Positions 1-64,000 of a stretch of 64,000 nt of DNA are shown one piece after another. The translations under genes were made by a program, and so were the position numbers. Source of the stretch: Pseudomonadota bacterium (GTDB taxonomy: Bacteria > Pseudomonadota > Gammaproteobacteria > Burkholderiales > Thiobacillaceae); the NCBI GenBank assembly GCA_030653935.1, contig JAURYL010000018.1:79268-143267 (forward strand). Direction: 5' to 3'. Under the pieces are notes generated by a model. The model had not been told where the DNA came from. It saw nothing but the letters and a program-made list of their open reading frames with translations, and did not search any database. The number at the start of each line of letters is the position of its first letter. Positions within the stretch are counted from its first letter, which is position 1.

Positions 1-313
1 GCAAAGCGGTCCCCGCCAACAGCGGTGAAAGCTGGGGCAGCAGCAGGTCGTTCAGCCACTGCAAACCGCCGCCGAGGGTGAACGCCAGCAACAGGCCGGC
101 TTCCACCACCAGGTGCAGCAGACCCAGGCGCGCCTTGGCCAGGGTGTAATCGGCCGCCTTGTGGTGTTCCTCGACCGGAATACGGGCGGCGAACACCGCC
201 GGCGGCGATGCCCGGTGCTGCCAGACGTGACGAAGCTGGCGCAGCAGCAGCCACAGTTTCAGGCCGAAGGCGAGAATCAGGGCGGCAATAAAAATGCTTT
301 GAAATGAAGGCAT
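1..313 (-). CDS. M48 (Ste24/HtpX-like) family metallopeptidase, N-terminal membrane part; gene runs off the window
   Basis: Reverse-strand ATG at 311-313. My translation is [34 protein letters not shown]...[22 protein letters not shown], which resembles the Peptidase_M48 N-terminal domain usually found beside orn in betaproteobacteria. Not in the ORF track because it is open-ended. Confidence 0.55.
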
Positions 314-388
314 GAGGCGTCTGTTCTACAGGTGGTGGGCGATTGTGCCACAATGCCCGCCCCTTACCCCGAGGCGCCGAAAGGAGCA

Positions 389-946
389 ATGCGCGTGGCA
401 CAAAACGATACCCATTTGGTCTGGATCGACATGGAAATGTCCGGACTTGAACCCGATAGCGACAGTATTTTGGAAGTGGCGCTGATCGTCACCGACAAGG
501 ATCTCAACCTGGTGGAAGAAGGCCCGGTGCTGGTGGTGCATCAAAGCGACGCGGTACTGGACGCGATGGACAACTGGAACAAAGGCACCCACGGCAAGTC
601 CGGTTTGATCGACAAGGTGAAGACTTCCACCCTGTCCGGCGCCGATGTGGAAGCTCAGATGATCGAATTCATGAAAAAGCACGTCGGCGAGCGCAAGTCA
701 CCCATGTGCGGCAATTCCATCTGTCAGGACCGTCGCTTTCTCGCCCGTCACATGCCCAAGCTGGAAGCCTATTTCCACTACCGCAACCTGGATGTCTCCA
801 CCTTGAAGGAACTGGCCGCGCGCTGGCGCCCGGAACTCAAGGACGGCTTCAAGAAGGCCAACAGCCATACCGCGCTGGCCGACATTCAGGAGTCGATTGA
901 AGAATTGAAGTACTACCGCGATCATTTCATTCGCATGAGCGCATAG
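389..946 (+). CDS. orn: oligoribonuclease
   Basis: ORF 332-946. [13 protein letters not shown]...ICQDRRFL...HTALADI are DEDDh exonuclease motifs. ATG at 389 follows an AAGGAG RBS and gives the typical length of about 185 aa. Confidence 0.9.
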
Positions 947-1004
947 ACCCGGCTACGGCGCCACGTTCGCGCCGTAACCCGTCACCCGGGACGAAAGGAA
1001 AACC

Positions 1005-3557
1005 ATGAGACCTGGCACCCCCTTCTCCATCGAAGTGAACCCCCGCATCCCGCGCCGCCTGGCGCGCCTGTCCGAGCTGGCGGAAAACCTCTGGTATGCC
1101 TGGGATCGCCCGACCCGCACCTTGTTCGCGCGCCTGCATCCCGGCCTCTGGGACGCGGTCAATCACAACCCCAAGGCCTTCCTCAAACGGGTGGACGAGG
1201 AACGTCTGACCGACGCCGCCGAAGACCATGTCTTCCTCGGCAGCTACAACCGCGTGCTGTCCTCGTTCGACACCTACATGAGCGAACCGCTCAAGCGCGA
1301 TCTGCCGCTGGAGCTGAAGCCGGGCGACCTGATCGCCTATTTCTGCGCGGAATTCGGCTTTCACGAAAGCTTCCCGGTGTATTCCGGCGGCCTCGGCATC
1401 CTTGCCGGCGACCATTGCAAGTCCGCCTCCGACATGCGTCTGCCCTTCGTGGCGGTGGGCCTGCTCTACCGCCAGGGCTACTTCCATCAACGCATCGACA
1501 ACGACGGCAACCAGATCGCCAACTACGCCGATTCCGATTTTGACGACCTGCCCATCCGCCCGGCGCTGACCGAGGATGGCGTCGAAATCCATGTGCTGAT
1601 CGAACTGCCCGGACGCACGCTGGAAGTGAAAGTCTGGGAAGCCCATGTCGGCCACGTCCGCCTTTACCTGCTCGACTCCGACCTTCCCTCGAACAGCCAG
1701 CAAGACCGCTACATCACCCACCAGCTCTACGGCGGCGACAAGCACACCCGCATCCAGCAGGAAATCGTGCTCGGCATTGGCGGCATGCGCGCTCTGGCCG
1801 CGCTCGACATCAAGCCCACCGCCTATCACATCAACGAAGGCCACGCCGCTTTCCTGGTGCTCGAACGCATTCGCCGCAAGGTGACCAACGGCCTGTCCTT
1901 TCATGCCGCGATGGAAGCGGTGGGCGCCTCCACGGTGTTCACCACCCATACCCCGGTGCCGGCCGGCCACGATCATTTCGCCGAAGACATGATCTGGGAC
2001 TATTTCAGCCACTGCTGCGCCGATCTCGGCATCTCGCGGGAAGAGTTCATGCGCCTGGGCGGCGCCGGCCACGGCCAGGACTTCAACATGACCCGCCTCG
2101 CCCTCAACGGCTCGCGCCACCACAACGGCGTCTCGCGCATCCACGGCGGTGTCTCCTCCAGCATCCTGGCGGATATGTGGCCACAGGTCGCCGAGAACGA
2201 ATCGCCGATGGACTACATCACCAACGGTGTCCACGTCGCCTCCTTCCTGGCGCAGGAATGGCAGGACATGTTCGACAACAAGCTGGGTTACGAATGGCGC
2301 CGGCGCATCTGCGAACCGGTTTTCTGGCGGCAGATCGAAGCCATACCCGACCACCTGTTCTGGTCGGTGCACCAGGGCCTGAAGGCGCAACTGCTCTATT
2401 CGGTGCGCTACCGCATCACCCAGCAACACCTGCGCAACCACGGTTCCGAGGCGCACCTGGAGCGCATGCTCAAGTTCGCCAACCCGCTCGACCCCAACGT
2501 CCTCACCATCGGCTTCGGCCGCCGCTTCGCCACCTACAAACGCGCCACCCTGATCTTCGAGAACATGGACTGGCTGCGTCAGATCATCAACGACCAGCAC
2601 CGCCCGGTGCTGTTCATCTACGCCGGCAAAGCGCACCCGGCGGACAAGCCCGGCCAGGAACTGATTCGCCGCATCCACGAGATTTCCCGGATGCCCGAGT
2701 TCGAGGGCAACTTCCTCATGGTCGAAGGCTACGACCTCGGCTTCGCGCGGCGCCTGGTCGCCGGCTGCGACGTCTGGCTCAACAACCCCATCTACCCGCT
2801 GGAAGCCTCTGGCACCTCCGGCATGAAGGCGGCGATGAACGGCGTCCTCAACCTCTCGGTCACCGACGGCTGGTGGGACGAAGGCTACCAACCGGGCAAC
2901 GGCTGGGCGATCAAGCCGGCACCCGAGTATTACGACGAAGCCCGGCGCAATCGCGAGGACAGCCAGACACTCTACGAACTGTTGCAGGATCAGGTCATCC
3001 CGCTCTACTACCGGCGCCAGGAACTGGGCTTCTCCGAGGAATGGGTGGACATGGCCAAGCGCTCCATTTCCACCTTGTTGCCCGCCTTCAATGCCACCCG
3101 CATGGTCATGGAGTACGCCAACAAGTTCTACGCGCCCGCCAGCCGGCAATGGCGCCGCTACTCGGAAGGCCACTTCGCCGCCGCGCAAGGGGTTGCCGCC
3201 TGGAAAGCCAAGGTGCGCGTCGCCTGGGACGGCGTCGCCCTGAACCGCATGGACGACCCGAAGAAGCGCATCAGCTTCGGCGAAAGCATGGAAATCCATG
3301 TCGCGGTCAATCTCAACGGACTCGCCCCCGAGGATGTCCGCGTCGAAGTGCTGCTCGGCCGCGCCTCCAAGAACGGCCAGGACAAGGACCTCGACGCGCT
3401 TCCCCTGGTGCCGGATGGCTGGAGCGGCCAGGAATGCATCTACAAGCTGGAAGTCACTCCGGAAATGTGCGGCCGCCTGCTCTACCGCGTCCGCGCCTAC
3501 CCGATGCACAGCCTGCTCACACACCCCTTCGAAATGGGGTTGATGGTATGGCTGTGA
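1005..3557 (+). CDS. alpha-glucan family phosphorylase (GlgP-like, maltodextrin-phosphorylase type)
   Basis: 850 aa. Motifs are GGLGILAGDH and EASGTSGMKAAMNGVLNLSVTDGWW, which carries the PLP-lysine. The architecture differs from the classical GT35 glgP at 19.7 kb. Confidence 0.9.
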   Translation: MRPGTPFSIEVNPRIPRRLARLSELAENLWYAWDRPTRTLFARLHPGLWDAVNHNPKAFLKRVDEERLTDAAEDHVFLGSYNRVLSSFDTYMSEPLKRDLPLELKPGDLIAYFCAEFGFHESFPVYSGGLGILAGDHCKSASDMRLPFVAVGLLYRQGYFHQRIDNDGNQIANYADSDFDDLPIRPALTEDGVEIHVLIELPGRTLEVKVWEAHVGHVRLYLLDSDLPSNSQQDRYITHQLYGGDKHTRIQQEIVLGIGGMRALAALDIKPTAYHINEGHAAFLVLERIRRKVTNGLSFHAAMEAVGASTVFTTHTPVPAGHDHFAEDMIWDYFSHCCADLGISREEFMRLGGAGHGQDFNMTRLALNGSRHHNGVSRIHGGVSSSILADMWPQVAENESPMDYITNGVHVASFLAQEWQDMFDNKLGYEWRRRICEPVFWRQIEAIPDHLFWSVHQGLKAQLLYSVRYRITQQHLRNHGSEAHLERMLKFANPLDPNVLTIGFGRRFATYKRATLIFENMDWLRQIINDQHRPVLFIYAGKAHPADKPGQELIRRIHEISRMPEFEGNFLMVEGYDLGFARRLVAGCDVWLNNPIYPLEASGTSGMKAAMNGVLNLSVTDGWWDEGYQPGNGWAIKPAPEYYDEARRNREDSQTLYELLQDQVIPLYYRRQELGFSEEWVDMAKRSISTLLPAFNATRMVMEYANKFYAPASRQWRRYSEGHFAAAQGVAAWKAKVRVAWDGVALNRMDDPKKRISFGESMEIHVAVNLNGLAPEDVRVEVLLGRASKNGQDKDLDALPLVPDGWSGQECIYKLEVTPEMCGRLLYRVRAYPMHSLLTHPFEMGLMVWL

Positions 3558-3564
3558 CAACAGC

Positions 3565-3635
3565 GGCAAGGGCCAAGGTTCAAGGGGCAGGGGACAACCC
3601 GGCGTTTCCTTGCCCCTTGAACCTTGCCCCTTGAA
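3565..3635. repeat. palindromic CAAGGGGCAAGG-type hairpin repeat, copy 1
   Basis: The arms ccaaggttcaaggggcagggga and tccttgccccttgaaccttg are near-perfect complements. A related copy lies at 38482-38562, and both copies end in ccttgccccttgaat. Confidence 0.7.
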
Positions 3636-3638
3636 TCC

Positions 3639-4016
3639 ATGTCCGCCTTCCTCGCCATCGGACTCGGTGCCACGCTTGGCGCCTGGTTGCGCTGGGGGCT
3701 GGGCTTGTGGCTCAACCCTAAATTCGCGGTGCTGCCCTACGGCACCCTGGCCGCGAATCTGCTAGGCGGCTACCTGATCGGCGTCGCCATCGCCTATTTC
3801 GCGCAACATCCCGGCTTGTCGCCGGAGTGGCGCCTGTTCGCCATCACCGGGTTTCTCGGCGCGCTGACCACTTTCTCCACCTTCTCCGCCGAAATCTTCA
3901 CCCTCATCGGTCGCGGCCAGTTGGCCTGGGCACTCGGCACCGCGTCCGCGCATCTGTTCGGCTCCCTGGCCTGCACCGCGCTCGGCGTGTGGAGCTACAG
4001 CCAGTTTCGGGGTTGA
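3639..4016 (+). CDS. crcB: fluoride ion channel CrcB/FluC
   Basis: MSAFLAIGLGATLGAWLRW...GALTTFSTFS is a typical CrcB signature. The protein is about 125 aa with four TM segments. Confidence 0.85.
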   Translation: MSAFLAIGLGATLGAWLRWGLGLWLNPKFAVLPYGTLAANLLGGYLIGVAIAYFAQHPGLSPEWRLFAITGFLGALTTFSTFSAEIFTLIGRGQLAWALGTASAHLFGSLACTALGVWSYSQFRG

Positions 4017-4057
4017 CGTCCATTCGGCCCGCCAGCGGGCCACTCGCGGAGATCGCC

Positions 4058-4372
4058 ATGCAGACCACACACCTACGCTTTTACGTCCGGGAAGGCATGA
4101 AACATGAACACCAGCCGCTGCGCGACTGGCTGTTCGACACCGCGCGAGAACTCGGCATCCCCGGCGGCACGGTATTTCGCGCCGCCGCCGGCTACGGCCG
4201 CCACGGCCTGCATGAGGATCACTTCTTCGAACTGGCGGGCGAACTTCCGGAAACCGTGGAATTCTTCGCCGAGTCCGACACCGTCAACACCCTGATCGAA
4301 AAAGTAGGCAAGGCGGGCCTGCGCCTGATCTACATCACACAGCCGGTAAGCGCCGGCGTCACAGGCACATGA
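4058..4372 (+). CDS. DUF190 domain protein (commonly crcB-associated)
   Basis: ATG at 4058 lies inside ORF 3827-4372. LRFYVREGMKHEHQPLRDWLFDTARELGIPGGTVFRAAAGYG matches the DUF190 pattern. Its stop overlaps the next start as ATGA. Confidence 0.75.
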   Translation: MQTTHLRFYVREGMKHEHQPLRDWLFDTARELGIPGGTVFRAAAGYGRHGLHEDHFFELAGELPETVEFFAESDTVNTLIEKVGKAGLRLIYITQPVSAGVTGT

Positions 4373-5133
4373 CCCTCGCCGATGGCGGCGATCACCTCCT
4401 CCTGTTCATCGCGGCGCTGGTCGCCAATGGCTTTTCCGCGCTCTCGGGCGGCGGCGCCGGGCTGATCCAGTTCCCCATGCTGATCTTCCTCGGCCTGCCT
4501 TTCGGCGTCGCCCTCGCCACCCACAAGGTCGCCACCGTGTTCCTCGGCCTTGGCGCCACCATCAGACACTGGAAGGAAAGCCATCTGGAGCGGCGCTTCA
4601 CCCTGGCGGTACTGGGCGCCGGCGTGCCCGGCGTCATCCTCGGCGCCGCCACCATCCTCCACGTACCGGAACGCGCCGCCACCCTGGCGCTGGGCGGCCT
4701 GACCCTGGGGCTGGGACTCTATTCCCTGTTCAAACCCAAGCTGGGCATGGAGTTTCAACCGCGCAACCGCGGAGGCCGGGGCCTGGCCATCGGCATGGCC
4801 GGCCTGTTCTGCATCGGCTTTCTCAACGGCTCCATCACCTCCGGCACCGGCCTGTTCCTCACCCTCTGGCTGATCCGCCACTTCGGCATGGACTACAAAC
4901 ACGCGCTGGCCTACACCTTCATCCTCGGCGGCCTGTTCTGGAACGGCAGCGGCGCCCTGGTGCTGGGCGTGCTCGGAAACATCGCCTGGGACTGGTTACC
5001 CGCCTTGCTCGCGGGCGCGCTGCTCGGCGGCTACCTCGGCAGCCACCTGGCAATCACCCGAGGCAACCTCTGGATCAAACGCGCCTTCGAAATAACCACC
5101 ATCGTTATCGGATTGAAACTGCTGCTTGGATGA
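4369..5133 (+). CDS. TauE/SafE (DUF81) family sulfite/anion exporter
   Basis: 254 aa polytopic membrane protein with the glycine-rich helices typical of DUF81. Confidence 0.8.
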   Translation: MTLADGGDHLLLFIAALVANGFSALSGGGAGLIQFPMLIFLGLPFGVALATHKVATVFLGLGATIRHWKESHLERRFTLAVLGAGVPGVILGAATILHVPERAATLALGGLTLGLGLYSLFKPKLGMEFQPRNRGGRGLAIGMAGLFCIGFLNGSITSGTGLFLTLWLIRHFGMDYKHALAYTFILGGLFWNGSGALVLGVLGNIAWDWLPALLAGALLGGYLGSHLAITRGNLWIKRAFEITTIVIGLKLLLG

Positions 5134-5144
5134 GCGGCTGTGGG

Positions 5145-5240
5145 TCACCTCGAAAAAACCTGATGCGTCGTTTCCGCGAAGGCGGGAACCCAGTGGAATC
5201 AACACGCTAGACTCCCACCTTCGCGGGCATGACGGAATAA
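5145..5240. repeat. dRS3/NIME-like inverted REP pair (ATTCCCGCGNNNGCGGGAAT type)
   Basis: cgtcgtttccgcgaaggcgggaacccagtggaatcaacac...ctcccaccttcgcgggcatgacgg. Related pairs lie at 15111-15197 and 16410-16499. Confidence 0.7.
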
Positions 5241-5304
5241 ATCAGCGCGTCCCTAGTCGTCACTCACGTTGAAACGCGAGGATAGGAGCGCGCCCAAACC
5301 GGAC

Positions 5305-5391
5305 GTAGGGTGTGGTGAGCGCAGCGAACCGCACCACGCAACGCAACGCGGCCATGCTTGGTGCGGTTCACCGCGCTCACCACCTTCTACG
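5305..5391. repeat. palindromic REP (GTAGGrTGTGGTGAGC...GCGAACCGCA type)
   Basis: gtagggtgtggtgagcgcagcgaaccgcacc ... ggtgcggttcaccgcgctcaccaccttctac. The same family occurs at 19650-19695 and inside pgeF at 36342-36409. Confidence 0.7.
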
Positions 5392-5532
5392 AACCATCCT
5401 TTCGATTCATGGGGGCCTCAAAAAAACGGCTCTATGTGAATCGTGGTGGGTAACGCGTAGCCGTAGGGGCGGGTTTCAAACCCGCCCCTACGCGCGATGC
5501 AACGGTGGTTATCGCGGGCAAGCCCGCACCCA

Positions 5533-7457
5533 GTGCGCCCGTGAAGGCGCACACACAGCACGGTGTAAGTCCGTGTCGGGGTAAGCCAAGGCCCCGTAGC
5601 TGAAGGTAACTGCGTCGCTGCGAAGCGGGGTGGAGAGCAACCGGAAGCGAACTGGCGGTCCGCAGTAAAGCGAACTCGATTCGGCGGGGCATGGCGGCGA
5701 GCTTGCTAGGAGAGGGCGAAGCCTGAAACGCACCGGATACGCTGGTAATGGCGTGTAAAGCGATATCCGGGCCATCCACGTGGTTGGAGGCGGAACGTTG
5801 GGAAGTGTGTGCGAGATAAGCGGGGAGACCTGTCGTCGAGGTGACGGCGGCAGGAGTCAGAGCCTTTGTAGTACCGAAAGACGGAGAAAGGAAGCCATGG
5901 CACAAACCGAGGGAAACCGGAGTTCGAGAGCAGGGGTGCATACCCCGCCTACCGCTTGCCCTGCCCGTCTGGAAAGCACGGAAAGCAAAACCGTGCCGAG
6001 GGAAGGGAGGCAGGAAGGTGGAAGTGCGACGACTGGAAAGAGGCAAAGCGCAAGCGAAGCATCGGCAGTGCCCGCAAGGGCTAAGCAAGAAGCAGAAGCC
6101 CGGCCCCGAGACTGGAGCTGGGTGGAAACCACGATCTGGACGGAGCGCATGTTGGCGGCGCTGGGAAACGGCGTCAAAGGAAGCAAATGGTTCAGCCTCA
6201 TCGACAAAGTAGCGCGAGCCGACACGCTGCGTCTGGCCTGGGAGCAAGTTGCCCGGAATCGGGGCGCGGCGGGGGTGGATGGGCAAAGCGTGGAGAAATT
6301 TGCCGCGCGAGCCGAGACCTACCTGGATGAACTGGAACAAGCCTTGAAGCAAGGGCGATACCGGCCGATGCCGGTCAAGCGAGTGGAAATTCCCAAAGGG
6401 CCGGGTCAAACCCGCCCGTTGGGCATTCCGGCGGTCAAAGACCGCATCGTGCAGACTGCGCTGAAGCGGGTGATTGAACCGATCTTCGAGAACGAGTTCC
6501 ACGACACCAGTTATGGGTTCCGCCCTGGACGGGGATGCAAGGATGCCCTGAGGGAAGTGGATTGGCATCTCAAGGCGGGCTACACCCACGTGGTGGACGC
6601 CGACCTCAAAAGCTACTTCGACAGCATCCCCCACGACCGGTTGCTGACGCGGGTGGAAGAACGAATCAGCGACGGGCGCGTCCTTGACCTGATCCGTGCC
6701 TACCTGAGCCAGGACGTGATGCACGGCCTGGAACGCTGGACACCGACGGGGGGTACGCCGCAAGGCGCGGTCATCAGCCCGTTGCTGGCGAACCTCTACC
6801 TGCATCCGCTGGACACCCTGATGGCGGCGAAGGGCTACCGGATGGTTCGGTACGCCGACGACTTTGTCGTTCTGAGCCGGACGGCGGAAGAAGCGGAAGC
6901 GGCCCTGGTGGAAGTACGCGCCTGGGTGGAAGCCAACGGCCTCACCCTGCACCCGGACAAGACCCGAACCGGGAATTGCCTGGACGCGGGGCAAGGCTTC
7001 GACTTCCTGGGCTACCGCTTCGAGGCGGGCCGGCGCTGGGTGCGCAAGAAGAGCCTGAAAGCCGTGAAGGACAAGCTGCGGAGCAAGACGGGCCGCAAGC
7101 GAGGAGTCAGCCTCAAGAGCATCATCGAGGAACTCAATCCGATCCTGCGGGGCTGGTTTGGCTACTTCAAACATGCGCATAGAACGGTGTTCAAGGTGCT
7201 GGATGGCCTCATCCGCCGCCGCCTGCGGGCGCTGCTGCGCAAGCGGGAGAAACGGCCGGGATTCGGGCGCTGTCATGCGGATCATAGCCGTTGGCCAAAT
7301 GCTTTCTTCGCGGAACAAGGGCTCTTCACCTTGGTTGGAGCCCATGCCAAAGCGAGCCAATCACGATGCTGAAACCACCAACTGGAGAGCCGTATGCGGG
7401 AGAACCGCACGTACGGTTCGGAGGGAGGGGAGGGCGTTAGTCTTTCCCTACCCCTAT
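5533..7457 (+). mobile_element. bacterial group II intron, full length and ORF-containing
   Basis: 5' GTGCG at 5533. Domain V GAGCCGTATGCGGGAGAACCGCACGTACGGTTC at 7387-7419 has the AGC triad and a 3'-side dinucleotide bulge. A domain VI-like helix GGGGAGGG/CCCTaCCCC has a bulged A near 7450, followed by ...TAT. An internal RT/maturase ORF is present. The 3' boundary is uncertain by a few nt. Confidence 0.85.
5897..7372 (+). CDS. group II intron reverse transcriptase/maturase (no HNH endonuclease domain seen)
   Basis: RT motifs are RVEIPKGPGQTRPLGIPAVKDRIVQ, SYGFRPGRGCKDA and YADDFVVL. The maturase X region is LNPILRGWFGYF. ATG at 5897 is in frame with ORF 5780-7372. Confidence 0.9.
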   Translation: MAQTEGNRSSRAGVHTPPTACPARLESTESKTVPREGRQEGGSATTGKRQSASEASAVPARAKQEAEARPRDWSWVETTIWTERMLAALGNGVKGSKWFSLIDKVARADTLRLAWEQVARNRGAAGVDGQSVEKFAARAETYLDELEQALKQGRYRPMPVKRVEIPKGPGQTRPLGIPAVKDRIVQTALKRVIEPIFENEFHDTSYGFRPGRGCKDALREVDWHLKAGYTHVVDADLKSYFDSIPHDRLLTRVEERISDGRVLDLIRAYLSQDVMHGLERWTPTGGTPQGAVISPLLANLYLHPLDTLMAAKGYRMVRYADDFVVLSRTAEEAEAALVEVRAWVEANGLTLHPDKTRTGNCLDAGQGFDFLGYRFEAGRRWVRKKSLKAVKDKLRSKTGRKRGVSLKSIIEELNPILRGWFGYFKHAHRTVFKVLDGLIRRRLRALLRKREKRPGFGRCHADHSRWPNAFFAEQGLFTLVGAHAKASQSRC

Positions 7458-7758
7458 CGCTACCACCGCCGGCATGTAGGTGGTCGGCGTGACCTGCTGA
7501 CCCACCGCATTTCATACAGAGCCCTTTTTCTCCCGCCGACAACCCTGACGAATCCTTCGTAGACGGCTTCGCCGATAGATATGGTCATCCGTTTTTGCAT
7601 GGTCAGCTCCAATGCGTATTGCATCTATGCGCTAGGTCGCATCGACAAAACATGCAACTACGGATGCCCGACAGCCAGCTTCACCGCGCGCGGCAGCGGC
7701 AATCCGAACAGTCTTGTCTGATTCTGGGGTCAGCTCACGAAACGGAAAAAAACGTACG

Positions 7759-8196
7759 CTAAGCTTTTTGATCCTCGGGACTGTTCCAGGGGTTGATGGT
7801 TAGAACACCGGTCGGCTCAAAATCGGCGATGTTGCGCGTTACGACTGTCATGCCGTGGACAAGCGCTGTTGCGGCGATGAGCCCATCACGCACTGGCCGA
7901 GGATTGGGCACATGGAGTTGCGCGCTACGCAACGCAACGGCCGTGTCGACCGAGAGGATGCGGCCAGCGAAGGAGGGCTGGACATGATCATTCATCCACG
8001 CCCTGAATACCGCTCCCTGCGCGTGGTCGCGTCGTTCGGCCAGCAACACGCCAATCTCAAGCTCCTGAATGGTGATGACGGAGAGATACAAATCGGCGGT
8101 ATCCACACTATCGGCCCAGACCGTGACGTTGCCATCCGCTTTGCCGAGGCGGATTTTTCGCAACTCCGACACGACATTGGTGTCGAGCAGGTACAT
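7759..8196 (-). CDS. vapC: type II toxin VapC (PIN-domain ribonuclease)
   Basis: MYLLDTNVVSELRK... is a PIN N-terminal acidic motif. 145 aa, and its start overlaps the stop of the upstream antitoxin. Confidence 0.9.
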   Translation of the reverse strand: MYLLDTNVVSELRKIRLGKADGNVTVWADSVDTADLYLSVITIQELEIGVLLAERRDHAQGAVFRAWMNDHVQPSFAGRILSVDTAVALRSAQLHVPNPRPVRDGLIAATALVHGMTVVTRNIADFEPTGVLTINPWNSPEDQKA

Positions 8197-8450
8197 CAGG
8201 AGAAATCAGCCGGTTGCGCAAGGTCGCGCGAGCGCGGAATTTCCAGTTCGATGTCTTCGATGCCGGGCATTGCCAGCAGGTCGGCAATCTTGCCGCGCTC
8301 GCCAGTGAGCTTTTTGTATTCCGCGAACGTCAGCAGCACATGCGCCGGACGGCCGCGATCCGTGATGATCACCGGCCCCGCCATTGCCGCCTTCTTGGCC
8401 TTGCTCGTATCCTGGTTGAACTGTCGACTGGAAAACGTGGTGATGCTCAT
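8196..8450 (-). CDS. type II antitoxin (Phd/YefM-like) paired with VapC
   Basis: 84 aa. FSSRQFNQDTSKAKKAA..GPVIITDRGRPAHVLLTFAEYKKL is a typical Phd/YefM N-terminus. One nt overlaps vapC. Confidence 0.85.
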   Translation of the reverse strand: MSITTFSSRQFNQDTSKAKKAAMAGPVIITDRGRPAHVLLTFAEYKKLTGERGKIADLLAMPGIEDIELEIPRSRDLAQPADFS

Positions 8451-8576
8451 GGCGGCTCCTGATACCCGCAGGCAATGTAGGCACGTTACATCATGCCAAT
8501 TTCACCGGCAAGGAAGCGCAGGGATTGTGGCCCCCGTTTTCAAGACACCCGATTAAGCCGCGCGATTGCATAAGGA

Positions 8577-8720
8577 ATGAAAGCGTGTAGCCCGGATGGA
8601 GCGACAGCGGAATCCGGGAGGGTTGGGTGGGCGCGCCGCCAAAACCCCCGGATTCCATTGCATTCCATCCGGGCTACGCAAAGATCAGGCCCACGAAGCA
8701 GGCGGGACGCCTGCGCTACA
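8577..8720. repeat. REP elements (GTAGCCCGGATG... palindrome plus a CAGGCGGGACGCCTGCGCTAC half-element)
   Basis: gtagcccggatggagcgacagcggaatccggg ... cccggattccattgcattccatccgggctac. The second motif recurs at 42310-42392, and the first family recurs at 19371-19537. Confidence 0.6.
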
Positions 8721-8775
8721 GGTTCTGAGCGGCACCACACCCCACGGCGTGTGCGGCTCGGTGAGCCGGGCCGGG

Positions 8776-11565
8776 TCAGCCGGTATTGCGCATGCCCGCC
8801 GCGATGGCGTTGATGGAGCGCAGCAGAGGCTCCAGCCAGGGGCAGTCGCCCTCGCCCTCGGATTCCCGCAGTTTGCGCAGCAGTACGGCCTGGATGTGGT
8901 TGAGCGGGTCCAGGTAGGGGGTGCGATGGGCGAGGGAAATAGCCAGTTCCGGGGTTTCGTTCAGGAGGGAGGGGACGTCCGCGACATGGAGTATCTGGAG
9001 CACCGCGCGCTCGTGGCGCTGCCGGATCAGTTGGAAGATACGGCCGCCCGCTTCCGGGTCCTGGCAGAGTTTGGCGTAATCCGCGGCGACGCTCATGTCC
9101 GCCTTGTACAAGGCCATCTGGGCATTCGACAGCAGGGTGCGGAAGAACGGCCATTCCCGGTACATGGTCTGCAACTTGGCCAGGCGGGCGGGGTCCGTGC
9201 CGCGCCAGCGTTCGATGGCGCCGCCCATGCCGTACCAGGTGGGCAGAGCGTGGCGCGACTGGCCCCAGGCGAAGACCCAGCCGATGGCGCGCACCGAGCT
9301 GAGCGAGCGGTCGCCCTTCTTGCGATGCGAGGGCCGTGAACCGATGTTCAGCAGGCCGATTTCCTGCACTGGCGTGACTTCATAGAAGTAGTCGATGAAA
9401 CCCGGTGTGTGCTCGGTCAGGCCCCGGTAGACCTCTTCTCCCTCGGCGGCGAGCTCGTCCATGATGCCCAGGTAGTCCTTGCGGTCGGGCGGCGTCGGCC
9501 GTACCTGGTGGGTACTGGCCTTGAGCAACGCCGGTGACCCCCCAGCGTCAGTTCGTACACCGAGGTTTCCATGTTGTTGTACTTGTAGAACAACACTTCG
9601 CCCTGTTCGGTGAGCTTGAGCTGGCCGCGCACCGTGCCCGCCGGCTGCGCCAGGATGGCTTCATGGGTGGGGCCGCCGCCGCGACCGAGGGTGCCGCCGC
9701 GGCCGTGGAACAGGCGGCAGGGCACGCCGTGCCGGTCGGACAAGGCCATGATTCGTTTCTGCGCTTCGTACAGGTGCCAGGAGGAGGCGAGGATGCCGCC
9801 ATCCTTGCAGGAGTCGGAATAGCCGAGCATCACTTCCTGGTCGCCATTGAAGGCGTCCAGCAGGTTGCGGTAGATCGGCAGCGCGTAAAGCTGGTCGAGC
9901 ACCGTCTCCGCGTGTTTCAGATCGTCGATGGTCTCGAACAGGGGCGAGACGCCGATATGGCAGTACCAGCGCCCGCCCAGCCGCCCCGCGAGGCCAGTAG
10001 CATGACTTCGAGCACGTGCGAGGCGGTATGGGTCATGGAGATGACATAGCGGCCGAAGCAGTCCGGGCCGAGTTGCCGCCGCATGTAGGCGATGAGCTGG
10101 AAAACCCGCAGGATTTCCTGTCCGTCCTCGGACAGCCGCGCCGGCTCATAGCGCAGGGCATTGGGGTCGGCGAGGGCTTCCGCCAGCAGTTCGATCCGGG
10201 CCGGTTCGTCGAGCGCCAGATAATCGACGGCCAGGGCTTGCGTCAGGATTTCCGCCACGGTCTGGCTGTGGCGGGTGGATTCCTGGCGCACGTCCAGTTG
10301 CATCAGATGGAAGCCGAAGGTCTCCACCAGCAGGATCAGATCGCGCAACTCTCCGTGGGCGAGGCTTTCGTCGCCATGGCCGATCAGGGAGTCGCGGATC
10401 AGGCCCAGGTCCTCCAGGAAGGCGGCGGCGCCGGCATAGCCCGGTTCCTCGAATAGCTGCTCGTTCCCCGCCATGGCGCGCCGGTTCTGTTCCAGATTGC
10501 GGCGTATGCGGAACTGCATGATTTCCAGCTTGCGCCGATAGGGCTCCTGCGGGTGCGGATTGGGCTGGCCGCCGAACAACTGGCTGGCGACCCGGGCGTC
10601 CTGCTCCAGGCTGGCCATCAGGGCCGGCGAGGGTTTGCACAGGCGGTCGGACAGGGAAAGCTGGTCGAACAGCCGTTCCAGCCGGCGCAGATATTCCTCA
10701 TAGGCGGTTTCCGCCTGCATTCGCCAGGCCAGGGCTGTGACTTCCGTGGTGACGCCGGGATGGCCGTCGCGGTCGCCGCCGATCCAGGAGCCGAAGCGGA
10801 GGAAGGCGGGCGTCTTCAGGCGGCTGGCGACCGCTTCCCCGTAGACGTCGACCACGGCGGTATGGAAGTTGCGGTAGATCTGCGCCACCGCCTGGAACAG
10901 GGATTGCGGGAAATAGGAGAGGCCGGAATAGATCTCGTCGCGCACGTCGAGCTTGAAGGACCGCACTTCGTCGGTTTTCCAGAGGACGCGGATCTGGTTG
11001 GCCAGGCGATCCACCACTTCTTCCCGATACATGCCCTTGTTGCCATGCCCTTGTTGCGCGGGTCGTCCAGGTCTTCCACCGAGAGAAAGATGTTGCGCAG
11101 GGCTCCCTTGATGGTGCGCCGGCGGGCCTCGGAGGGATGCGCGGTCAGCACCGGCAGGTAGCAGAGGCGATCCAGCAGGGTCTGCAATTCCTCGGCCTCG
11201 ATGCCCTGCTGCTTCATCTCCAGCAAGGTGTCGTGGAAGGAGCCGAACCACATGTGCTTGCCTCGTTGCACCAGGCGCCGGCGGCGGCGTAACTGGGCGG
11301 TCTCCTCGGCGATGTGCACCAGGCTGAAATAGAGATTGAAGGCCCGGATGATGCTGGACATGGCCTCGGGCGACTGGTCTTCGATCAACTGGTCGAGCGC
11401 GGCGTGCCGAGCCGCGTCGGGCCGCTCGCGCAGCGCGATAAAGCCCTTGCGCAACTGGCCCAGCGCGTCATAAGTGGCGCGCGGCAGTTCGCTCTTCAGC
11501 ACCCGCGATAGCAGCAGGCTGAGCAGGCGTTCCCGTTTGCGTAAGTCTTTGTCGTTCGTAAGCAT
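8776..11565 (-). pseudogene. ppc: phosphoenolpyruvate carboxylase, disrupted by three frameshifts
   Basis: Four overlapping ORFs (10816-11733, 9917-11251, 9417-9902, 8776-9528) together read as a complete PEPC. Motifs include TAHPSEARRRT, VISMTHTASHVLEV, VSPLFETIDDL, FHGRGGTLGRGGGP and C-terminal GMRNTG. Frame changes occur at a 14-bp tandem duplication (11030-11057) and near C-runs at 9984-9987 and 9538-9543. Confidence 0.75.
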
Positions 11566-11584
11566 GGTTATCGCTGGTTGGCGG

Positions 11585-12652
11585 CTAGGCGCCGAGAATC
11601 TCCCGCAGCGCCGCGACCAGCGCCGCGCATTGCGCGTCGTCGCCGATGGTGATGCGCAGGTATTGTTCGATGCGGTCTTGGCGGAAGTGGCGGACGATGA
11701 TGCTTCTGGCGCGCAGCGCCGCCGCGAGTTCACCGGCGTCGTGGCCGGGGTGGCGGGCGAAGATGAAATTGGCGGCGGAGGGGAGCGTGTCGAAACCGAG
11801 CGCGGCCATCTCGGCGATCAGCCGTTCACGGCTGGCGATGACCGCCGCGCGCGTCAGCTCGAAATGTTCGCGATCCTCGATGGCGGCCGTGGCGCCGGCG
11901 ATGGCGAGGCGGTCGAGCGGATAGGAGTTGAAACTGTTCTTGATCCGCTCCAGCGCCTCGATCAGGGCCGCGTCGCCGACCGCGAAGCCGACCCGCAGTC
12001 CGGCCAGGGAGCGCGACTTGGACAGGGTCTGCACCACCAGCAGGTTGGGGTATTTGCCGACCAGGGCGATGGCGGTGTCACCGCCGAAATCGATGTAGGC
12101 CTCATCCACCACCACCACCACGTCCGGTCGCCCGGCCAGCAGCCGCTCGATTTCCACCAGCGGCAGCAGACGGCCGGTGGGTGCGTTGGGGTTGGGGAAG
12201 ATGATGGCGCCGCAGGCTGGCGCCTTCAGGTAGGCGTCGATCTCGATCTCGAAGCTTTCCGTCAGCGGCACCGTTTGCCCGTCGATGCCGTAGAGGCCGC
12301 AGTAGACGGGATAGAAGCTGTAGCTGATGTCCGGGAACAGCAGTGGCGCCTCGTGTTTGAGCAGGCCGAGAAAAGCGTGCGCCAGAACTTCGTCGGAGCC
12401 GTTGCCGACGAATACCTGATCCCGGTCGACCTGGTAATAGTCGGCGATGGCGGTCTTCAGGCGGTCGGAATTCGGGTCCGGATACAGTCGCAGGGAGTCG
12501 CCGACTTCGCCACGCAGCGCCGCCAGCGTGCGTGGCGACGGCGGATAGGGGTTTTCGTTGGTATTGAGTTTGACCAGATTGGACAGCTTGGGCTGTTCCC
12601 CCGGCACATAGGGGGTGAGTCCGGCGACGAGGGCGCTCCAGAATTGGCTCAT
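11585..12652 (-). CDS. hisC: histidinol-phosphate aminotransferase
   Basis: 355 aa. [14 protein letters not shown] and the class II aminotransferase pattern [12 protein letters not shown] are present. Confidence 0.9.
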
Positions 12653-12801
12653 GGCGATGGGGGTATAAAGGGAAAAGTGCGGCGGCGGAAAACTCGCCGG
12701 GGTTGGAACCCGAAAGCGGCCGTGATGTTATCATGCGGCCCGACTCTTCTCGCCCGCCCAGACTGTCTTCCACGCCTAGCGCCAAGCTCTCAAAGTAACC
12801 A

Positions 12802-13389
12802 ATGCGGCAAGCCGAACTCTCTCGCAATACCCTGGAAACCCGGATTCGCGTCCAGATCGACCTCGACGGTTCCGGTCGCGGCGTCTTCAAGACCGGCGTT
12901 CCGTTCCTCGAACACATGCTCGACCAGGTGTCGCGCCATGGCCTGATCGATCTCGATATCGAGGCCGAGGGCGATCTGCATATCGACGCCCACCACACCG
13001 CCGAAGATATCGGCATCACCTTGGGTCAGGCTTTCGCCAAGGCGTTGGGCGAGAAGAAGGGCATCCGCCGCTACGGCCATGCCTACGTGCCGTTGGACGA
13101 GGCGCTGTCGCGAGTGGTGATCGATCTTTCCGGTCGCCCCGGCCTGGAATTCCATGTGGATTTCACCCGCGCGCGCATCGGCGATTTCGACGTCGACCTG
13201 TTCCGCGAGTTTTTCCAGGGCTTCGTCAATCATGCCGGCGCTTCGCTGCATATCGACAACCTGCGCGGCATCAATGCCCATCATCAGGCGGAAACCATAT
13301 TCAAGGCCTTCGGCCGGGCGCTGCGCATGGCGGTGGAGCTGGACCCGCGCATGGGCGACACGCTGCCTTCGACCAAAGGCGCGCTGTAA
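12802..13389 (+). CDS. hisB: imidazoleglycerol-phosphate dehydratase
   Basis: [16 protein letters not shown]...HHTAEDIGI...[15 protein letters not shown] are IGPD signatures. Confidence 0.95.
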
Positions 13390-14081
13390 TGCCTGATCCG
13401 ATCAATAGCGAAGTCGCCGACGTCGCGATCATCGATTACGGCATGGGCAACCTGTTGTCCGTGTCCAAGGCTTTCGAGCATGTCGCGCGCGAAGCCAACC
13501 CCGGCGCCAAGATCGTGGTGACCTCCGATCCCGCCGTGATCGCCGCGGCCGCCCGCGTGGTCTTCCCCGGCGTCGGCGCGATGCCCGATTGCATCCGCGA
13601 GCTGGAACAGCGCGGCCTCATCGATGTCGTGAAGGCGGCCGCCGTGAGCAAGCCTTTCCTCGGTATCTGCCTGGGCATGCAGGCCCTGTTCGCGCACAGC
13701 GAGGAGGGCGATTGCGCCGGCCTCGGACTGCTGCCCGGCACCGTGCGTCTGTTTCCGGCGGAAGCCATGAAAGACGAGCACGGGGCAAAACTCAAAGTGC
13801 CGCACATCGGCTGGAACCAGGTTCACCAGGCGGGGACGCACCCGCTGTGGGCCGGCATTGAGGACGGTGCGCGCTTCTATTTCGTCCATAGTTATTACGC
13901 CGAGCCCGCGTCACAAGACGTGGTGTCCGGTTTCACCCATTACCCCTTTGCTTTCACCTGTGCGGTGGCGCGCGGCAATCTGTTCGCCGTGCAGTTTCAC
14001 CCGGAAAAGAGCCAGGCCGCCGGTCTGCGCTTGCTTGCCAACTTTGTCACCTGGAATGGTTTTGGGCCTGTTCATGGATAA
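13389..14081 (+). CDS. hisH: imidazole glycerol phosphate synthase, glutaminase subunit
   Basis: IIDYGMGNLLSV, GICLGMQ (catalytic Cys) and FAVQFHPEKS. The last 5 codons and the stop lie inside the MITE terminal repeat. Confidence 0.95.
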   Translation: MPDPINSEVADVAIIDYGMGNLLSVSKAFEHVAREANPGAKIVVTSDPAVIAAAARVVFPGVGAMPDCIRELEQRGLIDVVKAAAVSKPFLGICLGMQALFAHSEEGDCAGLGLLPGTVRLFPAEAMKDEHGAKLKVPHIGWNQVHQAGTHPLWAGIEDGARFYFVHSYYAEPASQDVVSGFTHYPFAFTCAVARGNLFAVQFHPEKSQAAGLRLLANFVTWNGFGPVHG

Positions 14082-14276
14082 CTTGAACATTCTGGCTGCA
14101 CTGGCGGGCGCGCTGCTGCGTTGCACCCGCAAGGGGCACGCCGGATTCGTACGCGCTGAAGCGCTACGACTTCGCTGCCGGTCGTTTGCAGGGAATGGCC
14201 ATGCTGCACGCCCGGCGCCTTCCATCGCATCCCTCAAGCACACCCATAATTGCCCAAGTTATCCATGAACAGGCCC
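14064..14276. repeat. MITE-like element (213 bp) with perfect 22-bp terminal inverted repeats
   Basis: Left end gggcctgttcatggataacttg (14064-14085) is the exact reverse complement of the right end caagttatccatgaacaggccc (14255-14276). The interior is homologous to 16825-16983 in opposite orientation and partly to 25240-25361. Confidence 0.75.
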
Positions 14277-14290
14277 TTAAGGTAATTGAC

Positions 14291-15037
14291 ATGCTCATCA
14301 TCCCCGCGATTGATCTGAAAGACGGCCAGTGCGTTCGCCTGAAGCAAGGCGAAATGGACAGTGCCACGGTGTTTTCCGCCAACCCGGCGGAAATGGCGCA
14401 AAAGTGGCTGGCCAGCGGCGCCCGCCGTCTGCATCTGGTCGACCTCAACGGCGCTTTTGCCGGCAAGCCGATCAACGAGAAAGCCATCAAGGCCATTACC
14501 GACGAACTCGGCGACGAGATTCCCGTGCAACTGGGTGGCGGCATCCGTGACCTGGATACCATCGAGCGCTATCTCGACGACGGCATCACCTACGTCATCA
14601 TCGGCAGTGCGGCGGTGAAGAATCCCGGCTTTCTGCACGATGCCTGCACCGCCTTTCCCGGCCACATCATCGTCGGCCTGGACGCGAAGGACGGCAAGGT
14701 CGCGGTCGAAGGCTGGTCGAAAGTGACCGGTCACGATGTGGTGGACCTGGCCAAGCGTTTCGAGGACTACGGCGTGGAATCAGTGGTCTACACCGACATC
14801 GGCCGCGACGGCATGCTCTCAGGCGTCAATATCGAAGCCACCGTGCGCCTGGCGCAGGCTTTGAGCATTCCGGTAATCGCCAGCGGCGGCGTCACCAATC
14901 TCGACGACGTGCGCAATCTCTGCGCCGTGGCGCAGGAAGGCATCATGGGCGCCATCACCGGCCGCGCCATTTACGAAGGCACCCTGGATTTCACGGCGGC
15001 GCAAGCGCTGGCGGACTCGCTTTGCGGCGTGAAATGA
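14291..15037 (+). CDS. hisA: 1-(5-phosphoribosyl)-5-[(5-phosphoribosylamino)methylideneamino]imidazole-4-carboxamide isomerase
   Basis: [17 protein letters not shown] starts at ATG 14291. The upstream extension of ORF 14186 is only a translation of the MITE. Confidence 0.95.
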
Positions 15038-15110
15038 TCCCACCCCGAAAACCTTCGCTGCGCTCGGTTCTCCTCTCAAGGGGCGATAGGGCCCCTCGAA
15101 TAACTTTTGA

Positions 15111-15197
15111 TTCGTCGTTCCCGCGCATGCGGGAACCCAGTGGAATCAACACTCTGGATTCCCGCATGCGCGGGAATGACGGGTTTTTCGAGGTGCC
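15111..15197. repeat. dRS3/NIME-like inverted REP pair
   Basis: tcgtcgttcccgcgcatgcgggaacccagtggaatcaacactctggattcccgcatgcgcgggaatgacgg, followed by gtttttcgaggtg as in the copy at 5145. Confidence 0.7.
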
Positions 15198-15242
15198 CTA
15201 CAAACGCTTAGGACGGCCCGGCAAGTTTCTTGAGAGCCTGGC

Positions 15243-16013
15243 ATGGGCTTAGCCAAACGCATCATTCCTTGTCTCGACGTGACCGCCGGTCGCGTCGTGA
15301 AGGGGGTCAACTTCGTCAACCTGCGTGATGCCGGCGATCCGGTGGAAATCGCTCGTCGTTATGACGAGCAGGGCGCCGATGAGCTGACCTTCCTCGATAT
15401 CACCGCCACTTCCGACAACCGCGATCTGATCCTCCACATCATCGAGGCTGTCGCCGCGCAGGTATTCATTCCCCTCACCGTCGGCGGCGGCGTGCGTGCG
15501 GTGGAAGATGTGCGGCGCTTGCTGCACGCCGGCGCCGACAAGGTATCGATCAACACCGCCGCCATCTTCAATCCGCAACTGGTCAAGGAGTGTTCCGACC
15601 GTTTCGGCTCGCAGTGCATCGTGGTGGCGATCGATGCCAAGCAGACGGTCTGGGGCGCGTCCCCGAAATGGGAAATCTTCACCCATGGCGGCCGCAAGCC
15701 CACCGGGCTGGACGCGGTGGAGTGGGCGAAAATCATGCAAAGCCTGGGTGCCGGCGAAATCCTGCTTACCAGCATGGATCGTGATGGCGCGAAGATCGGT
15801 TTCGACCTGAACCTGACACGGGCGATTTCCGACGCGGTCAATATTCCCGTCATCGCCAGCGGCGGCGTCGGCAATCTGCAACACCTGGTCGACGGCGTGA
15901 AACACGGCGGCGCCGATGCCGTGCTTGCCGCCAGCATCTTTCACTTCAGTGAATACACGGTGGAACAAGCGAAACAACATATGCGGGAACAGGGTGTCGA
16001 GGTGCGTTTGTGA
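15243..16013 (+). CDS. hisF: imidazole glycerol phosphate synthase, cyclase subunit
   Basis: [26 protein letters not shown] and IASGG motifs. Confidence 0.95.
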
Positions 16014-16402
16014 GCGGCGAAGCGTGGTTGAACAAGGTCAGTTGGTCCGAGGATGGCCTGGTGCCGGCCATCGCTCAGGACGCCACCAGCGGCGACATCC
16101 TGATGGTGGCCTGGATGAATCGGGAAGCGCTCAAGCAAACTGTGGAACTGGGCGAGGCGGTTTATTGGTCACGTTCGCGCAAAAAGCTTTGGCACAAGGG
16201 CGAGGAGTCGGGACACACCCAGAAGGTCAGTGAAATCCGCCTGGATTGCGATGAAGACGTGGTGCTGCTGAAGATCGAGCAGTCCGGCGGCATCGCCTGC
16301 CACACCGGTCGTCGCAGTTGCTTCTTCCAGAAACTTGAGGACGGCAAGTGGCAAGCGGTGGAGCCGGTGCTGAAAGACCCGCACGAGATCTACAAGAAAT
16401 GA
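16010..16402 (+). CDS. hisI: phosphoribosyl-AMP cyclohydrolase
   Basis: GLVPAIAQD...MVAWMN.EAL...YWSRSR..LW.KGE.SG and CHTG are present. The start overlaps the hisF stop. Confidence 0.9.
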
Positions 16403-16409
16403 GCAACTA

Positions 16410-16499
16410 CCGTCATTCCCGCGCAGGCGGGAATCCAGTTAGTTCGAAAAACTATTATCTGGCCCACAACCTGGATTCCCGCCTGCGCGGGAATGACCG
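16410..16499. repeat. dRS3/NIME-like inverted REP pair
   Basis: ccgtcattcccgcgcaggcgggaatccag ... ctggattcccgcctgcgcgggaatgacc. Confidence 0.7.
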
Positions 16500-16834
16500 C
16501 GATGTCTGATGTCCTCTCCCGCCTCGCGGAAACCCTGGAAGCCCGCAAGGCGGCTGATCCGCAATCGTCCTATGTGGCCAAACTCTACGCCAAGGGCCTC
16601 GACGCCATCCTGAAGAAGGTCGCGGAAGAGGCGGCGGAGACCATCATGGCGGCAAAGGACGGGGTTAGAGAAAAAGTCATCTACGAAACCGCCGACCTGT
16701 GGTTTCATTCGCTGGTTTTGTTGGCGCAACAGGGCATCCACCCCGATGAAATTTTGAACGAACTGGCGCGGCGCGAAGGTTTGTCCGGGCTGGTGGAAAA
16801 AGCTGGGCGTGATCAATCTGGCAAGGGGCCGTAA
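16493..16834 (+). CDS. hisE: phosphoribosyl-ATP pyrophosphatase
   Basis: [32 protein letters not shown]...A...E.ADLWFH. An alternative ATG lies at 16502. The stop codon lies inside the MITE terminal repeat. Confidence 0.9.
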
Positions 16835-16983
16835 ATGAATAACTTGGGCGATTATGGGTGTGTTGGCGGGTTGTGCTGCAAGGCGCCGGGCGCGCGGCAT
16901 GGCCGTTCCCTGCAAGCGACCGGCAACGCCGCAACGCGCCCGCCAACGCGGCCAGAACGTTCTAGTTATTCGTTTACGGCCCC
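16825..16983. repeat. MITE-like element (159 bp), deletion derivative of the 14064 element in inverted orientation
   Basis: The ends ggggccgtaaatgaataact and agttattcgtttacggcccc are complementary at 19/20 positions. The interior cttgggcgattatgggtgtg...catggccgttccctgcaagcgaccggca matches the reverse complement of 14150-14255. Confidence 0.75.
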
Positions 16984-16995
16984 TAGGGACAACGC

Positions 16996-17334
16996 ATGAG
17001 TGAGAACTGTCTGTTTTGCAAGATCGTGGCGGGCGAGATTCCCTGCAAGAAGATTTACGAGGATGACGATGTCCTCGCGTTTCACGATATTCATCCGGTG
17101 GCGCCGGTGCATTTCATGATCATCCCCAAGGAGCATATCGCTTCGCTTGCGGATGCCCATGCGCGGCACCAAGCGCTGTTGGGACATATTCTGTTGCTGG
17201 CGCCGGTTCTGGCGAAGGAACAGGGGCTGACGGATGGGTTTCGCACCATCATCAATACCGGCCGGGGTGGCGGCCAGGAAGTGTTCCACTTGCATGTTCA
17301 TGTCATCGGCGGAAACGGACCTCGCCCGATGTAG
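16996..17334 (+). CDS. HIT family (histidine triad) nucleotide-binding protein
   Basis: CLFCKIVAGEIP...GQEVFHLHVHVIGG is the HxHxHxx histidine triad. Confidence 0.85.
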   Translation: MSENCLFCKIVAGEIPCKKIYEDDDVLAFHDIHPVAPVHFMIIPKEHIASLADAHARHQALLGHILLLAPVLAKEQGLTDGFRTIINTGRGGGQEVFHLHVHVIGGNGPRPM

Positions 17335-17395
17335 TCCAATACGTGGCGGTGGCGCTGCCGGCACCACCTTATTCAGTCAGCACAGGAGATAGAAA

Positions 17396-17620
17396 ATGGG
17401 TTCATTCAGCATTTGGCATTGGTTGGTCGTTCTGGTCATCGTTCTGCTGGTTTTCGGCACCAAGAAGCTGCGCAACATCGGCGGCGACCTCGGTGGCGCG
17501 GTCAAGGGCTTCAAGGAATCAATGGCCGAGGAGAAAAGCAAGTCGGCGGAACTGCCGCGTGATGGCGAGACCCACGGCACCACCATCGAAGGCGAAGTGA
17601 AGGACAAACAGCAGAGCTGA
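17396..17620 (+). CDS. tatA: twin-arginine translocase subunit TatA
   Basis: [39 protein letters not shown]. Confidence 0.9.
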
Positions 17621-17683
17621 TAGTCGGCGGTTTGCGGTAGGCAGACTGCTGCCTACTGATGGCTGCCAACTGAGGACTCACTT

Positions 17684-18226
17684 ATGTTCGATCTCGCCTT
17701 TTCCGAACTCCTGATTATCGGCATCGTCGCCTTGGTGGTGATCGGGCCCGAACGCCTGCCCAAGGTGGCGCGTACCGCCGGCCAGTGGGTGGGGAAGCTC
17801 AACCGTTATGTCTCCCAAGTGAAGCAGGACATCGACCGCGACATGAAGCTGGATGAACTGCGCAAGATGCAGCAAGACATGAAGGACACCGCGCAGCGCT
17901 ACGAAATCATGGCCAAGGATGGCGCGCGAGTGGCCGAAGAAACGGTGGAAGAGGGGGCCAACCAGATCAGCAAGGTCATGCAGGCCATGAGCGCCACCGA
18001 TGGCGGCCTGACCATGAAGGAATGGGACAAGGTCAAGGAAGAAGACGCCGCCAAGCTTGCGGCGGCATTGCCCGAGGAACCCGCGGCGCTTGCCGATGCC
18101 CCCGCGCCCATTGAAGCCGCGCCGGTATCGACCGTGAGTGAAGCGCCCGCCATTCCCCCTGTTCCCCCCACGTCAACGGATGGCAAAGCCGACGACCGGC
18201 CTGGCAACGACGTCAAGTCGGTTTGA
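17684..18226 (+). CDS. tatB: twin-arginine translocase subunit TatB
   Basis: [33 protein letters not shown], followed by a long acidic/Ala-Pro tail. Confidence 0.85.
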
Positions 18227-19056
18227 GAAAACGTATGGACGGCACGGAAACCTTCATCTCCCACCTCATCGAATTGCGTGATCGCCTGCTGCGCGCGGTG
18301 ATCGCGTGGATCATCCTGTTTGTCTGCCTGTTTCCCTTCGCCAACGATCTCTACACGCTCCTGGCGGAGCCGATGCTGGCCAAGTTGCCCGAGGGTGGGC
18401 AAATGATCGCGACGGAAGTGGTGACGCCCTTCTTCGTGCCGATCAAGGTGGCGATGATGACCGCCTTCATCATCACCCTGCCTTACATCCTTTACCAGGT
18501 CTGGGCATTCATTGCCCCCGGCCTCTATTCGCACGAGAAAAAGTTCATCGTGCCCATGGTGGCGGCCAGTTTCCTGCTGTTTGCCTGCGGCATGGCGTTC
18601 GCCTACTTCCTGGTGTTCCCCGTGGTGTTTGGTTTCATCATCGGCATCGCCCCGGTCGGAGTCGCGGTGATGACCGACATCAACAAGTACCTGGATTTCG
18701 TCATCACCATGTTCCTGGCCTTCGGCATCACCTTCGAGGTGCCCATCGTCGTGGTCGCGCTGGCCTACACCGGCATGGTGGAGATCAAGCAGTTCAAGGA
18801 AGCGCGTCCCTATGTGGTGGTCGGCGCTTTCGTGATCGGCGCCATTTTCACGCCGCCGGATGTGGTCTCGCAGTTCATGCTCGCGGTGCCCTTGTGGCTG
18901 CTCTACGAGCTTGGCGTGATCATCGCGGGCTGGATGATGCGCAACAAGAAGAAGGAGCCGGATGCCCCGGAGGACGATCCTTACCGGCCGATGTCCATCG
19001 ATGACATGGACAAGGAATTTGATCGTATCGAGGACGAGCAGAAAAAAGTGACCTGA
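18223..19056 (+). CDS. tatC: twin-arginine translocase subunit TatC
   Basis: [13 protein letters not shown]..., six TM segments, and position after tatAB. An alternative ATG lies at 18235. Confidence 0.9.
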
Positions 19057-19077
19057 TGTGCCGTAATGGTGCGTAAG

Positions 19078-19116
19078 GAATGAATAACGCCCCTTGATGG
19101 GGCGTTATTCATTTCC
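19078..19116 (+). terminator. hairpin terminator downstream of tatC
   Basis: gaatgaataacgcccc-ttgat-ggggcgttattcatt forms a 16-bp stem followed by TT. Confidence 0.55.
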
Positions 19117-19184
19117 GCTGCGTTGTCATGCACCGGCATCGCTCCTTGCCGGAAATCGTTCCGATACCCGAATCCGGTAAGTCC

Positions 19185-19700
19185 ATGTTCAGACTTCCTG
19201 ATCCCTCGCTCATTGCCAATGCGCGAGGGATCAGGAAGTCTGAAGTTCGTCAACGCAGCAGCGCGCCCGTCAGTGCGGCCAGAATGTTCAAGTTCAGATT
19301 TCCTGATCCCGGCCGGGTTATGGCCGTGCTTTCCGGAAACATGAATGGCACGAAGCACGCGCGTTTCCAGGTAGCCCGGATGCAGCCCGCTCACCGAAGG
19401 TTGAACTGGGTGCTGCCGTGGCCGGGCGGAATCCGGGATGGCGACGCCGCACGCCTGTACCGTGCCACGCTCCCCGGATTCCGCTGGCCCCCTCGCAGGC
19501 ACGGCCATCAGCATCGCGCGGGCTGCATCCGGGCTACGGTACGGTGCCATTGCCAATGCGCGAGGGATCAGGAAGTCTGAAGTTATTTTTGCTCGACGCC
19601 TAAGCCAGTCACATGGAAACGCGAGGATAGGCGCGTGTGTCCAAGCAGGACGCAGGGTGCGGTTCGCTGCGCTCACCGCATCCTACGGCTCCTACGGCGC
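19185..19700. repeat. dense nest of REP elements (at least three families) in the convergent tatC/glgP spacer
   Basis: The palindrome cagacttcctgatccctcgc...gcgagggatcaggaagtctg spans 19190-19242. A split copy has arms at 19293-19310 and 19561-19583 enclosing gtagcccggatgcagcccgc...gcgggctgcatccgggctac (19371-19537). A half copy of the GGTGAGCGCAGCGAACCGCACC family lies at 19650-19695. Confidence 0.7.
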
Positions 19701-19717
19701 TCAACCCGGCGCGCGGG

Positions 19718-22237
19718 TTACGCCACCGGGGCCACTGGCGCCACCGGCGTCAGTTTCCAGATTTCGGCGTTGTATTCCCGCATGGTGCGGTCGGTGGAAA
19801 ATTTGCCGCTGCTCGCGGTGTTGAGGATGCTCATCCGGCTCCAGCGGTCGCGGTCGCGGTAGGCTGCCGCGGCCTCGGCCTGGGCATCGATGAAGGCGCG
19901 GAAATCGGCCGCCACCAGCCAGGGGTCGTGCGGGTCACGGATGGCGTTGATGATGGGGTCGAACAGGCCGGCCTCGAAGCGGTTGAAGTGGCCGGATTCG
20001 AGCAGGGTCATCACCCGCTTGAGGTCGGCGTCGGCTTCGATCAGCGCGTTCGGGTCGTAGGTCGCGCGGGTGGCTTCGACTTCCTCGGCGGTGAGGCCGA
20101 AGAGGAAGAAATTCTCGTCGCCCACTTCCTCGCGTATCTCGATGTTGGCGCCGTCCAGGGTGCCGATGGTGACCGCGCCGTTCATCATGAACTTCATGTT
20201 GCCGGTGCCGGAGGCTTCCTTGCCGGCGGTGGAAATCTGCTCTGACAGGTCCGTGCCCGGGGCGATGATTTCCATCGCCGAAACCCGGTAGTTGGGCAGG
20301 AACGCGACCTTGAGGCGGCCACCTACCTGCTCGTCACCATTGACCATTTCCGCCACCTTGCAGGTCAGGGTGATGATGCGCTTGGCCATGAAGTAGCCAG
20401 GCGCGGCCTTGCCGCCGATCAGCACGCAACGCGGCGTCCAGTCCTGGTCGTCACCGGCCTTGAGACGGGCGTAGAGGTGGATGACGTGGAGGAGGTTGAG
20501 CAACTGCCGCTTGTATTCGTGGATGCGTTTGACCTGAACGTCGAACAGCGCGTCGGGATCGAAATCGACGTTGCAGTCGTGCCGTACCAGCACCGCCAGG
20601 CGCGTCTTGTTGGCGTGCTTGACCGCTTGCCACTGGGCGCGGAATTCGGGGTTTTCCGCGAGGGGAGTCAGGTCGCGCAGGGTATCGAGCTGGCGAATCC
20701 AGGCGTCGCCGATGTTCGCCGTGATGAGCTTCGCCATCTCCGGGTTGGCCGAGGCCATCCAGCGTCGCTGGGTGACACCGTTGGTCTTGTTGTTGAACTT
20801 TTTCGGCCAGAGCTCGAAGAAATCGCGGAACAGGCCTTGCTGGAGCAATTCCGAGTGCAGCGCGGCGACGCCGTTGACGGAGTAGCTGCCGACGATGGCC
20901 AGGTAGGCCATGCGCACCTGCGGGTCGGGGCCTTCCTCGATCAGGGACATGCGCGCCAGGCGGGCGGCGTCGCCGGGCCAGCGGCGGGCGACATCGGTGA
21001 GAAAGCGGGTGTTGATCTCGTAGATGATCTCCATCTGACGCGGTAGTAACTGTCCGAACAGGCGTACCGACCATTTTTCCAGCGCCTCGGGCAGCAGGGT
21101 GTGGTTGGTATAGGCCATCGTTTTCGATGTGATCGCCCACGCTTCGTGCCACTCCAACCCATGCACATCCACCAGCAGGCGCATCAACTCGGGTACCGAG
21201 CAGCTCGGGTGGGTGTCGTTCAACTGGAAGCAGTTCTTCTCGGCGAACAGGCTGAAATCGTGGCCATGATGCTGTACCCAACGCGCCAATACGTCCTGGA
21301 GGCTGGCGGAGGCGAGGAAGTACTGCTGTTTCAGGCGCAGTTCCTTGCCGTTCTCGCTGGCGTCGTTGGGGTAGAGCACCATGGTGATGTTCTCGGCGGC
21401 ATTCTTGGCCGCCACCGACTCGGTGTAGGAGCCGGCGTTGAATTCGCCCAGGTCGAATTCATCGGTGGCCGCCGCGCTCCACAAGCGCAGCATGTTGACG
21501 GTATCGTTCTTGTAGCCCGGTATCGGCGTATCGAAGGGCACGGCAAGCACGTCGTTGCTGTTCACCCAGCGCACGTGAACGCGGCCATCGGTATCTTTGT
21601 AGTGCTCGGTGTGACCGTAATACTGGATGCGCCGGGTATGTTCCGGGCGTTCCACTTCCCAGGGGTTGCCGTCGCGCAGCCAGTGATCCGGCTCCTCGAC
21701 CTGGAGGCAGTTTTCCACGTGCTGGCGGAACATGCCGTATTCGTAACGGATGCCGTAGCCCATCACCGGCAGTTGCAGGGTGGCGCAACTGTCCAGGAAA
21801 CAGGCAGCGAGACGGCCAAGGCCGCCGTTGCCGAGGCCGGCGTCCGCTTCCACGTCGATCAGTTCTTCCAGGTCAAGGCCCAGGCGGCGCAAGGTCGGCG
21901 CCAGTGTGGTGTCGAGGCCGAGGTTGAGCAGCGCGTTGTTGAGCGTGCGCCCCATCAGGAATTCGAGCGACAGGTAATAAGCGTACTTGGCGTCCTTTTC
22001 CTCGTAGCCGTAGCGGGTGCGCTTCCAGCGCTCCATCAGCCGGTCGCGCAGGGTCAGCGCCAGGGCTTGATAGGGGTAATGGGTGGAGCGGCAATGCTTG
22101 TCGCGGCCGAGGAAATTGCCGAAATAGCGGCGGATGTCGAGTGCCAACGCCTCCTCGTCCATGCCGAGTGGCGGCAGTTGTGACAGTTCGGCCGAGGGTC
22201 TGCCGAGACGTAGGGGTTTCAGGCGTGAGTGATTCAT
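19718..22237 (-). CDS. glgP: glycogen phosphorylase (GT35)
   Basis: 839 aa. EASGTGNMKFMMNGAVTIGTLDGANIEI carries the PLP lysine, and LGNGGLGRLAACFLDS is present. Confidence 0.95.
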   Translation of the reverse strand: MNHSRLKPLRLGRPSAELSQLPPLGMDEEALALDIRRYFGNFLGRDKHCRSTHYPYQALALTLRDRLMERWKRTRYGYEEKDAKYAYYLSLEFLMGRTLNNALLNLGLDTTLAPTLRRLGLDLEELIDVEADAGLGNGGLGRLAACFLDSCATLQLPVMGYGIRYEYGMFRQHVENCLQVEEPDHWLRDGNPWEVERPEHTRRIQYYGHTEHYKDTDGRVHVRWVNSNDVLAVPFDTPIPGYKNDTVNMLRLWSAAATDEFDLGEFNAGSYTESVAAKNAAENITMVLYPNDASENGKELRLKQQYFLASASLQDVLARWVQHHGHDFSLFAEKNCFQLNDTHPSCSVPELMRLLVDVHGLEWHEAWAITSKTMAYTNHTLLPEALEKWSVRLFGQLLPRQMEIIYEINTRFLTDVARRWPGDAARLARMSLIEEGPDPQVRMAYLAIVGSYSVNGVAALHSELLQQGLFRDFFELWPKKFNNKTNGVTQRRWMASANPEMAKLITANIGDAWIRQLDTLRDLTPLAENPEFRAQWQAVKHANKTRLAVLVRHDCNVDFDPDALFDVQVKRIHEYKRQLLNLLHVIHLYARLKAGDDQDWTPRCVLIGGKAAPGYFMAKRIITLTCKVAEMVNGDEQVGGRLKVAFLPNYRVSAMEIIAPGTDLSEQISTAGKEASGTGNMKFMMNGAVTIGTLDGANIEIREEVGDENFFLFGLTAEEVEATRATYDPNALIEADADLKRVMTLLESGHFNRFEAGLFDPIINAIRDPHDPWLVAADFRAFIDAQAEAAAAYRDRDRWSRMSILNTASSGKFSTDRTMREYNAEIWKLTPVAPVAPVA

Positions 22238-22256
22238 GGCTGCTGTGCCTTTATAG

Positions 22257-22946
22257 TTAGTCGAGAGGAAGGATAGTCCGCCCGCGCCGCGTCATGAAGC
22301 GGTACAGGGCCCAGGCGGTGAAATAGACGACGTAGAAGGAAAAGATCACGTCGCTGAGAAAGTGTCCGCCCTGGCCCATGCGCATCAGGCCCAACGCCGC
22401 GCCGGCGGCGATGCCGATGCTCAACCAGAGGCGCGGGCGGCGGCTGACGAAGGCGACGGCGAGCAGCACGAAGCCCACCGAGGCGTCGCCACAAACGAAA
22501 GAACAGTTCTTGCGGCATTGATCGCTGATCACCCAGGCCGGGGTGAAATGCGCCGTGCCGCCGAATTCCTCGACCTGGGAGGGGCGGGCGCGGCCCCATT
22601 GATCCTTGAACACCATATTGACCATGAGCCCGGGGCCAAGCAGCATCGCCAGCGCCAGGAACAACGCGGCGGGACGGCGGCCGCGCCATTTCTCCGCCAC
22701 ATCCGCGCGCCCGCGCAGCGACAGTCCCCAGACCAGCAACGGCAGCGCCAGCAGGGCGATGACGAGGACGCCGAGATAGGCGCGCAGGGTGTCGAACAGC
22801 ACGTTCCCGGTCAGCACGAAGCCGTGCTCCGGGCTGTGAAAAGCGCCATTGGCGATCAGGTCGAGACGCGGAAAGGCCAGAAACAGCAGGGCGAAAGCCA
22901 GCGCGGAGACGAGGAGCGCGAGCGGGAAGCGGGGCGCGTTATTCAT
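22257..22946 (-). CDS. PAP2-family lipid phosphatase with an atypical second motif
   Basis: ATG at 22946 (MNNAPRF...). KDQWGRARP is the Kx6RP motif and GGHFLSDV is HxxxD, but the PSGH position reads SFVCGDAS with no His. The 5' end overlaps the upstream ArnT-like gene. Confidence 0.7.
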   Translation of the reverse strand: MNNAPRFPLALLVSALAFALLFLAFPRLDLIANGAFHSPEHGFVLTGNVLFDTLRAYLGVLVIALLALPLLVWGLSLRGRADVAEKWRGRRPAALFLALAMLLGPGLMVNMVFKDQWGRARPSQVEEFGGTAHFTPAWVISDQCRKNCSFVCGDASVGFVLLAVAFVSRRPRLWLSIGIAAGAALGLMRMGQGGHFLSDVIFSFYVVYFTAWALYRFMTRRGRTILPLD

Positions 22947-24462
22947 CGCGGACGCCTTTTCGGGCAAGCTGGTAATCACGCAGCAGCCAGACCTGATATT
23001 CCGGCTTGTAATCCGGGTAGAGATCGAGCCGGATCGAAGCCAACGGCGTTGCCCGCGCGAACCACTCGGCGAGTTGATTCGCGTCGACGTCCCGACTGAC
23101 CAGGATGAATTCGCCGTTCGGGCTGTCACTCAGATCGGCGCTCAAGGCGTAATGGTTGTTGCGTGCGCCACTCGGGTTCAGGTAACGCATGTCCTCGCTC
23201 CAGGGGCGCGCGTAATAACGCAGCAGCGCGTGCAGCTTGCGGTCGTTACTGAGCAGGCGGGCGCCGGGATGGGCTTGCAGGCGCAACGCGACCTCGTGGC
23301 CGAGTTCGCGGTAGCCGGTGATGCGGCCATAGGGGTCGGTCTTGCGGGTCAGTTGGATGTCCAGCAGCCGCGCGATGTCATGGGCGTGATAGATGCCGGC
23401 GGCGATGAGCAGATGCAGCGCCAGCACCGCGACCAGCCAGCGGCGGCGCGCCTGCATGATCCACAGTACCGCCACCAGGGCGCTGGCGCCGACATAGGAA
23501 AACGCCGCCCAGTTGGCGAAGGCGCGGGACAGCAGGCTCAAGCCGATGAAGGCGGCCAGGGGCGCCAGGGTGAAAGCGGCGAGCAGGCGCAAGCGCTGGT
23601 CGCCCAGCCATGCGCTCGGGCGAATCGCCAGGTAGACAAGCGCGGCGAAAGTGAGCGGCCCGAACACAATGAATTGCGCCAGGAAGAACTCCAGCAGAGC
23701 GGCGGGATTGAACAGGCCACGATCCAGTTGCGAGATTTCGGCGGTGTGCTGGACGCTGACGAAATGATGTTGCGCGTTCCAGATCAGGTTGGGCGCTAGC
23801 AGCAACAGCGCAACCGCCGCCGCCGCGTAGGGCTTCGGGTCACGCAACAACGCGCGCCGGCTCGGCTCGATCAGCAGCCAGGCGAGGAAGCCAAGGCCGT
23901 AGAACACCATGCTGTATTTGGACATCAACCCGAGTCCGAGGGCGCCGCCGAGCAACAGCCAATCGCGCCAGCGCCCGGTTTCCGTGGCGGCGACGGTGAA
24001 ATACAGCGCCAGGGACCAGAACAACAGCAACACCGCGTCGGTGGTGATCAGCCAGCCGCCCAGCGAAACCAGGGGCAGGGTGGCGAAAACGAGGGCGCTC
24101 CAGAAGGCCATTTCCTCGCGCCGGGGATGGGTCTGGAACAGGCTGCGCACGCTCTGGAAGAGCACCCAGGCGGTCAGCGGAAAGAGCAGCAGGGAAATCG
24201 CGCGGACGCCGATTTCCGAGTCGCCGAACAGCGTGCGGGAAAGCCAGATCGCCCAGGCCACCATCGGCGGCTTCGAAAAATAACCCCAATCCGGTTGCAG
24301 CGCCCAGGTCCAGTATTGCGCCTCGTCGGCATACAGCTCGATGTTGCCGTGCCAGGCGGCGAGCAGCCGCCAGAGCGCGATCAGGGCGAGGCAGGCGAGC
24401 AGGGCAACACTGTAGCGCCGGCTTCCAGCCGGCATTGCGCCGCCGTCATGGACGCCGCTCAT
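22939..24462 (-). CDS. ArnT/PMT-like GT-C glycosyltransferase (GT39/GT83 type)
   Basis: 507 aa polytopic protein. The N-terminal ELYADEAQYWTWALQPDWGYFSKPPMVAW motif is typical of ArnT-like lipid-linked sugar transferases. Confidence 0.8.
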   Translation of the reverse strand: MSGVHDGGAMPAGSRRYSVALLACLALIALWRLLAAWHGNIELYADEAQYWTWALQPDWGYFSKPPMVAWAIWLSRTLFGDSEIGVRAISLLLFPLTAWVLFQSVRSLFQTHPRREEMAFWSALVFATLPLVSLGGWLITTDAVLLLFWSLALYFTVAATETGRWRDWLLLGGALGLGLMSKYSMVFYGLGFLAWLLIEPSRRALLRDPKPYAAAAVALLLLAPNLIWNAQHHFVSVQHTAEISQLDRGLFNPAALLEFFLAQFIVFGPLTFAALVYLAIRPSAWLGDQRLRLLAAFTLAPLAAFIGLSLLSRAFANWAAFSYVGASALVAVLWIMQARRRWLVAVLALHLLIAAGIYHAHDIARLLDIQLTRKTDPYGRITGYRELGHEVALRLQAHPGARLLSNDRKLHALLRYYARPWSEDMRYLNPSGARNNHYALSADLSDSPNGEFILVSRDVDANQLAEWFARATPLASIRLDLYPDYKPEYQVWLLRDYQLARKGVRDE

Positions 24463-25217
24463 GCCGGCTTCTCCAGCCGCCAGCCGGGCAACAGATGGAA
24501 GGCCAGGACCGTGACCGCGACCAACAATTCAAACGGCCGCGCCAGCGGGTAGCCGCTGTTGTAATCGAACAGCAGCGCGCCGGCGCAGCCGAGCAACAAC
24601 AGCCGCATGCCGAGCACGACGCGGGGCAGCGTCGCCCAGTCCAGCCGCCGCGCCCAGTACAGGCCCAGCAGGCCCGAGGCCCAGCCGCAAAGGATGCCGC
24701 CGATCACGTCGAGCGGCCAGTGGGCGCCGACGGCGACGCGGGAAAATCCCGCGAGCAGCGCGGCGGCCAGAATCCAGCCAGTCGCGCTGGTGCCGCGCAG
24801 GCCGCCGACCAGCACGGCGGCGAGCACGAATATGGTGGTGGTGTGGCCGGAAGGAAAGGCGCCCGCGACCAGAACGCGACCGATGACATGGGCCTGATCG
24901 CCAAGCACGGCGTAGGGACGCGCCACGTCCAGAGCGTCCTTGAGCCCGTGCGTCAGCAGGGTCGCGGGCAGGCTGGCGAGTAGTACCGCCAGTGCCAGAT
25001 CCGGGCGTCGGCGCAGAAGAAGCAATGACAAGGTCAGCGCCACCAGGGCATCACCCAACACCGTCAGATTCGACCAGAGCACGGCGGGCAGCGCCGCAGC
25101 CGCGTGATTGAGCGCCAGGAACGCCGCCTGGTTGCGCGCCGGGTCGCTCAACGGCAACAACACCAGCAGCGCGATGGCGGGCAGCAGCCAGAGGGTGATC
25201 GGCTGGCGCGTTTTCAT
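24459..25217 (-). CDS. PAP2-family phosphatase (LpxE/undecaprenyl-diphosphatase-like)
   Basis: The canonical acid-phosphatase motifs PSGHTTT and SRVAVGAHWPLDV are present. The stop overlaps the next gene. Confidence 0.8.
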   Translation of the reverse strand: MKTRQPITLWLLPAIALLVLLPLSDPARNQAAFLALNHAAAALPAVLWSNLTVLGDALVALTLSLLLLRRRPDLALAVLLASLPATLLTHGLKDALDVARPYAVLGDQAHVIGRVLVAGAFPSGHTTTIFVLAAVLVGGLRGTSATGWILAAALLAGFSRVAVGAHWPLDVIGGILCGWASGLLGLYWARRLDWATLPRVVLGMRLLLLGCAGALLFDYNSGYPLARPFELLVAVTVLAFHLLPGWRLEKPA

Positions 25218-25230
25218 CCTGGATTCCTCA

Positions 25231-25370
25231 GTTGACCGCCTCGTAGGAGCGGGCTTGCACCCGCAAGGGGCACGCCGGATTCGTAAAGCCGCTGAAGCGG
25301 CAACGACTCCGCTGCCCGCGATGCAACGGTTGCTATCGCGGGCAAGCCCGCTCCTACGAGGTGGTTGACC
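25231..25370. repeat. MITE-like element with about 20-bp inverted ends and flanking GTTGACC direct repeats
   Basis: cctcgtaggagcgggcttgc ... gcaagcccgctcctacgagg. GTTGACC occurs at 25231-25237 and 25364-25370. The interior cacccgcaaggggcacgccggattcgta..gctgaagcg is shared with 14110-14170. Confidence 0.65.
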
Positions 25371-25383
25371 AGGAAGTTTCGGC

Positions 25384-26895
25384 TCATCTCACCCTCGCCA
25401 GAACATAGCTGCGCTCGCGGAACACCACCTCGCTGGCGGGCAGCTCACTCAGTTTGCTTTCCCGGGTGAGCACCAGATCGCCCGCGCGCGGCGGCCGTTT
25501 CTCCACGCGGCGTTGCGCGTAGGTCTGGAAGCTGGGGGTGTTGATGCCATGCAGCAGCAGCGGGCCGGACAGGTCACGGGCGAGCAGGCCGGCTTGCTTC
25601 ACCGGCCCCTGCTGCACCTGGCCGACGATGGGCAGCAGGAACATCGCCACTGTCGCGCCCGCCAGCAGGCCGTTGGCGCAGAGCGCGAAGCGGGGCTTGA
25701 TGCCGCGCAGGAGCAGCGGCAACAGGCTGATCACCAGCGCCGCGCCACACCACAACCAATAGGTCGCGCCGAAGTGGGCGCCGATGCCTTCCGCCAGCAG
25801 CAGATCATCCGGTTTCAGTCTGGGTAGGGCCTGGTCCAGCAACATGGGCACGGCGAGCAGCAAGGCGAAGGTGGCGGCGCCGGTGAGCGCCAGCAACCAG
25901 CGCGCCGCCTTGTGGTCGGCCTGCGCCGCCAGAATCAGCACCAGGCCGCCATAGCCGTAATAGACGTAGTGCGGCAGTTTGGTGCCGGAGAAGGAGAACA
26001 GCGCGAAAGCGAGCAGGAACCACAACAGCCCGAAGCGCAACAAGTCGTCGCGCCAGATGCTTTTCAGCCGCGCCAGCGCGATCAACAGCAGGCCCGTATG
26101 CGGCAGCAGCGAGATCAGCACCACCGGCACGTAATAGAAGGGGTCGCCGCCATGGCCTTCCATCGGCGTATCGAAGCGCGACAGGTTGTGCTTGAAGAAG
26201 AAGCCGGTGAGAAAGCCCGTGCCCTCATGCCAGGTCTGGATGGCGAACCAGGGCAGGGCCACCGCCAGGAACAGCAATAGTGGGCCGGGCGGCAGCGCCC
26301 AGGCGAGGAAAGTGCGCCAGTCGCGGCGCGTCGCGCACCACAGGAACATCGCGCCCACCGGGATCAGCAGCGCGACCGGCCCCTTGCTCAGGAAGCCCAG
26401 CGCCATCGCCAGCCACGCCGCGTAAAGCCAACGCTGTTCGCGTTCACGCAGCCACAACCAGGTGGCATAGCCGGCGCAGGCCAGCAAGAGATTGAGCAGG
26501 GCATCCGCCGTCGCCGCCCGGGTGATGATGATCAGGCCCGCCGCCGTGGCGATGATCAGCGCGGCGGCCAGCCCCGCCCTGTGATCGCGTACCCGGTTGA
26601 CGAAGCCATAGGTGACCAGAATCCACAGGCTGGAAGCCAGCGCGGAAGGCAGCCGCCAGGCGAACTCGCCGTGACCGAGCAGGCTCACCGCCGCCGCTTG
26701 CAGCCAGTAGATCAGGATGGGCTTGTCGTGGCGCGGCTCGCCCAGCAGGTAGCTGGAGAGAAAGTCGCCGCGCAGGAACATTTCCGTGGTGGAGGCGGTG
26801 AAGGCGCCCTCATCCAGATCGAATAACGGCGGAATGCCCAGCGCCAGGAACGGAAACAGGACCAGGACCGCCAGCAGCAGGCGATCCCGGCTCAT
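25384..26895 (-). CDS. ArnT/PMT-like GT-C glycosyltransferase, second paralog
   Basis: 503 aa. PLFDLDEGAFTASTTEMFLRGDFL...RHDKPILIYW is an ArnT-like N-terminal loop. About 12 TM segments. Confidence 0.8.
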   Translation of the reverse strand: MSRDRLLLAVLVLFPFLALGIPPLFDLDEGAFTASTTEMFLRGDFLSSYLLGEPRHDKPILIYWLQAAAVSLLGHGEFAWRLPSALASSLWILVTYGFVNRVRDHRAGLAAALIIATAAGLIIITRAATADALLNLLLACAGYATWLWLREREQRWLYAAWLAMALGFLSKGPVALLIPVGAMFLWCATRRDWRTFLAWALPPGPLLLFLAVALPWFAIQTWHEGTGFLTGFFFKHNLSRFDTPMEGHGGDPFYYVPVVLISLLPHTGLLLIALARLKSIWRDDLLRFGLLWFLLAFALFSFSGTKLPHYVYYGYGGLVLILAAQADHKAARWLLALTGAATFALLLAVPMLLDQALPRLKPDDLLLAEGIGAHFGATYWLWCGAALVISLLPLLLRGIKPRFALCANGLLAGATVAMFLLPIVGQVQQGPVKQAGLLARDLSGPLLLHGINTPSFQTYAQRRVEKRPPRAGDLVLTRESKLSELPASEVVFRERSYVLARVR

Positions 26896-27857
26896 TCGTT
26901 GGGAGGCTCGCGCAACAGGTATTGCGCCTTGCCGCCGGGTTCGTGCCAGATGCGGGTGAGCAACTCGCCGAGGATACCCATGCCGATGAAGTTCGCGCCC
27001 ATCAGGGTGAACATCACGCCCAGTTGCAGCAGCGGCCGGCCACCGATATCGGCGTGGGAGAAAAGCTTGTACCCGAGCAGGTAGACCAGGATCAGCAGGC
27101 CGGGAAAGAACATCGCCGCGCCGATGCCGCCGAAAGCGTGCAGCGGACGGTGCAGGAAGCGCAGCATGAACTTCACCCAGACCAGATCGAGCAGCACCCG
27201 GATGGTGCGGTCGATGCCGTACTTGGAGACGCCCTTGGTGCGCGGGAAATGGTTGACCTCGGTCTCCATCACCTTGGCGCCGTACTCATGCGCCAGCGCC
27301 GGGATGAAGCGATGCAGCTCGCCGTAGATCTTCACGTAGCGCACCGCCTCGCGCCGGTACAGCTTCAGCGAACAGCCATAGTCATGCAGGTTGACGCCGG
27401 TGACCTTGGAAATCAGGCGGTTGGCGATCTTCGAGGGGAATTTGCGCAGCAGCGCCTTGTCTTTGCGGTTCTTCCGCCAGCCGGAAATGATGTCCACCTC
27501 GGGGCGGGCATCGAGCATGTCCAGCAGGCGCGGAATGTCGGCCGGGTCGTTCTGCATGTCGCCGTCGATGGTCACCAGCACCTCGCCGCGCGCCGCGTCG
27601 AAACCCGCCTGCATGGCGGTGGACTGGCCATAGTTGCGGCGCAGGAACAACGGCCGCAGCCAGGGTCGGGTCGCCGCCAGTTCCGTCAACAGCGTATCGG
27701 AACCGTCACGGGAACCATCGTCCACACAAATGAACTCCCAGCTTTTCTCCTGCGCCGACATCACGGAATCAACCCTGTTCACCAGATCGAGCAGGTTTTC
27801 GTGTTCGTTGTAGATGGGAGCGATCAGGGAAACGCTGATTGAACTGGAATCCGTCAT
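26892..27857 (-). CDS. GT2 polyprenyl-phosphate glycosyltransferase (ArnC/DPM1-like)
   Basis: SVSLIAPIYNEHENL...FICVDDGSRDGS...IDGDMQNDP (DxD), with two C-terminal TM helices. ATG 27857 is preferred, and an upstream in-frame start exists at 27908. Confidence 0.85.
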   Translation of the reverse strand: MTDSSSISVSLIAPIYNEHENLLDLVNRVDSVMSAQEKSWEFICVDDGSRDGSDTLLTELAATRPWLRPLFLRRNYGQSTAMQAGFDAARGEVLVTIDGDMQNDPADIPRLLDMLDARPEVDIISGWRKNRKDKALLRKFPSKIANRLISKVTGVNLHDYGCSLKLYRREAVRYVKIYGELHRFIPALAHEYGAKVMETEVNHFPRTKGVSKYGIDRTIRVLLDLVWVKFMLRFLHRPLHAFGGIGAAMFFPGLLILVYLLGYKLFSHADIGGRPLLQLGVMFTLMGANFIGMGILGELLTRIWHEPGGKAQYLLREPPNE

Positions 27858-27938
27858 GGAATCGGGCCGAAAAAAAAGTGTGGCGAGTCTACTGGTTACC
27901 TCGGGCAACAGGAACGAAAAGCCGCCCGGCAGGCGCGA

Positions 27939-28625
27939 TCAGACGCCGGCGGGTGGCCCTGAGTCCTCATTGACCGCGTCGATTTCCCGCCGATGGCGGC
28001 GATACAGGGCGATGCCGATCAGGCTGGACACGACGAACAGCAGCACCGCCAGGGTCAAACGCAACTCCGGATCGAGGTTGACGCCGCTGCCGGCCAGCGC
28101 GAACACCAGATTCTGCGGCAGATAGCCCAGGCCGGAACCGGCGAAGAAGGGCAGGGGGCGGACGCTGGAAACCCCGGCCAGGAGATTGGTGCTGGCGTTA
28201 TGGCCCACCGGCAACAAGCGAATCACCAGCGACATGCTGAACGGATGTTGGCGCAGGAAGGCATCCAGCTTGCGAATGCGGCCGGGGAAACGCCGCTGCA
28301 CGAAGCCGCGCCCCAGCCAGCGCGCGTAGAAGAAACCGAACACGCAGCCGAACAGCGTCGCCAGCGTCGCCAGCCCGGTGCCCGCCGCGAAACCCCAGGC
28401 ATAACCGCCAAGAAACGCCACCGCCTGGCGCGGCACGCTCAACGCCGTCGCCAGCCCGCCCACCGCCAGGAACAACAGAATGCCCAGCCAGCCCTTGCCG
28501 CGCACCTCGCTGTCGATCCAGTGCTGCGACAGCATGTCGGCGAACTGGAAATGACTGGCGAGGAAGCCCAGCAACGCCAGCGAGGCCAGCATCACCAACC
28601 CCTTGAGCAGTACGCGCCAGGTCAT
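27939..28625 (-). CDS. TVP38/TMEM64 (DedA-related) family membrane protein
   Basis: ATG at 28625 (MTWRVLLKG...). The motifs are SVPRQAVAFLGGYAWG and IRLLPVGHN. Confidence 0.7.
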   Translation of the reverse strand: MTWRVLLKGLVMLASLALLGFLASHFQFADMLSQHWIDSEVRGKGWLGILLFLAVGGLATALSVPRQAVAFLGGYAWGFAAGTGLATLATLFGCVFGFFYARWLGRGFVQRRFPGRIRKLDAFLRQHPFSMSLVIRLLPVGHNASTNLLAGVSSVRPLPFFAGSGLGYLPQNLVFALAGSGVNLDPELRLTLAVLLFVVSSLIGIALYRRHRREIDAVNEDSGPPAGV

Positions 28626-28769
28626 GACGAACGACGGGAAAAGAAGGAAAAAGCGGCGTGCATGGCGGCGGGGCGGAGAAAAACAGACGTCGGATTCTAG
28701 CAGCGGCAACCCCATTCACCCGCGCGGCTTGCCACGCCGGGAACCCCCGTGTATTCTCCGGCGCCTTCC

Positions 28770-28861
<92 letters not shown>

Positions 28862-28883
28862 ATCAGCATCCAAGCAAGTCCCA

Positions 28884-28910
28884 AAAACCCGCGTAAATGC
28901 GGGTTTTTTC
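28884..28910 (+). terminator. rho-independent terminator after tRNA-Ser
   Basis: aaaacccgc-gtaaat-gcgggtttttt. Confidence 0.6.
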
Positions 28911-29060
28911 GTTTGTGCCTGCGCGGGCCGGTGTCGATTCAGATTGCCCATGTTCCCGGTTACGGCCCGAAACCGCACTGACGACAGACCCAACTGGCGC
29001 GCAGCATATCAAGTCCAGTAGGTCGGGTTAGGCGCGGCTTTTTGCGCCGTAACCCGACAT

Positions 29061-29290
29061 CGGCGGCTGTGTCCGACAGGCTGCTAGAGCTGCCGGATAT
29101 CCGCGTGTGCCTGGCTTTTGCCGCCGGTCACGAGCGGCGCTTGCTCGTCGTGCACGGATGAAGCTGCTGCTCGACGAGAATCTGTCCAGGAGGCTGGTGC
29201 CTTTCCTTCAGTCGGTCTATCCGGATAGCACCCAGGTTGCCTTGATAGACCTGGAGCAAGTTGGCGACCGTGAAATCTGGCAGTACGCAT
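29061..29290 (+). pseudogene. degraded DUF433 antitoxin / DUF5615 (PIN-like) toxin pair
   Basis: A fragment ...SDRLLELPDIRVCLAFAAGHERRLLVVHG* ends in ATGA, overlapping MKLLLDENLSRRLVPFLQSVYPDSTQVALIDLEQVGDREIWQYA. The latter is only the N-terminal third or so of a DUF5615-type protein. The 5' side is cut by a REP (29017-29058) and the 3' side by the glgA terminator hairpin. Confidence 0.45.
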
Positions 29291-29302
29291 GCTGGAAACC
29301 AT

Positions 29303-30727
29303 CTATGCCGTTTCCAGCATGCTCCGATACAGCGCCTCATATTCCCGGGCGCTTTTTTCCCAACTGAAATCACGGCTCATGGCCGCGCGCATCATGCGTT
29401 TCCAGGCTTTCTTGTCGGCATGGGCGCGTAGGGCGCGGTCCACGGCGAGCCAGAGCGCGTGCGCGGTGGGTTCCTCGAAGACGAAGCCGGTGACGCCGTC
29501 TTCCACCGTGTCTTTGAGGCCGCCGGTGGCATGGACGACGGGAATCGTGCCGTAGCGCAGGCTGTAGAGCTGGTTGAGGCCGCAGGGCTCGAATCGGGAG
29601 GGCATCAGGAAAATGTCGGAACCGGCCTCGATCCGGTGCGAGAGACCTTCGTCATAGCCAATCACCGAGGCGACCTGGCCGGGATGCAGGGCGCCGAGGT
29701 CGCGGAAGGCCGCTTCCAGCACTTTTTCGCCGGTGCCCAGGAGCGCAATTTGGCCGCCCCGGTGCAGGATGCCGTCCGCCACCGCGAGGATGAGGTCGAG
29801 TCCTTTTTGGTGCGCCAGGCGAGCAATGACGCCGAATAGCGGTGCGTCCTTGTTGGGCTCCAGGTTCAGGTCCTGTTGCAGCTTGCTCTTGCAGCGTTGT
29901 TTGCCGGCGCGCGAGCGCGCGGAGAATTTGTGCGGCAGATGCGGGTCGTTGGCGGGGTCCCATTCCTCGGTGTCGATGCCGTTGAGGATGCCGACCAGAT
30001 CGGCGCCGCGTGTGCTGAGCAGGCCTTGCATGCCCATGCCGAGGGCGGGGAGGCGAATCTCCTCGGCATAGCTGGGCGAGACCGTGGTCAGGCGGTCCGC
30101 GTAGTAGAGGCCCGCCTTGAGGAAGGAGAGGCTGCCGTAATACTCGACGCCATCGATGGCAAAACTTTCCGGCGGCAGGCCCACCAGGCTCATATTGGCG
30201 CGGGGAAAGACGCCCTGATAGGCCAGGTTGTGCACAGTCATGATGCTGGGCGTCGTCTCTCCGGACAGGCGCAGGTAGGCCGGGGCGAGGCCGGTTTGCC
30301 AGTCGTTGCAATGCAGCAGGTCGGGGTGCCAGTCCAGCGGCGTGTCGCTGGCGGCGAGCATGGCGGCGACTTTGGAGAAGACGGCGAAACGCAGGGCGTT
30401 ATCCGGGTGGTCGTGGCCGGCGATGTCCTGATAGGGGCCGCCCTTGCGCTGGTACAGCTCGGGTGCGTCGACGATGTAGAGCGGCATCCCGTTGTCGGGC
30501 ATGCTGGCTTCCAGCAGGTTGGCAACCACGTCGCCCGGCAGGCCATTCAAGGCGCAAACGGGTTTTACATCGACACAGCCGGCGATGACGGCCGGGTATC
30601 CGGGCAGCAGGAGGCGGCAGTCGAGGCCGATTGCGCGCAGGGCCACCGGAAGGGCGCCGGACACATCGGCCAGACCGCCGGTTTTGATCAAGGGTCTGGC
30701 TTCGGAGGTGGCGAAAAGGATACGCAT
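29303..30727 (-). CDS. glgA: glycogen synthase (ADP-glucose type, GT5)
   Basis: MRILFATSEARPLIKTGGLADV is the KTGGL motif. 474 aa. Confidence 0.95.
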   Translation of the reverse strand: MRILFATSEARPLIKTGGLADVSGALPVALRAIGLDCRLLLPGYPAVIAGCVDVKPVCALNGLPGDVVANLLEASMPDNGMPLYIVDAPELYQRKGGPYQDIAGHDHPDNALRFAVFSKVAAMLAASDTPLDWHPDLLHCNDWQTGLAPAYLRLSGETTPSIMTVHNLAYQGVFPRANMSLVGLPPESFAIDGVEYYGSLSFLKAGLYYADRLTTVSPSYAEEIRLPALGMGMQGLLSTRGADLVGILNGIDTEEWDPANDPHLPHKFSARSRAGKQRCKSKLQQDLNLEPNKDAPLFGVIARLAHQKGLDLILAVADGILHRGGQIALLGTGEKVLEAAFRDLGALHPGQVASVIGYDEGLSHRIEAGSDIFLMPSRFEPCGLNQLYSLRYGTIPVVHATGGLKDTVEDGVTGFVFEEPTAHALWLAVDRALRAHADKKAWKRMMRAAMSRDFSWEKSAREYEALYRSMLETA

Positions 30728-30879
30728 GGAAAGTCCTTGTAGAGGCCCGTTTGCGGGCCGAAGTGCTGGGCTGCTAGCCGCGTCATTAAAGAAACAGGTT
30801 GGTTTGTCGATAACCCTACCGGAAACCGGCGCCCGCTAGAAGCCGCTACAAACTATGGTCGTGAATACAAGGATTTTCA

Positions 30880-32571
30880 ATGCGTAATAACCAGCCAGTC
30901 AGTCAACGCGAATACCCCTTGCGCGAAGGCGCGGTCATCCTTTCCTGGACCGATGCCAAGGGCAATATCACTTTCGCCAATGACGATTTCGTTGAGGCAT
31001 CAGGCTTTACCCGGGAGGAGTTGATCGGCCAGCCGCAGAATCTGGTGCGCCATCCCGATATGCCGGCCGAGGCCTTCCGTGATCTTTGGGCCACCATCAA
31101 GGCGGGCGACCCCTGGGTGGGGCTGGTCAAGAATCGGCGCCGCGATGGCGACCACTACTGGGTCAAGGCGACGGTGACGCCGACGCCCGACGGCGGTTTC
31201 ATGTCGGTGCGGATCAGGCCGGGGCGCGAGGAAGTGCAGGCCGCCGAGGCGCTCTACCAGCGCTTGCGTGAAGATTCCGATCTGCGCCTGGATGGCGGCA
31301 AGCCGGCGCCCAGCGTGTTCGGGCGCCTGTTGCGCCGGTTCATGGATCTCAATCTGTCCAGCAAGTTATGGCTGTCTACCCTGTCCTCGATGCTGGTCAT
31401 TCTGCTTTGCGCGGGACTCGGCTGGATGGCGATCGAGGAGGCGCGCGGTCTGCTGAAATGTGTCGAAGCTGACAAGGCGCAACCCTTGCAGGCTTCGCTC
31501 GACAGCTACGGTCTGATACTCGGGATCGCGGCGGCTGCGGCCCTGCTGTTGTGGCCCGCCATCGCCTTTGTGGTGGTGCGTTCGTTCACCACGCCGCTGC
31601 GTGACGCGGTGCAGGCGGCGCGCGGTATCGCCGCGTTCGATCTTTCGAAGCCGGCGCCGCTGGCCGGCCATGACGAGGTGGGCGAGGTGCTCGCGCAATT
31701 CGCCATCATGCGCAACAACCTGCTTGGCAATGCGTCCCTGATCAAACAGAGCACCCGCAAGCTGGATGCCGCCGCGCATGACCTTACCGTTTCCAGTTCG
31801 ACCAGCGCGCAAGCGGCGATGAGCCAGTCCGAGGCCGCCGCCGGCATGGCGGCGGCGGTGGAGGAGTTGTCGGTGTCGATCGATCAGGTGAGCGATCACG
31901 CCCGCGAGGCGAACGATGTCTCGCGCGAGTCGGGTGAACTGTCGCGCGAGGGCGGCCGCGTCATCCACTCCGCCGCCGACGAGATCGGCCATATTTCCGA
32001 GGCGGTGCAGGGCTCGGCGAAAACCATCCGCGAGCTGGAAAGTTATTCGGGAGAGATTTCCACCATCGTCGGCGTCATCAAGGAAATCGCCGACCAGACC
32101 AACCTGCTCGCACTCAATGCCGCGATCGAGGCGGCACGCGCCGGTGAGCAAGGGCGCGGTTTCGCCGTGGTGGCGGACGAAGTGCGCAAGCTGGCGGAGC
32201 GGACCGGTAATTCGACACAGCAGATCACCGGCATGATCGACAAGGTACAGAGCGGCGCCCGCCGCGCGGTCGAGGAAATGGAGGCCAGCGTCAAGCGGGT
32301 GAGTGATGGCGTCGAACTGGCGCACAAGGCCGGCGATTCGATCTCCAACATCCAGACCGCTTCCACCCGGGTGATGCAGGCGGTGGCGGACATCGATCAC
32401 GCGCTCAAGGAGCAAGGCATTGCGGCGCGTGAAATCGCCCAGAACGTCGAGCGGGTGGCGCAGATGACCGAGCAAGGCAGCCATGCCAGCCGCCAGGCCT
32501 CCGGCGTCGCGGATGACGTGGTGAATCTCTCCCTGGAACTGAAGCGTCTGGCCGATCTGTTCAAACTTTGA
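30880..32571 (+). CDS. methyl-accepting chemotaxis protein with N-terminal PAS domain (Aer-like)
   Basis: The PAS region is [33 protein letters not shown]...[12 protein letters not shown]. The signalling hairpin is [40 protein letters not shown]. Confidence 0.9.
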
Positions 32572-32686
32572 TCTCGCGGCGAGCGGCGTCGCCCGGTGTC
32601 GATTTCGTCGCTATGGCCGAGGGGAGTTCGCCCCATGAGCCCGGGGGTTGTACCATTCAACCGGGGCAACATCGACAATAGCCAAA

Positions 32687-33067
32687 ATGCTGAAAATAGA
32701 AGCGATGCAAATGGAGGTCATTGATCGGCGTTATTTCTATGGTCGGCTCGGCCTGTTTCTCGTCGACAACTGCCGCCGAGCGGATTTCAAGGACTGGGCA
32801 AGCGACACCGACCGCCTTTATTCGATGTGGGATGCCATCTGGCACGCCGCGCGCGAACACAGCGAACATGACTGCGCGTTGTTCCTGATATTCCTGGCGA
32901 TCTGTGCTTTCGAAGAGCGAGTTGTGGAAGCACCGGGAATATTGCTGGACCATGTTGCCGACCGGCGTGTGGTGCTCAAGCAATTCATCTCCGAACAGGG
33001 CTACTTCTACTTCACGGCATTCGACTACCCGACGGCAAGCCAGGAAGAAGGCGAAAACCATGTTTAG
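32687..33067 (+). CDS. hypothetical protein (first gene of the toxin-like cassette); start uncertain
   Basis: An ORF in a visibly lower-GC stretch with no motif I recognise. Its last 8 nt overlap the ATG of the next gene. Alternative starts lie at 32648 (TTG), 32705 and 32711. Confidence 0.45.
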   Translation: MLKIEAMQMEVIDRRYFYGRLGLFLVDNCRRADFKDWASDTDRLYSMWDAIWHAAREHSEHDCALFLIFLAICAFEERVVEAPGILLDHVADRRVVLKQFISEQGYFYFTAFDYPTASQEEGENHV

Positions 33068-34307
33068 CCGCAATGAAAAGCCGAGTGCCAAGAAAGCCTG
33101 CGTCAACCCATGCAAGGCGGCAAAGGAAAGCGACGACACCCTCTCGACGACGGCCCAGGAGCGCATCCAATCCTTTACCGGCAAGCCCGAGCCCGCCAAC
33201 GGGCTGTTGCCCAGCGACGATTCGCCCAGCCTGATGTCGGCCGATTCCAGCGCCTGCAAAAAGCGCGCGCTTAGCCTCGGCCCCACCCTGCGCCGCTTCA
33301 ATCGCTATCGCGAGGCCATGCCTTACGCGCGCGCCGCAAATGACATGAACAAACTGGGTGACAAGGCCGGCGGCAAGCAAACCAAGGACTGCCTGACCCG
33401 GCTGCCGGACAGCGGTGAGGACTTGTGCAAGGAACTCGGCCTGCCACCGGGCACCATCACCGACCAGGACTTGCGCGACGACAGCACTGGCTTTCGCGCC
33501 GAGATGTATCGCGACGAAGCCAGCGGCAAGCTGATCCTGGTCGCGCGCGACACCCAACCCAAATCGCTGGTGGACTGGCAGACCAACACCCGCAATGGCG
33601 AAGGCAAGGATACCGACCAGTATGCGGCGATGCGGGATCTGTCAGGCGACTTGGCTGATAACGGGGTGGCATTCGACGTGGCCGGCTATTCCAAGGGCGG
33701 CGGCCTGGCGCAGGAGGCGGCATTGGTCAACCCGAGCGCGCGGGCCTATGTCTTCAACTCGGCGGGCCTGCATGAGAACTCGCTGGTTCGCACCGGTGCT
33801 CAGGATTTCCAATCCCTGGAAAGCCGCACCCGCGCCTTCAGCGCCGACAACGACTTCCTCACCTACATGAACGAAACTCGCGACCCGCAACAACAGATCG
33901 ACAATGCCCGCTTCCTGCGGCGTGAACTCGAAGGCGAGAATCGCTCCATGCCCGATCCCATGAAGATCGACCACCGCAACCCCGAACTTTCGGATAGCGA
34001 TGACGACCCTAAATTCGAGCAGGACCGCGCGGCTTATTTCAAGGAAATCGACGGCATGATCGTGCGCATGGAACAGGACCAGGCCGCCGGCCGCGTGGTC
34101 AGGGCGTTTCCCCCTGTCCGCGCGGGCCAGAAGGAGACGATTCCCGGCAGCGACAGTTGGCTGGGCAACCGATTCGGTGCGAACGATCCCGGCCCCAACC
34201 TGGGCAAACTGGTCCAGCACCAGATGGGCAATGTACTCGGCCCGATGGAAAAGAACCTCACGGATGACCGTAAGGCTTTACAGGAATTTCTGAAAAAATG
34301 CCCATGA
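33060..34307 (+). CDS. alpha/beta-hydrolase, lipase-like (DUF2974/Lipase_3-like GxSxG), putative toxin effector
   Basis: ATG 33060 is in frame with ORF 32904-34307. KLILVARDTQPKSLVDWQTN...FDVAGYSKGGGLAQEAAL has a nucleophile elbow GYSKGG near 33684-33701. No signal peptide, with a charged, low-complexity N-terminus. Confidence 0.55.
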   Translation: MFSRNEKPSAKKACVNPCKAAKESDDTLSTTAQERIQSFTGKPEPANGLLPSDDSPSLMSADSSACKKRALSLGPTLRRFNRYREAMPYARAANDMNKLGDKAGGKQTKDCLTRLPDSGEDLCKELGLPPGTITDQDLRDDSTGFRAEMYRDEASGKLILVARDTQPKSLVDWQTNTRNGEGKDTDQYAAMRDLSGDLADNGVAFDVAGYSKGGGLAQEAALVNPSARAYVFNSAGLHENSLVRTGAQDFQSLESRTRAFSADNDFLTYMNETRDPQQQIDNARFLRRELEGENRSMPDPMKIDHRNPELSDSDDDPKFEQDRAAYFKEIDGMIVRMEQDQAAGRVVRAFPPVRAGQKETIPGSDSWLGNRFGANDPGPNLGKLVQHQMGNVLGPMEKNLTDDRKALQEFLKKCP

Positions 34308-35056
34308 ACCTGAGAAATCGTCCCCGCCTGCTGCTTGCCGCCGTGTTGGCGCTGGCCGGGGCGGGCTGGTGGTGGAATGCCAACGGGAGAACGAAAGTGA
34401 AACGAGGATTTTTCGAGAATGAAGCCGCCGCGCTGGAAGCCGCGATCAAGGCGGATGATCGCGCCGCCATCGCGCGCGTCCTCGCCAGTGGGGTGAACGT
34501 CAACACGCGCGGCTGGCACAACGTCACGCCGTTGATGCTGGCGGTGGATACCCTGAAACAACAGGCGGTCGCCGAACTGCTCGCGCGCGGCGCCGACCCC
34601 AATCTCAAGGCCGACGACGGAGCCGGCGCGGTCAGCCTCGCGGTCGCGAATTACCGCGAGGCGCCGGAGATTATGTTCATGGTGATCCGCGCCGGCGGCG
34701 ATCCAAACACTCGCCGCCCCGGTGACGACCCGGTCATCATGCGTTTCGTCAACGACCGCAACTGCGAATACATCCGCCACATGAAGGCGCTGGGCGCCAA
34801 TCTGGATATCACCACCCGCGCCGGCGATCCGATCATTACTGCTGCGTCCACACGGCGTGACTGGGATATCGCCTGGTGCCTGATCGAACTCGGTGCGAAA
34901 TACGACTACGAGAAGACTTCGCGTCGGCCGATCAGCAGATCACTGAAAAGTACTTTCCCCTCCCCGGATTCCCCCATCTACCCCTACAAGGTCAAGGTCT
35001 GGGAACACCTCAAAGCGCATGGCATCGCCGTGCCGCCGCTCAACGGGCCGGATTGA
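34304..35056 (+). CDS. exported ankyrin-repeat protein (putative immunity protein), copy 1
   Basis: N-terminal RPRLLLAAVLALAGAGWWW signal/anchor. Ankyrin-like repeats are GVNVNTRGWHNVTPLMLAV..LKQQAVAELLARGADPN and others. The start overlaps the hydrolase stop as ATGA, and an alternative ATG lies at 34298. Confidence 0.7.
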   Translation: MNLRNRPRLLLAAVLALAGAGWWWNANGRTKVKRGFFENEAAALEAAIKADDRAAIARVLASGVNVNTRGWHNVTPLMLAVDTLKQQAVAELLARGADPNLKADDGAGAVSLAVANYREAPEIMFMVIRAGGDPNTRRPGDDPVIMRFVNDRNCEYIRHMKALGANLDITTRAGDPIITAASTRRDWDIAWCLIELGAKYDYEKTSRRPISRSLKSTFPSPDSPIYPYKVKVWEHLKAHGIAVPPLNGPD

Positions 35057-35076
35057 TCCGGCCTTCGCTCTCCCCC

Positions 35077-35829
35077 ATGAACCCGAGAAATCGTCCCCGC
35101 CTGCTGCTTGCCGCCGTGTTGGCGCTGGCCGGGGTGGGCTGGTGGTGGAATGCCAACGGGAGAACGAAAGTGAAACGAGGATTTTTCGAGAATGAAGCCG
35201 CCGCGCTGGAAGCCGCGATCAAGGCGGATGACCGCGCCGGCATCGCGCGCGTCCTCGCCAGTGGGGTGAACGTCAACACGCGCGGCTGGCACAACGTCAC
35301 GCCGTTGATGCTGGCGGTGGATACCCTGAAACAACAGGCGGTCGCCGAACTGCTCGCGCGCGGTGCCGACCCCAACCTCAAGGCCGACGACGGTGCCGGC
35401 GTGGTCAGTCTCGCGGTCGCGAATTACCGTGAGGCACCCGAAATCATGTTCCAGGTGCTCCGCGCCGGCGGCGACCCGAACGCTCGCCGCCCCGGTGACG
35501 ACCCGGTCATCATGCGTTTCGTCAACGACCGCAACTGCGAATACATCCGCCACATGAAGGCGCTGGGCGCCAATCTTGATATCACCACCCGCGCCGGTGA
35601 TCCGATCATCACCGATGCGGCGCTCGGGCAAGATTGGGATGTCGCCTGGTGCCTGATCGAACTCGGCGCCAAGTACGATTATGAGCGGACCTCGCGCCAG
35701 CCGATCAGTGAATCCCTGCGCGGCACCTTCCCCGCCCCGGATTCCCCCATCTACCCCTACAAGGTCAAGGTCTGGGAACACCTCAAAGCGCATGGCATCG
35801 CCGTGCCGCCGCTCAACGGGCCCGATTGA
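35077..35829 (+). CDS. exported ankyrin-repeat protein (putative immunity protein), copy 2 (tandem paralog)
   Basis: Same length as copy 1 (250 aa). By manual alignment 19 residues differ. ATG 35077 is in frame with ORF 34876-35829. Confidence 0.7.
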   Translation: MNPRNRPRLLLAAVLALAGVGWWWNANGRTKVKRGFFENEAAALEAAIKADDRAGIARVLASGVNVNTRGWHNVTPLMLAVDTLKQQAVAELLARGADPNLKADDGAGVVSLAVANYREAPEIMFQVLRAGGDPNARRPGDDPVIMRFVNDRNCEYIRHMKALGANLDITTRAGDPIITDAALGQDWDVAWCLIELGAKYDYERTSRQPISESLRGTFPAPDSPIYPYKVKVWEHLKAHGIAVPPLNGPD

Positions 35830-35836
35830 TCCGGGC

Positions 35837-36643
35837 TTACGCCATCCAGATCACGCTCGCCATGCGGCCGGTACGCGGTTCGCGTCGATAGGAGAAAAAA
35901 CGCGGGTCGCTGTGGGTGCAGAGGCCGCCACCGTAGACCGCCGTCACGCCGATGGTGGCGAGGTGGATGCGTGCTAGCACGTAGATGTCCGCCAGCCATT
36001 TGCGTGGCGCCTCGTCCAGGGTGCCGGGCAGGGCGGGGCGGAAGGCGATGCCGGCGAGTGGGTGGCGGCTGATGAAGGCTTCGCGCACTTCGTCGCCGAC
36101 CTCGAAGGTTGTCGGGCCGATGGCCGCGCCCAGCCAGGCGAGGATGCGCTCGGGTGGGGTGTTCATGGCGGCGACCGTCGCTTCCAGCACGCCACCGGCG
36201 AGGCCGCGCCAGCCGGCGTGGGCGGCGGCCACCACCGTGCCGGCGGTGTCGCAGAACAGCACCGGCAGGCAGTCGGCGGTCAGCACGGCGCGGACTTCAC
36301 CGGGCTGGAAAGCGACGGCGGCGTCGGCGAGGGGAGGGGTCGTAGGATGTGGTGAGCTGGCGAACCGCATCGATTCGCATGATGCGGTTCGTTCCTCGCC
36401 ACATCCTACGGCTTGTCCCGCGACTTCGGTGCCATGCACCTGATTCAGCCAGAGCGGTTCCGCGGGTAGCCACTGCCGCAACAGGCGACGATTCTCGGCC
36501 ACGGCTGCCGGGTCGTCATCGACATGAGCGGCCAGGTTGAAACTGTCGAAGGGCGGACGGCTGACGCCGCCGGCACGGGTGGTCATGAAGGCGCGCACAT
36601 TGTCCGGCGCGGGCCAGTCGGGGGTGATCCAGTCTGGGGGCAT
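35837..36643 (-). CDS. pgeF: peptidoglycan editing factor PgeF (YfiH / laccase-domain family) carrying an in-frame REP insertion
   Basis: SFNLAAH, NQVHG, TADCLPVLF, AHAGWRG, FFSYRR and GRMASVIW all match YfiH. About 20 extra residues lie between the QVHG and ADA motifs. Confidence 0.85.
   Translation of the reverse strand: MPPDWITPDWPAPDNVRAFMTTRAGGVSRPPFDSFNLAAHVDDDPAAVAENRRLLRQWLPAEPLWLNQVHGTEVAGQAVGCGEERTASCESMRFASSPHPTTPPLADAAVAFQPGEVRAVLTADCLPVLFCDTAGTVVAAAHAGWRGLAGGVLEATVAAMNTPPERILAWLGAAIGPTTFEVGDEVREAFISRHPLAGIAFRPALPGTLDEAPRKWLADIYVLARIHLATIGVTAVYGGGLCTHSDPRFFSYRREPRTGRMASVIWMA
36342..36409. repeat. palindromic REP (GTAGGATGTGGTGAGC family) located inside the pgeF coding sequence
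   Basis: gtaggatgtggtgagctggcgaaccgcatc-gattcgcat-gatgcggttcgttcctcgccacatcctac. Same family as 5305-5391. Confidence 0.7.
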
Positions 36644-36707
36644 CCGATCTCCTGTAGCGCCGGCTTCCAGCCGGCTGTTTTAAAAAGATGCCGGCTGGAT
36701 GCCGACG

Positions 36708-37637
36708 TTACATTTCCAATTCCCGCAACAACTCGGCGAAATCAGGCGGCGGCGGCGCTTCCCACTCCATCGCCTCGCCCGTGCCCGGGTGAACCAGCCC
36801 CAGGCGCACGGCGTGCAGGGCCTGGCGGGGGAATGCGATAGGGCTGCGTTTGCGCCCCGCGTAGACCGGGTCACCCAGCAGCGGGTGGCCGATGTGGGCC
36901 ATGTGCACGCGAATCTGGTGAGTGCGGCCGGTGGCGAGACGGCATTCCACCCAGGCGACTTCGGTGAACTGGCGCAACACCTTGTAATGGGTGAGGGCGG
37001 GCTTGCCGCGGCCTTCCTCCACCACGGCCATTTTGACGCGTTGCGTGGGATGGCGGCCGATGGGCGCTTCGATGGCGCCGGCCGGAGGCTGAATGCGGCC
37101 CTGAGCCACCGCCCAGTACAGCCGTTTCACCGTCCGGGCCTGCAAGTCGCGCACCAGTTGCGTCTGTGCTTCCAGGGTCTTGGCGACCACCATGAGGCCG
37201 GAGGTGTCCTTGTCCAGGCGATGCACGATGCCGGCGCGCGGCAGGACGGCGGCGCCGGGAACGTGGTGGAGGAGGGCGTTGAGCAGGGTGCCTTCCCAGT
37301 TGCCGGCGCCGGGATGGGTGACCAGCCCGGCCGGCTTGTTGATGATCAGGATGGCCTCGTCCTCGAAGACGGTGTTCAAAGCGATGGCTTCGGCCTGATA
37401 TGGCAGTTCGGCGGGGTGCGCTTCCGGCTCGACGCTGACCGCCTCGCCGCCCCAGACTTTGAGCTTGCGGCTGGCGTTGGCGTCGGCGACAAGCACCAGG
37501 CCGGCGTCGATCCAGGTCTGGATGCGGCTGCGCGAGTATTCCGGCATCAGTTCCGCCAGACTCTGGTCGAGACGGCGGCCGGCGTGCTCGGTCGGGATGG
37601 TGAGGTAGCGGCATTCCGGCATGGGTGTTTGCGGCAT
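36708..37637 (-). CDS. rluD: 23S rRNA pseudouridine synthase RluD
   Basis: The S4 domain is RLDQSLAELMPEYSRSRIQTWI. The catalytic motif is HRLDKDTSGLMVVAK, and the RluA-family tail is TGRTHQIRVHM. The start is ATG 37637 or 37622. Confidence 0.9.
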   Translation of the reverse strand: MPQTPMPECRYLTIPTEHAGRRLDQSLAELMPEYSRSRIQTWIDAGLVLVADANASRKLKVWGGEAVSVEPEAHPAELPYQAEAIALNTVFEDEAILIINKPAGLVTHPGAGNWEGTLLNALLHHVPGAAVLPRAGIVHRLDKDTSGLMVVAKTLEAQTQLVRDLQARTVKRLYWAVAQGRIQPPAGAIEAPIGRHPTQRVKMAVVEEGRGKPALTHYKVLRQFTEVAWVECRLATGRTHQIRVHMAHIGHPLLGDPVYAGRKRSPIAFPRQALHAVRLGLVHPGTGEAMEWEAPPPPDFAELLRELEM

Positions 37638-37671
37638 GGGTATAATCCGCGCGCCTAATTTGGGGATTGAG

Positions 37672-38475
37672 ATGTCGCGCATTCTATCTTTGCTTCTGTT
37701 GTTGAGTGCCCTGGCGGGGTCATTGACCGGGTGTGGCCTGCTGCCGGAACAGATCGACGAGACCAAGAGCTGGTCGGCTTCGAAGTTGTATTACAGCGCC
37801 AAGGAACGTCTGGCCGACGGTAATTACACCGAGGCGGTGAAGCTGTTTGAAAAACTGGAGGCGCGTTATCCCTACGGCGCCTACGCCCAACAGTCGCAAC
37901 TTGAAGTGGCTTACGCCTATTACAAGGACAACGAGCCGGCCTCGGCCATCGCCGCCTGCGAGCGCTTCATCAAGCTGCACCCGAACCATCCCAACGTCGA
38001 CTACGCCTATTACCTCAAGGGACTGGCCAATTTCGTGGAAGACACCACGCTGCTGGCCAAGTTTGCCGACCAGGACATGAGCGAGCGCGATCCCAAGTCC
38101 GCGCGCGAGGCGTTCGAGGCGTTCAAGGAACTGGCGACCCGCTTCCCGGAGAGCAAATATTCGGCCGATGCCGTGGGCCGGATGAAGTATCTGGTCAACA
38201 ACCTGGCGTCCCACGAAGTGCGGGTGGCGCGTTATTACTACAAGCGTGGCGCCTACGTGGCGGCGGCCGCGCGCGGCAAGTACGCGCTGGAGAACTACCC
38301 GCGCTCCCCGGCCCTGGAAGAGGGTCTGGCGGTCATGGCGAAGAGCTACGACAAGCTGGGCCTGCCCGACCTGCGCGACGACACCCTGCGCGTGCTCAAG
38401 CTCAACTTCCCCAACAGCCTCTACGTCGCCGGCGACGGCCCGGTGCGGGACAAGCCCTGGTGGAAGTTGTGGTAA
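37672..38475 (+). CDS. bamD: outer membrane protein assembly factor BamD
   Basis: Lipobox LTGC after MSRILSLLLLLSALAGS. TPR-like YPYGAYAQQSQLEVAYAYYK. Divergent from rluD as in many proteobacteria. Confidence 0.9.
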   Translation: MSRILSLLLLLSALAGSLTGCGLLPEQIDETKSWSASKLYYSAKERLADGNYTEAVKLFEKLEARYPYGAYAQQSQLEVAYAYYKDNEPASAIAACERFIKLHPNHPNVDYAYYLKGLANFVEDTTLLAKFADQDMSERDPKSAREAFEAFKELATRFPESKYSADAVGRMKYLVNNLASHEVRVARYYYKRGAYVAAAARGKYALENYPRSPALEEGLAVMAKSYDKLGLPDLRDDTLRVLKLNFPNSLYVAGDGPVRDKPWWKLW

Positions 38476-38481
38476 AGAAAG

Positions 38482-38562
38482 CAGGGGCAAGGGACAAGGG
38501 ACAAGGGGCAAGGAAAACCCGGGTTTCGCTTGCCCCTTGTTCCTTGATCCTTGCCCCTTGAA
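38482..38562. repeat. palindromic CAAGGGGCAAGG-type hairpin repeat, copy 2
   Basis: caggggcaagggacaagggacaaggggcaagga-aaacccgggttt-cgcttgccccttgttccttgatccttgccccttgaa. The annotated relA ATG (38562) sits at its 3' edge. Confidence 0.7.
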
Positions 38563-40745
38563 TGGTCGCCCACGCACTCACTTTCGCTTCCAATGACGCC
38601 GAATCCTGGTTGGCCAGCCTGGCCCCGGTGTATTCCGAATCGCAGCGCGAGGGGCTGCGGCGGGCGCTGAACTGGCTGGCGGATCACTCGGCGGGGGTAC
38701 GCGCCGATACCGGCGCCGACCTGGCGGAACACAGCCTCGGCACGGCCGCCATCCTCGCCGGCATGCGCTTCGATGCCGATACCGTGACCGCCGCGCTCCT
38801 CTGCGGTTTGCCCGACGCCGCGCTGGCGAAAGACGTCCTGATCAAGACCTTCGGGGCGCCTCTGACCTTGCTCGTCGAGGGTGCCGCGAAGCTGACCCGG
38901 ATGGACCGTCTGCTCACCGAGCTTGCCGCCGAGGGCGGCCAGAGCGAGGCGCTGCGGCAGATGCTGCTGGCGATGACCGACGATATCCGCGTGGTGCTGA
39001 TCAAGCTGGCCGAGCGCACCCAGGCGCTGCGCGAGTTGGCGAGCCAGGACGAACCGCTGCGGCGCAAGATCGCGGGCGACGTGCGCGAACTTTATGCGCC
39101 GCTCGCCAACCGTTTGGGGGTGTGGCAACTCAAGTGGGAACTGGAGGATCTTTCCTGCCGCTATCTGGAGCCGGATACCTACCGCCAGATTGCCAAGTCG
39201 CTGGACGAGCGCCGCCTCGACCGCGAGTGGTACATCGAACAGGTGATCAAGCAGTTGGCCGATGCGCTGGAAGCCGATGGCATCAGCGGCTTTACCGTGA
39301 ATGGCCGCCCCAAACACATCTCCAGCATCCTCGCCAAGATGCGCAAGAAGCGGCTCTCCTTCGACGAGGTCTACGACGTGCGCGCCCTGCGCGTGCAGAT
39401 GCGCGACGTGAAGGACTGTTTTCATGCCTTAGGGTTGGTGCACAGCCTCTGGCAGCCCATTCCCGGCCAGTTCGACGACTACATCTCGCGGCCCAAGGGC
39501 AACGGTTACAAGAGCCTGCACACCGCCGTAGTGGGGCCGGAGAACAAGGCCCTGGAAGTGCAGCTGCGCACCTTCGACATGCACCAGGAGGCGGAACTGG
39601 GTGTCGCCGCGCACTGGCGCTACAAGGAAGGCGGCAAGTCCCAGGGCGACGCCATCCAGGACAAGATCGCCTGGCTCAGACAGATCCTCGCCTGGAAGCA
39701 GGAGATCGGAGAAGGGGAAGACCAGGGCGAAGGCCACGAGCTGGCGCAACACTTCCGCAACGAATTGTTTCAGGACGAGGTGTTCGTCCTCACCCCGCAG
39801 GGCAAGGTGGTGGCGCTGACCGCTGGCGCCACGCCGCTCGATTTCGCCTATGCCGTGCATACGGAACTCGGCCATCGCTGTCGCGGCGCCAAGTTGGACG
39901 GCAGTCTGGTGCCGCTGGATACCGCGCTGAAGACCGGGCAGCGGGTGGAAATTCTCACCGTCAAGCAGGGCGGCCCCAGCCGCGACTGGCTCAATCCGCA
40001 TCTGGGCGTGCTGAAGTCCACGCGCGCGCGCGCCAAGGTACGGCAGTGGTTCAAGCAGCAGGACCACGATACCCATGTCCAGGAAGGCCGCGCCCTGCTC
40101 GACCGCGAGTTGCACCGACTCAACCTGAACAACGTCAACCTCGACAAACTCGCCGCCCGCCTCAAGTTTCCCAGTCTCGACGAACTCTGCGCCGCGCTCG
40201 GTCGGGGCGATCTCGGCAGCGGCACGCTCGACCGCGCCCTGCACGAGGAATTCATCCCGGCGCCGGAAAAGCCCCTGGTCTCGGCATCCAAGCGCCGCGC
40301 GGATGCCGGCGGCGTGCTGGTGGAGGGCGAGCCCGGTCTGCTTACCCAGATGGCCGGCTGCTGCAAGCCGGTGCCGCACGATCCCATCATCGGCTACATC
40401 ACTCAGGGTCATGGCATCACCATCCACCGCGCCGATTGCCCGATGGTGCGGCACCTGCCGGAAGACAAACAGGCGCGGCTGCTGGCGGCGGATTGGGGTG
40501 ATCAGGACAGCGAGGTGTTCGCGGTCGATGTGGAACTCACCGCTCGCGACCGCTCCGGTCTGCTGAAGGACGTCGGTGAATTGTTTTCCCAGGAAAAGAT
40601 CAACGTCGTGCGCGTCAACACCCTTTCCCAGGACGACATGGCTCGTATGGAATTCACCCTGGAAGTGCGGGACATCAGCCAGCTCACCCGCTTCCTCGCC
40701 CGTGTCGGTCAGGTGCGCGGCGTGCATTCGGCAAGACGGAAGTAG
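38562..40745 (+). CDS. relA: GTP pyrophosphokinase, RelA-type (p)ppGpp synthetase with a degenerate hydrolase domain
   Basis: The synthetase motifs are RPKHISSILAKM and DVRALRV....DCFHALG..H..W.P.PG.FDDYI..PK.NGYKSLHT. TGS and ACT regions are present. No HD/ED hydrolase motifs appear in the N-terminal domain. Confidence 0.85.
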   Translation: MVAHALTFASNDAESWLASLAPVYSESQREGLRRALNWLADHSAGVRADTGADLAEHSLGTAAILAGMRFDADTVTAALLCGLPDAALAKDVLIKTFGAPLTLLVEGAAKLTRMDRLLTELAAEGGQSEALRQMLLAMTDDIRVVLIKLAERTQALRELASQDEPLRRKIAGDVRELYAPLANRLGVWQLKWELEDLSCRYLEPDTYRQIAKSLDERRLDREWYIEQVIKQLADALEADGISGFTVNGRPKHISSILAKMRKKRLSFDEVYDVRALRVQMRDVKDCFHALGLVHSLWQPIPGQFDDYISRPKGNGYKSLHTAVVGPENKALEVQLRTFDMHQEAELGVAAHWRYKEGGKSQGDAIQDKIAWLRQILAWKQEIGEGEDQGEGHELAQHFRNELFQDEVFVLTPQGKVVALTAGATPLDFAYAVHTELGHRCRGAKLDGSLVPLDTALKTGQRVEILTVKQGGPSRDWLNPHLGVLKSTRARAKVRQWFKQQDHDTHVQEGRALLDRELHRLNLNNVNLDKLAARLKFPSLDELCAALGRGDLGSGTLDRALHEEFIPAPEKPLVSASKRRADAGGVLVEGEPGLLTQMAGCCKPVPHDPIIGYITQGHGITIHRADCPMVRHLPEDKQARLLAADWGDQDSEVFAVDVELTARDRSGLLKDVGELFSQEKINVVRVNTLSQDDMARMEFTLEVRDISQLTRFLARVGQVRGVHSARRK

Positions 40746-40746
40746 G

Positions 40747-40860
40747 CTTGCTTCCCCCTTTTGCAAAGGGGGACTGAGGGGGATTTCTCCAAGGGTCGTG
40801 CCAGTTTAAGCGTCCGCAAATCCCCCCCAGCCCCCCTTTGAAAAAGGGGGGAGCAAAGCG
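40747..40860. repeat. REP pair of the CCCCCTTTTGCAAAGGGGG / GAGGGGGATTT family
   Basis: cttcccccttttgcaaagggggactgagggggatttc ... gcaaatcccccccagcccccctttgaaaaaggggggag. A second copy lies at 48259-48364 and a half copy near 41545-41575. Confidence 0.65.
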
Positions 40861-41436
40861 TCACTTGTACTTGCGCACCACCCCCACCACCACCCCGAAA
40901 ATCTCCAGCGAGCCTTTCGGGCGAATCACCGGGTAGGCCGGGTTGGCGGGTTGCAGTACGTACTCGCCTTTTTCCCGCGTCAGGGTTTTCAGGGTGAATT
41001 CGTCATCCACGATCGCCACCACCAGATCCCCCGGCTGTGCGTCATGGCGTTTCTCCACCACCGCGATGTCGCCGGGGTGGATGCCGGCCTCGATCATGGA
41101 ATCGCCCTTCACCCGTACCAGCACCGTGCGCGAAGGCTGGTCGATGAGGAATTCGTCGATGGTCAGGGTGTCGCGCGAGCTGTCGTCCGCCGGTTGCGGA
41201 AAGCCGGCGCGCACCGAATCCGCCAGGGTGCGCTCGAAGAAGCGGGCGCCCGGTTTCAGCCGCTTGTCCGGCGCCGATTCGAGAAACCCCTCCAGGCGCA
41301 ATCGCGCCACCAGGGCGGCGACCGAGGATTTCGACTTCAGGCCGAGCCGTTCGCCGATGGCGGCGTAGGAGGGCATGACCCGGTGACGGGCGTAGTAGTC
41401 CTGAAGTTGGGCAAGGTAGTCGGCGTCTTGTGACAT
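40861..41436 (-). CDS. LexA-family (S24 peptidase) transcriptional repressor, divergent N-terminal domain
   Basis: The wHTH-like region is PSYAAIGERLGLKSKSSVAALVARLRLEGFLE. An Ala-Gly is present (VRAGFPQP). The catalytic motifs are VKGDSMIEAGIHPGD and FTLKTL (Ser/Lys dyad). Confidence 0.8.
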   Translation of the reverse strand: MSQDADYLAQLQDYYARHRVMPSYAAIGERLGLKSKSSVAALVARLRLEGFLESAPDKRLKPGARFFERTLADSVRAGFPQPADDSSRDTLTIDEFLIDQPSRTVLVRVKGDSMIEAGIHPGDIAVVEKRHDAQPGDLVVAIVDDEFTLKTLTREKGEYVLQPANPAYPVIRPKGSLEIFGVVVGVVRKYK

Positions 41437-41473
41437 GGTCAGGGCACTGAAAATACGGAGTCGCCAAGGTAAA

Positions 41474-41494
41474 GAACGAACGTTCGTTTGTCAA
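41474..41494 (-). promoter_or_regulatory. GAAC-N4-GTTC palindrome abutting a TTGACA -35-like hexamer upstream of the lexA-like gene
   Basis: The minus strand reads TTGACAaacGAACgttcGTTCtttacctt. The perfect 14-bp palindrome AACGAACGTTCGTT spans 41475-41488, 38 nt upstream of the start codon. Confidence 0.4.
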
Positions 41495-41539
41495 AGCGTG
41501 ATTGCACCGCCTTCTGGAAAGGCGGCGCGCGCGGATGAA

Positions 41540-41725
41540 GTCGGGGCAAGGTTCCCCCCTTTGTCAAAGGGGGGGCTGGTTCCCATGCTCCAGCGTGGGA
41601 ACCCGTCTTGGACGCTCCAGCGTCCCGAGGTGCCGGTCTCGCGGGGGACATGCGAACGCGACGCTGGAGCGTCGATACCTGCTCCCACGCTGGAGCGTGG
41701 GAGCGAGCCTGACAGCGCCTTTCCA
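41540..41725. repeat. REP cluster (CTCCAGCGTGGGAAC / GACGCTGGAGCGTC family)
   Basis: At least four alternating copies of the ctccagcgt / acgctggag cores: ggttcccatgctccagcgtgggaacc, ggacgctccagcgtcc, gacgctggagcgtcg and cccacgctggagcgtgggagc. Confidence 0.6.
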
Positions 41726-41796
41726 CAAGGGCCGCTGACTTGCGGGCGTCGGGTGGGTTATCTTCGCGGCCTTGTTCGTTCCAGCGGAGTGTCCCC

Positions 41797-42285
41797 GTGT
41801 CCACACCCATCGTCTCGGTCATCGCCGCCATGGCCCGTAATCGCGTCATCGGTATCGCCAACACCTTGCCCTGGCGTCTGTCGGAAGACCTCAAGCACTT
41901 CAAGTCGCTGACCATGGGGCACCACATCGTCATGGGGCGCAAGACTTACGAATCCATCGGCAAGCCGCTGCCGGGCCGTACCACGGTGATCGTCACCCGC
42001 GACCCCGCCTACCAGGTGGAAGGCTGCCTGACGGCGCATTCCATCGATGACGCCATCGCCGCCTGCGCGGGTGACGCCGAGGTGTTCTTCGTCGGCGGCG
42101 CCGAGCTCTATGCCCAGATATTGCCGCGCGCCGACCGCCTCTATCTCACGGAAATCCAGGCCGACTACGCCGGCGACGCCTGGTTTCCCGAGTTCGACCC
42201 GGCGCGCTGGCGACAGGCCGAGCGCCGGGAAAACGTCACGTCGGAGGGGCTGGCGTATCACTTCGTGACCTACCAACGCGTTTGA
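41797..42285 (+). CDS. folA: dihydrofolate reductase
   Basis: GTG 41797. IVSVIAAMARNRVIGIANTLPWRLSEDLKHFKSLTMGHHIVMGRKTYESIG...YLTEI. Confidence 0.9.
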   Translation: MSTPIVSVIAAMARNRVIGIANTLPWRLSEDLKHFKSLTMGHHIVMGRKTYESIGKPLPGRTTVIVTRDPAYQVEGCLTAHSIDDAIAACAGDAEVFFVGGAELYAQILPRADRLYLTEIQADYAGDAWFPEFDPARWRQAERRENVTSEGLAYHFVTYQRV

Positions 42286-42309
42286 AACGAGCGTGGCCAC
42301 TGGCCGAAG

Positions 42310-42392
42310 CAGGCCTGTAGCGCGGGCGTCCCGCCTGCATCAAAGGCCTGATCAGAAGGACAAAGCAGGCGGGACGCCTGCGCTACGTGTGG
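42310..42392. repeat. palindromic REP (GTAGCGCAGGCGTCCCGCCTGC family)
   Basis: gcctgtagcgcgggcgtcccgcctgc ... gcaggcgggacgcctgcgctacg. Confidence 0.6.
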
Positions 42393-42430
42393 CACCCTGA
42401 TTCCGCTCGCGCGCCCTCCAGGTTACGGGT

Positions 42431-42730
42431 TTACCCGAATAACGCATCCAGCTTTGCTTTCGCGTCGCCAGCGCCGCCCTTGCTCGCGGCATAGGCGCCG
42501 GGCCGGGGCTGGAACCAGTCGCAGAAATTGGCGCGGGTCTTGTCCTTCACGTCATCGGCGGCGGTTTCGCGGCATTGTTTTGCCTTGGCGGTGTCGTAGT
42601 GGCGGCACAGGCGGCAGACGTGCTGCTCGGCATGGCAGGTCAGGCATTCGGCGCGGCGACCCAAGGGCAGCGGCAGTTCGGCCAGGCTGGCGCCGCACTT
42701 CCAGCACACCAGTTCGTTGTTCATGGGCAA
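42431..42730 (-). CDS. small Cys-rich zinc-ribbon-like protein, function unknown
   Basis: CWKCG...CLTCHAEQHVCRLCRHY...FCDWF provides several CxxC pairs. 97-99 aa. Confidence 0.55.
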   Translation of the reverse strand: MPMNNELVCWKCGASLAELPLPLGRRAECLTCHAEQHVCRLCRHYDTAKAKQCRETAADDVKDKTRANFCDWFQPRPGAYAASKGGAGDAKAKLDALFG

Positions 42731-42776
42731 TCTCCATCGGCGAGAATGGCCGCTATCTTAGCCACGGAGACGTTAC

Positions 42777-43556
42777 ATGGGCTTCGGTCTGATCATCATC
42801 GGCGACGAAATTCTTTCCGGAAAGCGCGAGGACAAGCATTTCGCCCAAGTGCGCGGCCTCATGGCGGCGCGCGGCCTGCGCCTGGACTGGGTGAATTATC
42901 TGGGTGACGACCGCGAGCGGCTGGCCGGGGCGCTGGCGCACAGTTTCGCCAGCGGCGATATCGTGTTCAGTTGCGGCGGCATCGGCGGCACGCCGGATGA
43001 CCATACCCGCCAGGCCGCCGCCGCCGCCCTGGGCTTGCCCCTGGTATTGCATCCGCAAGCGCGCGAACTCATCGTCGGGCGCATGGCCGAGGTTGGCCAG
43101 CCGTTGACGCCGGATCGCTTGAGCATGGGCGAGTTTCCCGAAGGCGCCGAGATCATCCCCAACCCGTTCAACCGCATTCCCGGCTTCAGTATCCGCCAGC
43201 ATCATTTCGTGCCCGGTTTCCCGGTGATGGCCTGGCCGATGCTGGAATGGGTGCTGGATCACCACTATTCGCGCCTGTTCCATGGCGACGAACGGGCTGA
43301 ACGCGCAATGCGCGTAGAAGGCATCGCCGAGGGCACGCTGACGCCGTTGATGCGCGCGGTGGAAGCCGAATTCTCCGGCATCCGGGTGTTCAGCCTGCCG
43401 CACATGGACCCGGTCAGGCAGGTCGCCTATTACATCGAATTGGGCGTGAAAGGCCCGGCGGATCAGGTCGAAGCCGCCTTCATTCGCCTGGCTGAGGGCG
43501 TGGCCGCCCTGGCGGCGCGCGACACGGTCCCGGAAGAACGCTTGCGGCAGTCGTAG
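42777..43556 (+). CDS. CinA-like molybdopterin-binding (MoCF_biosynth) domain protein
   Basis: GLIIIGDEILSGKREDKH...SGDIVFSCGGIGGTPDDHT. Confidence 0.75.
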   Translation: MGFGLIIIGDEILSGKREDKHFAQVRGLMAARGLRLDWVNYLGDDRERLAGALAHSFASGDIVFSCGGIGGTPDDHTRQAAAAALGLPLVLHPQARELIVGRMAEVGQPLTPDRLSMGEFPEGAEIIPNPFNRIPGFSIRQHHFVPGFPVMAWPMLEWVLDHHYSRLFHGDERAERAMRVEGIAEGTLTPLMRAVEAEFSGIRVFSLPHMDPVRQVAYYIELGVKGPADQVEAAFIRLAEGVAALAARDTVPEERLRQS

Positions 43557-43568
43557 CGGCGCTGTTCC

Positions 43569-44066
43569 TTACGGTTCCAGGGAACGTCGTTCGATGTCGT
43601 GCCAGACGGCGTATATGTCATCCGACCAGAGCGACTTGATGTAGACGATCACGTCGTCGATCCCGGCATCGCTGAGGCTGTCCTTCCAGGCCGGCATGCC
43701 GCCGGGACCGCCGTGCTTGATGACCCGATGCAAAACCGCCGTGGGGTGGTGCCAGGCGTGGGCGGAATCATCCAGGGGCGGTGGCGGGTATTTACCATCC
43801 GCGCCGCGTGCCCGCCAGTCACCCGCCTGGCCTTTGCCCTCGGCGCCATGGCAGGACTGGCAATGGCGTTCATAAACGTCCTTGCCCCGCGCCATCTGGC
43901 CGAGGTCGAATTGGCGGGCCACTTTGGCCGGCGGCCGGCTATCAGCCACGGCCGGCTGGGTGGCCGGCGCGGCGGCGGCCGGGGTCTCGGCTTCGCTTGC
44001 CGCCTGTTGGCCGCAAGCGCTCAGGGGTACCAGCAGCAGGCTGGCACAGGTCAATCTTTTCAGCAT
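43569..44066 (-). CDS. c-type cytochrome, lipoprotein
   Basis: ATG 44066. Lipobox LSAC, haem site CQSCHG, and a distal Met region GGMPAW. Confidence 0.8.
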   Translation of the reverse strand: MLKRLTCASLLLVPLSACGQQAASEAETPAAAAPATQPAVADSRPPAKVARQFDLGQMARGKDVYERHCQSCHGAEGKGQAGDWRARGADGKYPPPPLDDSAHAWHHPTAVLHRVIKHGGPGGMPAWKDSLSDAGIDDVIVYIKSLWSDDIYAVWHDIERRSLEP

Positions 44067-44094
44067 GGTGTTCCCTTCTCCGCTGGCGAAATGC

Positions 44095-44481
44095 TCATTC
44101 CTTGAGGCTGTCGCGGACGCGCTCCAGGCGCGAACGCACTTCCTTGCCCAGTTCGTGCACTTCCGGCCGCTCGACCAGTTGCAGCACCGCGGCTGGGTCC
44201 ATGAAGGCGACCACGACACCGTCATCCCCCTCGCGCACCACGACATTGCAGGGCAACAGCAGCCCGATATCCGGCTCGGCGGTGATGGCCTGGTGGGCCA
44301 GCGTCGGATTGCAGGCGCCCAGAATGCGATAGGGGCGTCCATCGACCCCCAACTTGGCCTTCATGGTGGCCTGCACGTCGATGTCGGTGAGGACGCCAAA
44401 ACCTTCCGTCTTGAGCGCCTCGGTCACCTTTTGAACCGCTGTATCGAAAGGGATGGCGAGCGTGATCGAAAATCCGTACAT
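44095..44481 (-). CDS. DUF302 domain protein
   Basis: [34 protein letters not shown]...YRILGACNP...LLPCNVVV. Confidence 0.8.
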
Positions 44482-44580
44482 GAAGAACTCCTGTCTGATT
44501 GAGCTGCGGCAGGGATATCCAGTAATGGGCATCCCCGCCGCGATTGAAAAGTGGGCAGTCTACGGGAGAACCGGCCGATC

Positions 44581-44802
44581 TCAATCTTTGAGGTCGGCGC
44601 GGCGTTTCAGGTATTCCTCCCGATCGATCTCGCCACCGGCATAGCGCGCTTCCAGGATGTCCAGGGCGGTTTTGTCCTTGCGCGCCTCGCCGTTACCGGC
44701 GTAGCGGCGAAACAGCAGAACCAGAAGGATCAACGGCACGAGCCAGACCAGAATCATGCCGATGCCGCCCAAACCCATACCGAAATGGTCGTATCCGTAC
44801 AT
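44581..44802 (-). CDS. SHOCT-domain membrane protein
   Basis: One TM helix followed by ALDILEARYAGGEIDREEYLKRRADL. Confidence 0.8.
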   Translation of the reverse strand: MYGYDHFGMGLGGIGMILVWLVPLILLVLLFRRYAGNGEARKDKTALDILEARYAGGEIDREEYLKRRADLKD

Positions 44803-44853
44803 GGCGCTTCCTCCGGTTCGGTTTACTCAAACTGTCCACGCGCCGACAGGCTG

Positions 44854-45498
44854 CTAGTTGGCCGACATCCCCATGCCGCCGCCCATGCCTTGCATGCGCA
44901 TCTGCATCATCATCTGCATCATGTCCATGCGCTTTTCCATCATTTCCATGCGCTTGGCCATCATGTCGTCCTGGCCGGACATGTTCATGCCGCCCTTGCC
45001 GCCCATCATGCCTTTGGCGCATTTGCCGCCTTTCATGTCCATGTCACCCATGCCGCCCTTGTCACCCATCATGCCCTTGCCGCATTTGCCGCCTTTCATG
45101 TCCATGCCGCCCATGCCGCCCATGCCGCCCTTGTCACCCATCATGCCTTTGCCACATTTCCCGCCCATCATCCCCATGCCGGCTTTGCCATCGGCCTTGG
45201 GACAGCTGCGCTTGGGGTCATTCACCATGGCCTCCATATCGTGCATCTGGGCCTCGATCAGTGCCTTGCGCTTTTCCGGATCGGCCGTCTGGCGGATTTC
45301 CCGCATTCGGTCGCGCATGGCCTGCATGTCCACAGCGGGTGATGCCGTGACGGGCGCCGCCGTGGCGGGGGCCACTTCGGTGTGATGGCCGGCGTGCTCG
45401 TCTTTCGCGGGGGCTTCGTCGGCCAGCGACATGCTGGCGGGAAGGATCAGGCCGGCGGACAGGGCCAGAACCAGGGCGGTACGTTGCATCGCTTTCAT
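44854..45498 (-). CDS. periplasmic Met-rich repetitive protein (putative Cu/Ag-binding)
   Basis: Signal peptide MKAMQRTALVLALSAGLILPASMSLA. Three GGKC[GA]KGMMG[DG]KGGM repeats and a C-terminal MEMMEKRMDMMQMMMQMRMQGMGGGMGM run. Confidence 0.7.
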   Translation of the reverse strand: MKAMQRTALVLALSAGLILPASMSLADEAPAKDEHAGHHTEVAPATAAPVTASPAVDMQAMRDRMREIRQTADPEKRKALIEAQMHDMEAMVNDPKRSCPKADGKAGMGMMGGKCGKGMMGDKGGMGGMGGMDMKGGKCGKGMMGDKGGMGDMDMKGGKCAKGMMGGKGGMNMSGQDDMMAKRMEMMEKRMDMMQMMMQMRMQGMGGGMGMSAN

Positions 45499-45517
45499 GT
45501 AAATCTCCTTGGGTGGA

Positions 45518-45865
45518 TCAATGAACAAGGTCGATCGAGGTAACGGTCAACATACCGTTCACTCGGTCGGCGTGGAAACGAACGTTGTCGCCGGGTTTAA
45601 CCTGATCCAGCCAGGCGGGTTCGGTGACACGGAACACCATGGTCATGGCCGGCATGTCCAGGTTTTCAAGGGGGCCGTGGCGCAGCGTCAGCTTGCCCTG
45701 GTGTTTGTCCACCTTTCTCACCACGCCGTCGGACTGCATCGTGCTCATGGCCTCGTGGTTCATGGACACGTGGTTCATCTCACCCTGGTGCGCGTGATTC
45801 ATTTCAGACCAGGCGGGCAGGGTCAGGGCGAGGCCGAGTAAGAGAGTGGGGAGGGTGTATTTCAT
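45518..45865 (-). CDS. CusF/SilF-like periplasmic copper-binding protein
   Basis: Signal peptide, His/Met-rich N-terminus, and the CusF OB-fold core G.V.KVD...GK.TL.H.P...L.MPAMTM.F.V. Confidence 0.8.
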   Translation of the reverse strand: MKYTLPTLLLGLALTLPAWSEMNHAHQGEMNHVSMNHEAMSTMQSDGVVRKVDKHQGKLTLRHGPLENLDMPAMTMVFRVTEPAWLDQVKPGDNVRFHADRVNGMLTVTSIDLVH

Positions 45866-45874
45866 GGTTTCTCC

Positions 45875-46309
45875 TTAGTAACGGGCGTAGGTGCGGGTCG
45901 ATCCATCCTTGTTCACCAGCAGTACGTCATAGATATCTTTGTGGTTGCCCATCTCCATACCGGGCGAGCCGATGGGCATGGCGGGGACGACGAGGCCACG
46001 GGCGCGGGGTTTTTCCCTCAGCAGCCGTTTGATTTCCCGGGCCGGTACATGGCCCTCCACGACATAGCCGTTGACCTCGGCGGTATGGCAGGAACCGTGG
46101 CCCGGCGGCACGCCGAGCCGGTATTTGTGTTGCACCACGTCATCGGTGTTGTGGGCGCGCACGGTGAAGCCGTTGGCCTTGAGGTGATCCACCCACTTGT
46201 CGCAACAGCCGCAGGTGGGGCTCTTGTAGACATCGACGATGGGCTGACCGGCCCACGCCGCCGTGGCGAGGCCGCTGATGAGGACAAACTTGAAAATAGG
46301 GGTTTTCAC
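45875..46309 (-). CDS. DUF411 (CopG-like) metal-binding protein
   Basis: GTG 46309 follows an AGGAG RBS. YKSPTCGCCDKWVDHL...GSCHT..V.GY.VEGHVP...MP.GSPGME. Confidence 0.8.
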   Translation of the reverse strand: MKTPIFKFVLISGLATAAWAGQPIVDVYKSPTCGCCDKWVDHLKANGFTVRAHNTDDVVQHKYRLGVPPGHGSCHTAEVNGYVVEGHVPAREIKRLLREKPRARGLVVPAMPIGSPGMEMGNHKDIYDVLLVNKDGSTRTYARY

Positions 46310-46357
46310 ACGCGTCTCCTTGCTTGACGGTTTCAGTATGCAAGTCGCGCGGCCACG

Positions 46358-46378
46358 GTAATCTGACGTGGAGATTAC
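46358..46378. promoter_or_regulatory. inverted repeat GTAATCT-N7-AGATTAC upstream of the copper-type gene cluster
   Basis: A perfect 7-bp dyad 49-69 nt upstream of the DUF411 start. It resembles response-regulator cop-box style dyads, but no regulator gene is in the window. Confidence 0.3.
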
Positions 46379-46497
46379 ATTTTCGTCATATGCCTGGTTG
46401 CGGGTTGGTGGCGGGGGAGATGCCACATCGAGGTCGCGTTCCCACGTGCCCGCGTGTTTCGGCGGTAACCTGACACGCTTCTACTTGGTCACGGAAA

Positions 46498-46950
46498 TCA
46501 ATGCCCAGCCGCTTTGCCGGCGCGTAGATTGGCCTCGAAACCGCCCTTGGCCTTCCAGCCCTCGTAGCCGTCCTGCAAGACCTTCACGTTGTCGTATCCC
46601 AGCAGGCGCAGGGCGAACACCGCCTGGGCGGAGAGCGAGCCGGAGTTGCAATAGATCACCACCATGCGGTCCTTCGGCAGTTCGCCGCGCCGCGCCACCG
46701 CTTGCCGCCATTCGATGTTGATCGCGCCGGGGATATGGCCCTTGGCGAATTGCGCGGCGTCGCGGGCATCCACCACGAACACGTTTTTCCAGTCCTCGGC
46801 GGGGATCTGTTCCGGCCAGATCAGGCTGCTGCCGTATTCGGTGAAATCCACATATTCCTCGATGGCTTTCACCACCATGGGGTTTTCAGCGGCGGGCGCG
46901 GCGACGGGAATGGCCAGGGTGATGGCGAGCAGCAGGGGGCGCAAAATCAT
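46498..46950 (-). CDS. periplasmic single-domain rhodanese sulfurtransferase
   Basis: Signal peptide, GHIPGAINI, and active-site loop YCNSGSLS. Confidence 0.85.
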   Translation of the reverse strand: MILRPLLLAITLAIPVAAPAAENPMVVKAIEEYVDFTEYGSSLIWPEQIPAEDWKNVFVVDARDAAQFAKGHIPGAINIEWRQAVARRGELPKDRMVVIYCNSGSLSAQAVFALRLLGYDNVKVLQDGYEGWKAKGGFEANLRAGKAAGH

Positions 46951-46971
46951 GGGGAAGTCCTTTCGTGAGGG

Positions 46972-48255
46972 TCAATCGTCCGCCGGATTCAACCGGGGCA
47001 GGGTTTCTTCGGAGAACAGGGCAACCAGCAGGCCGGAGACGAACATCGCCCCACCCACCAGCCAGAAGGTGATTTCAAGACTGCCGCTGACGGCGGCGGC
47101 GACGCCCAGTAGCAAGGCGCCGACGGCATAGCCGAAATCGCGCCAGAAGCGGTAGATGCCGATGGCGGAGCCGCGCCAGTCCGGGTGGGCGATGTCGGCC
47201 ACCGACGCCGAGAGGGTGGGATAGAGCAACGCCATGCCGAAGCCCGACAACGTCGCCGCCAGGGCCAGGCCGGTGGTCGAATCCAGCAAGGGCATGACGG
47301 CGACGCCGCCGCCGCACAGCCACATGCCCAGGATGATGGGCTTGAGGCGGCCGATGCGGTCGGACAGGCGGCCGGTGAAGAATTGCGAGACGCCCCAGGT
47401 GATGCCATAGGCGCCCACCAGCCAGCCGATCTCGGTCAGCGGCACGCCGCGCTGGAACAGCCAGACCGGGAAAATCACCCACATCCAGGCATCGACGAAC
47501 TTTTCTACCAGGCCGGCCTGGCTGATGGCGGCCAGGCGTTTATCGCGCCAGGACATGAGGGTGAACATTTCCCAGGTGCCGGGCTGGGTCGAAACATTCT
47601 TCGGGTAGCGCGCCTTGGGTGCGCTGGAAGTCGCGTGCTGCTTCGCCTCCAGCCGCGCCCAGGGCAGGGTTTCCTCGACCCACAGGAGGGTGGCGAGTCC
47701 GGCCGCGCCGACGGAGGCGAGGCCGAACCACAACAGGCCGGCGCGCGCGCCCAGGTGCTCGGCCAGGTAGGCGGTGATGATGCCCGCCACCGCCACGCCG
47801 ACATAGCCGGAGAACTCGTTGACGCCGATGGCGAAGCCGCGTTGGTCGCTGCGTGCCAGGTCGAGCTTGGAAGTCTGCGTCATCGACCAGGTAAAGCCCT
47901 GGTTGACGCCCAGCAACACCGTGGCGGCGACGATCCAGCCCCAGGACGGCGCGAAATAGATCATCAGGGGAATCGGCACGGCGGTCAGCCAGCCCCAGAA
48001 CAGCACGCGCTTGCGGCCGAGCCGCTCGGACAGTCGCCCGGCGACGAAGTTGAGCGACCCTTTCACCACCCCGAAGGCGACCACGAAGCTGGTCAGCAAC
48101 AGGAAGGAGCCGCGCGGCACGCCGAATTCCGTCTCGGACAAAGCCGGCACCACGGTGCGCATCATGCCCAGCGTCAGACCGACGAAGAACACCTGGATGA
48201 CCTGGTGGGCGAATTGGGCGAAGTTGTCGCGGATACCGTGGGTGAGGGGATTCAT
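46972..48255 (-). CDS. MFS transporter
   Basis: 427 aa with 12 predicted TM segments and the MFS loop GRLSERLGRKRV. Confidence 0.85.
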   Translation of the reverse strand: MNPLTHGIRDNFAQFAHQVIQVFFVGLTLGMMRTVVPALSETEFGVPRGSFLLLTSFVVAFGVVKGSLNFVAGRLSERLGRKRVLFWGWLTAVPIPLMIYFAPSWGWIVAATVLLGVNQGFTWSMTQTSKLDLARSDQRGFAIGVNEFSGYVGVAVAGIITAYLAEHLGARAGLLWFGLASVGAAGLATLLWVEETLPWARLEAKQHATSSAPKARYPKNVSTQPGTWEMFTLMSWRDKRLAAISQAGLVEKFVDAWMWVIFPVWLFQRGVPLTEIGWLVGAYGITWGVSQFFTGRLSDRIGRLKPIILGMWLCGGGVAVMPLLDSTTGLALAATLSGFGMALLYPTLSASVADIAHPDWRGSAIGIYRFWRDFGYAVGALLLGVAAAVSGSLEITFWLVGGAMFVSGLLVALFSEETLPRLNPADD

Positions 48256-48258
48256 GCT

Positions 48259-48364
48259 TTTCTTCCCCCTTTAAAAAAGGGGGATCGAGGGGGATTTAGC
48301 GACGTTGGCCGTTGGAAAGTACGGAGAAATCCCCCCTGTCCCCCCTTTTGCAAAGGGGGGAACG
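48259..48364. repeat. REP pair of the CCCCCTTTnnAAAGGGGG / GAGGGGGATTT family
   Basis: ttccccctttaaaaaagggggatcgagggggattt ... gaaatcccccctgtccccccttttgcaaagggggg. Confidence 0.65.
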
Positions 48365-48384
48365 CCCGGTCAAGCCGCTGCGGC

Positions 48385-49149
48385 TCAGCCATGGTCCAGG
48401 CCCAGATTCGCCTGCACCATCCGATCCATCTCTGCCGGTCGCGGCGGAATTTCCTTAGTCAGCGCTTCGACGAAGGCGGCGCGATCCAGCGACAGCATCG
48501 GGTTCCAGCGCCTCTCGAAGCCGAGCGTCGAGCCGGGTTTGCCGGAGATGCCGGCGCCGCAGACGCTGCCGGCGACGTGGCCGGCGTAGAGCTCCATTTC
48601 ATTGGGCAGGGTCAGCAGCTTGGCATGCAGGCTGTCCCAGATTTGCCCGGCCATTTCCATGGATGTTGCCATCCCCCTGCCGGCCAGGTCGGGCCGCCCC
48701 ACCGCGCCGACGAACAGGGTGTCGCCAGTCACCACGAACCAGGGGGCGGCGGCTTCCTCACCCATGCGGCGCTTGTCGGTCACCAGCAGGCAGATCGAAT
48801 CCGGCGTGTGGCCGGGCGTGTGCAGCACGTCGATATAGACGTTGCCGACGTCGATGCGCTGGCCATCTTGCAGCGGCTCGAAGGGGAAATTCACCCGCCC
48901 GACGTTGGACTCGTGCAGGCAATAGACGCCACCGCACTTCTCCGCCAGCGCACGACCGCCCGAGTAATGGTCGGCATGCACATGGGTGTCGATGACATGG
49001 GTGATCTTCACGTCCTGCTTCGCGGCCTCGGCCAGGAACCAGTCCTCGTCGCCCAGCACCGGGTCGACGGCGACGGCGACATGGCAGGAGCCGCAGCCGA
49101 ACAGGTAGGAAAGCGTGGCCTCGCGGGCGGCCAGTTGTCTGAAAAACAT
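48385..49149 (-). CDS. MBL-fold metallo-hydrolase (persulfide dioxygenase / Blh-like)
   Basis: The HxHxDH motif is THVHADH, and TPGHTPDS is present. 254 aa. Confidence 0.8.
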   Translation of the reverse strand: MFFRQLAAREATLSYLFGCGSCHVAVAVDPVLGDEDWFLAEAAKQDVKITHVIDTHVHADHYSGGRALAEKCGGVYCLHESNVGRVNFPFEPLQDGQRIDVGNVYIDVLHTPGHTPDSICLLVTDKRRMGEEAAAPWFVVTGDTLFVGAVGRPDLAGRGMATSMEMAGQIWDSLHAKLLTLPNEMELYAGHVAGSVCGAGISGKPGSTLGFERRWNPMLSLDRAAFVEALTKEIPPRPAEMDRMVQANLGLDHG

Positions 49150-49207
49150 GGGGGTTTCCTCTTCAGAAAATCAGAGCCTGGAAAGGCAAAACCTTCTCGG
49201 CCCGGTA

Positions 49208-49282
49208 GGGTAGGTTGGGCAAAGCGCAGCGTGCCCAACATTGAGACGGTTCGTTGGGCACGCTGCGCTTTGCCCAACCTAC
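49208..49282. repeat. palindromic REP (GTAGGTTGGGCAAAGCGCAGCGTGCCCAAC family), copy 1 of 4
   Basis: gggtaggttgggcaaagcgcagcgtgcccaaca...gttgggcacgctgcgctttgcccaacctac. Confidence 0.75.
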
Positions 49283-49287
49283 GTCCC

Positions 49288-49641
49288 TCAGAATGTCAGG
49301 ACCTTGTCGGCCCAGTTGGTCCAGTACGCCAACTTCTCGATCGCGCCGCGCTGGGTGCCGGAAATGAGTTCCTCGTCCGACATGCCGCGCGCGTCCATGC
49401 AAACCCCGCAGACGTCCACCCGCTCAGGCGCCAGCCGGATGATCTTGTTGAGCATGACTTGCAGGTTGTAGAAGCCGCCCGGCGGTTTTTGCCCGCGCTT
49501 GGCCACGAAAACGGCATCGCCCATCAGGAACAGGCGGATTTCCTGCTCCGGTTCGTGAGCCAGGGCGTTGGCGAGGCGCAATGCGTTATAGGGGCGTTCC
49601 GCGCCGTAGGGCGCGTCGTTGAGGATGAACAGGGTTCTCAT
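49288..49641 (-). CDS. DsrE-family protein, YchN-like
   Basis: FILNDAPYGAERPYNALRLA...FLMGDAV...GFYN...ML...CGVCMDARG...WTNWADKVLTF resembles YchN along its whole length. Confidence 0.85.
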   Translation of the reverse strand: MRTLFILNDAPYGAERPYNALRLANALAHEPEQEIRLFLMGDAVFVAKRGQKPPGGFYNLQVMLNKIIRLAPERVDVCGVCMDARGMSDEELISGTQRGAIEKLAYWTNWADKVLTF

Positions 49642-49660
49642 GGCGAGCCTCCCGGTCGGG

Positions 49661-50011
49661 TCAGAAATTCAGGATCCGGTCGGACCAGAGGGTCCAGTCG
49701 GTGAGTTCTTCCAGCGTGCCTTTGTGCACGCCCTCGGCCAGCATGTCCGGGGTCATGCCGCGCGCCTCCATGCAGGTGCCGCAAGTGGCCACCTGGCCGT
49801 GGCGCAATACCGGCTTCAACATGCGTTCGACATTGTAGTAACCCTGCGGGGTGATCTGGCCGGACTTGGCGCACATCACCGAATCGCCCATCAGGAAGAC
49901 GCGGACCTCCACGCCCTCCTTCCTCGCCAGTGAATCCGCCAGGCGCAGGCCGTTGTAGCTGCGTTCGGAACCGTAAGGGGCGTCATTCAAGATGATCACA
50001 ATGCGGTACAT
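49661..50011 (-). CDS. DsrE-family protein, YchN-like (tandem paralog)
   Basis: IILNDAPYGSERSYNGLRLA...FLMGDSV...CGTCMEARG...WTLWSDRILNF. Confidence 0.85.
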   Translation of the reverse strand: MYRIVIILNDAPYGSERSYNGLRLADSLARKEGVEVRVFLMGDSVMCAKSGQITPQGYYNVERMLKPVLRHGQVATCGTCMEARGMTPDMLAEGVHKGTLEELTDWTLWSDRILNF

Positions 50012-50109
50012 TTTTTTCTCCTTCTTGTGAGTTGCCGGCTCGGATTTCCTCTCGAAGCGGCAGCCAGGGCTCGTTTCCCATCTGCTATCCGAGGCGAATA
50101 ATGATATAG

Positions 50110-50137
50110 ATCAATTAATCAAACGATGGCTTGAATA
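50110..50137. promoter_or_regulatory. operator-like motif ATCAATTAATCAA-N8-TTGAATA in the divergent ychN-like / arsR-rhodanese spacer
   Basis: The reverse complement of 51112-51139 matches at 12/13 + 7/7 positions with identical 8-nt spacing. The site lies in the only AT-rich stretch of the spacer. Confidence 0.45.
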
Positions 50138-50206
50138 TACCAATCAATCAGCTGGGTTGCCATGTATCCGGCCTTCATTCGGCCCATTTCCGGGATAATC
50201 CGGCCC

Positions 50207-50872
50207 ATGAGCCCCAAGAAAAAACTGTTCGAGCAATTCGCCCGTGTCGCCAAGTCGCTGGCCAGCCCGAATCGCCTGGAACTGCTGGAGACGATGGCCC
50301 AGGGCGAGAAAAGCGTGGATGCCCTGGCGCAGGCCACCGGCATGTCGGTCGCCAACACCTCGCATCACCTCCAGATCCTGCGCGATTCCGGCCTGGCCGA
50401 ATCCCGCAAGGAAGGCTTGCAGGTGATTTACCGCCTTTCGGATGACCAGATTCCGACCTTGTTGGGCTGCATCAGCCGTATCGCGGAGAAACATCTGGCC
50501 GAGGTGGAGCGCATCGTGCGCGAACACTTCGATCCCCGCGATTCGCTGACCCCGGTGGGGCGCGATGAATTGCTGGCCCGGGTCAAACTGGGTGAAACGA
50601 TGGTCATCGACGTGCGACCCGCCGTGGAGTATCAGGCCGGCCACATCCCCGGCGCGGTCAACATCCCGGTGGATGAACTGCCCCTGCACCTGGATTCTTT
50701 TCCGCACGGGCAGGAAATCGTCGCCTATTGCCGTGGCCCTTACTGCATGTTGGCCTTTGATGCCGTGGCGAAGCTGCGCGAAGCCGGATTTCAGGCACGT
50801 CGTCTCGAAGACGGCTTTCCCGAATGGAAGGCTGAAAGCCGGCCCGTCGAGAGCGGATCGCAGCATTCGTAG
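50207..50872 (+). CDS. ArsR/SmtB-family transcriptional regulator fused to a C-terminal rhodanese domain
   Basis: The wHTH is LASPNRLELLETMAQGEKSVDALAQATGMSVANTSHHLQILRDSGL. The rhodanese part is VIDVRP..EY.AGHIPGAVNIP...YCRGPYC. Confidence 0.85.
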   Translation: MSPKKKLFEQFARVAKSLASPNRLELLETMAQGEKSVDALAQATGMSVANTSHHLQILRDSGLAESRKEGLQVIYRLSDDQIPTLLGCISRIAEKHLAEVERIVREHFDPRDSLTPVGRDELLARVKLGETMVIDVRPAVEYQAGHIPGAVNIPVDELPLHLDSFPHGQEIVAYCRGPYCMLAFDAVAKLREAGFQARRLEDGFPEWKAESRPVESGSQHS

Positions 50873-50896
50873 GTGTCACCCGCTGGGTGAGTAGAC

Positions 50897-50969
50897 GTAG
50901 GTTGGGCAAAGCGCAGCGTGCCCAACATGGCGATGGGTTGTTGGGCACGCTGCGCTTTGCCCAACCTAC
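50897..50969. repeat. palindromic REP (GTAGGTTGGGCAAAGCGCAGCGTGCCCAAC family), copy 2
   Basis: gtaggttgggcaaagcgcagcgtgcccaaca...gttgggcacgctgcgctttgcccaacctac. Confidence 0.75.
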
Positions 50970-51085
50970 ACTTCTACGGCTTCAACTGCTGGATTTAGGA
51001 TGATTTCAACAGCCTACGCGCTCAGCCCCTGATTCATCGGCATCACACGCCGGCATAAGCGTTTCCACCCCCGCAAAATTAATTG

Positions 51086-51114
51086 TTGACAGAAGTTCTT
51101 GTCGTTCCCACTAT
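51086..51114 (+). promoter_or_regulatory. sigma70-like promoter candidate for the tauE-like gene
   Basis: TTGACA (51086-51091), a 17-nt spacer, then CACTAT (51109-51114). The -10 overlaps the operator-like motif. Confidence 0.35.
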
Positions 51115-51139
51115 TCAAGTATTCTCTTGATTAGTTGAT
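51112..51139. promoter_or_regulatory. operator-like motif TATTCAA-N8-TTGATTAGTTGAT (second copy)
   Basis: See 50110-50137. This copy ends 11 nt before the ATG at 51150. Confidence 0.45.
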
Positions 51140-51149
51140 TTGGGGCGAT

Positions 51150-51941
51150 ATGGACGTATTCGCAATCCTGGCCGGGCTGGCTACCGGCATGGTGTTGGGC
51201 CTCTTCGGCAGCGGCGGTTCCATCATCGCGCTGCCGGCGCTCATGTATCTGCTGCACGTCGAACCGAAATCGGCCATCGCCATGAGCCTGGGCGTGGTGG
51301 CGGTGACCGCCACCGTGTCCGGCTTGCATAACTGGCGCAAGGGCCTGGTTGATGTGCGGGTTGCTCTGGTATTTGGTCTGTTCGGCGTGGCGGGCACCTT
51401 CGCCGGCGCGCGCCTGGGGCTGCTGACGCCGGTGGTGATCCAGTTGGGCCTGTTCGCCCTGGTGATGTACGCCGCCGCCTGGCGCATGTTGAAGCCGGTC
51501 AAGATAGTGGCTCCGGCGGCGGGCGGGGTGGTCAGCGCCGGAGGGGGTACGGCGGCCCTGGGCGACGGTTTCATCCCTCCCCACCTGGGCCACATCGCCC
51601 TGCACGGCATCGGCGTCGGTGTACTGACTGGCCTGGTCGGCGTCGGCGGCGGCTTTCTGATCGTGCCGGCGCTGGTGCTGCTCTCCGGCATTCCGATGAA
51701 GACAGCGGTGGGCACCTCGTTGGTCATCGTCGCCGCCAAGTCCTACGCCGGCTTTATCGGCTACATGGGCGGCGTGCCGATTGACTGGATGGTGATGGCC
51801 AGCTTCACCGTGGTCACGGTGTTGGGCAGTTTCCTCGGCTCGCATTTCGCCAACCGCATTTCCCAGGCCATGCTGAAGAAGGCATTCGCCTGGTTCCTGG
51901 TGGTGGTAGCCACCTACATCATGTTCAAGAGCGTTCTCTAG
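51150..51941 (+). CDS. TauE/SafE (DUF81) family sulfite/anion exporter, second copy in window
   Basis: [35 protein letters not shown]... and the internal repeat [15 protein letters not shown]. Confidence 0.8.
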
Positions 51942-51951
51942 GAGAAATGCC

Positions 51952-52368
51952 ATGAATCGACTCGTCCGTATTCTTACTCTCGCGCTGCTGGCCGTGCCGG
52001 CCTTCGCGGGGCCTCCCGGCAACACGCTGATCGAAGGCCAGAAAGTGCTCACCCTGGTGGTGCGCGAACCGCCCGCCCTGCGCTGCAACAACAACATGCA
52101 GATCGCGGCGGAGTTGAACAATCTCTACAAGCTCCCCATCGTCGTCCTGCCGGCCAGCCTGGCGCCCTGGTCCAAGGCGCCCGCCGTGTATTACGGCGAG
52201 CAGTTGATTGCCGAGGACACCGGCGATTTCAACGGCATGGTGGGCCTCGCCCAGATGGTCGATGTCATCGAGATCGAGGGCGCGCCCAAGCAAGAACGCG
52301 GCGGACGCCTGACCGAAGTGAAGAAAGAGCACGAGGCGCTCAAGGCCGCCATCAAGGGAAGCAACTGA
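51952..52368 (+). CDS. exported hypothetical protein
   Basis: Signal peptide MNRLVRILTLALLAVPAFA. No recognisable motif. Tightly packed between tauE and the next ORF. Confidence 0.5.
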   Translation: MNRLVRILTLALLAVPAFAGPPGNTLIEGQKVLTLVVREPPALRCNNNMQIAAELNNLYKLPIVVLPASLAPWSKAPAVYYGEQLIAEDTGDFNGMVGLAQMVDVIEIEGAPKQERGGRLTEVKKEHEALKAAIKGSN

Positions 52369-52369
52369 G

Positions 52370-52705
52370 ATGCGCCGCCTGCTCTGCGTGGCCCTGCTGT
52401 TCGCACCGCCACCTCTGGCCGCCGCCTGGGAGGGCTGGATCGTCGGTGAACCGTGCGCGGCGCGCTTGCAGGTGGCCGATTGCCCGTTGCGCCACATAGA
52501 CCGCCCCGTCCTGCTTCTGGAAGACGGCCGCAAGCTGGCCTTTCTCCACGGCGAGGGGAAAAGCATTGCGCTCGACGCGCTGGACAAGGCCTATGGCAAG
52601 AAGGTGCGCCTGATTGGCGAGATCCGCAACGGCGTGCTGCATCCGGTCCGGCTGGAGACGCTGGAAGTGACGGGCGAGCGCAAATTCTTCAAGGGTTGCC
52701 TGTGA
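52370..52705 (+). CDS. exported hypothetical protein with Cys pair and C-terminal Cys
   Basis: Signal-like N-terminus, CAARLQVADC, and the C-terminus ends ...FFKGCL. The stop overlaps the tlpA-like GTG start. Confidence 0.5.
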   Translation: MRRLLCVALLFAPPPLAAAWEGWIVGEPCAARLQVADCPLRHIDRPVLLLEDGRKLAFLHGEGKSIALDALDKAYGKKVRLIGEIRNGVLHPVRLETLEVTGERKFFKGCL

Positions 52706-53262
52706 ACCGAGGCACGGTGGCCGCATTCGTGGCCTGCCTTGCCCTTCTGACGGGCAGCGCCGCAGCCGAATCGGCGTTCGCCGATCTTGCCCGCGCGGCC
52801 GGCATGGAGGCCTACGCCGTGCCGCTCAAGGCGCCGAATTTCGAACTTCGCGTCCTGGCCGGCGAGAGAGAGACCCAAACCCGGACCAAACGCGACTACC
52901 GGGGCCGGGTGGTGCTGCTCAACTTCTGGGCGAGCTGGTGCCCGCCCTGCCGCGAGGAGTTCCCTTCCCTGGAGCGGCTGCAACAGGCTCTGGGTGGACG
53001 TGACTTCACCGTGCTGGCCATCGCCGTGGCGGACAGTGAGACGGCGGTGGGCCATTTTCTGGAGGGGCGCCGACCGGCCTTCGATGTGCTACTGGACGAC
53101 GACCGCAAGACCGCCGGCGACTACCGCAGCCCCGGCGTTCCGGTGACTTATCTGCTCGACCGCCAGGGCCGCATGCTGGCCGGCAAGACCGGACCACGGC
53201 AGTGGGACGGACCGGAAATGCAAGCGCTGATCCGGGCAGCGATCCGGGCCGGCCAGTGGTGA
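52702..53262 (+). CDS. TlpA/ResA-like periplasmic thiol:disulfide oxidoreductase
   Basis: GTG 52702. Signal/anchor, then VVLLNFWASWCPPCREEFP (CxxC thioredoxin motif). Confidence 0.85.
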   Translation: MNRGTVAAFVACLALLTGSAAAESAFADLARAAGMEAYAVPLKAPNFELRVLAGERETQTRTKRDYRGRVVLLNFWASWCPPCREEFPSLERLQQALGGRDFTVLAIAVADSETAVGHFLEGRRPAFDVLLDDDRKTAGDYRSPGVPVTYLLDRQGRMLAGKTGPRQWDGPEMQALIRAAIRAGQW

Positions 53263-53280
53263 ACCAAGGAGGAGAGTGAC

Positions 53281-53354
53281 GTAGGTTGGGCAAAGCGAAG
53301 CGTGCCCAACGGAACCGCCGCGATGTTGGGCACGCTTCGCTTTGCCCAACCTAC
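53281..53354. repeat. palindromic REP (GTAGGTTGGGCAAAGCGCAGCGTGCCCAAC family), copy 3
   Basis: gtaggttgggcaaagcgaagcgtgcccaac...gttgggcacgcttcgctttgcccaacctac. Confidence 0.75.
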
Positions 53355-53423
53355 GGCTACGGTTGCTGGAAGACTCTACGGAATCAATAGGTTGCAGGGC
53401 GTTTTTAAAGAGGAGAGACGAAG

Positions 53424-54290
53424 ATGCGACAGTTCTTGTTATTGATCGTGGGGTTCTGGGCCACCCAGGCCATGGCGGGGGCCTCGTTCCTGGTCTCCAC
53501 CGGCGAATTGGCCACTGAGTTGGCGCAAGGCCGGGTGCGGCTGGTGGACGCCGAGAACGCGGAAAACTACGCCCGCGCCCATCTTGCCGGCGCGCTGAAC
53601 CTGCCTTACCTGGACCTGGAGGATGCCGAGGAGAACGCCAAGACCGGCCTGCCCATCTTTCCCCGCCTGGCCGCGTCGAAGTTCGAGGCATTGGGCATCG
53701 CCCGCGACACCCCGGTGGTGGTGTACGACTCCGGCAACGGGCGCGGCGCCTCGGCGGTGCGCTACATCCTGCGCTTCCTGGGCCACCCGGACGCGCGCAT
53801 CCTGGACGGCGGTTTCCGCAAATGGCTGAAGGAAGGCCGGCCGGTCACCCAGGCGGTTCCCCAGCCCGCGAAGGCCACCTATCTTGCCCAACCGAACCTG
53901 GACTGGGCCTTGAAAACCGAGGCCTTGAAAACCGACGCCCTCAAGGGCCGCAACGCCTTGATCCTGGATGCCCGCTCCATCGCCGAATACGCCGGCAAGG
54001 ATGCCGGCGGCGCCCGCCAGGCCGGCCATATTCCCGGCGCGAAAAGCTTGCCCTGGACCCTGCTCGCGGGCGAGCTCGACACCTTCAAGTCGCCGGAGGA
54101 AATGCGCCGTGTGCTGCTGGAGGCGGGCGTCACCCCGGACCGGGAGATCGTCACCTACTGCAATCCCGGCATCGGACGTTCCACCTTCCTGTCGATGGCG
54201 CTGGAGAGCCTCGGCTACGACAAGGTGAAGGTCTACCCCGGCTCCTGGATCGAATGGGCTGCCGACCCGATTCGGCCGATCGAGAGGTAA
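53424..54290 (+). CDS. periplasmic tandem-rhodanese sulfurtransferase (SseA/thiosulfate sulfurtransferase-like)
   Basis: Signal peptide MRQFLLLIVGFWATQAMA. Two rhodanese repeats are present, the second with GHIPGA and active-site loop YCNPGIGRS. Confidence 0.85.
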   Translation: MRQFLLLIVGFWATQAMAGASFLVSTGELATELAQGRVRLVDAENAENYARAHLAGALNLPYLDLEDAEENAKTGLPIFPRLAASKFEALGIARDTPVVVYDSGNGRGASAVRYILRFLGHPDARILDGGFRKWLKEGRPVTQAVPQPAKATYLAQPNLDWALKTEALKTDALKGRNALILDARSIAEYAGKDAGGARQAGHIPGAKSLPWTLLAGELDTFKSPEEMRRVLLEAGVTPDREIVTYCNPGIGRSTFLSMALESLGYDKVKVYPGSWIEWAADPIRPIER

Positions 54291-54293
54291 GCC

Positions 54294-57056
54294 ATGGAAC
54301 GCCGCGAATTCCTCAAAAGCACGGCCTTCTGCGGTCTGGCGCTTGCCTTCGGCGGGCCGCTCGCGCCCCTTTCCGCCCAAGCCGCCGGAACCCCATCCGC
54401 CCGCGCCTGGGAAGACCGCTATCGGCGCGAATTCCTCGATACGCGCGGCGACGCCATGGGCTTCGCCTTCCACTGCTCCAACTGCCAGGGCAACTGCGCC
54501 TGGAAGGTGTACGCCAAGGACGGCGTGGTCACCCGCGAAGAACAGTCCGCGTCTTATCCCGCCATCGCTGCGAATATTCCCGACGCCAACCCGCGCGGCT
54601 GCAACAAGGGCATCGTCCATTCCAAGCAGATGGTTCAGGCCGACCGCCTGCTCTACCCCATGAAGCGCGCGGGCAAGCGCGGCGAGGGCAAGTGGCAGCG
54701 GGTGACCTGGGACACCGCCATCGACGACATCGCCGCCCGCGTGGTCAACAGTTTGGACAAGCACGGCCTGGCCTCGCTGATGGTCTATTGCGGCACCGGC
54801 ATCCTTTCTCAGGGCCGTCGCGCCGGGCCGCTGCGCCTGGGTTCGCTCTTGGGCGCGCAACGTCTGTACCCAGCCAGCGCGGTCGGCGACATGTTCACCG
54901 GCGCATCGCTGGCTTATGGCCTGGCCACCGTGGGGCATACCCTGGACGCCTGGTTCGAGGCCAAAACGATCATCCTCTGGGGCATCAACCCGGCGGTGAC
55001 CCGCATCCCCGACGCCCATTACCTGATGGAGGCGCGCTACAACGGCGCCAAAATTTACTGCATCACCCCGGAGTACAACGCCAGCGTCAAGCTCGCCACC
55101 GACTGGCTGCCGGTGAAGGCGGGTACGGACAGCCACCTCGCCATGTCGCTGCTGCACGTGCTGTTCCGCGACAACCTGATCGACCGCGAGTTCGTGCGCG
55201 AGCAAACCGATCTGACCTTCCTGGTGCGAACTGACACCGGCGACCTGCTGCGCCACAAAGACCTCCGCGACAAGGGCAAGGACGACGTGTTCTATTGCTG
55301 GGATGAGGGTACCAGCGCGACCACCGGCTCGGCCCAGGCCATGCCCGGCACCCAGGGGCATTTCAAGAAATCGTTGCGTCTGGGCAAGCTGAAGCCCGCG
55401 CTGGAAGGCACTTGGCAGGTCAAGGGCAAGGACGGCGGCATGATCCCGGTGACCACCGTGTTCGAGCAGGCGCGGCGCGAGGCGCTGAAATTCCCGCCGG
55501 CCGAGACCCACAAGCTCACCGGCGTGCATCCCGATCTGGTGGAACGCATGGCCAAGGATTTGGCCAAGTCTGACAAGGCCATCATCAACATCGGTTTTTC
55601 GCTGCACAAATACGTCTCCGGCACCATGACCTGCTGGGCGGCGGCGCTGGCCTGCGCGCTCACCGGACATGCCGGCGAGCGCGGCGGGCTGGATACCGAG
55701 AACAACTGGAGCCTGGGCGGCATCGGCCCGCTGTCCAGCCCGAAGCCGGCGCGTTTCGCCTCCGGCTTTTTCAGCGAATGGATGAACGGCGGCATGGAAA
55801 AAACCATGCGCCAACACTATTCCGACGCCCATCTGAAAGAGACGGTCGGCCTTGATCACAAGGAGATCGGCGAACTGGCAGGACGCTACGGCGAGACCAG
55901 CGGCGCCTGGTTCGGCAAGCCGCGCGCGCTGCTGCTGTTCGCCGACAACCTGCTCAGGCGCAACAAGTCGGATGCGCATTACCGCCAGGCCTTCGTCGAG
56001 AGCCTGGACCTGTTCGTCGACGTCAACCACCGCATGGACAGCACCGCCCTGTGGGCCGACTACGTGCTGCCGGCCAAGAGCCAGTACGAAAGCTGGGATT
56101 TGCGAGGCGAGCTGGGCTACCACCGCTTCTGCAACATCACCGTACCGCCGCCGGGGTTGAAGCCCATCGGCGAAACCAAGTCGGAATGGGAAATCTGCCT
56201 GCTGTTCGCCCAGGCGATTTCCAGGGAAGCGAAGAAACGCGGCCTGACCGCCATCCCCGACCCCGACTTCCTGGAGACCAAGAACGACAAGGCCGCCCCG
56301 GTGATGCGCGACCTCGTCCACCTGCCGGACGACTTCACCAATCAGGGCACGCTGATGAATGACGAGGATGTGGTGCGCTGGCTGATGAAGAACGTCCCCG
56401 CCATCGCCCCGTGGACGCCGGAAGACGCGATGAAACACGGCTACGTCACGCTCAACCGCGAGGCCGGCTACAACTCGCCGCTCTACGCCAATCGGCCGTT
56501 CCACTCGTTCGAGAACAACGTCTACCTGCGCCAGCCCTACAAGACCCTGTCGGGTCGGCAGCAGTTCTATGTCGATCATCCGGTGTTCAAAAAACTGGGT
56601 TGCGCCACGCCCACGGCCATGCAGCCGGTGCGGCCGAAGAGCTTCCCGCTCGCGTTCTGGACCCCGCACACCCGCCACGGCATCCACTCGCAATGGCGCG
56701 CCAACACCCAACTGCTCAGGTTGCAGCGTGGCGAGCCCTACATCTGCCTCAACCCCGACACGGCCCGGCAACGCGGCATCCTGGAGGGCGATCCGGTGCG
56801 GGTATTCAACGACGTCGGCGAGTTCCAGGCCCGCGCCAAGCTCTCGTCCACGGCCCCGCCCGGCGCCGTGGTGCTTGACCACGCCTGGGAACCGTTCCAG
56901 TTCCGTGGCCGCCAGGGCTTGAACAGCGTGGTGGCGGGCCTGCTCTCGCCGCTGGAGCTGGTCGATGGCTGGGGCCACCTCAAGTTCAACCCCAACTGGG
57001 ACGGCAACATGATCGCCTTCGAGTCGGCGGTGGAAGTCGAGAAGGTGGCGGCATGA
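54294..57056 (+). CDS. type II DMSO-reductase-family molybdopterin oxidoreductase, catalytic alpha subunit (Tat-exported), substrate unknown
   Basis: The Tat motif is MERREFLKSTAF...AQA. The FS0 ligand pattern HCSNCQGNCAW (Hx3Cx3C) is as in NarG/EbdA/SerA/DdhA. 920 aa. Confidence 0.85.
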   Translation: MERREFLKSTAFCGLALAFGGPLAPLSAQAAGTPSARAWEDRYRREFLDTRGDAMGFAFHCSNCQGNCAWKVYAKDGVVTREEQSASYPAIAANIPDANPRGCNKGIVHSKQMVQADRLLYPMKRAGKRGEGKWQRVTWDTAIDDIAARVVNSLDKHGLASLMVYCGTGILSQGRRAGPLRLGSLLGAQRLYPASAVGDMFTGASLAYGLATVGHTLDAWFEAKTIILWGINPAVTRIPDAHYLMEARYNGAKIYCITPEYNASVKLATDWLPVKAGTDSHLAMSLLHVLFRDNLIDREFVREQTDLTFLVRTDTGDLLRHKDLRDKGKDDVFYCWDEGTSATTGSAQAMPGTQGHFKKSLRLGKLKPALEGTWQVKGKDGGMIPVTTVFEQARREALKFPPAETHKLTGVHPDLVERMAKDLAKSDKAIINIGFSLHKYVSGTMTCWAAALACALTGHAGERGGLDTENNWSLGGIGPLSSPKPARFASGFFSEWMNGGMEKTMRQHYSDAHLKETVGLDHKEIGELAGRYGETSGAWFGKPRALLLFADNLLRRNKSDAHYRQAFVESLDLFVDVNHRMDSTALWADYVLPAKSQYESWDLRGELGYHRFCNITVPPPGLKPIGETKSEWEICLLFAQAISREAKKRGLTAIPDPDFLETKNDKAAPVMRDLVHLPDDFTNQGTLMNDEDVVRWLMKNVPAIAPWTPEDAMKHGYVTLNREAGYNSPLYANRPFHSFENNVYLRQPYKTLSGRQQFYVDHPVFKKLGCATPTAMQPVRPKSFPLAFWTPHTRHGIHSQWRANTQLLRLQRGEPYICLNPDTARQRGILEGDPVRVFNDVGEFQARAKLSSTAPPGAVVLDHAWEPFQFRGRQGLNSVVAGLLSPLELVDGWGHLKFNPNWDGNMIAFESAVEVEKVAA

Positions 57057-57065
57057 GACAAAGTC

Positions 57066-57139
57066 GTAGGTTGGGCAAAGCGCAGCGTGCCCAACAACCC
57101 GCCGCAATGTTGGGCACGCTGCGCTTTGCCCAACCTACG
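57066..57139. repeat. palindromic REP (GTAGGTTGGGCAAAGCGCAGCGTGCCCAAC family), copy 4, between the alpha and beta genes
   Basis: gtaggttgggcaaagcgcagcgtgcccaaca...gttgggcacgctgcgctttgcccaacctac. Confidence 0.75.
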
Positions 57140-57177
57140 CCGCAACCTACGTTTCACCTTGCCAATCAGGGAACAAC

Positions 57178-58176
57178 ATGAGCACACGCCAGCTCGGCAT
57201 GGTCATCGACCTCAACAAATGCATCGGCTGCCAGACCTGCACCCTGGCCTGCAAATCGCAATGGACGGATCGCGGCGGACGCGAGTTCATGTACTGGAAC
57301 CACGTCGAAACCAAGCCCGGCCAGGGCTACCCACGTCGGTGGGAAGAAGCTGGCGGCGGCTGGGAGGGTGAAACTTTGAAACCCGGTCGCCTGCCGCGCC
57401 TGGCCGAGGACTACGGCGTCCCCGCCGACTTCAATTTCGAATCGACCCTGTTCCAGCCCAGCGACCAGCCCCTGCGGCCCCTGGAGGCGATGCGATGGGG
57501 GCCGAACTGGGAGGAGGACCAGGGCGCCGGGGAATTCCCCAACGGCTATTTCTTCTACCTGCCTCGCCTGTGCAACCACTGCTCCAACCCCGCCTGCCTC
57601 GCCGCCTGCCCGCGCCAGGCCATCTACAAGCGCGAGGAAGACGGCATCGTGCTGATCGACCAGGAGCGCTGCCGGGGCTACCGCTACTGCGTCGCCGCCT
57701 GCCCGTACAAGAAGATCTACTTCAACCCGCTGGCCGGCAAATCGGAGAAGTGCATCTTCTGCTACCCGCGTGTCGAGAAAGGCATCCCCCAGGCCTGCGC
57801 CTACCAGTGCGTCGGCCGGGCGCGGCATGTGGCTTATTTCGACGACCCCGAAGGCGCCCTCCACCAGCTAGTCAATGTCTGGAAGGTAGCCCTGCCGCTA
57901 CATCCGGAATACGGCACCCAGCCCAACGTCTACTACGTGCCGCCGTTGTCGCCGCCCACTTTCGCTGCCGACGGCAAACCCACCGGCGCGCCGCGCATCC
58001 CGGACGACTACCTGCGCCAGTTGTTCGGACCGGCGGTGGACGCGGCGCTGGATGTCCTGCAAGGCGAGATCGCGAAGAAGGAAAAGGGCGGCGAGTCGGC
58101 CCTGATGGACCTGCTCATCGCCTACCGCCACGGCGACATGTTCCGGCTGAGTCGGCCGGAAGGAGGCCAGTCATGA
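57178..58176 (+). CDS. type II DMSO-reductase-family iron-sulfur beta subunit (NarH/EbdB/DdhB-like)
   Basis: DLNKCIGCQTCTLACK, LPRLCNHCSNPACLAACP, CRGYRYCVAACPY and KCIFCYPR form the four ferredoxin-type Cys groups. Confidence 0.9.
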   Translation: MSTRQLGMVIDLNKCIGCQTCTLACKSQWTDRGGREFMYWNHVETKPGQGYPRRWEEAGGGWEGETLKPGRLPRLAEDYGVPADFNFESTLFQPSDQPLRPLEAMRWGPNWEEDQGAGEFPNGYFFYLPRLCNHCSNPACLAACPRQAIYKREEDGIVLIDQERCRGYRYCVAACPYKKIYFNPLAGKSEKCIFCYPRVEKGIPQACAYQCVGRARHVAYFDDPEGALHQLVNVWKVALPLHPEYGTQPNVYYVPPLSPPTFAADGKPTGAPRIPDDYLRQLFGPAVDAALDVLQGEIAKKEKGGESALMDLLIAYRHGDMFRLSRPEGGQS

Positions 58177-59177
58177 GCCGGGCGCGGGGGTGGTTGCTGT
58201 CAAAAGATGCCGGCGGGGACGCCGGCGCTACATGGGGCCGCGCGTTGGTGTGGCTCCTGCTCCTGTTCGCCGCCCCGGCATGGGCCGCATCCGAATGGAC
58301 GATCCCGGTCGGCGAGAGTGCCGGCCCGCCGCCCCTCGACCCTCTCGATGCCGCCTGGACAGGGGCACCGGCCGCAGCCGTGCCGCTGTATCCCCAGGCC
58401 ACGGCGCCGGGCGGGTTATCGCGGGCATACCCTAAAGGGCACAAGAGCCCACTCCTACAGGAAGCGCGCGTGTTGCGCGGCGGCGGCAAGCTGGCGCTGC
58501 GCCTGGCCTGGCCGGACGCCACGGCGGACCTGGCCGACCCACGCGCCACCGACCGCTTCGCCGACGCGGCGGCGGTCCAGTTTGCCCCGGTAGACGCCAC
58601 GCTACCCTATGTCGGCATGGGCGAACCCGGCCGGCCGGTACGGGTCTGGCTCTGGCGTGCCGGCCGGCCGGCGGAAAGCCTGACGGCGCAAGGCTTCGGC
58701 AGCCTGGCTCGGCAACCGAATGAAGCCGTCGAGGCCCAGGCCCGGCGCACGGCGACGGGCTGGGCGGTAGTACTGCGCGGCAAGGAATCCGCCGACCGGC
58801 CCGCCGCCGTCGCCTTCGCCACCTGGGACGGCGCCGAGGAGGGTCGCGCCGGCCGCAAGCGGCTGTCCGCCTGGCGCGCGCTGGCAGGTATGGAACCGGA
58901 CGGCAAATTGCTGGAAGAGGCGCGCGTCGGCGGCGACCCCGCACGCGGCGCCAGCCTGTACGCCGAGCACGGCTGCGCGGCCTGCCATACCGCTGGCGTG
59001 GGCCTGGGTCCCAACCTCACCCACGCCGGCGGCATCCATTGGCCCGGCTACCTGCGCCGTGCCCTGCTCGAACCCACCGCCTTCGTGGTGCCGGGCTACG
59101 CGGCGATCATGCCCGCCCCGCCGCTACGGCCGGAGGAGACGGACGATCTGGTGGCGTATTTGCTGACTTTGCATTGA
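58173..59177 (+). CDS. gamma subunit: EB_dh-like haem b domain fused to a C-terminal monohaem cytochrome c
   Basis: ATG 58173 overlaps the beta stop as ATGA. Signal peptide, then LPYVGMGEPGRPVRVWLW and GRKRLSAW, which resemble the Met/Lys haem-b ligand regions of EbdC/DdhC-type subunits. The C-terminal CAACH haem c site lies downstream. Confidence 0.7.
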   Translation: MSRARGWLLSKDAGGDAGATWGRALVWLLLLFAAPAWAASEWTIPVGESAGPPPLDPLDAAWTGAPAAAVPLYPQATAPGGLSRAYPKGHKSPLLQEARVLRGGGKLALRLAWPDATADLADPRATDRFADAAAVQFAPVDATLPYVGMGEPGRPVRVWLWRAGRPAESLTAQGFGSLARQPNEAVEAQARRTATGWAVVLRGKESADRPAAVAFATWDGAEEGRAGRKRLSAWRALAGMEPDGKLLEEARVGGDPARGASLYAEHGCAACHTAGVGLGPNLTHAGGIHWPGYLRRALLEPTAFVVPGYAAIMPAPPLRPEETDDLVAYLLTLH

Positions 59178-59195
59178 GTAGAGAAGGAGTGGTCA

Positions 59196-59516
59196 ATGAG
59201 CATCGCAGTCCGCGTCATTTCCCAGAAGCCACCCGGTGGCCGCTGCACCCTGTACGCCGGTTACGCCGACGTGCTCGAACGCCACCTGGAGGCGCGCGCC
59301 GAACTGGTCTTCACCACGACGCGCGATGCCCACGGCGAGGGTTTCCCCAGCCTCTGGCTGAACGGCGCGGCCGTCTTGCCCGAGGATGGGGTGATCCTGA
59401 TGCCGGCCGATATTCTGGCCGGCCTGAAATCGCACGGCTTGACGGAGGAGGCCATGCCGGGCCTGATCGAGGCGCTTGAGGCACCGCTGGATCGCATGCT
59501 GGAAGTGGAAGGTTGA
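59196..59516 (+). CDS. hypothetical protein (106 aa) downstream of the gamma subunit
   Basis: A strong GAAGGAG RBS precedes it. No motif I recognise, and it is too short for a NarJ/DdhD-type chaperone. Confidence 0.5.
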   Translation: MSIAVRVISQKPPGGRCTLYAGYADVLERHLEARAELVFTTTRDAHGEGFPSLWLNGAAVLPEDGVILMPADILAGLKSHGLTEEAMPGLIEALEAPLDRMLEVEG

Positions 59517-59530
59517 AAAGGAGACGAATC

Positions 59531-59947
59531 ATGGAAACGAAAAAAACGGTGTCGGTGATGTGCTTCCACGACGAACTGTGCCAGGTGTTCAACGCCATGA
59601 TGACGGCGCTGTCCCTGCTCAGGGAGGGCGCGAAAGTCACGGTCTACTTCGGTTCGCGCGGGGTCAACGCGCTGCACAAGGACAAGGTGGGCAAGCTGCA
59701 ATGCCTGCCGGACCAGCCGGAAGTGGGCGAGATGGTCATGAAGCGGATGGACGAACTGGATGTGCCCCTGGTGGAAGACCTGTTTTTCATGTTCATCCAC
59801 GAGGGCGGCCAAGTGCTGGCCTGTCCGCTCAACGTGCCGCTGTTCGGCATGAGCGAGCGCGATCTGATCGACGGCGCCAAGCTCGCCGAGCCGGCCCGCT
59901 ATTACAAGGAAGTCGTGATGCGGGCGGACATGAACTTGACTTTTTGA
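59531..59947 (+). CDS. DsrE/DsrF/DrsH-like (DrsE_2-type) protein
   Basis: AAGGAG RBS. KKTVSVMCFHDELCQVFNAMMTALSLLREGAKVTVYFGSRGVNAL...ACPLN resembles the DrsE_2 family pattern. Confidence 0.6.
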   Translation: METKKTVSVMCFHDELCQVFNAMMTALSLLREGAKVTVYFGSRGVNALHKDKVGKLQCLPDQPEVGEMVMKRMDELDVPLVEDLFFMFIHEGGQVLACPLNVPLFGMSERDLIDGAKLAEPARYYKEVVMRADMNLTF

Positions 59948-60038
59948 TTTGAATACCCGCCCGCACAAACGGCGGGATGCCGCACGGCCCGAATCTCGGG
60001 CCTCACAAGTTGTAAACCTACCCTTTAGGAGTTGGACC

Positions 60039-60542
60039 ATGTATTTGAATACGCTGCGCACTACGACTTTCATTGCCACCCTGTTTGCCCTGGTTTTTTC
60101 TTTAAGTGTTTCCGCCGTCGAACTGAATGATCGACATGCCCTTAGCGGCGTGAAAAGCGGCAAGGCCTTGTTCGATATCGCTACCGGCAATCCGAATGCG
60201 ATGGTGATTACGCTCGACATCGTTGGGGAAACCATCGATGGCTTGAAGCGCAACGGGGTCGAACCGGAAATCGTCATCGCCTTCCGTGGACCGGCGGTGC
60301 GCTTTCTGAGTGGCGACAGCGCCCGTATCCCGCCGGAACACGCCGCCACCGCGATGGAACTGGCAACCCGCATCGAACAACTTGCTGCGCGCGGAGTGCG
60401 TATCGAAGCCTGTGGAATCACGATGCGCATGATGAAAATGGACAACGCGACGCTGGTAAAAGGGGTGCAGCCGGTGGCCAACACCTTCAATTCTCTGATC
60501 GGTTACCAGGCCAAGGGCTACGCCTTGATTCCGATTTTCTGA
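60039..60542 (+). CDS. exported DsrE-like (COG1416-type) protein
   Basis: AGGAG RBS and a signal peptide ending SVSA. KALFDIATGNP...IVIAFRGPAVRFL...IEACGITM...GYALIPIF. Confidence 0.6.
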   Translation: MYLNTLRTTTFIATLFALVFSLSVSAVELNDRHALSGVKSGKALFDIATGNPNAMVITLDIVGETIDGLKRNGVEPEIVIAFRGPAVRFLSGDSARIPPEHAATAMELATRIEQLAARGVRIEACGITMRMMKMDNATLVKGVQPVANTFNSLIGYQAKGYALIPIF

Positions 60543-60646
60543 TTATTTCCCTGCGGGAATGGGTCGGGATTCGGCCCGTCTCATGACCGTGCAGACGTGT
60601 CCGCCGGACACGCGGGCCAGGAAATCGAATAAACCAGGAGGCACAT

Positions 60647-61816
60647 ATGGCAAACGAAAAAACGGTGTTGATCCTCGGTGGCGGTGTCGGCGGCGTGGTG
60701 GCTGCCACCCGTTTGCGCCAACGACTGCCGCGCGAACACCGTGTGGTGCTGGTGGAGCGGGCGGCGGCATTCGTCTTCCAGTCGGCTTTCCTGCGGCTGA
60801 TGACGGGGCAACGCACACGGGCGGCGATCTCGCGGCCGTTGGCGAACCTGGAGAAGCGCGGCATCGAGGTCATCCGGGGCGAGGTCGAGGCCATCGATCC
60901 GGATCGGCGCAGCGCACGCGTCAACGGCCAGGAACTGGCGGGCGACTATCTGGTGCTTGCCCTGGGTGCCGAACTGGCCTCGGACGCCGTGCCCGGCCTC
61001 ACCGAGGCGGGCATCAATCTCTATACCCCGGAAGGTGCTACGCAGCTGAACGAGGCGCGCCAGGCGATCCGCAGCGGGCACGTTGTTGTACGCCTGGCCA
61101 TGCTGGTGTGCGCCACGCCGTTCAAATGTCCGGCCGCGCCCTACGAGGCGGCCATGCTGCTCGACGCCGATCTGCGTCGGCGCGGATTGCGCGCTGCCGT
61201 CGCCATCGACCTGTACACGCCGGAGCCCGGCCCGATGGGCGCGGCGGGACCGGAGATTTCCAGGCAAGTGCGGCAAATGGTCGAGGCCAAGGGCATCGGC
61301 TACCACCCCGAACACGCCGTAACCGGGGTGGACGCTTTGATAAAGCAATTGCGCTTCGCCAATGGCGCAACGGCTGACTTCGATTTGCTGGTTTATGTGC
61401 CGCCGCACCGCGCCCCGCTCTGCGCGCGCGAGGCGGGCCTGTGCGGCGCGAATGGCTGGATCGAGGTGGACCGCGCCACCCTGGCGACCCGTTTCCCCGG
61501 CATTTACGCCATCGGCGACGCCGTCGGCATTTCGCTGACCACCGGCAAGCCCCTGCCCAAGGCCGCCGTGTTCGCCCAGGCTCAGGCCGAGACGGTGGCG
61601 CGCAATATCGCCGATCTGATCGAGGGCCGCCCAGCGGCAAATCACTTCGAAGGCCATGGTGCCTGTTTTCTGGAAATCGGCGACGGCCGCGCCGGCTTCG
61701 GCAGCGGCAATTTCTACGCCGAACCCGCGCCCGCCATCACCATGAAACCGCCTGGGCGTCTGATGCACTGGGCCAAGGCGGCGTATGAGAAATACTGGCT
61801 GTACAAGTGGTTCTGA
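60647..61816 (+). CDS. FAD-dependent pyridine nucleotide-disulfide oxidoreductase, sulfide:quinone oxidoreductase (SQR)-like
   Basis: The dinucleotide fold is VLILGGGVGGVVAA. FKCPAAPYEAAMLLD and IYAIGDA are typical of the SQR/FCSD superfamily. Confidence 0.75.
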   Translation: MANEKTVLILGGGVGGVVAATRLRQRLPREHRVVLVERAAAFVFQSAFLRLMTGQRTRAAISRPLANLEKRGIEVIRGEVEAIDPDRRSARVNGQELAGDYLVLALGAELASDAVPGLTEAGINLYTPEGATQLNEARQAIRSGHVVVRLAMLVCATPFKCPAAPYEAAMLLDADLRRRGLRAAVAIDLYTPEPGPMGAAGPEISRQVRQMVEAKGIGYHPEHAVTGVDALIKQLRFANGATADFDLLVYVPPHRAPLCAREAGLCGANGWIEVDRATLATRFPGIYAIGDAVGISLTTGKPLPKAAVFAQAQAETVARNIADLIEGRPAANHFEGHGACFLEIGDGRAGFGSGNFYAEPAPAITMKPPGRLMHWAKAAYEKYWLYKWF

Positions 61817-61857
61817 GTCACCGATTCATTCCTATCCCTTGGTTACGGAGCAACCTC

Positions 61858-63039
61858 ATGACGACCCAACCCGCCGCCCTCGCTACCCGCTGCGTCCACG
61901 CCGGTGAACTCGACGATCCGCACGGCTCGCCGCATACGCCGATCTATACGACGACAACCTTCAAGTTTCCTTCCACCGCCGCGGTTCTGGATGTGGTGGA
62001 AGGGCGCAAGGCGGGGGCGCTCTATACCCGCTACGGAATGAACCCGACCATCCAGGCCCTGGAGGAAAAACTCGCCGCTCTGGAAGACGCGGAAGCCGCC
62101 TGGGCGTTCTGCTCCGGCATGGCGGCGGAGTCGGCCCTGTTCCTCACCTACGGACGAACCGGCATCGTCTGTCTGGGGGATGCCTACGGCGGCACCCTGG
62201 AACTGTTGTCCACACAATTGCCGACCCTGGGCATCCCCGGGTATTTCCTGCTGGGCGACGAGCTGGACGCGCTGCCTTCGCTGCTCAAGCGCGGCGCCGG
62301 ACTGGTGTTCTTCGAAACGCCGACCAACCCGACCCTGGAACAGTTCGACATCGCCGCGATCAGCGAAATCGCCCATGCCCATGGCGCTTTCGTGGCGGTG
62401 GACAACACTTTCGCCTCGCCGGTGAACCAGAACCCCCTGGCCCTGGGCGCGGATTTCGTGGTGCACAGCGCCACCAAGTACCTGGGAGGCCATTCCGATC
62501 TGACCGCCGGGGCGTTGATGGGCGCGAAAAATGCCCTGGTGCCGGTGTGGAGCTGGCGCAAGAACCTGGGCCAGACCATCGCTCCGGAGATCGCCGCGCA
62601 GCTCGCCCGCAGCCTGCGCAGCCTGCCGGTACGGGTGGAACGGCAGAACGCCACGGCCATGAAACTGGCCCAGGCGATGCAATCCCACCCCGGCGTGGCG
62701 CGGGTGCTTTATCCCGGCCTGCCGGATTTTCCCGGCTTTGATCTGGCGAAACGGCAGATGCGGGGCTTTGGTGGCATGTTGACCATCGAGATCAAAGGAG
62801 GAGGCGAGTGTGGGAAAAACAGTGCCACCCGAGTCGCGGACAAGCTGAAATTGTTTGCCCTGGCCCCTTCTCTGGGCGGCGTCGAAAGTTTGGTGACCCA
62901 GCCCTGCACCACCACCCACCACGGCCTGACCCCGGAAGAACGCGCCCGGCGCGGCATTTCCGACGCCATGCTGCGCCTGTCTGTGGGACTGGAGGACGCG
63001 GACGATCTGATCGCCGACCTGGAGCGGGCGCTCGCCTGA
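61858..63039 (+). CDS. Cys/Met-metabolism PLP-dependent enzyme (cystathionine gamma-synthase/lyase family)
   Basis: TRCVHAGE...PIYTTTTF...YTRYGMNPT...VVHSATKYLGGHSD, which carries the PLP lysine. Confidence 0.85.
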   Translation: MTTQPAALATRCVHAGELDDPHGSPHTPIYTTTTFKFPSTAAVLDVVEGRKAGALYTRYGMNPTIQALEEKLAALEDAEAAWAFCSGMAAESALFLTYGRTGIVCLGDAYGGTLELLSTQLPTLGIPGYFLLGDELDALPSLLKRGAGLVFFETPTNPTLEQFDIAAISEIAHAHGAFVAVDNTFASPVNQNPLALGADFVVHSATKYLGGHSDLTAGALMGAKNALVPVWSWRKNLGQTIAPEIAAQLARSLRSLPVRVERQNATAMKLAQAMQSHPGVARVLYPGLPDFPGFDLAKRQMRGFGGMLTIEIKGGGECGKNSATRVADKLKLFALAPSLGGVESLVTQPCTTTHHGLTPEERARRGISDAMLRLSVGLEDADDLIADLERALA

Positions 63040-63045
63040 ATTTTC

Positions 63046-63759
63046 ATGTGCGAGCTGTTCGGCCTGTCCGCCCATCGCCCGCTCGCCGGGTGGGAACTGC
63101 CTCTGACCGCGTTTCGCGACCGGGGCGGCGGCGTGGCCGACAATCCCGACGGCTGGGGCATGGCCTGGCGGGTGGGTAGCGGCTTCCAACTGGAGAAGGA
63201 AGCCGCGCCCGCCTGCCGCAGTGCGCGGTTCGCTGAACTGCTCAGGACTTGGCGCGGCGATCTCGCCATCGCCCATGTGCGCAAGGCCAAATACCCACCC
63301 ATCAACACCCCGGCCAACACCCACCCCTTCCTGCAGGATTGCTGCGCACGCCGCTGGGCCTTCGCGCATAACGGCCTGGTGCCCGACGTCGTCGCCCTGG
63401 AGTCGGCCAGCGACGGGCGGGTCTGCCGGCCCGAGGGGGAGACGGATTCAGAATTCGCCTTTTGCCATCTGCTCGCCCAGGTCACGCCGCGCTTCGGCAC
63501 CCCCGACTGGCTGAACGGGCTGTCCAGAAGCAGCGAGGAAATCGCCCGACTCGGCCAGTTCAATTTTCTCTTGTCCGAAGGTGAGCACCTGATCGCCTAC
63601 GGACATGATCGTCTGCATTACCTGGAGTCCGCTGTGGGCGTCGTCCTGATCGCCACCGAGCCATTGAGCCATCACGCCGGCTGGACGCCTTTCGTGCCGG
63701 GCGAGCTGCGCATCTACCGCGATGGACGACGCATCCAACTTTCCCGCATCCCGACCTGA
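63046..63759 (+). CDS. class II (Ntn) glutamine amidotransferase, YafJ/EgtC-like
   Basis: MCELFGLSA provides the N-terminal Cys nucleophile. NPDGWG and HVRKA...NTHPF are also present. Confidence 0.75.
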
Positions 63760-63766
63760 CCTGACC

Positions 63767-64000
63767 ATGAATTCGCCCATCTACCTCGACTACAACGCCA
63801 CCACGCCCATCGACCCGCGCGTGACCGAGGCCATGCTGCCGTTTCTGCGCGAACAGTTCGGCAACCCGTCCTCGGATCATGTGTACGGCCGTCGGGCGAA
63901 GGCGGCGGTGGAAAACGCGCGCGGCGAGGTGGCTGCGCTGATCGGTGCGCGGCCGGTCGAGATCGTCTTCACCGGCTGCGCCACAGAAGCCAATAATCTG
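63767..64000 (+). CDS. cysteine desulfurase (NifS/IscS family), 5' part only
   Basis: My translation is [61 protein letters not shown]...[13 protein letters not shown]. Open-ended at the window edge. Confidence 0.8.

Follow-up and report, generated by a model that had tools for sequence, protein, structure and literature searches.

A cassette of four plus-strand genes lies between an MCP gene and pgeF in the 64-kb stretch of DNA analysed here (the window), surrounded by housekeeping genes (glgA, pgeF, rluD). A sequence-only reading had proposed an orphan lipase effector with exported ankyrin immunity proteins, as a candidate undescribed pair that it could not assign to a named Tle/Tli family. 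The first part of that proposal held and the claim of novelty did not: the cassette is a real, largely ordinary member of an already described toxin family, standing alone among housekeeping genes. Its four genes probably form one operon that encodes an orphan, Tle6-type effector module of a T6SS. Supporting this are homology and fold, the conservation of catalytic residues and of gene order, and spike or adaptor fusions in relatives.

Layout and accessory status of the cassette

The four genes overlap or are closely spaced, and the same-strand arrangement with coupled junctions described by the sequence-only reading checked out in its coordinates. The features are as follows.

30880..32571, MCP gene, upstream neighbour of the cassette
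32687..33067, + strand, small gene X, 126 aa from ATG 32687 (ORF also open from 32648)
33060..34307, + strand, lipase gene, 415 aa from ATG
33684..33701, + strand, nucleophile elbow GYSKGG, containing predicted catalytic Ser211 (codon 33690-33692)
33852..33854, + strand, predicted catalytic acid Asp265 (from conservation and alignment to Tle)
34218..34220, + strand, predicted catalytic His387 (from conservation and topology)
34301..35829, + strand, tandem duplication of the predicted immunity gene (repeat search, family D1; period 773 bp)
34304..35056, + strand, ankyrin gene 1, 250 aa (annotated start ATG 34298 is an alternative)
35077..35829, + strand, ankyrin gene 2, 250 aa
35837..36643, - strand, pgeF, downstream neighbour of the cassette

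The small ORF had been read from 32648, but X most likely starts at ATG 32687, since its homologues align from that Met. At the X/lipase junction (ATGTTTAG, 33060-33067) the lipase ATG overlaps the X stop by 8 nt, with a Shine-Dalgarno-like run (GGAAGAAGG) 8-16 nt upstream of the ATG. The lipase/ankyrin 1 junction (ATGCCCATGA, 34298-34307) contains ATGA at 34304-34307, so that both overlaps noted earlier are present in the sequence. The low-GC 5' part was also borne out: at 0.54, X has the lowest GC within the cassette, against 0.64 across the window as a whole and values of 0.64-0.69 in the flanking genes.

None of the 80 pgeF loci examined carried the cassette, including that of a relative 79-85% identical across relA-bamD-rluD-pgeF. 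We retrieved ~40 related loci from Beta-, Gamma-, Alpha-, Deltaproteobacteria and Acidobacteria, in which the genes flanking the lipase and ankyrin pair varied from locus to locus. With its variable neighbours, its absence from other pgeF loci and the GC dip at its 5' end, the cassette is accessory.

The lipase and its predicted catalytic residues

Judged by sequence comparison and its structural model, the 415-aa protein is a Tle6-like alpha/beta-hydrolase lipase and a predicted effector. It has 370 homologues, one of which carries the NCBI name 'DUF2974 domain-containing'. The lipase belongs to Pfam PF26363 ("Phospholipase-like"), an assignment that rests on precomputed annotation because our local Pfam search gave no PF26363 match; sequences from Pantoea, Cronobacter and Serratia that are closely related to the E. 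cloacae Tle fragment all have the same family assignment. The sole significant PDB sequence match was the "T6SS lipase effector" 7ubz_B/9cys, with E = 1.5e-9 for the single sequence and E = 2.2e-13 for a 54-sequence profile (7UBZ/9CYS). The AlphaFold2 model (pLDDT 93.1, pTM 0.91) gave 9cys_A as the best Foldseek match (E = 4.8e-10, TM 0.69). It is this placement, in PF26363 and with structures of the Tle6 kind, that counters the earlier suggestion of an undescribed pair that could not be placed.

The Foldseek runner-up was A. niger feruloyl esterase; these second-best matches (1usw, 2bjh, 1uza; E ~5e-4 to 1e-3) represent the class-3 lipase fold of A. niger feruloyl esterase A and Rhizomucor miehei lipase. 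The suggested likeness to Lipase_3/DUF2974 hydrolases thus stands as a resemblance of fold, but not as a domain assignment: Lipase_3, DUF2974, DUF2235 and other lipase domains were unmatched in the Pfam search at E <= 1. The biological context differs as well, class-3 lipases being secreted fungal enzymes. As had been proposed, the lipase lacks a signal peptide, and its N-terminus has no hydrophobic segment (the Kyte-Doolittle score over 19 residues peaks at 0.44); however, the N-terminus is predicted to be ordered rather than disordered, contrary to the earlier reading, since the first 100 residues are helical in the AlphaFold2 model (pLDDT 81-97) and packed onto the lipase core. Four universally conserved Cys are reported for the N-terminal region (C18, C66, C111, C414).

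In this confidently modelled protein a conserved set of Ser211, Asp265 and His387 was found, which we predict from sequence conservation to be the catalytic triad. Ser211 is kept without exception by the 54 homologues compared and by 18 more distant loci whose lipase is intact, and aligns to Ser341 of E. cloacae Tle in the motif AGHSLGGG. Position 265 is acidic in every homologue (45 D, 9 E; n = 54) and aligns to Tle Glu393 (chain residue 234, renumbered by +159 as calibrated on Ser341), which is part of the Tle catalytic triad (PMC11470151). His387 is invariant in the same 54 homologues and in all distant loci with an intact lipase, and lies just ahead of the C-terminal helix, like His448 in Tle; its assignment rests on conservation and topology because the Tle sequence alignment stops short of this region.

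The Tle6 comparison set consisted of E. cloacae Tle (ECL_01553) and Tli (ECL_01554), S. marcescens Slp, and PDB entries 7UBZ and 9CYS (Jensen et al. 2023, 2024). E. cloacae Tle founds the proposed family Tle6 (Tle/Slp), which the literature describes as "invariably" accompanied by ankyrin-repeat immunity genes (PMC11470151; bioRxiv 10.1101/2023.03.28.534661), and Tle-ECL falls outside all five Tle families according to Jensen et al. Like Tle6 proteins, the window lipase is a member of PF26363 without a signal peptide; its alpha/beta-hydrolase core contains a G-x-S-x-G-G elbow, and Ser, acid and His follow one another in the same order. In both cases an exported ankyrin-repeat gene, which here is predicted to confer immunity, follows directly 3', and fusions to VgrG, PAAR or DUF4150-like domains occur among family members. 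However, whole-alignment identity to Tle is 15% (Foldseek), and the sequences are alignable over ~105 core residues only. Unlike Tle, whose acid is Glu, the window lipase has Asp (Glu in 9 of the 54 homologues), a helical N-terminal region with the conserved Cys residues, and 122 residues between acid and His compared with 55 in Tle, i.e., ~65 additional residues. Furthermore, no Lys is conserved at the MODIC crosslink position Lys461; because Tle is activated by an Arg-Lys crosslink that involves this Lys, details of activation may differ from Tle. With Tle1-Tle5 (Russell et al. 2013), antibacterial (phospho)lipases that act in the periplasm and whose immunity proteins are periplasmic, the module would share its mode of action, and it has the GxSxG nucleophile serine of Tle1-4. 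It differs in that the lipase matches neither DUF2235 nor another lipase domain in Pfam at E <= 1; Tle1-Tle5 immunity proteins are of another type than the ankyrin proteins seen here.

Predicted immunity genes and the adaptor-like gene X

Both ankyrin proteins have an N-terminal R-rich segment and a 16-residue hydrophobic segment (LLLAAVLALAGAGWWW) and match Ank_2/Ank above Pfam thresholds, in agreement with their earlier description as exported ankyrin proteins. For ankyrin protein 1, the export signal comprises an R-rich n-region, the 16-residue h-region and a possible cleavage site between ALA and G, and ankyrin alignments cover residues ~41-204. We regard both as Tli-like, predicted immunity proteins, although, unlike the lipoprotein Tli, they have no lipobox and are duplicated. 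The paralogues share 92% amino-acid and 92.4% DNA identity, with similarity of gene 1 to gene 2 starting at 34301; identity reaches 98% over the first 300 nt and is lower in the 3' half, and amino-acid differences are concentrated at residues 180-185 and 204-220. A dS of 0.20 and dN of 0.045 (dN/dS 0.22) indicate purifying selection on both copies. Wherever downstream DNA is available, related loci all have one to four homologous ankyrin genes directly 3' of the lipase, and all of their products carry an N-terminal signal, lipobox or anchor. The pair is therefore kept at related loci, and this, together with spike fusions in relatives, upholds the effector-immunity part of the sequence-only reading.

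X, for which the sequence-only reading gave no role, is cytoplasmic with an all-helical AlphaFold2 fold (pLDDT 92.3). It had no matches in Pfam, NCBIfam or PADLOC, and its model had no PDB match in Foldseek. An exhaustive HMM search with X yielded 61 cluster representatives. Three of these, proteins of 300-315 aa (P0129, P0132, P0170), combine PF13503 DUF4123 at the N-terminus (E 1e-26 to 1e-30) with the X domain at the C-terminus, and the gene for P0129 is immediately followed by a lipase gene whose product is 60% identical to the window lipase. By homology, X is thus a stand-alone counterpart of the C-terminal lobe with which DUF4123 (Tap/TEC) adaptors of the T6SS bind effectors. Such full-length DUF4123-X fusions resemble the bilobed DUF4123 adaptors Tap6 and Tap14, and TecT/co-TecT of Pseudomonas aeruginosa is a split DUF4123 adaptor that serves TseT delivery via PAAR4 (Colautti et al. 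2024, PMC11582642). X is analogous to co-TecT, being a helical, putatively effector-specific C-lobe encoded as a separate ORF directly 5' of the effector. Unlike TecT/co-TecT, X has no detectable Pfam similarity or PDB structural match, its N-lobe partner is absent from the window, and its binding to the lipase is predicted.

A purpose-built HMM placed X directly 5' of unfused lipases in ~30 related loci. X was missing at 4/4 loci where the lipase is fused to a spike (PAAR or VgrG), and also at one or more loci with an unfused lipase (L033). One locus (L010) has the order DUF4123 N-lobe-only gene, PAAR gene, X, lipase, ankyrin gene, which parallels the split-adaptor layout published for TecT/PAAR/co-TecT (PMC11582642). 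X is the sole T6SS-specific evidence from a gene within the cassette, and partly answers the question of delivery route, which the earlier reading had called unknown.

Delivery and competing explanations

As stated by the earlier reading, the window showed no T6SS, VgrG or PAAR gene: no T6SS domains were found on its ten largest ORFs, and tblastn with VgrG, PAAR, Tox-PAAR-like and DUF4123 seeds found nothing. The module thus differs from Tle6 systems in lying outside any T6SS locus and in having its own small adaptor-lobe gene. Lipase relatives are fused to Tox-PAAR-like/PAAR (P0036, P0039), PAAR_motif (L027, L030) or VgrG with Phage_GPD and Phage_base_V (L046), and vgrG, DUF4123 and PAAR genes adjoin the module at L010, L020, L021, L024 and L043. 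The fusions suggest T6SS delivery of the family, whose lipases appear to be T6SS payloads.

We propose that X, as the effector-recognition C-lobe, would bind the lipase, which would be loaded on a VgrG/PAAR spike either by X itself or with the help of a DUF4123 N-lobe protein from a gene elsewhere. A T6SS, which the host genome would encode, would deliver the lipase to the periplasm of Gram-negative neighbours, and its hydrolysis of membrane phospholipids there would be toxic. The ankyrin proteins, exported to the producer's periplasm, would bind and neutralise the sibling lipase, like Tli with Tle, and by analogy with Tli might also serve effector maturation.

The absence of VgrG, PAAR and DUF4123 genes from 64 kb, and of a VgrG-binding N-lobe from X, would also fit a stranded or decayed module, in which the lipase is no longer delivered and the locus is kept mainly for ankyrin protection against neighbours' Tle6-like lipases. 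The duplicated immunity gene with both copies under purifying selection, and immunity arrays with truncated lipase fragments at L040, L043 and L045, point the same way. However, the lipase and X are intact and translationally coupled, with all conserved catalytic and Cys residues kept, and stand-alone X plus lipase is the majority layout of the family, which argues for a functional arrangement. T6SS cargo effectors are often encoded far from the core cluster. We therefore consider a stranded module unlikely.

The toxin-immunity pair could instead use CDI/T5SS, outer-membrane vesicles or another contractile system, as the window has no T6SS genes and related lipase domains occur at CdiA and Rhs C-termini (Jensen et al., 10.1101/2023.03.28.534661). 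This is very improbable, since subfamily fusions are only to PAAR, Tox-PAAR-like and VgrG, the subfamily is linked to DUF4123 adaptors, and the window lipase has no CdiA, Rhs or secretion-signal part in Pfam and hydrophobicity checks. Least probable of all is a role in housekeeping, as a cytoplasmic esterase of lipid metabolism partnered by ankyrin proteins, or in anti-phage defence: the neighbours glgA, pgeF and rluD and weak matches of the ankyrin proteins to PADLOC ankyrin-containing candidates would fit it, but those matches are generic repeat matches, PADLOC is blank for the lipase and X, flanking genes vary at every related locus, relatives carry spike fusions, and the enzyme, in contrast to its ankyrin partners, is not exported.

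Gene layout of the cassette and its genomic surroundings

The 415-aa hydrolase of the cassette (hereafter the lipase) falls, as a divergent member, into the lipase-ankyrin family recently proposed as Tle6/Tli. Set among housekeeping genes, the cassette combines a Tle6-like lipase, a predicted T6SS effector, with two ankyrin immunity genes of the Tli-like kind and a detached adaptor lobe. The mechanical ORF list and the public gene calls (JAUXQW010000036.1, MAG GCA_030682055.1, labelled Pseudomonadota) agreed on the layout, bearing out the four same-strand genes between a chemoreceptor gene and pgeF that a sequence-only reading had described.

Cassette genes and their neighbours
30880-32571: PAS/HAMP chemoreceptor (MCP) gene, 5' neighbour of the cassette
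32648/32687-33067, + strand: X, small ORF (ORF list and public gene calls)
33060-34307, + strand: lipase, 415 aa (ORF list and public gene calls)
34304-35056, + strand: ank1, 250 aa, Ank_2/Ank Pfam matches (ORF list and public gene calls)
35077-35829, + strand: ank2, 250 aa, Ank_2/Ank Pfam matches (ORF list and public gene calls)
35837-36643, - strand: pgeF, 3' neighbour of the cassette

Several finer points of that reading were recovered as well, namely the 8-nt overlap at the lipase ATG (ATGTTTAG at 33060-33067), the coupled lipase/ank1 junction (ATGCCCATGA at 34298-34307), and the low GC content of the 5' part (0.54 for X versus 0.64 for the window). Both ankyrin proteins, taken there to be exported, have an R-rich n-region and a 16-residue hydrophobic stretch, and their Ank_2/Ank matches were above the Pfam thresholds. 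The reported absence of T6SS genes from the window also held, with no T6SS domain in its ten largest ORFs and no tblastn match to VgrG, PAAR, PAAR-like, or DUF4123 seeds anywhere in the 64 kb. A scan of 32.4-36.0 kb gave no match to a sigma-70-like promoter, and terminator-like sites were not more frequent there than in shuffled sequence.

The genes around the module differed from locus to locus, and the cassette was found in none of the 80 pgeF loci recovered by a metagenome scan with pgeF, suggesting that it is accessory. These 80 loci include a cassette-free relative that is 79-85% identical across relA-bamD-rluD-pgeF. The closest relative (L052) had other genes beyond pgeF, with no MCP or glgA, and the comparison showed a synteny break, not a clean empty site. 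The sole tRNA gene within 25-45 kb, tRNA-Ser(GGA) at 28770-28860, is found on the upstream side at a distance of ~4 kb; with glgA and the MCP gene between it and the cassette, it does not suggest itself as a site of integration.

Elsewhere in the window, genes for glycogen metabolism are abundant, comprising glgA (29303-30727) and two carbohydrate/glycogen phosphorylase-family genes (1005-3557 and 19718-22237), one of the DUF3417 alpha-glucan phosphorylase type and one classical. Within 9917-13019 (- strand), a PEP carboxylase match (profile positions 168-519 of 919) was found in a 444-aa ORF; several overlapping same-strand ORFs lie on its flanks, implying that this gene may be frameshifted or mis-assembled in the MAG.

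Family, fold, and predicted catalytic residues of the lipase

Searching a large protein database returned 370 homologues of the lipase, all with the precomputed annotation PF26363 ("Phospholipase-like"). The PF26363 assignment rests on this precomputed annotation, since the local Pfam copy gave no PF26363 match at E ≤ 1, nor any to Lipase_3, DUF2974, or DUF2235. The sole Pfam match within this threshold was a sub-threshold Thioesterase, and the sole NCBIfam match was a weak SA1320 (22 bits versus a cutoff of 230).

Among PDB sequences, the only significant match to the lipase was the "T6SS lipase effector" 7UBZ_B/9CYS (phmmer, E = 1.5e-9), which is Tle of Enterobacter cloacae, and a profile of 54 lipase homologues matched 7UBZ_B with E = 2.2e-13. 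The lipase-Tle sequence alignment covers ~105 residues around the nucleophile elbow. An AlphaFold2 model built on the 54-homologue alignment (pLDDT 93.1, pTM 0.91) was compared with the PDB by Foldseek; the top match was 9cys_A (E = 4.8e-10, TM 0.69), a structure in which the E. cloacae T6SS lipase is bound by its immunity protein, followed by class-3-lipase-like feruloyl esterases (feruloyl esterase A). When the 7UBZ_B fragment was used as a database query, it retrieved short "phospholipase" fragments from Pantoea, Cronobacter, and Serratia that are likewise PF26363, which places the lipase and the E. cloacae Tle type in one Pfam family.

The catalytic triad of Tle is Ser341/Glu393/His448 (PMC11470151). 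With the Tle chain numbering anchored on Ser341 (chain residue 182, offset 159), the 54-homologue profile aligned Ser211 of the lipase with Ser341 and Asp265 with the catalytic Glu393. Ser211 and His387 were each conserved in 54/54 homologues, position 265 was D in 45 and E in 9, and Ser211, the acidic residue at 265, and His387 were also kept in 18 additional loci whose lipase is intact, at identities as low as 44%. A Ser-acid-His catalytic triad on a nucleophile elbow, as in Tle, is predicted for the lipase from these sequences.

Membership of the lipase in Tle1-Tle5 was not supported, as the Pfam and NCBIfam scans gave no family-specific domains, such marks being DUF2235 for Tle1 and the PLD motif HxKxxxxD for Tle5. 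The sequence-only reading had seen a Lipase_3/DUF2974-like core. As Pfam membership this was rejected by the lack of a match at E ≤ 1, and the likeness persists at the level of the fold only, as resemblance to feruloyl esterase A. One lipase homologue carries the DUF2974 name at NCBI. The N-terminus, thought in the same reading to be disordered, was instead predicted by AlphaFold2 to be an ordered helix (pLDDT 81-97).

X as a putative adaptor lobe and links to the T6SS spike

Homologues of the small ORF X align from the Met at 32687, which gives a protein of 126 aa. It had no match in Pfam (including PF13503), NCBIfam, or PADLOC. An exhaustive profile search of 1.84 billion representatives found 61 relatives, mostly stand-alone proteins of 110-130 aa. 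Three longer relatives (P0129, P0132, and P0170; 300-315 aa) have DUF4123 as their N-terminal half (PF13503, E 1e-26 to 1e-30), and the X profile matched their residues ~184-315 (E 1e-25 to 2e-7), so that their C-terminal ~115 residues are an X domain. The DUF4123-X fusion also occurs in L043 and L048-L051, and with a frameshift in L021. Of the three longer relatives, one (P0129) is encoded directly upstream of a lipase 60% identical to that of the window. With a family HMM built here, X was found directly upstream of ~30 unfused lipases and in none of four PAAR-, PAAR-like-, or VgrG-fused lipase loci. Two loci departed from this pattern: X is missing from L033, and in L024 a DUF4123 N-lobe gene is followed by another small ORF instead. 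The AlphaFold2 model of X was all-helical (pLDDT 92.3), and Foldseek found no PDB match to it with E < 1.

DUF4123 adaptors are bilobed, with a conserved N-lobe that binds the helix-turn-helix at the VgrG C-terminus and a variable helical C-lobe that binds the effector; the two lobes can be separate ORFs, e.g., TecT/co-TecT, which serve TseT delivery via PAAR4 in Pseudomonas aeruginosa (Colautti et al., PMC11582642). In keeping with a co-TecT-like lobe, X is homologous to the DUF4123 C-lobe, is predicted to be all-helical, lies directly upstream of the lipase, and tracks unfused lipases. Unlike a full DUF4123 adaptor, X lacks the VgrG/PAAR-binding N-lobe, and there is no N-lobe gene within the 64-kb window. 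Given the lack of PF13503 in X, the distance of only 115 bp to the MCP stop codon, and the absence of DUF4123 from the window, X is a C-lobe-only protein and not a full member of the DUF4123 family. We concluded that X is a co-TecT-like, lipase-specific putative adaptor lobe. A small helper family that had no annotation can thereby be interpreted as the effector-binding lobe of DUF4123 adaptors in detached form. It would add another natural case of split adaptors to TecT/co-TecT, which has illustrated the principle until now. The idea that X is a detached PAAR-like domain was rejected, as BLASTP against the Tox-PAAR-like-fused lipase relative P0039 gave nothing; nor is X related to the gene (128 aa) that precedes P0039.

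A Lamprobacter sp. MAG (NZ_JAYESN010000136.1; L010:30-3770) carries, in order, a DUF4123 ORF that has only the N-lobe and is truncated at the contig end, a gene for a 164-aa PAAR protein, X, a lipase gene, and an ankyrin gene. This order mirrors the TecT/PAAR4/co-TecT/TseT split-adaptor layout.

A scan of one genome per species yielded 39 related loci spanning Beta-, Gamma-, Alpha-, and Deltaproteobacteria and Acidobacteria, including the cultured Erythrobacter donghaensis (DSM 16220, L025) and Scleromatobacter humisilvae (BS-T2-15, L031). Lipase relatives were fused to an N-terminal Tox-PAAR-like/PAAR domain in P0036 and P0039, to PAAR_motif in L027 and L030 (E about 1e-19 to 1e-20), and to a full VgrG (Phage_GPD + Phage_base_V) in L046. 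Furthermore, vgrG, PAAR, and DUF4123 genes adjoin the module in L010, L020, L021, L024, and L043. Spike fusions and adjoining genes of these kinds typically mark effectors that are carried on the T6SS spike. Two separate copies of the module (L033 and L044) were present in the deltaproteobacterial MAG MFD01721.bin.1.130.

Predicted immunity genes, comparison with Tle/Tli, and conserved cysteines

The genes ank1 and ank2 form a tandem duplication of 773 bp, whose similarity starts 3 nt before the start codon, at 34301. The copies are 92.4% identical in DNA, with dS 0.20, dN 0.045, and dN/dS 0.22, suggesting that both are maintained by selection. Their first 300 nt are 98% identical and the rest ~89%, a difference suggesting that the 5' part underwent gene conversion or that the 3' part (residues 180-220) diverged faster. 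The amino-acid differences are concentrated at residues 180-185 and 204-220, a clustering that would fit a contact surface undergoing diversification. Each copy has a short GC-rich inverted repeat across its stop codon (GGCCGGATTGATCCGGCC at ~35046-35063).

In related loci, wherever downstream DNA was present, between one and four ankyrin genes homologous to those of the window (35-70% identity) came immediately after the lipase gene. Their N-termini were always export signals, including many lipoboxes, some signals of the signal-peptidase-I type, and some Trp-rich anchors like those of the window. A role in anti-phage defence was dismissed, as the PADLOC scan gave only generic ankyrin matches. 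In L040:7-2374, L043:2565-6680, and L045:4389-12889, 2-4 ankyrin genes formed arrays, with truncated 3' pieces of the lipase gene and frameshifted copies of X or of the lipase scattered among them. Such arrays are the orphan-module pattern typical of polymorphic toxin loci.

In E. cloacae, Tle acts as a T6SS phospholipase A1, which is neutralised by the periplasmic lipoprotein Tli through direct pairing of the two genes' products, Tli having six ankyrin repeats; Tle falls outside Tle1-5 and is homologous to Serratia Slp, the name Tle6 has been proposed, and related lipase domains have been reported fused to VgrG, PAAR, DUF4150, Rhs, and CdiA (Jensen et al.; 10.1101/2023.03.28.534661; PMC11470151). 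Tli is also required in the cytoplasm to activate Tle, where it templates a methylglyoxal-derived Arg180-Lys461 crosslink, MODIC (10.1101/2023.03.28.534661; PMC11470151). The N- and C-terminal helices of Tle must be tethered, and an engineered disulfide can substitute for the crosslink (PMC11470151).

The cassette resembles Tle6 in its homologous lipase domain (7ubz_B and 9cys_A matches, with PF26363 common to both) and in the exported ankyrin immunity gene directly downstream of the lipase, present in two copies in the window. The link to the T6SS spike consists of VgrG/PAAR fusions or adjoining genes in the Tle6-like relatives and of X alone in the window. The lipase differs from Tle in sharing only ~15% identity over the whole Foldseek alignment, in an acid-to-His spacing of 122 residues versus 55, and in an N-terminal region that is predicted by the model to be helical and packed onto the core. 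In addition, there is no conserved Lys corresponding to Lys461 of Tle in the helix after His387 (positions 398, 401, and 405 are variable), although the alignment to Tle covers the core only and the crosslink is not established as family-defining. The effector-immunity reading made from the sequence alone is supported by the Tle homology, the ankyrin genes of related loci, and the spike fusions of relatives. However, the pair is neither undescribed nor unplaceable as then proposed: it is Tle6-like by PF26363 and the 7UBZ/9CYS matches, and the work of Jensen et al. on Tle/Tli and their Tle6 proposal make the hydrolase-ankyrin combination an already described family. Annotations can now be corrected in the MAG and in hundreds of homologues labelled "hypothetical", and the range of Tle6-like modules extends far outside Enterobacterales, taking in Beta-, Alpha-, and Deltaproteobacteria and Acidobacteria. 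The main interest lies in the X adaptor-lobe family and in a set of conserved cysteines of the lipase.

Conserved Cys codons of the lipase
33099-33101: C14
33111-33113: C18
33255-33257: C66
33390-33392: C111
34299-34301: C414

These five residues were conserved in 53-54 of the 54 homologues, although the protein is made in the reducing cytoplasm. C14 was missing only in PAAR- or PAAR-like-fused forms; C18, C66, C111, and C414, the penultimate residue, were present in every member examined. Conservation of the latter four throughout the branch of the window lipase sets it apart from Tle-ECL and, together with the absent crosslink Lys, suggests a different stabilisation or activation in this branch. 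The cysteines could tether the two termini of the lipase to each other through disulfides or zinc, an attractive hypothesis because the Tle helices need tethering and an engineered disulfide replaces the crosslink (PMC11470151).

We put forward, as a speculation that we regard as rather improbable, that in this Tle6-like branch, which is environmental and widespread, X is a stand-alone adaptor-lobe family not described before that loads the lipase without a covalently attached DUF4123 N-lobe, and that a four-Cys tether replaces the Tli-dependent MODIC crosslink. X could, for instance, dock on the spike itself, or on a PAAR or generic N-lobe provided in trans. The tether would be formed from C18 at the N-terminus, C66, C111, and C414 at the extreme C-terminus, through disulfides or a zinc site. 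If disulfides were used, they could not form until the lipase had reached the target's oxidising periplasm, and delivery itself would then switch the toxin on.

In several Burkholderiales lipases (L026, L031, L034, L015, L017, and L041), an apparent start MGCFS(K/R) lies just upstream of the start of the tblastn match and resembles the eukaryotic N-myristoylation/palmitoylation motif, which occurs in some host-targeted effectors. The likeness may be coincidental, as the window lipase starts with MFSRN and has no Gly2/Cys3.

Follow-up and report, generated by a model that had tools for sequence, protein, structure and literature searches.

A new clade of periplasmic type II DMSO reductase family enzymes linked to a rhodanese and a Cys/Sec-tail protein, with a possible role in sulfur oxidation

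Gene content of the locus

The window analyzed here is a stretch of 64,000 nt from a Pseudomonadota bacterium of the Thiobacillaceae (GenBank assembly GCA_030653935.1, contig JAURYL010000018.1, positions 79,268 to 143,267 of the forward strand). A sequence-only reading had described the region from 53424 to 60542 as encoding a periplasmic molybdoenzyme among sulfur-relay genes, and all of the genes and features that it claimed were found in place. The locus contains the following features.

48385..50011, minus strand: divergent unit encoding two DsrE proteins and a protein with the metallo-beta-lactamase fold, possibly a persulfide dioxygenase (Lactamase_B, DsrE twice)
50162..50872, plus strand: ArsR-family HTH-rhodanese fusion, likely a persulfide- or sulfite-responsive regulator (Pfam HTH_5 and Rhodanese)
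51135..51941, plus strand: TauE/SafE-family anion permease (PF01925, public gene call)
51952..52368, plus strand: sm138, exported protein with a single Cys and the motif PPxxRC (comparison only)
52370..52705, plus strand: sm111, exported 111-aa protein with the C terminus FFKGCL, proposed sulfur carrier (conservation)
52717..53262, plus strand: TlpA/ResA-like periplasmic thiol:disulfide oxidoreductase with WCPPC (Pfam AhpC-TSA, Redoxin)
53424..54290, plus strand: exported tandem rhodanese (Pfam Rhodanese twice, N-terminal signal peptide)
54294..57056, plus strand: alpha, Tat-exported bis-MGD molybdoenzyme of a new clade of the type II DMSO reductase family (PF00384, PF01568)
57065..57139, no strand: palindromic, REP-like element between the alpha and beta genes (two arms of 32 nt with 100% complementarity and a spacing of 11 nt)
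57178..58176, plus strand: beta, with four Fe-S Cys groups (TIGR03478)
58173..59177, plus strand: gamma, with a signal peptide, an EB_dh haem b domain, and a C-terminal class I cytochrome c domain with CAACH (Pfam EB_dh, Cytochrom_C)
59196..59516, plus strand: orf106, cytoplasmic single-Cys protein with PPGGRC, paralogous to sm138 (no family match)
59531..59947, plus strand: DsrE2-like protein (DrsE_2, PF13686)
60039..60542, plus strand: DsrE-family protein with an N-terminal signal peptide (PF02635)
60647..61816, plus strand: SQR-like flavoprotein resembling type III SQR (Pyr_redox_2)
61858..63039, plus strand: Cys/Met-metabolism PLP enzyme (PF01053, E 1.7e-117)
63046..63759, plus strand: class II glutamine amidotransferase-like protein (GATase_4, PF13230)

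A Pfam scan of the downstream genes recovered the series expected from the earlier description, consisting of the 106-aa ORF, DrsE_2, the signal-peptide DsrE, the SQR-like protein, Cys_Met_Meta_PP, and GATase_4. The cysteine desulfurase is represented by an Aminotran_5 domain that begins at about position 63767 and continues past the end of the window. Key partners sit upstream of the region described before: the Cys/Sec-tail protein, sm138, TlpA, TauE, and the ArsR-rhodanese regulator. The REP-like element, with three further copies at 49210-49282, 50897-50969, and 53280-53355, probably stands outside the enzyme system.

The comparative set comprises 48 loci with adequate flanks, and this window belongs to tier 1 of the loci. 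The hosts are mostly named as sulfur oxidizers (Thiobacillus, Sulfuricella, Sulfuritalea, Thiohalomonas, Thioalkalivibrio, Sulfurihydrogenibium, and Persephonella). A literature search found no paper on the system.

The molybdenum enzyme and its electron wire

The genes for alpha, beta, and gamma are intact. The alpha subunit starts with MERREFLK, in agreement with the Tat signal proposed for it, and contains the expected H-x3-C-x3-C pattern (FHCSNCQGNC...NPRGCNKG), giving the residues H60, C64, C68, and C103, which are invariant among 12 diverse homologues. Inspection of the active site shows that the Asp ligand of molybdenum is kept, with Asp199 aligning with the ligand Asp170 of PcrA. Clade-specific pocket residues lie next to this Asp, among them Arg190; the signature residues of the clade are R190, M200, F201, Y440, N614, P618, L622, Y731, E740, D903, and G904.

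Tight clustering of alpha with a characterized clade would have refuted the earlier assignment and is not seen. In a neighbor-joining tree, in which SerA and DdhA were not placed by name, the alpha clade is monophyletic with a bootstrap value of 100. The model TIGR03479 scores 881 bits, below its cutoff of 985, and the identity to any characterized enzyme does not exceed ∼40%. PcrA is the best match in the PDB (identity of roughly 40% along the aligned part, estimated by eye), and ClrA, with 36% identity, is the nearest named relative. Outside the clade and its sister clade, a search of 1.84 billion representatives gave best scores of ≤605 bits at ∼39% identity. The operon of the sister clade is an ordinary alpha-beta-delta-gamma one and lacks the rhodanese and the carrier. 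On sequence grounds, alpha is a member of an uncharacterized branch of periplasmic molybdenum enzymes.

The four Cys groups of beta can be read in the sequence, and TIGR03478 matches this subunit with 530.7 bits, over the cutoff of 480.7. Translation of gamma most likely begins at the ATG at 58173; this codon overlaps the stop codon of beta and is preceded by AAGGAGG. The haem b ligands Met108 and Lys201 of EbdC align with Met148 and Lys228 of gamma. As had been described, the EB_dh domain and the CAACH cytochrome c domain share a single ORF. A frameshift artifact joining two genes is excluded by the adjacency of the halves in the same frame, the single CxxCH, and the presence of the fusion in ∼48 independent loci of four phyla; the fusion is missing from a Sulfuritalea/Rhodocyclaceae subgroup. 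In Ideonella, clrABDC is followed by a separate gene for a c-type cytochrome, which carries electrons to or from ClrC. The data show that alpha, beta, and gamma together make up a type II electron wire of the normal kind, with a periplasmic c-type haem at its end.

The reported absence of a NarJ/SerD-type chaperone is upheld for this window, where neither the downstream Pfam scan nor tblastn with three such chaperones found a Nitrate_red_del gene, but it is not a trait of the clade, as loci from Campylobacterota and Aquificota carry Nitrate_red_del.

Rhodanese, Cys/Sec-tail protein, and accessory genes

The gene directly upstream of alpha encodes the predicted periplasmic tandem rhodanese, with two Rhodanese domains and a signal peptide. 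Its N-terminal domain is inactive, with Asp replacing Cys, while the C-terminal domain holds the catalytic Cys in the loop YCNPGIGRST. The loop YC[NQH]xG[LIA]GR is kept in nearly all loci examined, without co-variation with the carrier tail. A rhodanese gene lies 0 to 3 kb upstream of alpha in all 48 full-flank loci, from Proteobacteria, Nitrospirota/Nitrospinota, Aquificota, and Campylobacterota. The linkage proposed for rhodanese and DsrE genes is thus conserved for the former and partial for the latter, with DsrE homologues in 19 of the 48 loci.

The protein sm111 is absent from the earlier account. Each of the 48 full-flank loci has exactly one copy, as do 70 of 82 sources overall; the remaining 12 are loci cut near alpha. 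The residues C29, C38, and C110 are invariant, and the penultimate residue is Cys or Sec: in 18 copies, a TGA is followed by one codon, a stop, and a SECIS-like hairpin. From Proteobacteria to Aquificota, the tail FFKG[C/U]L does not vary, whereas the identity of the body drops to ∼20%. No matching model exists in Pfam or NCBIfam, and an AF2 model (pLDDT of 76) gives a small beta barrel with merely weak OB-fold matches. The carrier gene directly follows gamma in Aquificota and Campylobacterota and in tier 4, where Pro-rich linkers precede the tail. From these comparisons, sm111 is a previously undescribed small protein with a predicted reactive Cys/Sec end.

The other upstream partners are less widespread. 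The regulator occurs in 37 of the 41 tier 1 to 3 loci that have full flanks and matches the BigR model weakly (51 bits; cutoff of 155). The core is rounded off by a membrane permease, which most loci have and which is often a Sec-containing YeeE-type protein. TauE is found in 14 of 23 tier 1 loci; its slot is taken by YeeE/Sulf_transp in 17 of 25 loci of tiers 2 to 4. The YeeE-type motif GF[C/U]PGTC shows Cys/Sec interchange in 15 of 29 loci, and the match of the transporter to the TsuA-type thiosulfate transporter model is weak (56 bits; cutoff of 400). TlpA (96.6 bits with the NCBIfam model; cutoff of 230) occurs in 34 of 36 tier 1 and 2 loci and is lacking in tiers 3 and 4. The protein sm138, without a match in Pfam or NCBIfam, is present in 32 of 36 tier 1 and 2 loci and is the periplasmic paralogue of orf106 (hhalign probability of 95%; E 2.8e-8). 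One locus (L038) has an in-frame TGA in place of its Cys45. Besides this Cys, the carrier tail, and the YeeE motif, Cys/Sec interchange is seen at the DsrE active-site Cys.

Downstream, orf106 is confined to tier 1 (12 of 23 loci), the DsrE2-like gene is patchy (7 of 48 loci), and homologues of the exported DsrE protein were detected in only two other loci. The SQR-like gene (207 bits with NF049943; cutoff of 525) is a recurring but not universal neighbor, and GATase_4 recurs among tier 1 and tier 2 loci. The PLP enzyme, for which methionine gamma-lyase is the best model but scores below the cutoff, and a nearby methyltransferase gene each occur in 14 of 48 loci.

Possible substrates and electron flow

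The presence of the rhodanese and the Cys/Sec-tail protein in all full-flank loci across phyla points to an unrecognized sulfur-oxidation module. Tentatively, and with somewhat less than even confidence, the locus is read as a periplasmic sulfur-oxidation module without Sox proteins, built around the new type II clade; the substrate is unproven in the absence of enzymology, expression, and genetics. The sulfur substrate inferred earlier now has stronger support from comparative evidence and none of the three refutation tests proposed for it went against it, yet it remains an inference. Chlorate, selenate, perchlorate, and nitrate/nitrite, all small oxyanions, are the substrates of the nearest characterized relatives, and the conversion of sulfite to sulfate is an oxo-transfer of the same kind. 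Against sulfite oxidation, the anatomy does not fix the direction of electron flow; haem b and soluble cytochromes c also serve Ser and Clr, which are reductases. Tier 1 has TauE instead of YeeE, which leaves its import route uncertain. Betaproteobacterial sulfur oxidizers of these genera usually already possess a cytoplasmic route for oxidizing sulfite (SoeABC, or Apr with Sat).

The invariant tail and the position of the carrier gene after gamma fit direct docking into the molybdenum enzyme at least as well. Here, the rhodanese would load sulfane sulfur on the penultimate Cys/Sec of the carrier, and the tail with its persulfide would enter the molybdenum funnel and be oxygenated stepwise to thiosulfonate or sulfite, with electrons passing to the fused cytochrome c. 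This possibility, for which no docking or co-folding data exist, is rated as unlikely but not negligible. It accounts for the single carrier gene at every enzyme locus, the constancy of the tail on a diverging body, and the Pro-rich linkers in tier 4, and the Cys/Sec swap marks the tail residue as the chemical center. DsrC likewise has a flexible C-terminal arm with Cys as the penultimate residue, and SoxY has a Cys in its C-terminal GGCGG; in function, the enzyme would parallel the SoxCD sulfane dehydrogenase with SoxY as its substrate, or DsrAB with the DsrC arm. Among type II enzymes, funnels can evolve that admit bulky molecules, for example steroid side chains and ethylbenzene, and Ddh carries out S-oxygenation. 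No DMSO reductase family enzyme, however, is known to use a protein-borne substrate. The core also lacks a SoxB-like hydrolase to free sulfate, the predicted fold of the carrier, by a weak match, is OB-like rather than that of SoxY, and a Cys/Sec relay running into a membrane transporter suggests import of sulfane sulfur, not its oxidation outside.

That the enzyme reduces selenium (or tellurium) oxyanions in the manner of SerABC is improbable. The rhodanese, the carrier, and the YedE/YeeE-type transporter would then capture and import reduced selenium, for processing by the PLP enzymes, the cysteine desulfurase, and the methyltransferase encoded downstream. ClrA, the nearest named relative, groups with SerA, and both Ser and Clr receive electrons from soluble cytochromes c. 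The module has several selenoproteins, selB lies directly downstream in one locus (L088), and the Thiohalomonas neighbors include an ArsS-like radical SAM enzyme, a glycosyltransferase, and a DUF2064 protein. The rhodanese weakly matches the ExtH selenite/tellurite model, and the methyltransferase, Cys_Met PLP enzyme, and Aminotran_5 recur nearby. These accessory genes are patchy, all matches to selenium-related models fall far below the cutoffs, and a catalytic Sec is uninformative about the substrate. Sulfur lithotrophs predominate among the hosts, and the regulator and neighbors (DsrE, the SQR-like protein, the metallo-beta-lactamase-fold protein, and TauE) are of a sulfur type.

A Ddh-like dehydrogenase of dimethylsulfide or other organosulfur compounds, supplied by the methionine-gamma-lyase-like enzyme and the methyltransferase close by, is very improbable: it has in its favor the automatic JGI name "dimethylsulfide dehydrogenase subunit alpha" and the transfer of electrons from Ddh to cytochrome c, but the search result of ≤605 bits means that alpha is not close to any Ddh, the two supplying genes occur in a minority of loci, and the universal rhodanese, the Cys/Sec carrier, and YeeE are left unexplained.

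Under the preferred reading of Sox-independent sulfur oxidation, the ArsR-rhodanese protein would activate the genes in the presence of reactive sulfur. The rhodanese would cleave thiosulfate, or draw sulfur from polysulfide or persulfide, and pass the sulfane sulfur to the Cys/Sec tail of the carrier, whose thiols or selenols TlpA would hold in the reduced state. A Cys/Sec relay (sm138 and the YeeE pore; TauE/DsrE2 in this window) would then deliver the sulfur to cytoplasmic orf106 and DsrE. The molybdenum center would oxidize the freed sulfite to sulfate, or alternatively oxidize carrier-bound sulfur, and two electrons would run through FS0 to FS4, haem b, and the fused haem c into the pool of soluble cytochrome c and on to an oxidase or denitrification enzymes. 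This scheme mirrors the branched thiosulfate pathway of sulfur oxidizers lacking SoxCD, with different proteins.

Gene order at the molybdoenzyme locus

Beginning near 50.1 kb and continuing up to the window's end, about 17 genes follow one another on the + strand with small gaps between them. The features listed for this locus in the sequence-only reading, the alpha, beta, and gamma subunits of a type II DMSO reductase-family molybdoenzyme embedded in sulfur-relay genes, are all recovered by sequence reading, Pfam, and curated models.

Genes of the molybdoenzyme locus (window coordinates, strand, product)
50162-50872, +, ArsR-rhodanese regulator
51135-51941, +, TauE permease
51952-52368, +, sm138, small exported single-Cys protein
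52370-52705, +, sm111, small exported protein with a C-terminal Cys tail
52717-53262, +, TlpA-like thioredoxin
53424-54290, +, tandem rhodanese, exported
54294-57056, +, alpha subunit
57178-58176, +, beta subunit
58173-59177, +, gamma subunit
59196-59516, +, orf106, 106-aa single-Cys protein
59531-59947, +, DsrE2-like protein
60039-60542, +, exported DsrE
60647-61816, +, SQR-like flavoprotein
61858-63039, +, Cys/Met PLP enzyme
63046-63759, +, GATase_4
from about 63767, +, Aminotran_5, start only

The start codon of gamma is most likely the ATG at 58173, which overlaps the stop codon of beta and has AAGGAGG upstream. The divergent genes upstream of the run encode a metallo-beta-lactamase-fold protein, two DsrE proteins, an MFS transporter, and a rhodanese.

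A REP-like palindrome of ∼75 nt is present in four intergenic copies (49210-49282, 50897-50969, 53280-53355, and 57065-57139), with 100% complementary arms of 30 to 32 nt at a spacing of 11 to 14 nt. The copies between the TlpA and rhodanese genes and between alpha and beta lie inside the operon. On the - strand, a 224-aa ORF without a Pfam match (44854-45528) is located beside CusF and DUF411 genes. Its 9-nt-periodic repeat at 44986-45183, read on the reverse strand, encodes a Met/Gly/Lys-rich stretch, and the product probably binds copper in the periplasm. At 5780-7372 lies an ORF for a group II intron reverse transcriptase/maturase, and at 9917-11251 a 444-aa PEP carboxylase-like ORF. The latter spans only positions 168 to 519 of the 919 positions of the PEP carboxylase model and may thus be a truncated or interrupted gene. 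The remaining window contains housekeeping genes (glycogen phosphorylases and synthase, PMT_2 glycosyltransferases, MCP, and RelA/SpoT).

Subunits and phylogenetic position of the enzyme

The alpha subunit starts with MERREFLK and contains the FS0 motif H60-x3-C64-x3-C68...C103, all four residues of which are invariant in the alignment of homologues. Both molybdopterin domains are present (Pfam PF00384, E = 6e-34; PF01568, E = 2e-17). The invariant Asp199 aligns without gaps with the molybdenum ligand Asp170 of PcrA and is the putative protein ligand of the metal, the coordination itself being only inferred. With 881.3 bits, alpha stays under the cutoff of 984.75 of the type II alpha model TIGR03479; judged from its sequence, it falls outside the seed group of this model yet is clearly homologous. 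The beta subunit exceeds the cutoff of the type II beta model TIGR03478 (530.7 against 480.7 bits), and four Fe-S Cys groups can be read in its sequence. Gamma is a single ORF comprised of an EB_dh domain (PF09459, E = 4e-14) and a class I cytochrome c domain with a CAACH motif. The haem b ligands Met108/Lys201 of EbdC align with Met148/Lys228 of gamma, which scores 128 bits with TIGR03477, under the cutoff of 170.

For comparison, 80 related loci, most of them from MAGs, were fetched with one genome per GTDB species, and the window proteins were mapped onto them by tblastn. Each locus was assigned to one of four tiers according to its place in the tree and the identity of its alpha to that of the window.

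Tiers of homologous loci (identity to window alpha; main hosts)
T1, 69-95%; Thiobacillus, Sulfuricella, Sulfuritalea, Thiohalomonas, Thioalkalivibrio denitrificans, Rhodospirillales
T2, 55-59%; betaproteobacterial, Nitrospirota, and other MAGs
T3, 44-50%; Nitrospinota, Thermodesulfovibrionia, Deferribacteres, Polyangiales
T4, 42-45%; Aquificota, Campylobacterota, one Myxococcota

A gene for a NarJ/SerD/DdhD/ClrD-type chaperone is found neither in the window, as had been remarked from the sequence, nor in the loci of T1 to T3, and it is present in T4. In the genome of the window, a NarJ-type chaperone may be encoded elsewhere. The enzyme meets the defining features of type II DMSO reductases apart from two, the curated alpha score and the operon chaperone, which is met in T4 only.

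The EB_dh and cytochrome c halves of gamma are adjacent and in the same frame, with a single CxxCH per ORF, in about 48 loci spanning Beta-, Gamma-, and Alphaproteobacteria, Nitrospirota, Aquificota, and Campylobacterota. This conservation rules out a frameshift artifact, the outcome that would have undone the original claim of a combined haem b and cytochrome c subunit; the combination is real, and the fusion is old. It unites two parts encoded by separate genes in the Clr system of Ideonella, where clrABDC is followed by the gene of a small c-type cytochrome. There are two exceptions: a Sulfuritalea/Rhodocyclaceae subgroup with a haem b-only gamma, and the Nitrospinota/Thermodesulfovibrionia/Deferribacteres group, which uses other electron partners, including dihaem proteins. 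At three T3 loci (L055:7518-11256, L056:13791-17504, and L089:12783-13778), the gamma-cytochrome c is replaced by a Rieske-like Tat protein, a 476-aa protein, and a fusion of EB_dh with a five-haem cytochrome, or by a NapC/NirT-type cytochrome. These substitutes suggest coupling to the quinone pool in those lineages.

The 78 alphas of the fetched loci and close representatives form one clade with a bootstrap of 100 in a neighbor-joining tree (not maximum likelihood; 113 sequences, 890 columns, 50 bootstraps). The next branch is a single cluster representative, P0122, followed by the ClrA group. The P0122 branch has a plain alpha-beta-delta-gamma operon with a LysR regulator and without a rhodanese. 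A filter-only search of 1.84 billion cluster representatives gives three at 795 to 1003 bits; next comes the representative of the ClrA cluster (605 bits, 39% identity), itself 83% identical to Ideonella ClrA. SerA and DdhA are absent from the tree by name, and the outgroup representatives carry generic names only; the 605-bit ceiling would bound the identity of SerA and DdhA to alpha at about 39%. Alpha shows 36% identity to ClrA and about 32% to haloarchaeal pNarG, and its scores with the EbdA and NarG equivalog models are far under the cutoffs. The best match among solved structures is PcrA (E = 1e-131), whose aromatic gate residues F164, Y165, and W167 correspond to P193, A194, and A196 in alpha. 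Eleven residues are at least 95% conserved within the clade and rare outside it, among them R190 as well as M200 and F201, which flank the molybdenum ligand.

Model scores, identities, search, tree, and residues together indicate a genuine type II enzyme that belongs to no characterized clade. Membership in the Clr, Pcr, or Ebd clades is ruled out by the separate clade, the scores, and the dissimilar pocket residues. The proposal of an uncharacterized enzyme is thereby borne out with respect to Clr, Pcr, Ebd, Nar, and Nxr, and only indirectly with respect to Ser and Ddh. The automatic name "dimethylsulfide dehydrogenase" for this clade is without support.

The conserved module and its Cys/Sec proteins

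Components were counted in the full-flank loci, the 48 in which the sequence extends 4 kb or more upstream and 4.5 kb or more downstream of alpha.

Components of the module in full-flank loci
Tandem rhodanese, 48/48
Beta, 48/48
EB_dh gamma, 43/48
Fused cytochrome c, 35/48
ArsR-rhodanese, 37/41 in T1-T3
TlpA, 34/36 in T1-T2
sm138, 32/36 in T1-T2
YeeE-type Sulf_transp, 17/25 in T2-T4
TauE, 14/23 in T1
DsrE, 19/48
Cys/Met PLP enzyme, 14/48
Cysteine desulfurase-like Aminotran_5, 14/48

A conserved linkage of the enzyme to rhodanese and DsrE genes had been anticipated. The rhodanese is found at every one of these loci, whereas DsrE accompanies the enzyme at 19 of them, so that this part of the linkage holds only partially. 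According to Pfam, the rhodanese has two domains. The catalytic Cys lies in the six-residue loop of the C-terminal domain, C-N-P-G-I-G-R in the window and YC[NQH]xG[LIA]GR in nearly all loci, and Asp replaces Cys in the N-terminal domain. The loop fits neither CRKGVTA nor CG[ST]GVTA, the motifs used for comparison with thiosulfate/3-mercaptopyruvate sulfurtransferases, and the MST model gives 105 bits against a cutoff of 250.

The second constant companion is sm111, a 111-aa exported protein that ends in ...ERKFFKGCL in the window, with a penultimate Cys110. The ORF directly after gamma ends in ...KSFFKGCL in Campylobacterota and in ...PKPKPGFFKGCL in Aquificota; the T3 equivalent is located just upstream of the rhodanese and ends in ...GKMSKACL or similar. 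With an all-tier HMM, 70 of 82 sources have exactly one copy each and the other 12, all of them loci cut close to alpha, have none; the family is present at all 48 full-flank loci. A signal peptide, the invariant C29 and C38, a beta-rich body, and the tail are common to its members; the body diverges down to about 20% identity while the tail remains constant. Across loci, the tail does not covary with the active-site loop of the rhodanese; CH.G loops accompany T4, and SK[AS]CL tails accompany T3.

The tail reads FFKG-TGA-Leu-stop at 18 loci, which comprise most of T2, one T3 locus, and Thioalkalivibrio denitrificans. Each of these genes has a GC-rich, SECIS-like hairpin of 5 to 8 bp starting 13 to 15 nt past the UGA, and the stems vary in sequence with retained pairing (covariation). 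The Cys-form genes show no hairpin at any conserved position. At the T2 locus L088, where the genes of the proposed carrier sm111 and of the YeeE transporter both have TGA codons, the alpha-beta-gamma operon is followed directly by selB, the gene of the selenocysteine-specific elongation factor (L088:14293-16218). The alignment of TGA with Cys, the hairpins, and the adjacent selB point to a selenocysteine/cysteine pair at the reactive residue. In these other genomes, and not in the window, sm111 bears the signature of a bacterial selenoprotein, with the insertion of selenocysteine itself inferred.

In public annotations, the sm111 proteins are hypothetical, and no Pfam or NCBIfam model, the curated selenoprotein models included, matches the family in any tier. 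A profile search for distant homologues returned only T1 proteins among the matches listed. An AlphaFold model from 30 T1 sequences (pLDDT 76) predicts a small beta barrel whose tail is poorly ordered; its matches are weak and OB-fold-like (best E = 0.17), and SoxY is not among them. A SoxY-type identity is supported neither by this model nor by the tail, FFKGCL and not GGCGG; the resemblance is functional only. The Cys/Sec-tail proteins are an undescribed small (seleno)protein family, which adds an uncatalogued member to the small selenoproteins; its genes are at present cut at the UGA in public annotations.

Further Cys positions of the module show the same exchange. The gene of the YeeE-type transporter, located between those of the rhodanese and alpha, has an in-frame TGA for the first Cys of the GF[C/U]PGTC motif at 15 of 29 loci (L088:6858-7967, L034-L036, L038, L039, L050, L054-L059, L064, and L065), which indicates a selenoprotein form; gene callers split these genes into two ORFs. 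YeeE/YedE selenoproteins have already been catalogued (PMC13188914). In L038, an in-frame TGA takes the place of the sole conserved Cys of sm138 (PPxxRC), and the active-site Cys of the neighboring DsrE is TGA in L033 and L034. In addition, the SQR-like flavoprotein of L057 has an in-frame TGA beside a Cys. The DsrE and SQR-like cases correspond to known selenoprotein subtypes, DsrE and type III SQR.

The exported sm138 is homologous to orf106, which has no signal peptide (hhalign probability, 95%; E = 2.8e-8), and the two proteins have a PPG.RC single-Cys motif in common. They therefore represent a single-Cys family with periplasmic and cytoplasmic copies flanking the enzyme genes. Neither has a Pfam or NCBIfam family. 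A single-sequence structure model of sm138 (pLDDT 43) is unusable, and a sequence search of the PDB with sm138 gives nothing significant.

Other genes accompany the module in part of the loci. A set recurrent in T1 and T2 but not universal (window 60647-64000; L003 and L088) includes a weakly EgtC-like GATase_4, an Aminotran_5, a small SAM methyltransferase, a Cys_Met PLP enzyme, an SQR-like flavoprotein, and a fatty-acid-hydroxylase protein, which in L003 is fused to a rhodanese domain. This set may form a separate thiol- or chalcogen-processing pathway. In Thiohalomonas denitrificans, the module is immediately preceded (L003:1155-3588) by genes for an ArsS-like radical SAM enzyme (DUF3641), a GT2 glycosyltransferase, and a DUF2064 protein, a trio that matches genes annotated as related to arsenosugar synthesis or to selenium. 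A second molybdoenzyme set is located directly downstream in Aquificota and in the sole Myxococcota locus, L080 (L069:15943-21485; also L066, L068, L071, L074, L080, and L083). Its order resembles that of TtrBCA, with Fer4_11, NrfD, and a 1,095-aa molybdenum subunit followed by a Nitrate_red_del chaperone.

Possible function and relation to known systems

Gene content establishes that the electron wire of this type II enzyme terminates in a periplasmic haem c and that an active-looking periplasmic sulfurtransferase and a carrier-like protein with a Cys/Sec tail are always present. The hosts are mostly sulfur lithotrophs, and a permease and a regulator, both of sulfur type, are usually encoded. 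The favored reading, inferred from gene content, joins a rhodanese-to-carrier relay for import with sulfite oxidation at the molybdoenzyme. The rhodanese would load the carrier tail, either by splitting thiosulfate or by mobilizing persulfide or polysulfide; from there the sulfane sulfur would enter the cell along the Cys/Sec relay, and the sulfite half would be oxidized to sulfate at the molybdoenzyme, with the electrons passing to the cytochrome c pool. This reading employs every conserved part and keeps the enzyme on a small oxyanion like its nearest relatives, and the clade-specific Arg190 near the molybdenum ligand is compatible with an anionic substrate. The direction of electron flow is not deducible from sequence, and the whole scheme remains tentative, with somewhat less than an even chance of being correct.

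The main rival places the carrier itself at the active site: the rhodanese-loaded Cys/Sec tail would enter the molybdenum funnel, and the bound persulfide would be oxygenated there, in analogy to the action of SoxCD on SoxY. Such a protein-borne substrate is favored by how strictly the tail is conserved and by the position of the carrier gene after gamma in T4; against it speak the relay that leads into a transporter and the lack of a SoxB-like hydrolase. The proposal is rated as rather unlikely. To our knowledge, no DMSO reductase-family enzyme with a carrier protein as the substrate has been known before. If true, it would represent a Sox- and Dsr-independent route of periplasmic sulfane oxidation common to Aquificota, Campylobacterota, Nitrospirota/Nitrospinota, and Proteobacteria. 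Reduction and handling of a selenium oxyanion, in favor of which stand the affinity to ClrA, weak ExtH matches, and the nearby PLP enzyme, desulfurase, and methyltransferase genes, is improbable. The oxidation of DMS or an organosulfur compound explains little of the conserved core and can hardly be sustained.

The module supplies candidates for the periplasmic handling and the import of sulfane sulfur in sulfur oxidizers that lack SoxCD and for sulfite oxidation outside the cell. The rhodanese, the two new Cys/Sec proteins, the Sec-containing YeeE, and the cytochrome c-wired molybdoenzyme are testable, and the cultured hosts include Thiohalomonas denitrificans, Thioalkalivibrio denitrificans ALJD, and Sulfurihydrogenibium yellowstonense. 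The placement of the clade also sets right the automatic label "dimethylsulfide dehydrogenase," which is misleading where sulfur-cycle surveys of metagenomes apply it to this clade. A full-text literature search gave no description of this system. A paper on arsenite and Thioalkalivibrio has SoeABC as its subject, MES, the ergothioneine synthase, is another kind of enzyme, cytoplasmic and acetylene-hydratase-like, and the MolyAB complex of Dissulfuribacter and a CISM survey of Mono Lake are unrelated.

Among known systems, ClrABC from Ideonella dechloratans, the nearest named branch of the tree, is likewise periplasmic and soluble, with a Tat-exported alpha subunit, the H-x3-C-x3-C motif, an Asp ligand, a four-cluster beta subunit, and an EB_dh haem b gamma subunit. 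The selenate reductase SerABC and the DMS dehydrogenase DdhABC belong to the same group, whose members exchange electrons with c-type cytochromes. In contrast to ClrABC, to which the identity is 36%, the window enzyme has other residues flanking the molybdenum ligand and a cytochrome c fused to gamma, and its locus lacks a delta chaperone gene; Clr operons, in turn, have no obligatory rhodanese and Cys/Sec-tail protein. PcrAB (PDB 4ydd and 5e7o) aligns with alpha over the full length and has the same Asp ligand, but its aromatic gate residues are not kept in the window alpha, and Pcr has no EB_dh gamma subunit.

SoxYZ and SoxCD offer a similar arrangement for the oxidation of thiosulfate and sulfane sulfur, with a periplasmic carrier that has a reactive Cys on a C-terminal arm and a molybdoenzyme with a c-type cytochrome partner. 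SoxCD belongs to the sulfite oxidase family, however, and SoxY has a GGCGG end and an Ig-like fold, whereas the window enzyme is of the DMSO reductase family, the FFKG[C/U]L carrier tail sits on a predicted small beta barrel, and the module encodes no SoxAX or SoxB. DsrC, the sulfur-carrying cosubstrate of DsrAB, also bears its penultimate Cys on a flexible arm; it is cytoplasmic, has a second Cys ten residues upstream, and is unrelated to sm111 in fold and in its sirohaem partner enzyme.

A periplasmic rhodanese-type sulfurtransferase encoded with and feeding a DMSO reductase-family enzyme is found in Sud with PsrABC of Wolinella and in SrrE/F with the selenite reductase. In Psr and Srr, which belong to another subfamily, the ligand is Cys and the membrane anchor is NrfD, and both enzymes are quinol linked and reductive. 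The Sulf_transp protein between rhodanese and alpha in T2 to T4 resembles the YeeE/YedE (TsuA) thiosulfate transporter, with an NCBIfam TsuA match of 56 bits against a cutoff of 400; in the window, this slot is occupied by a TauE-family permease. The enzyme differs from every characterized member in the position of its clade and in its pocket residues, in having cytochrome c fused to gamma, in the obligatory rhodanese, and in the Cys/Sec-tail protein.
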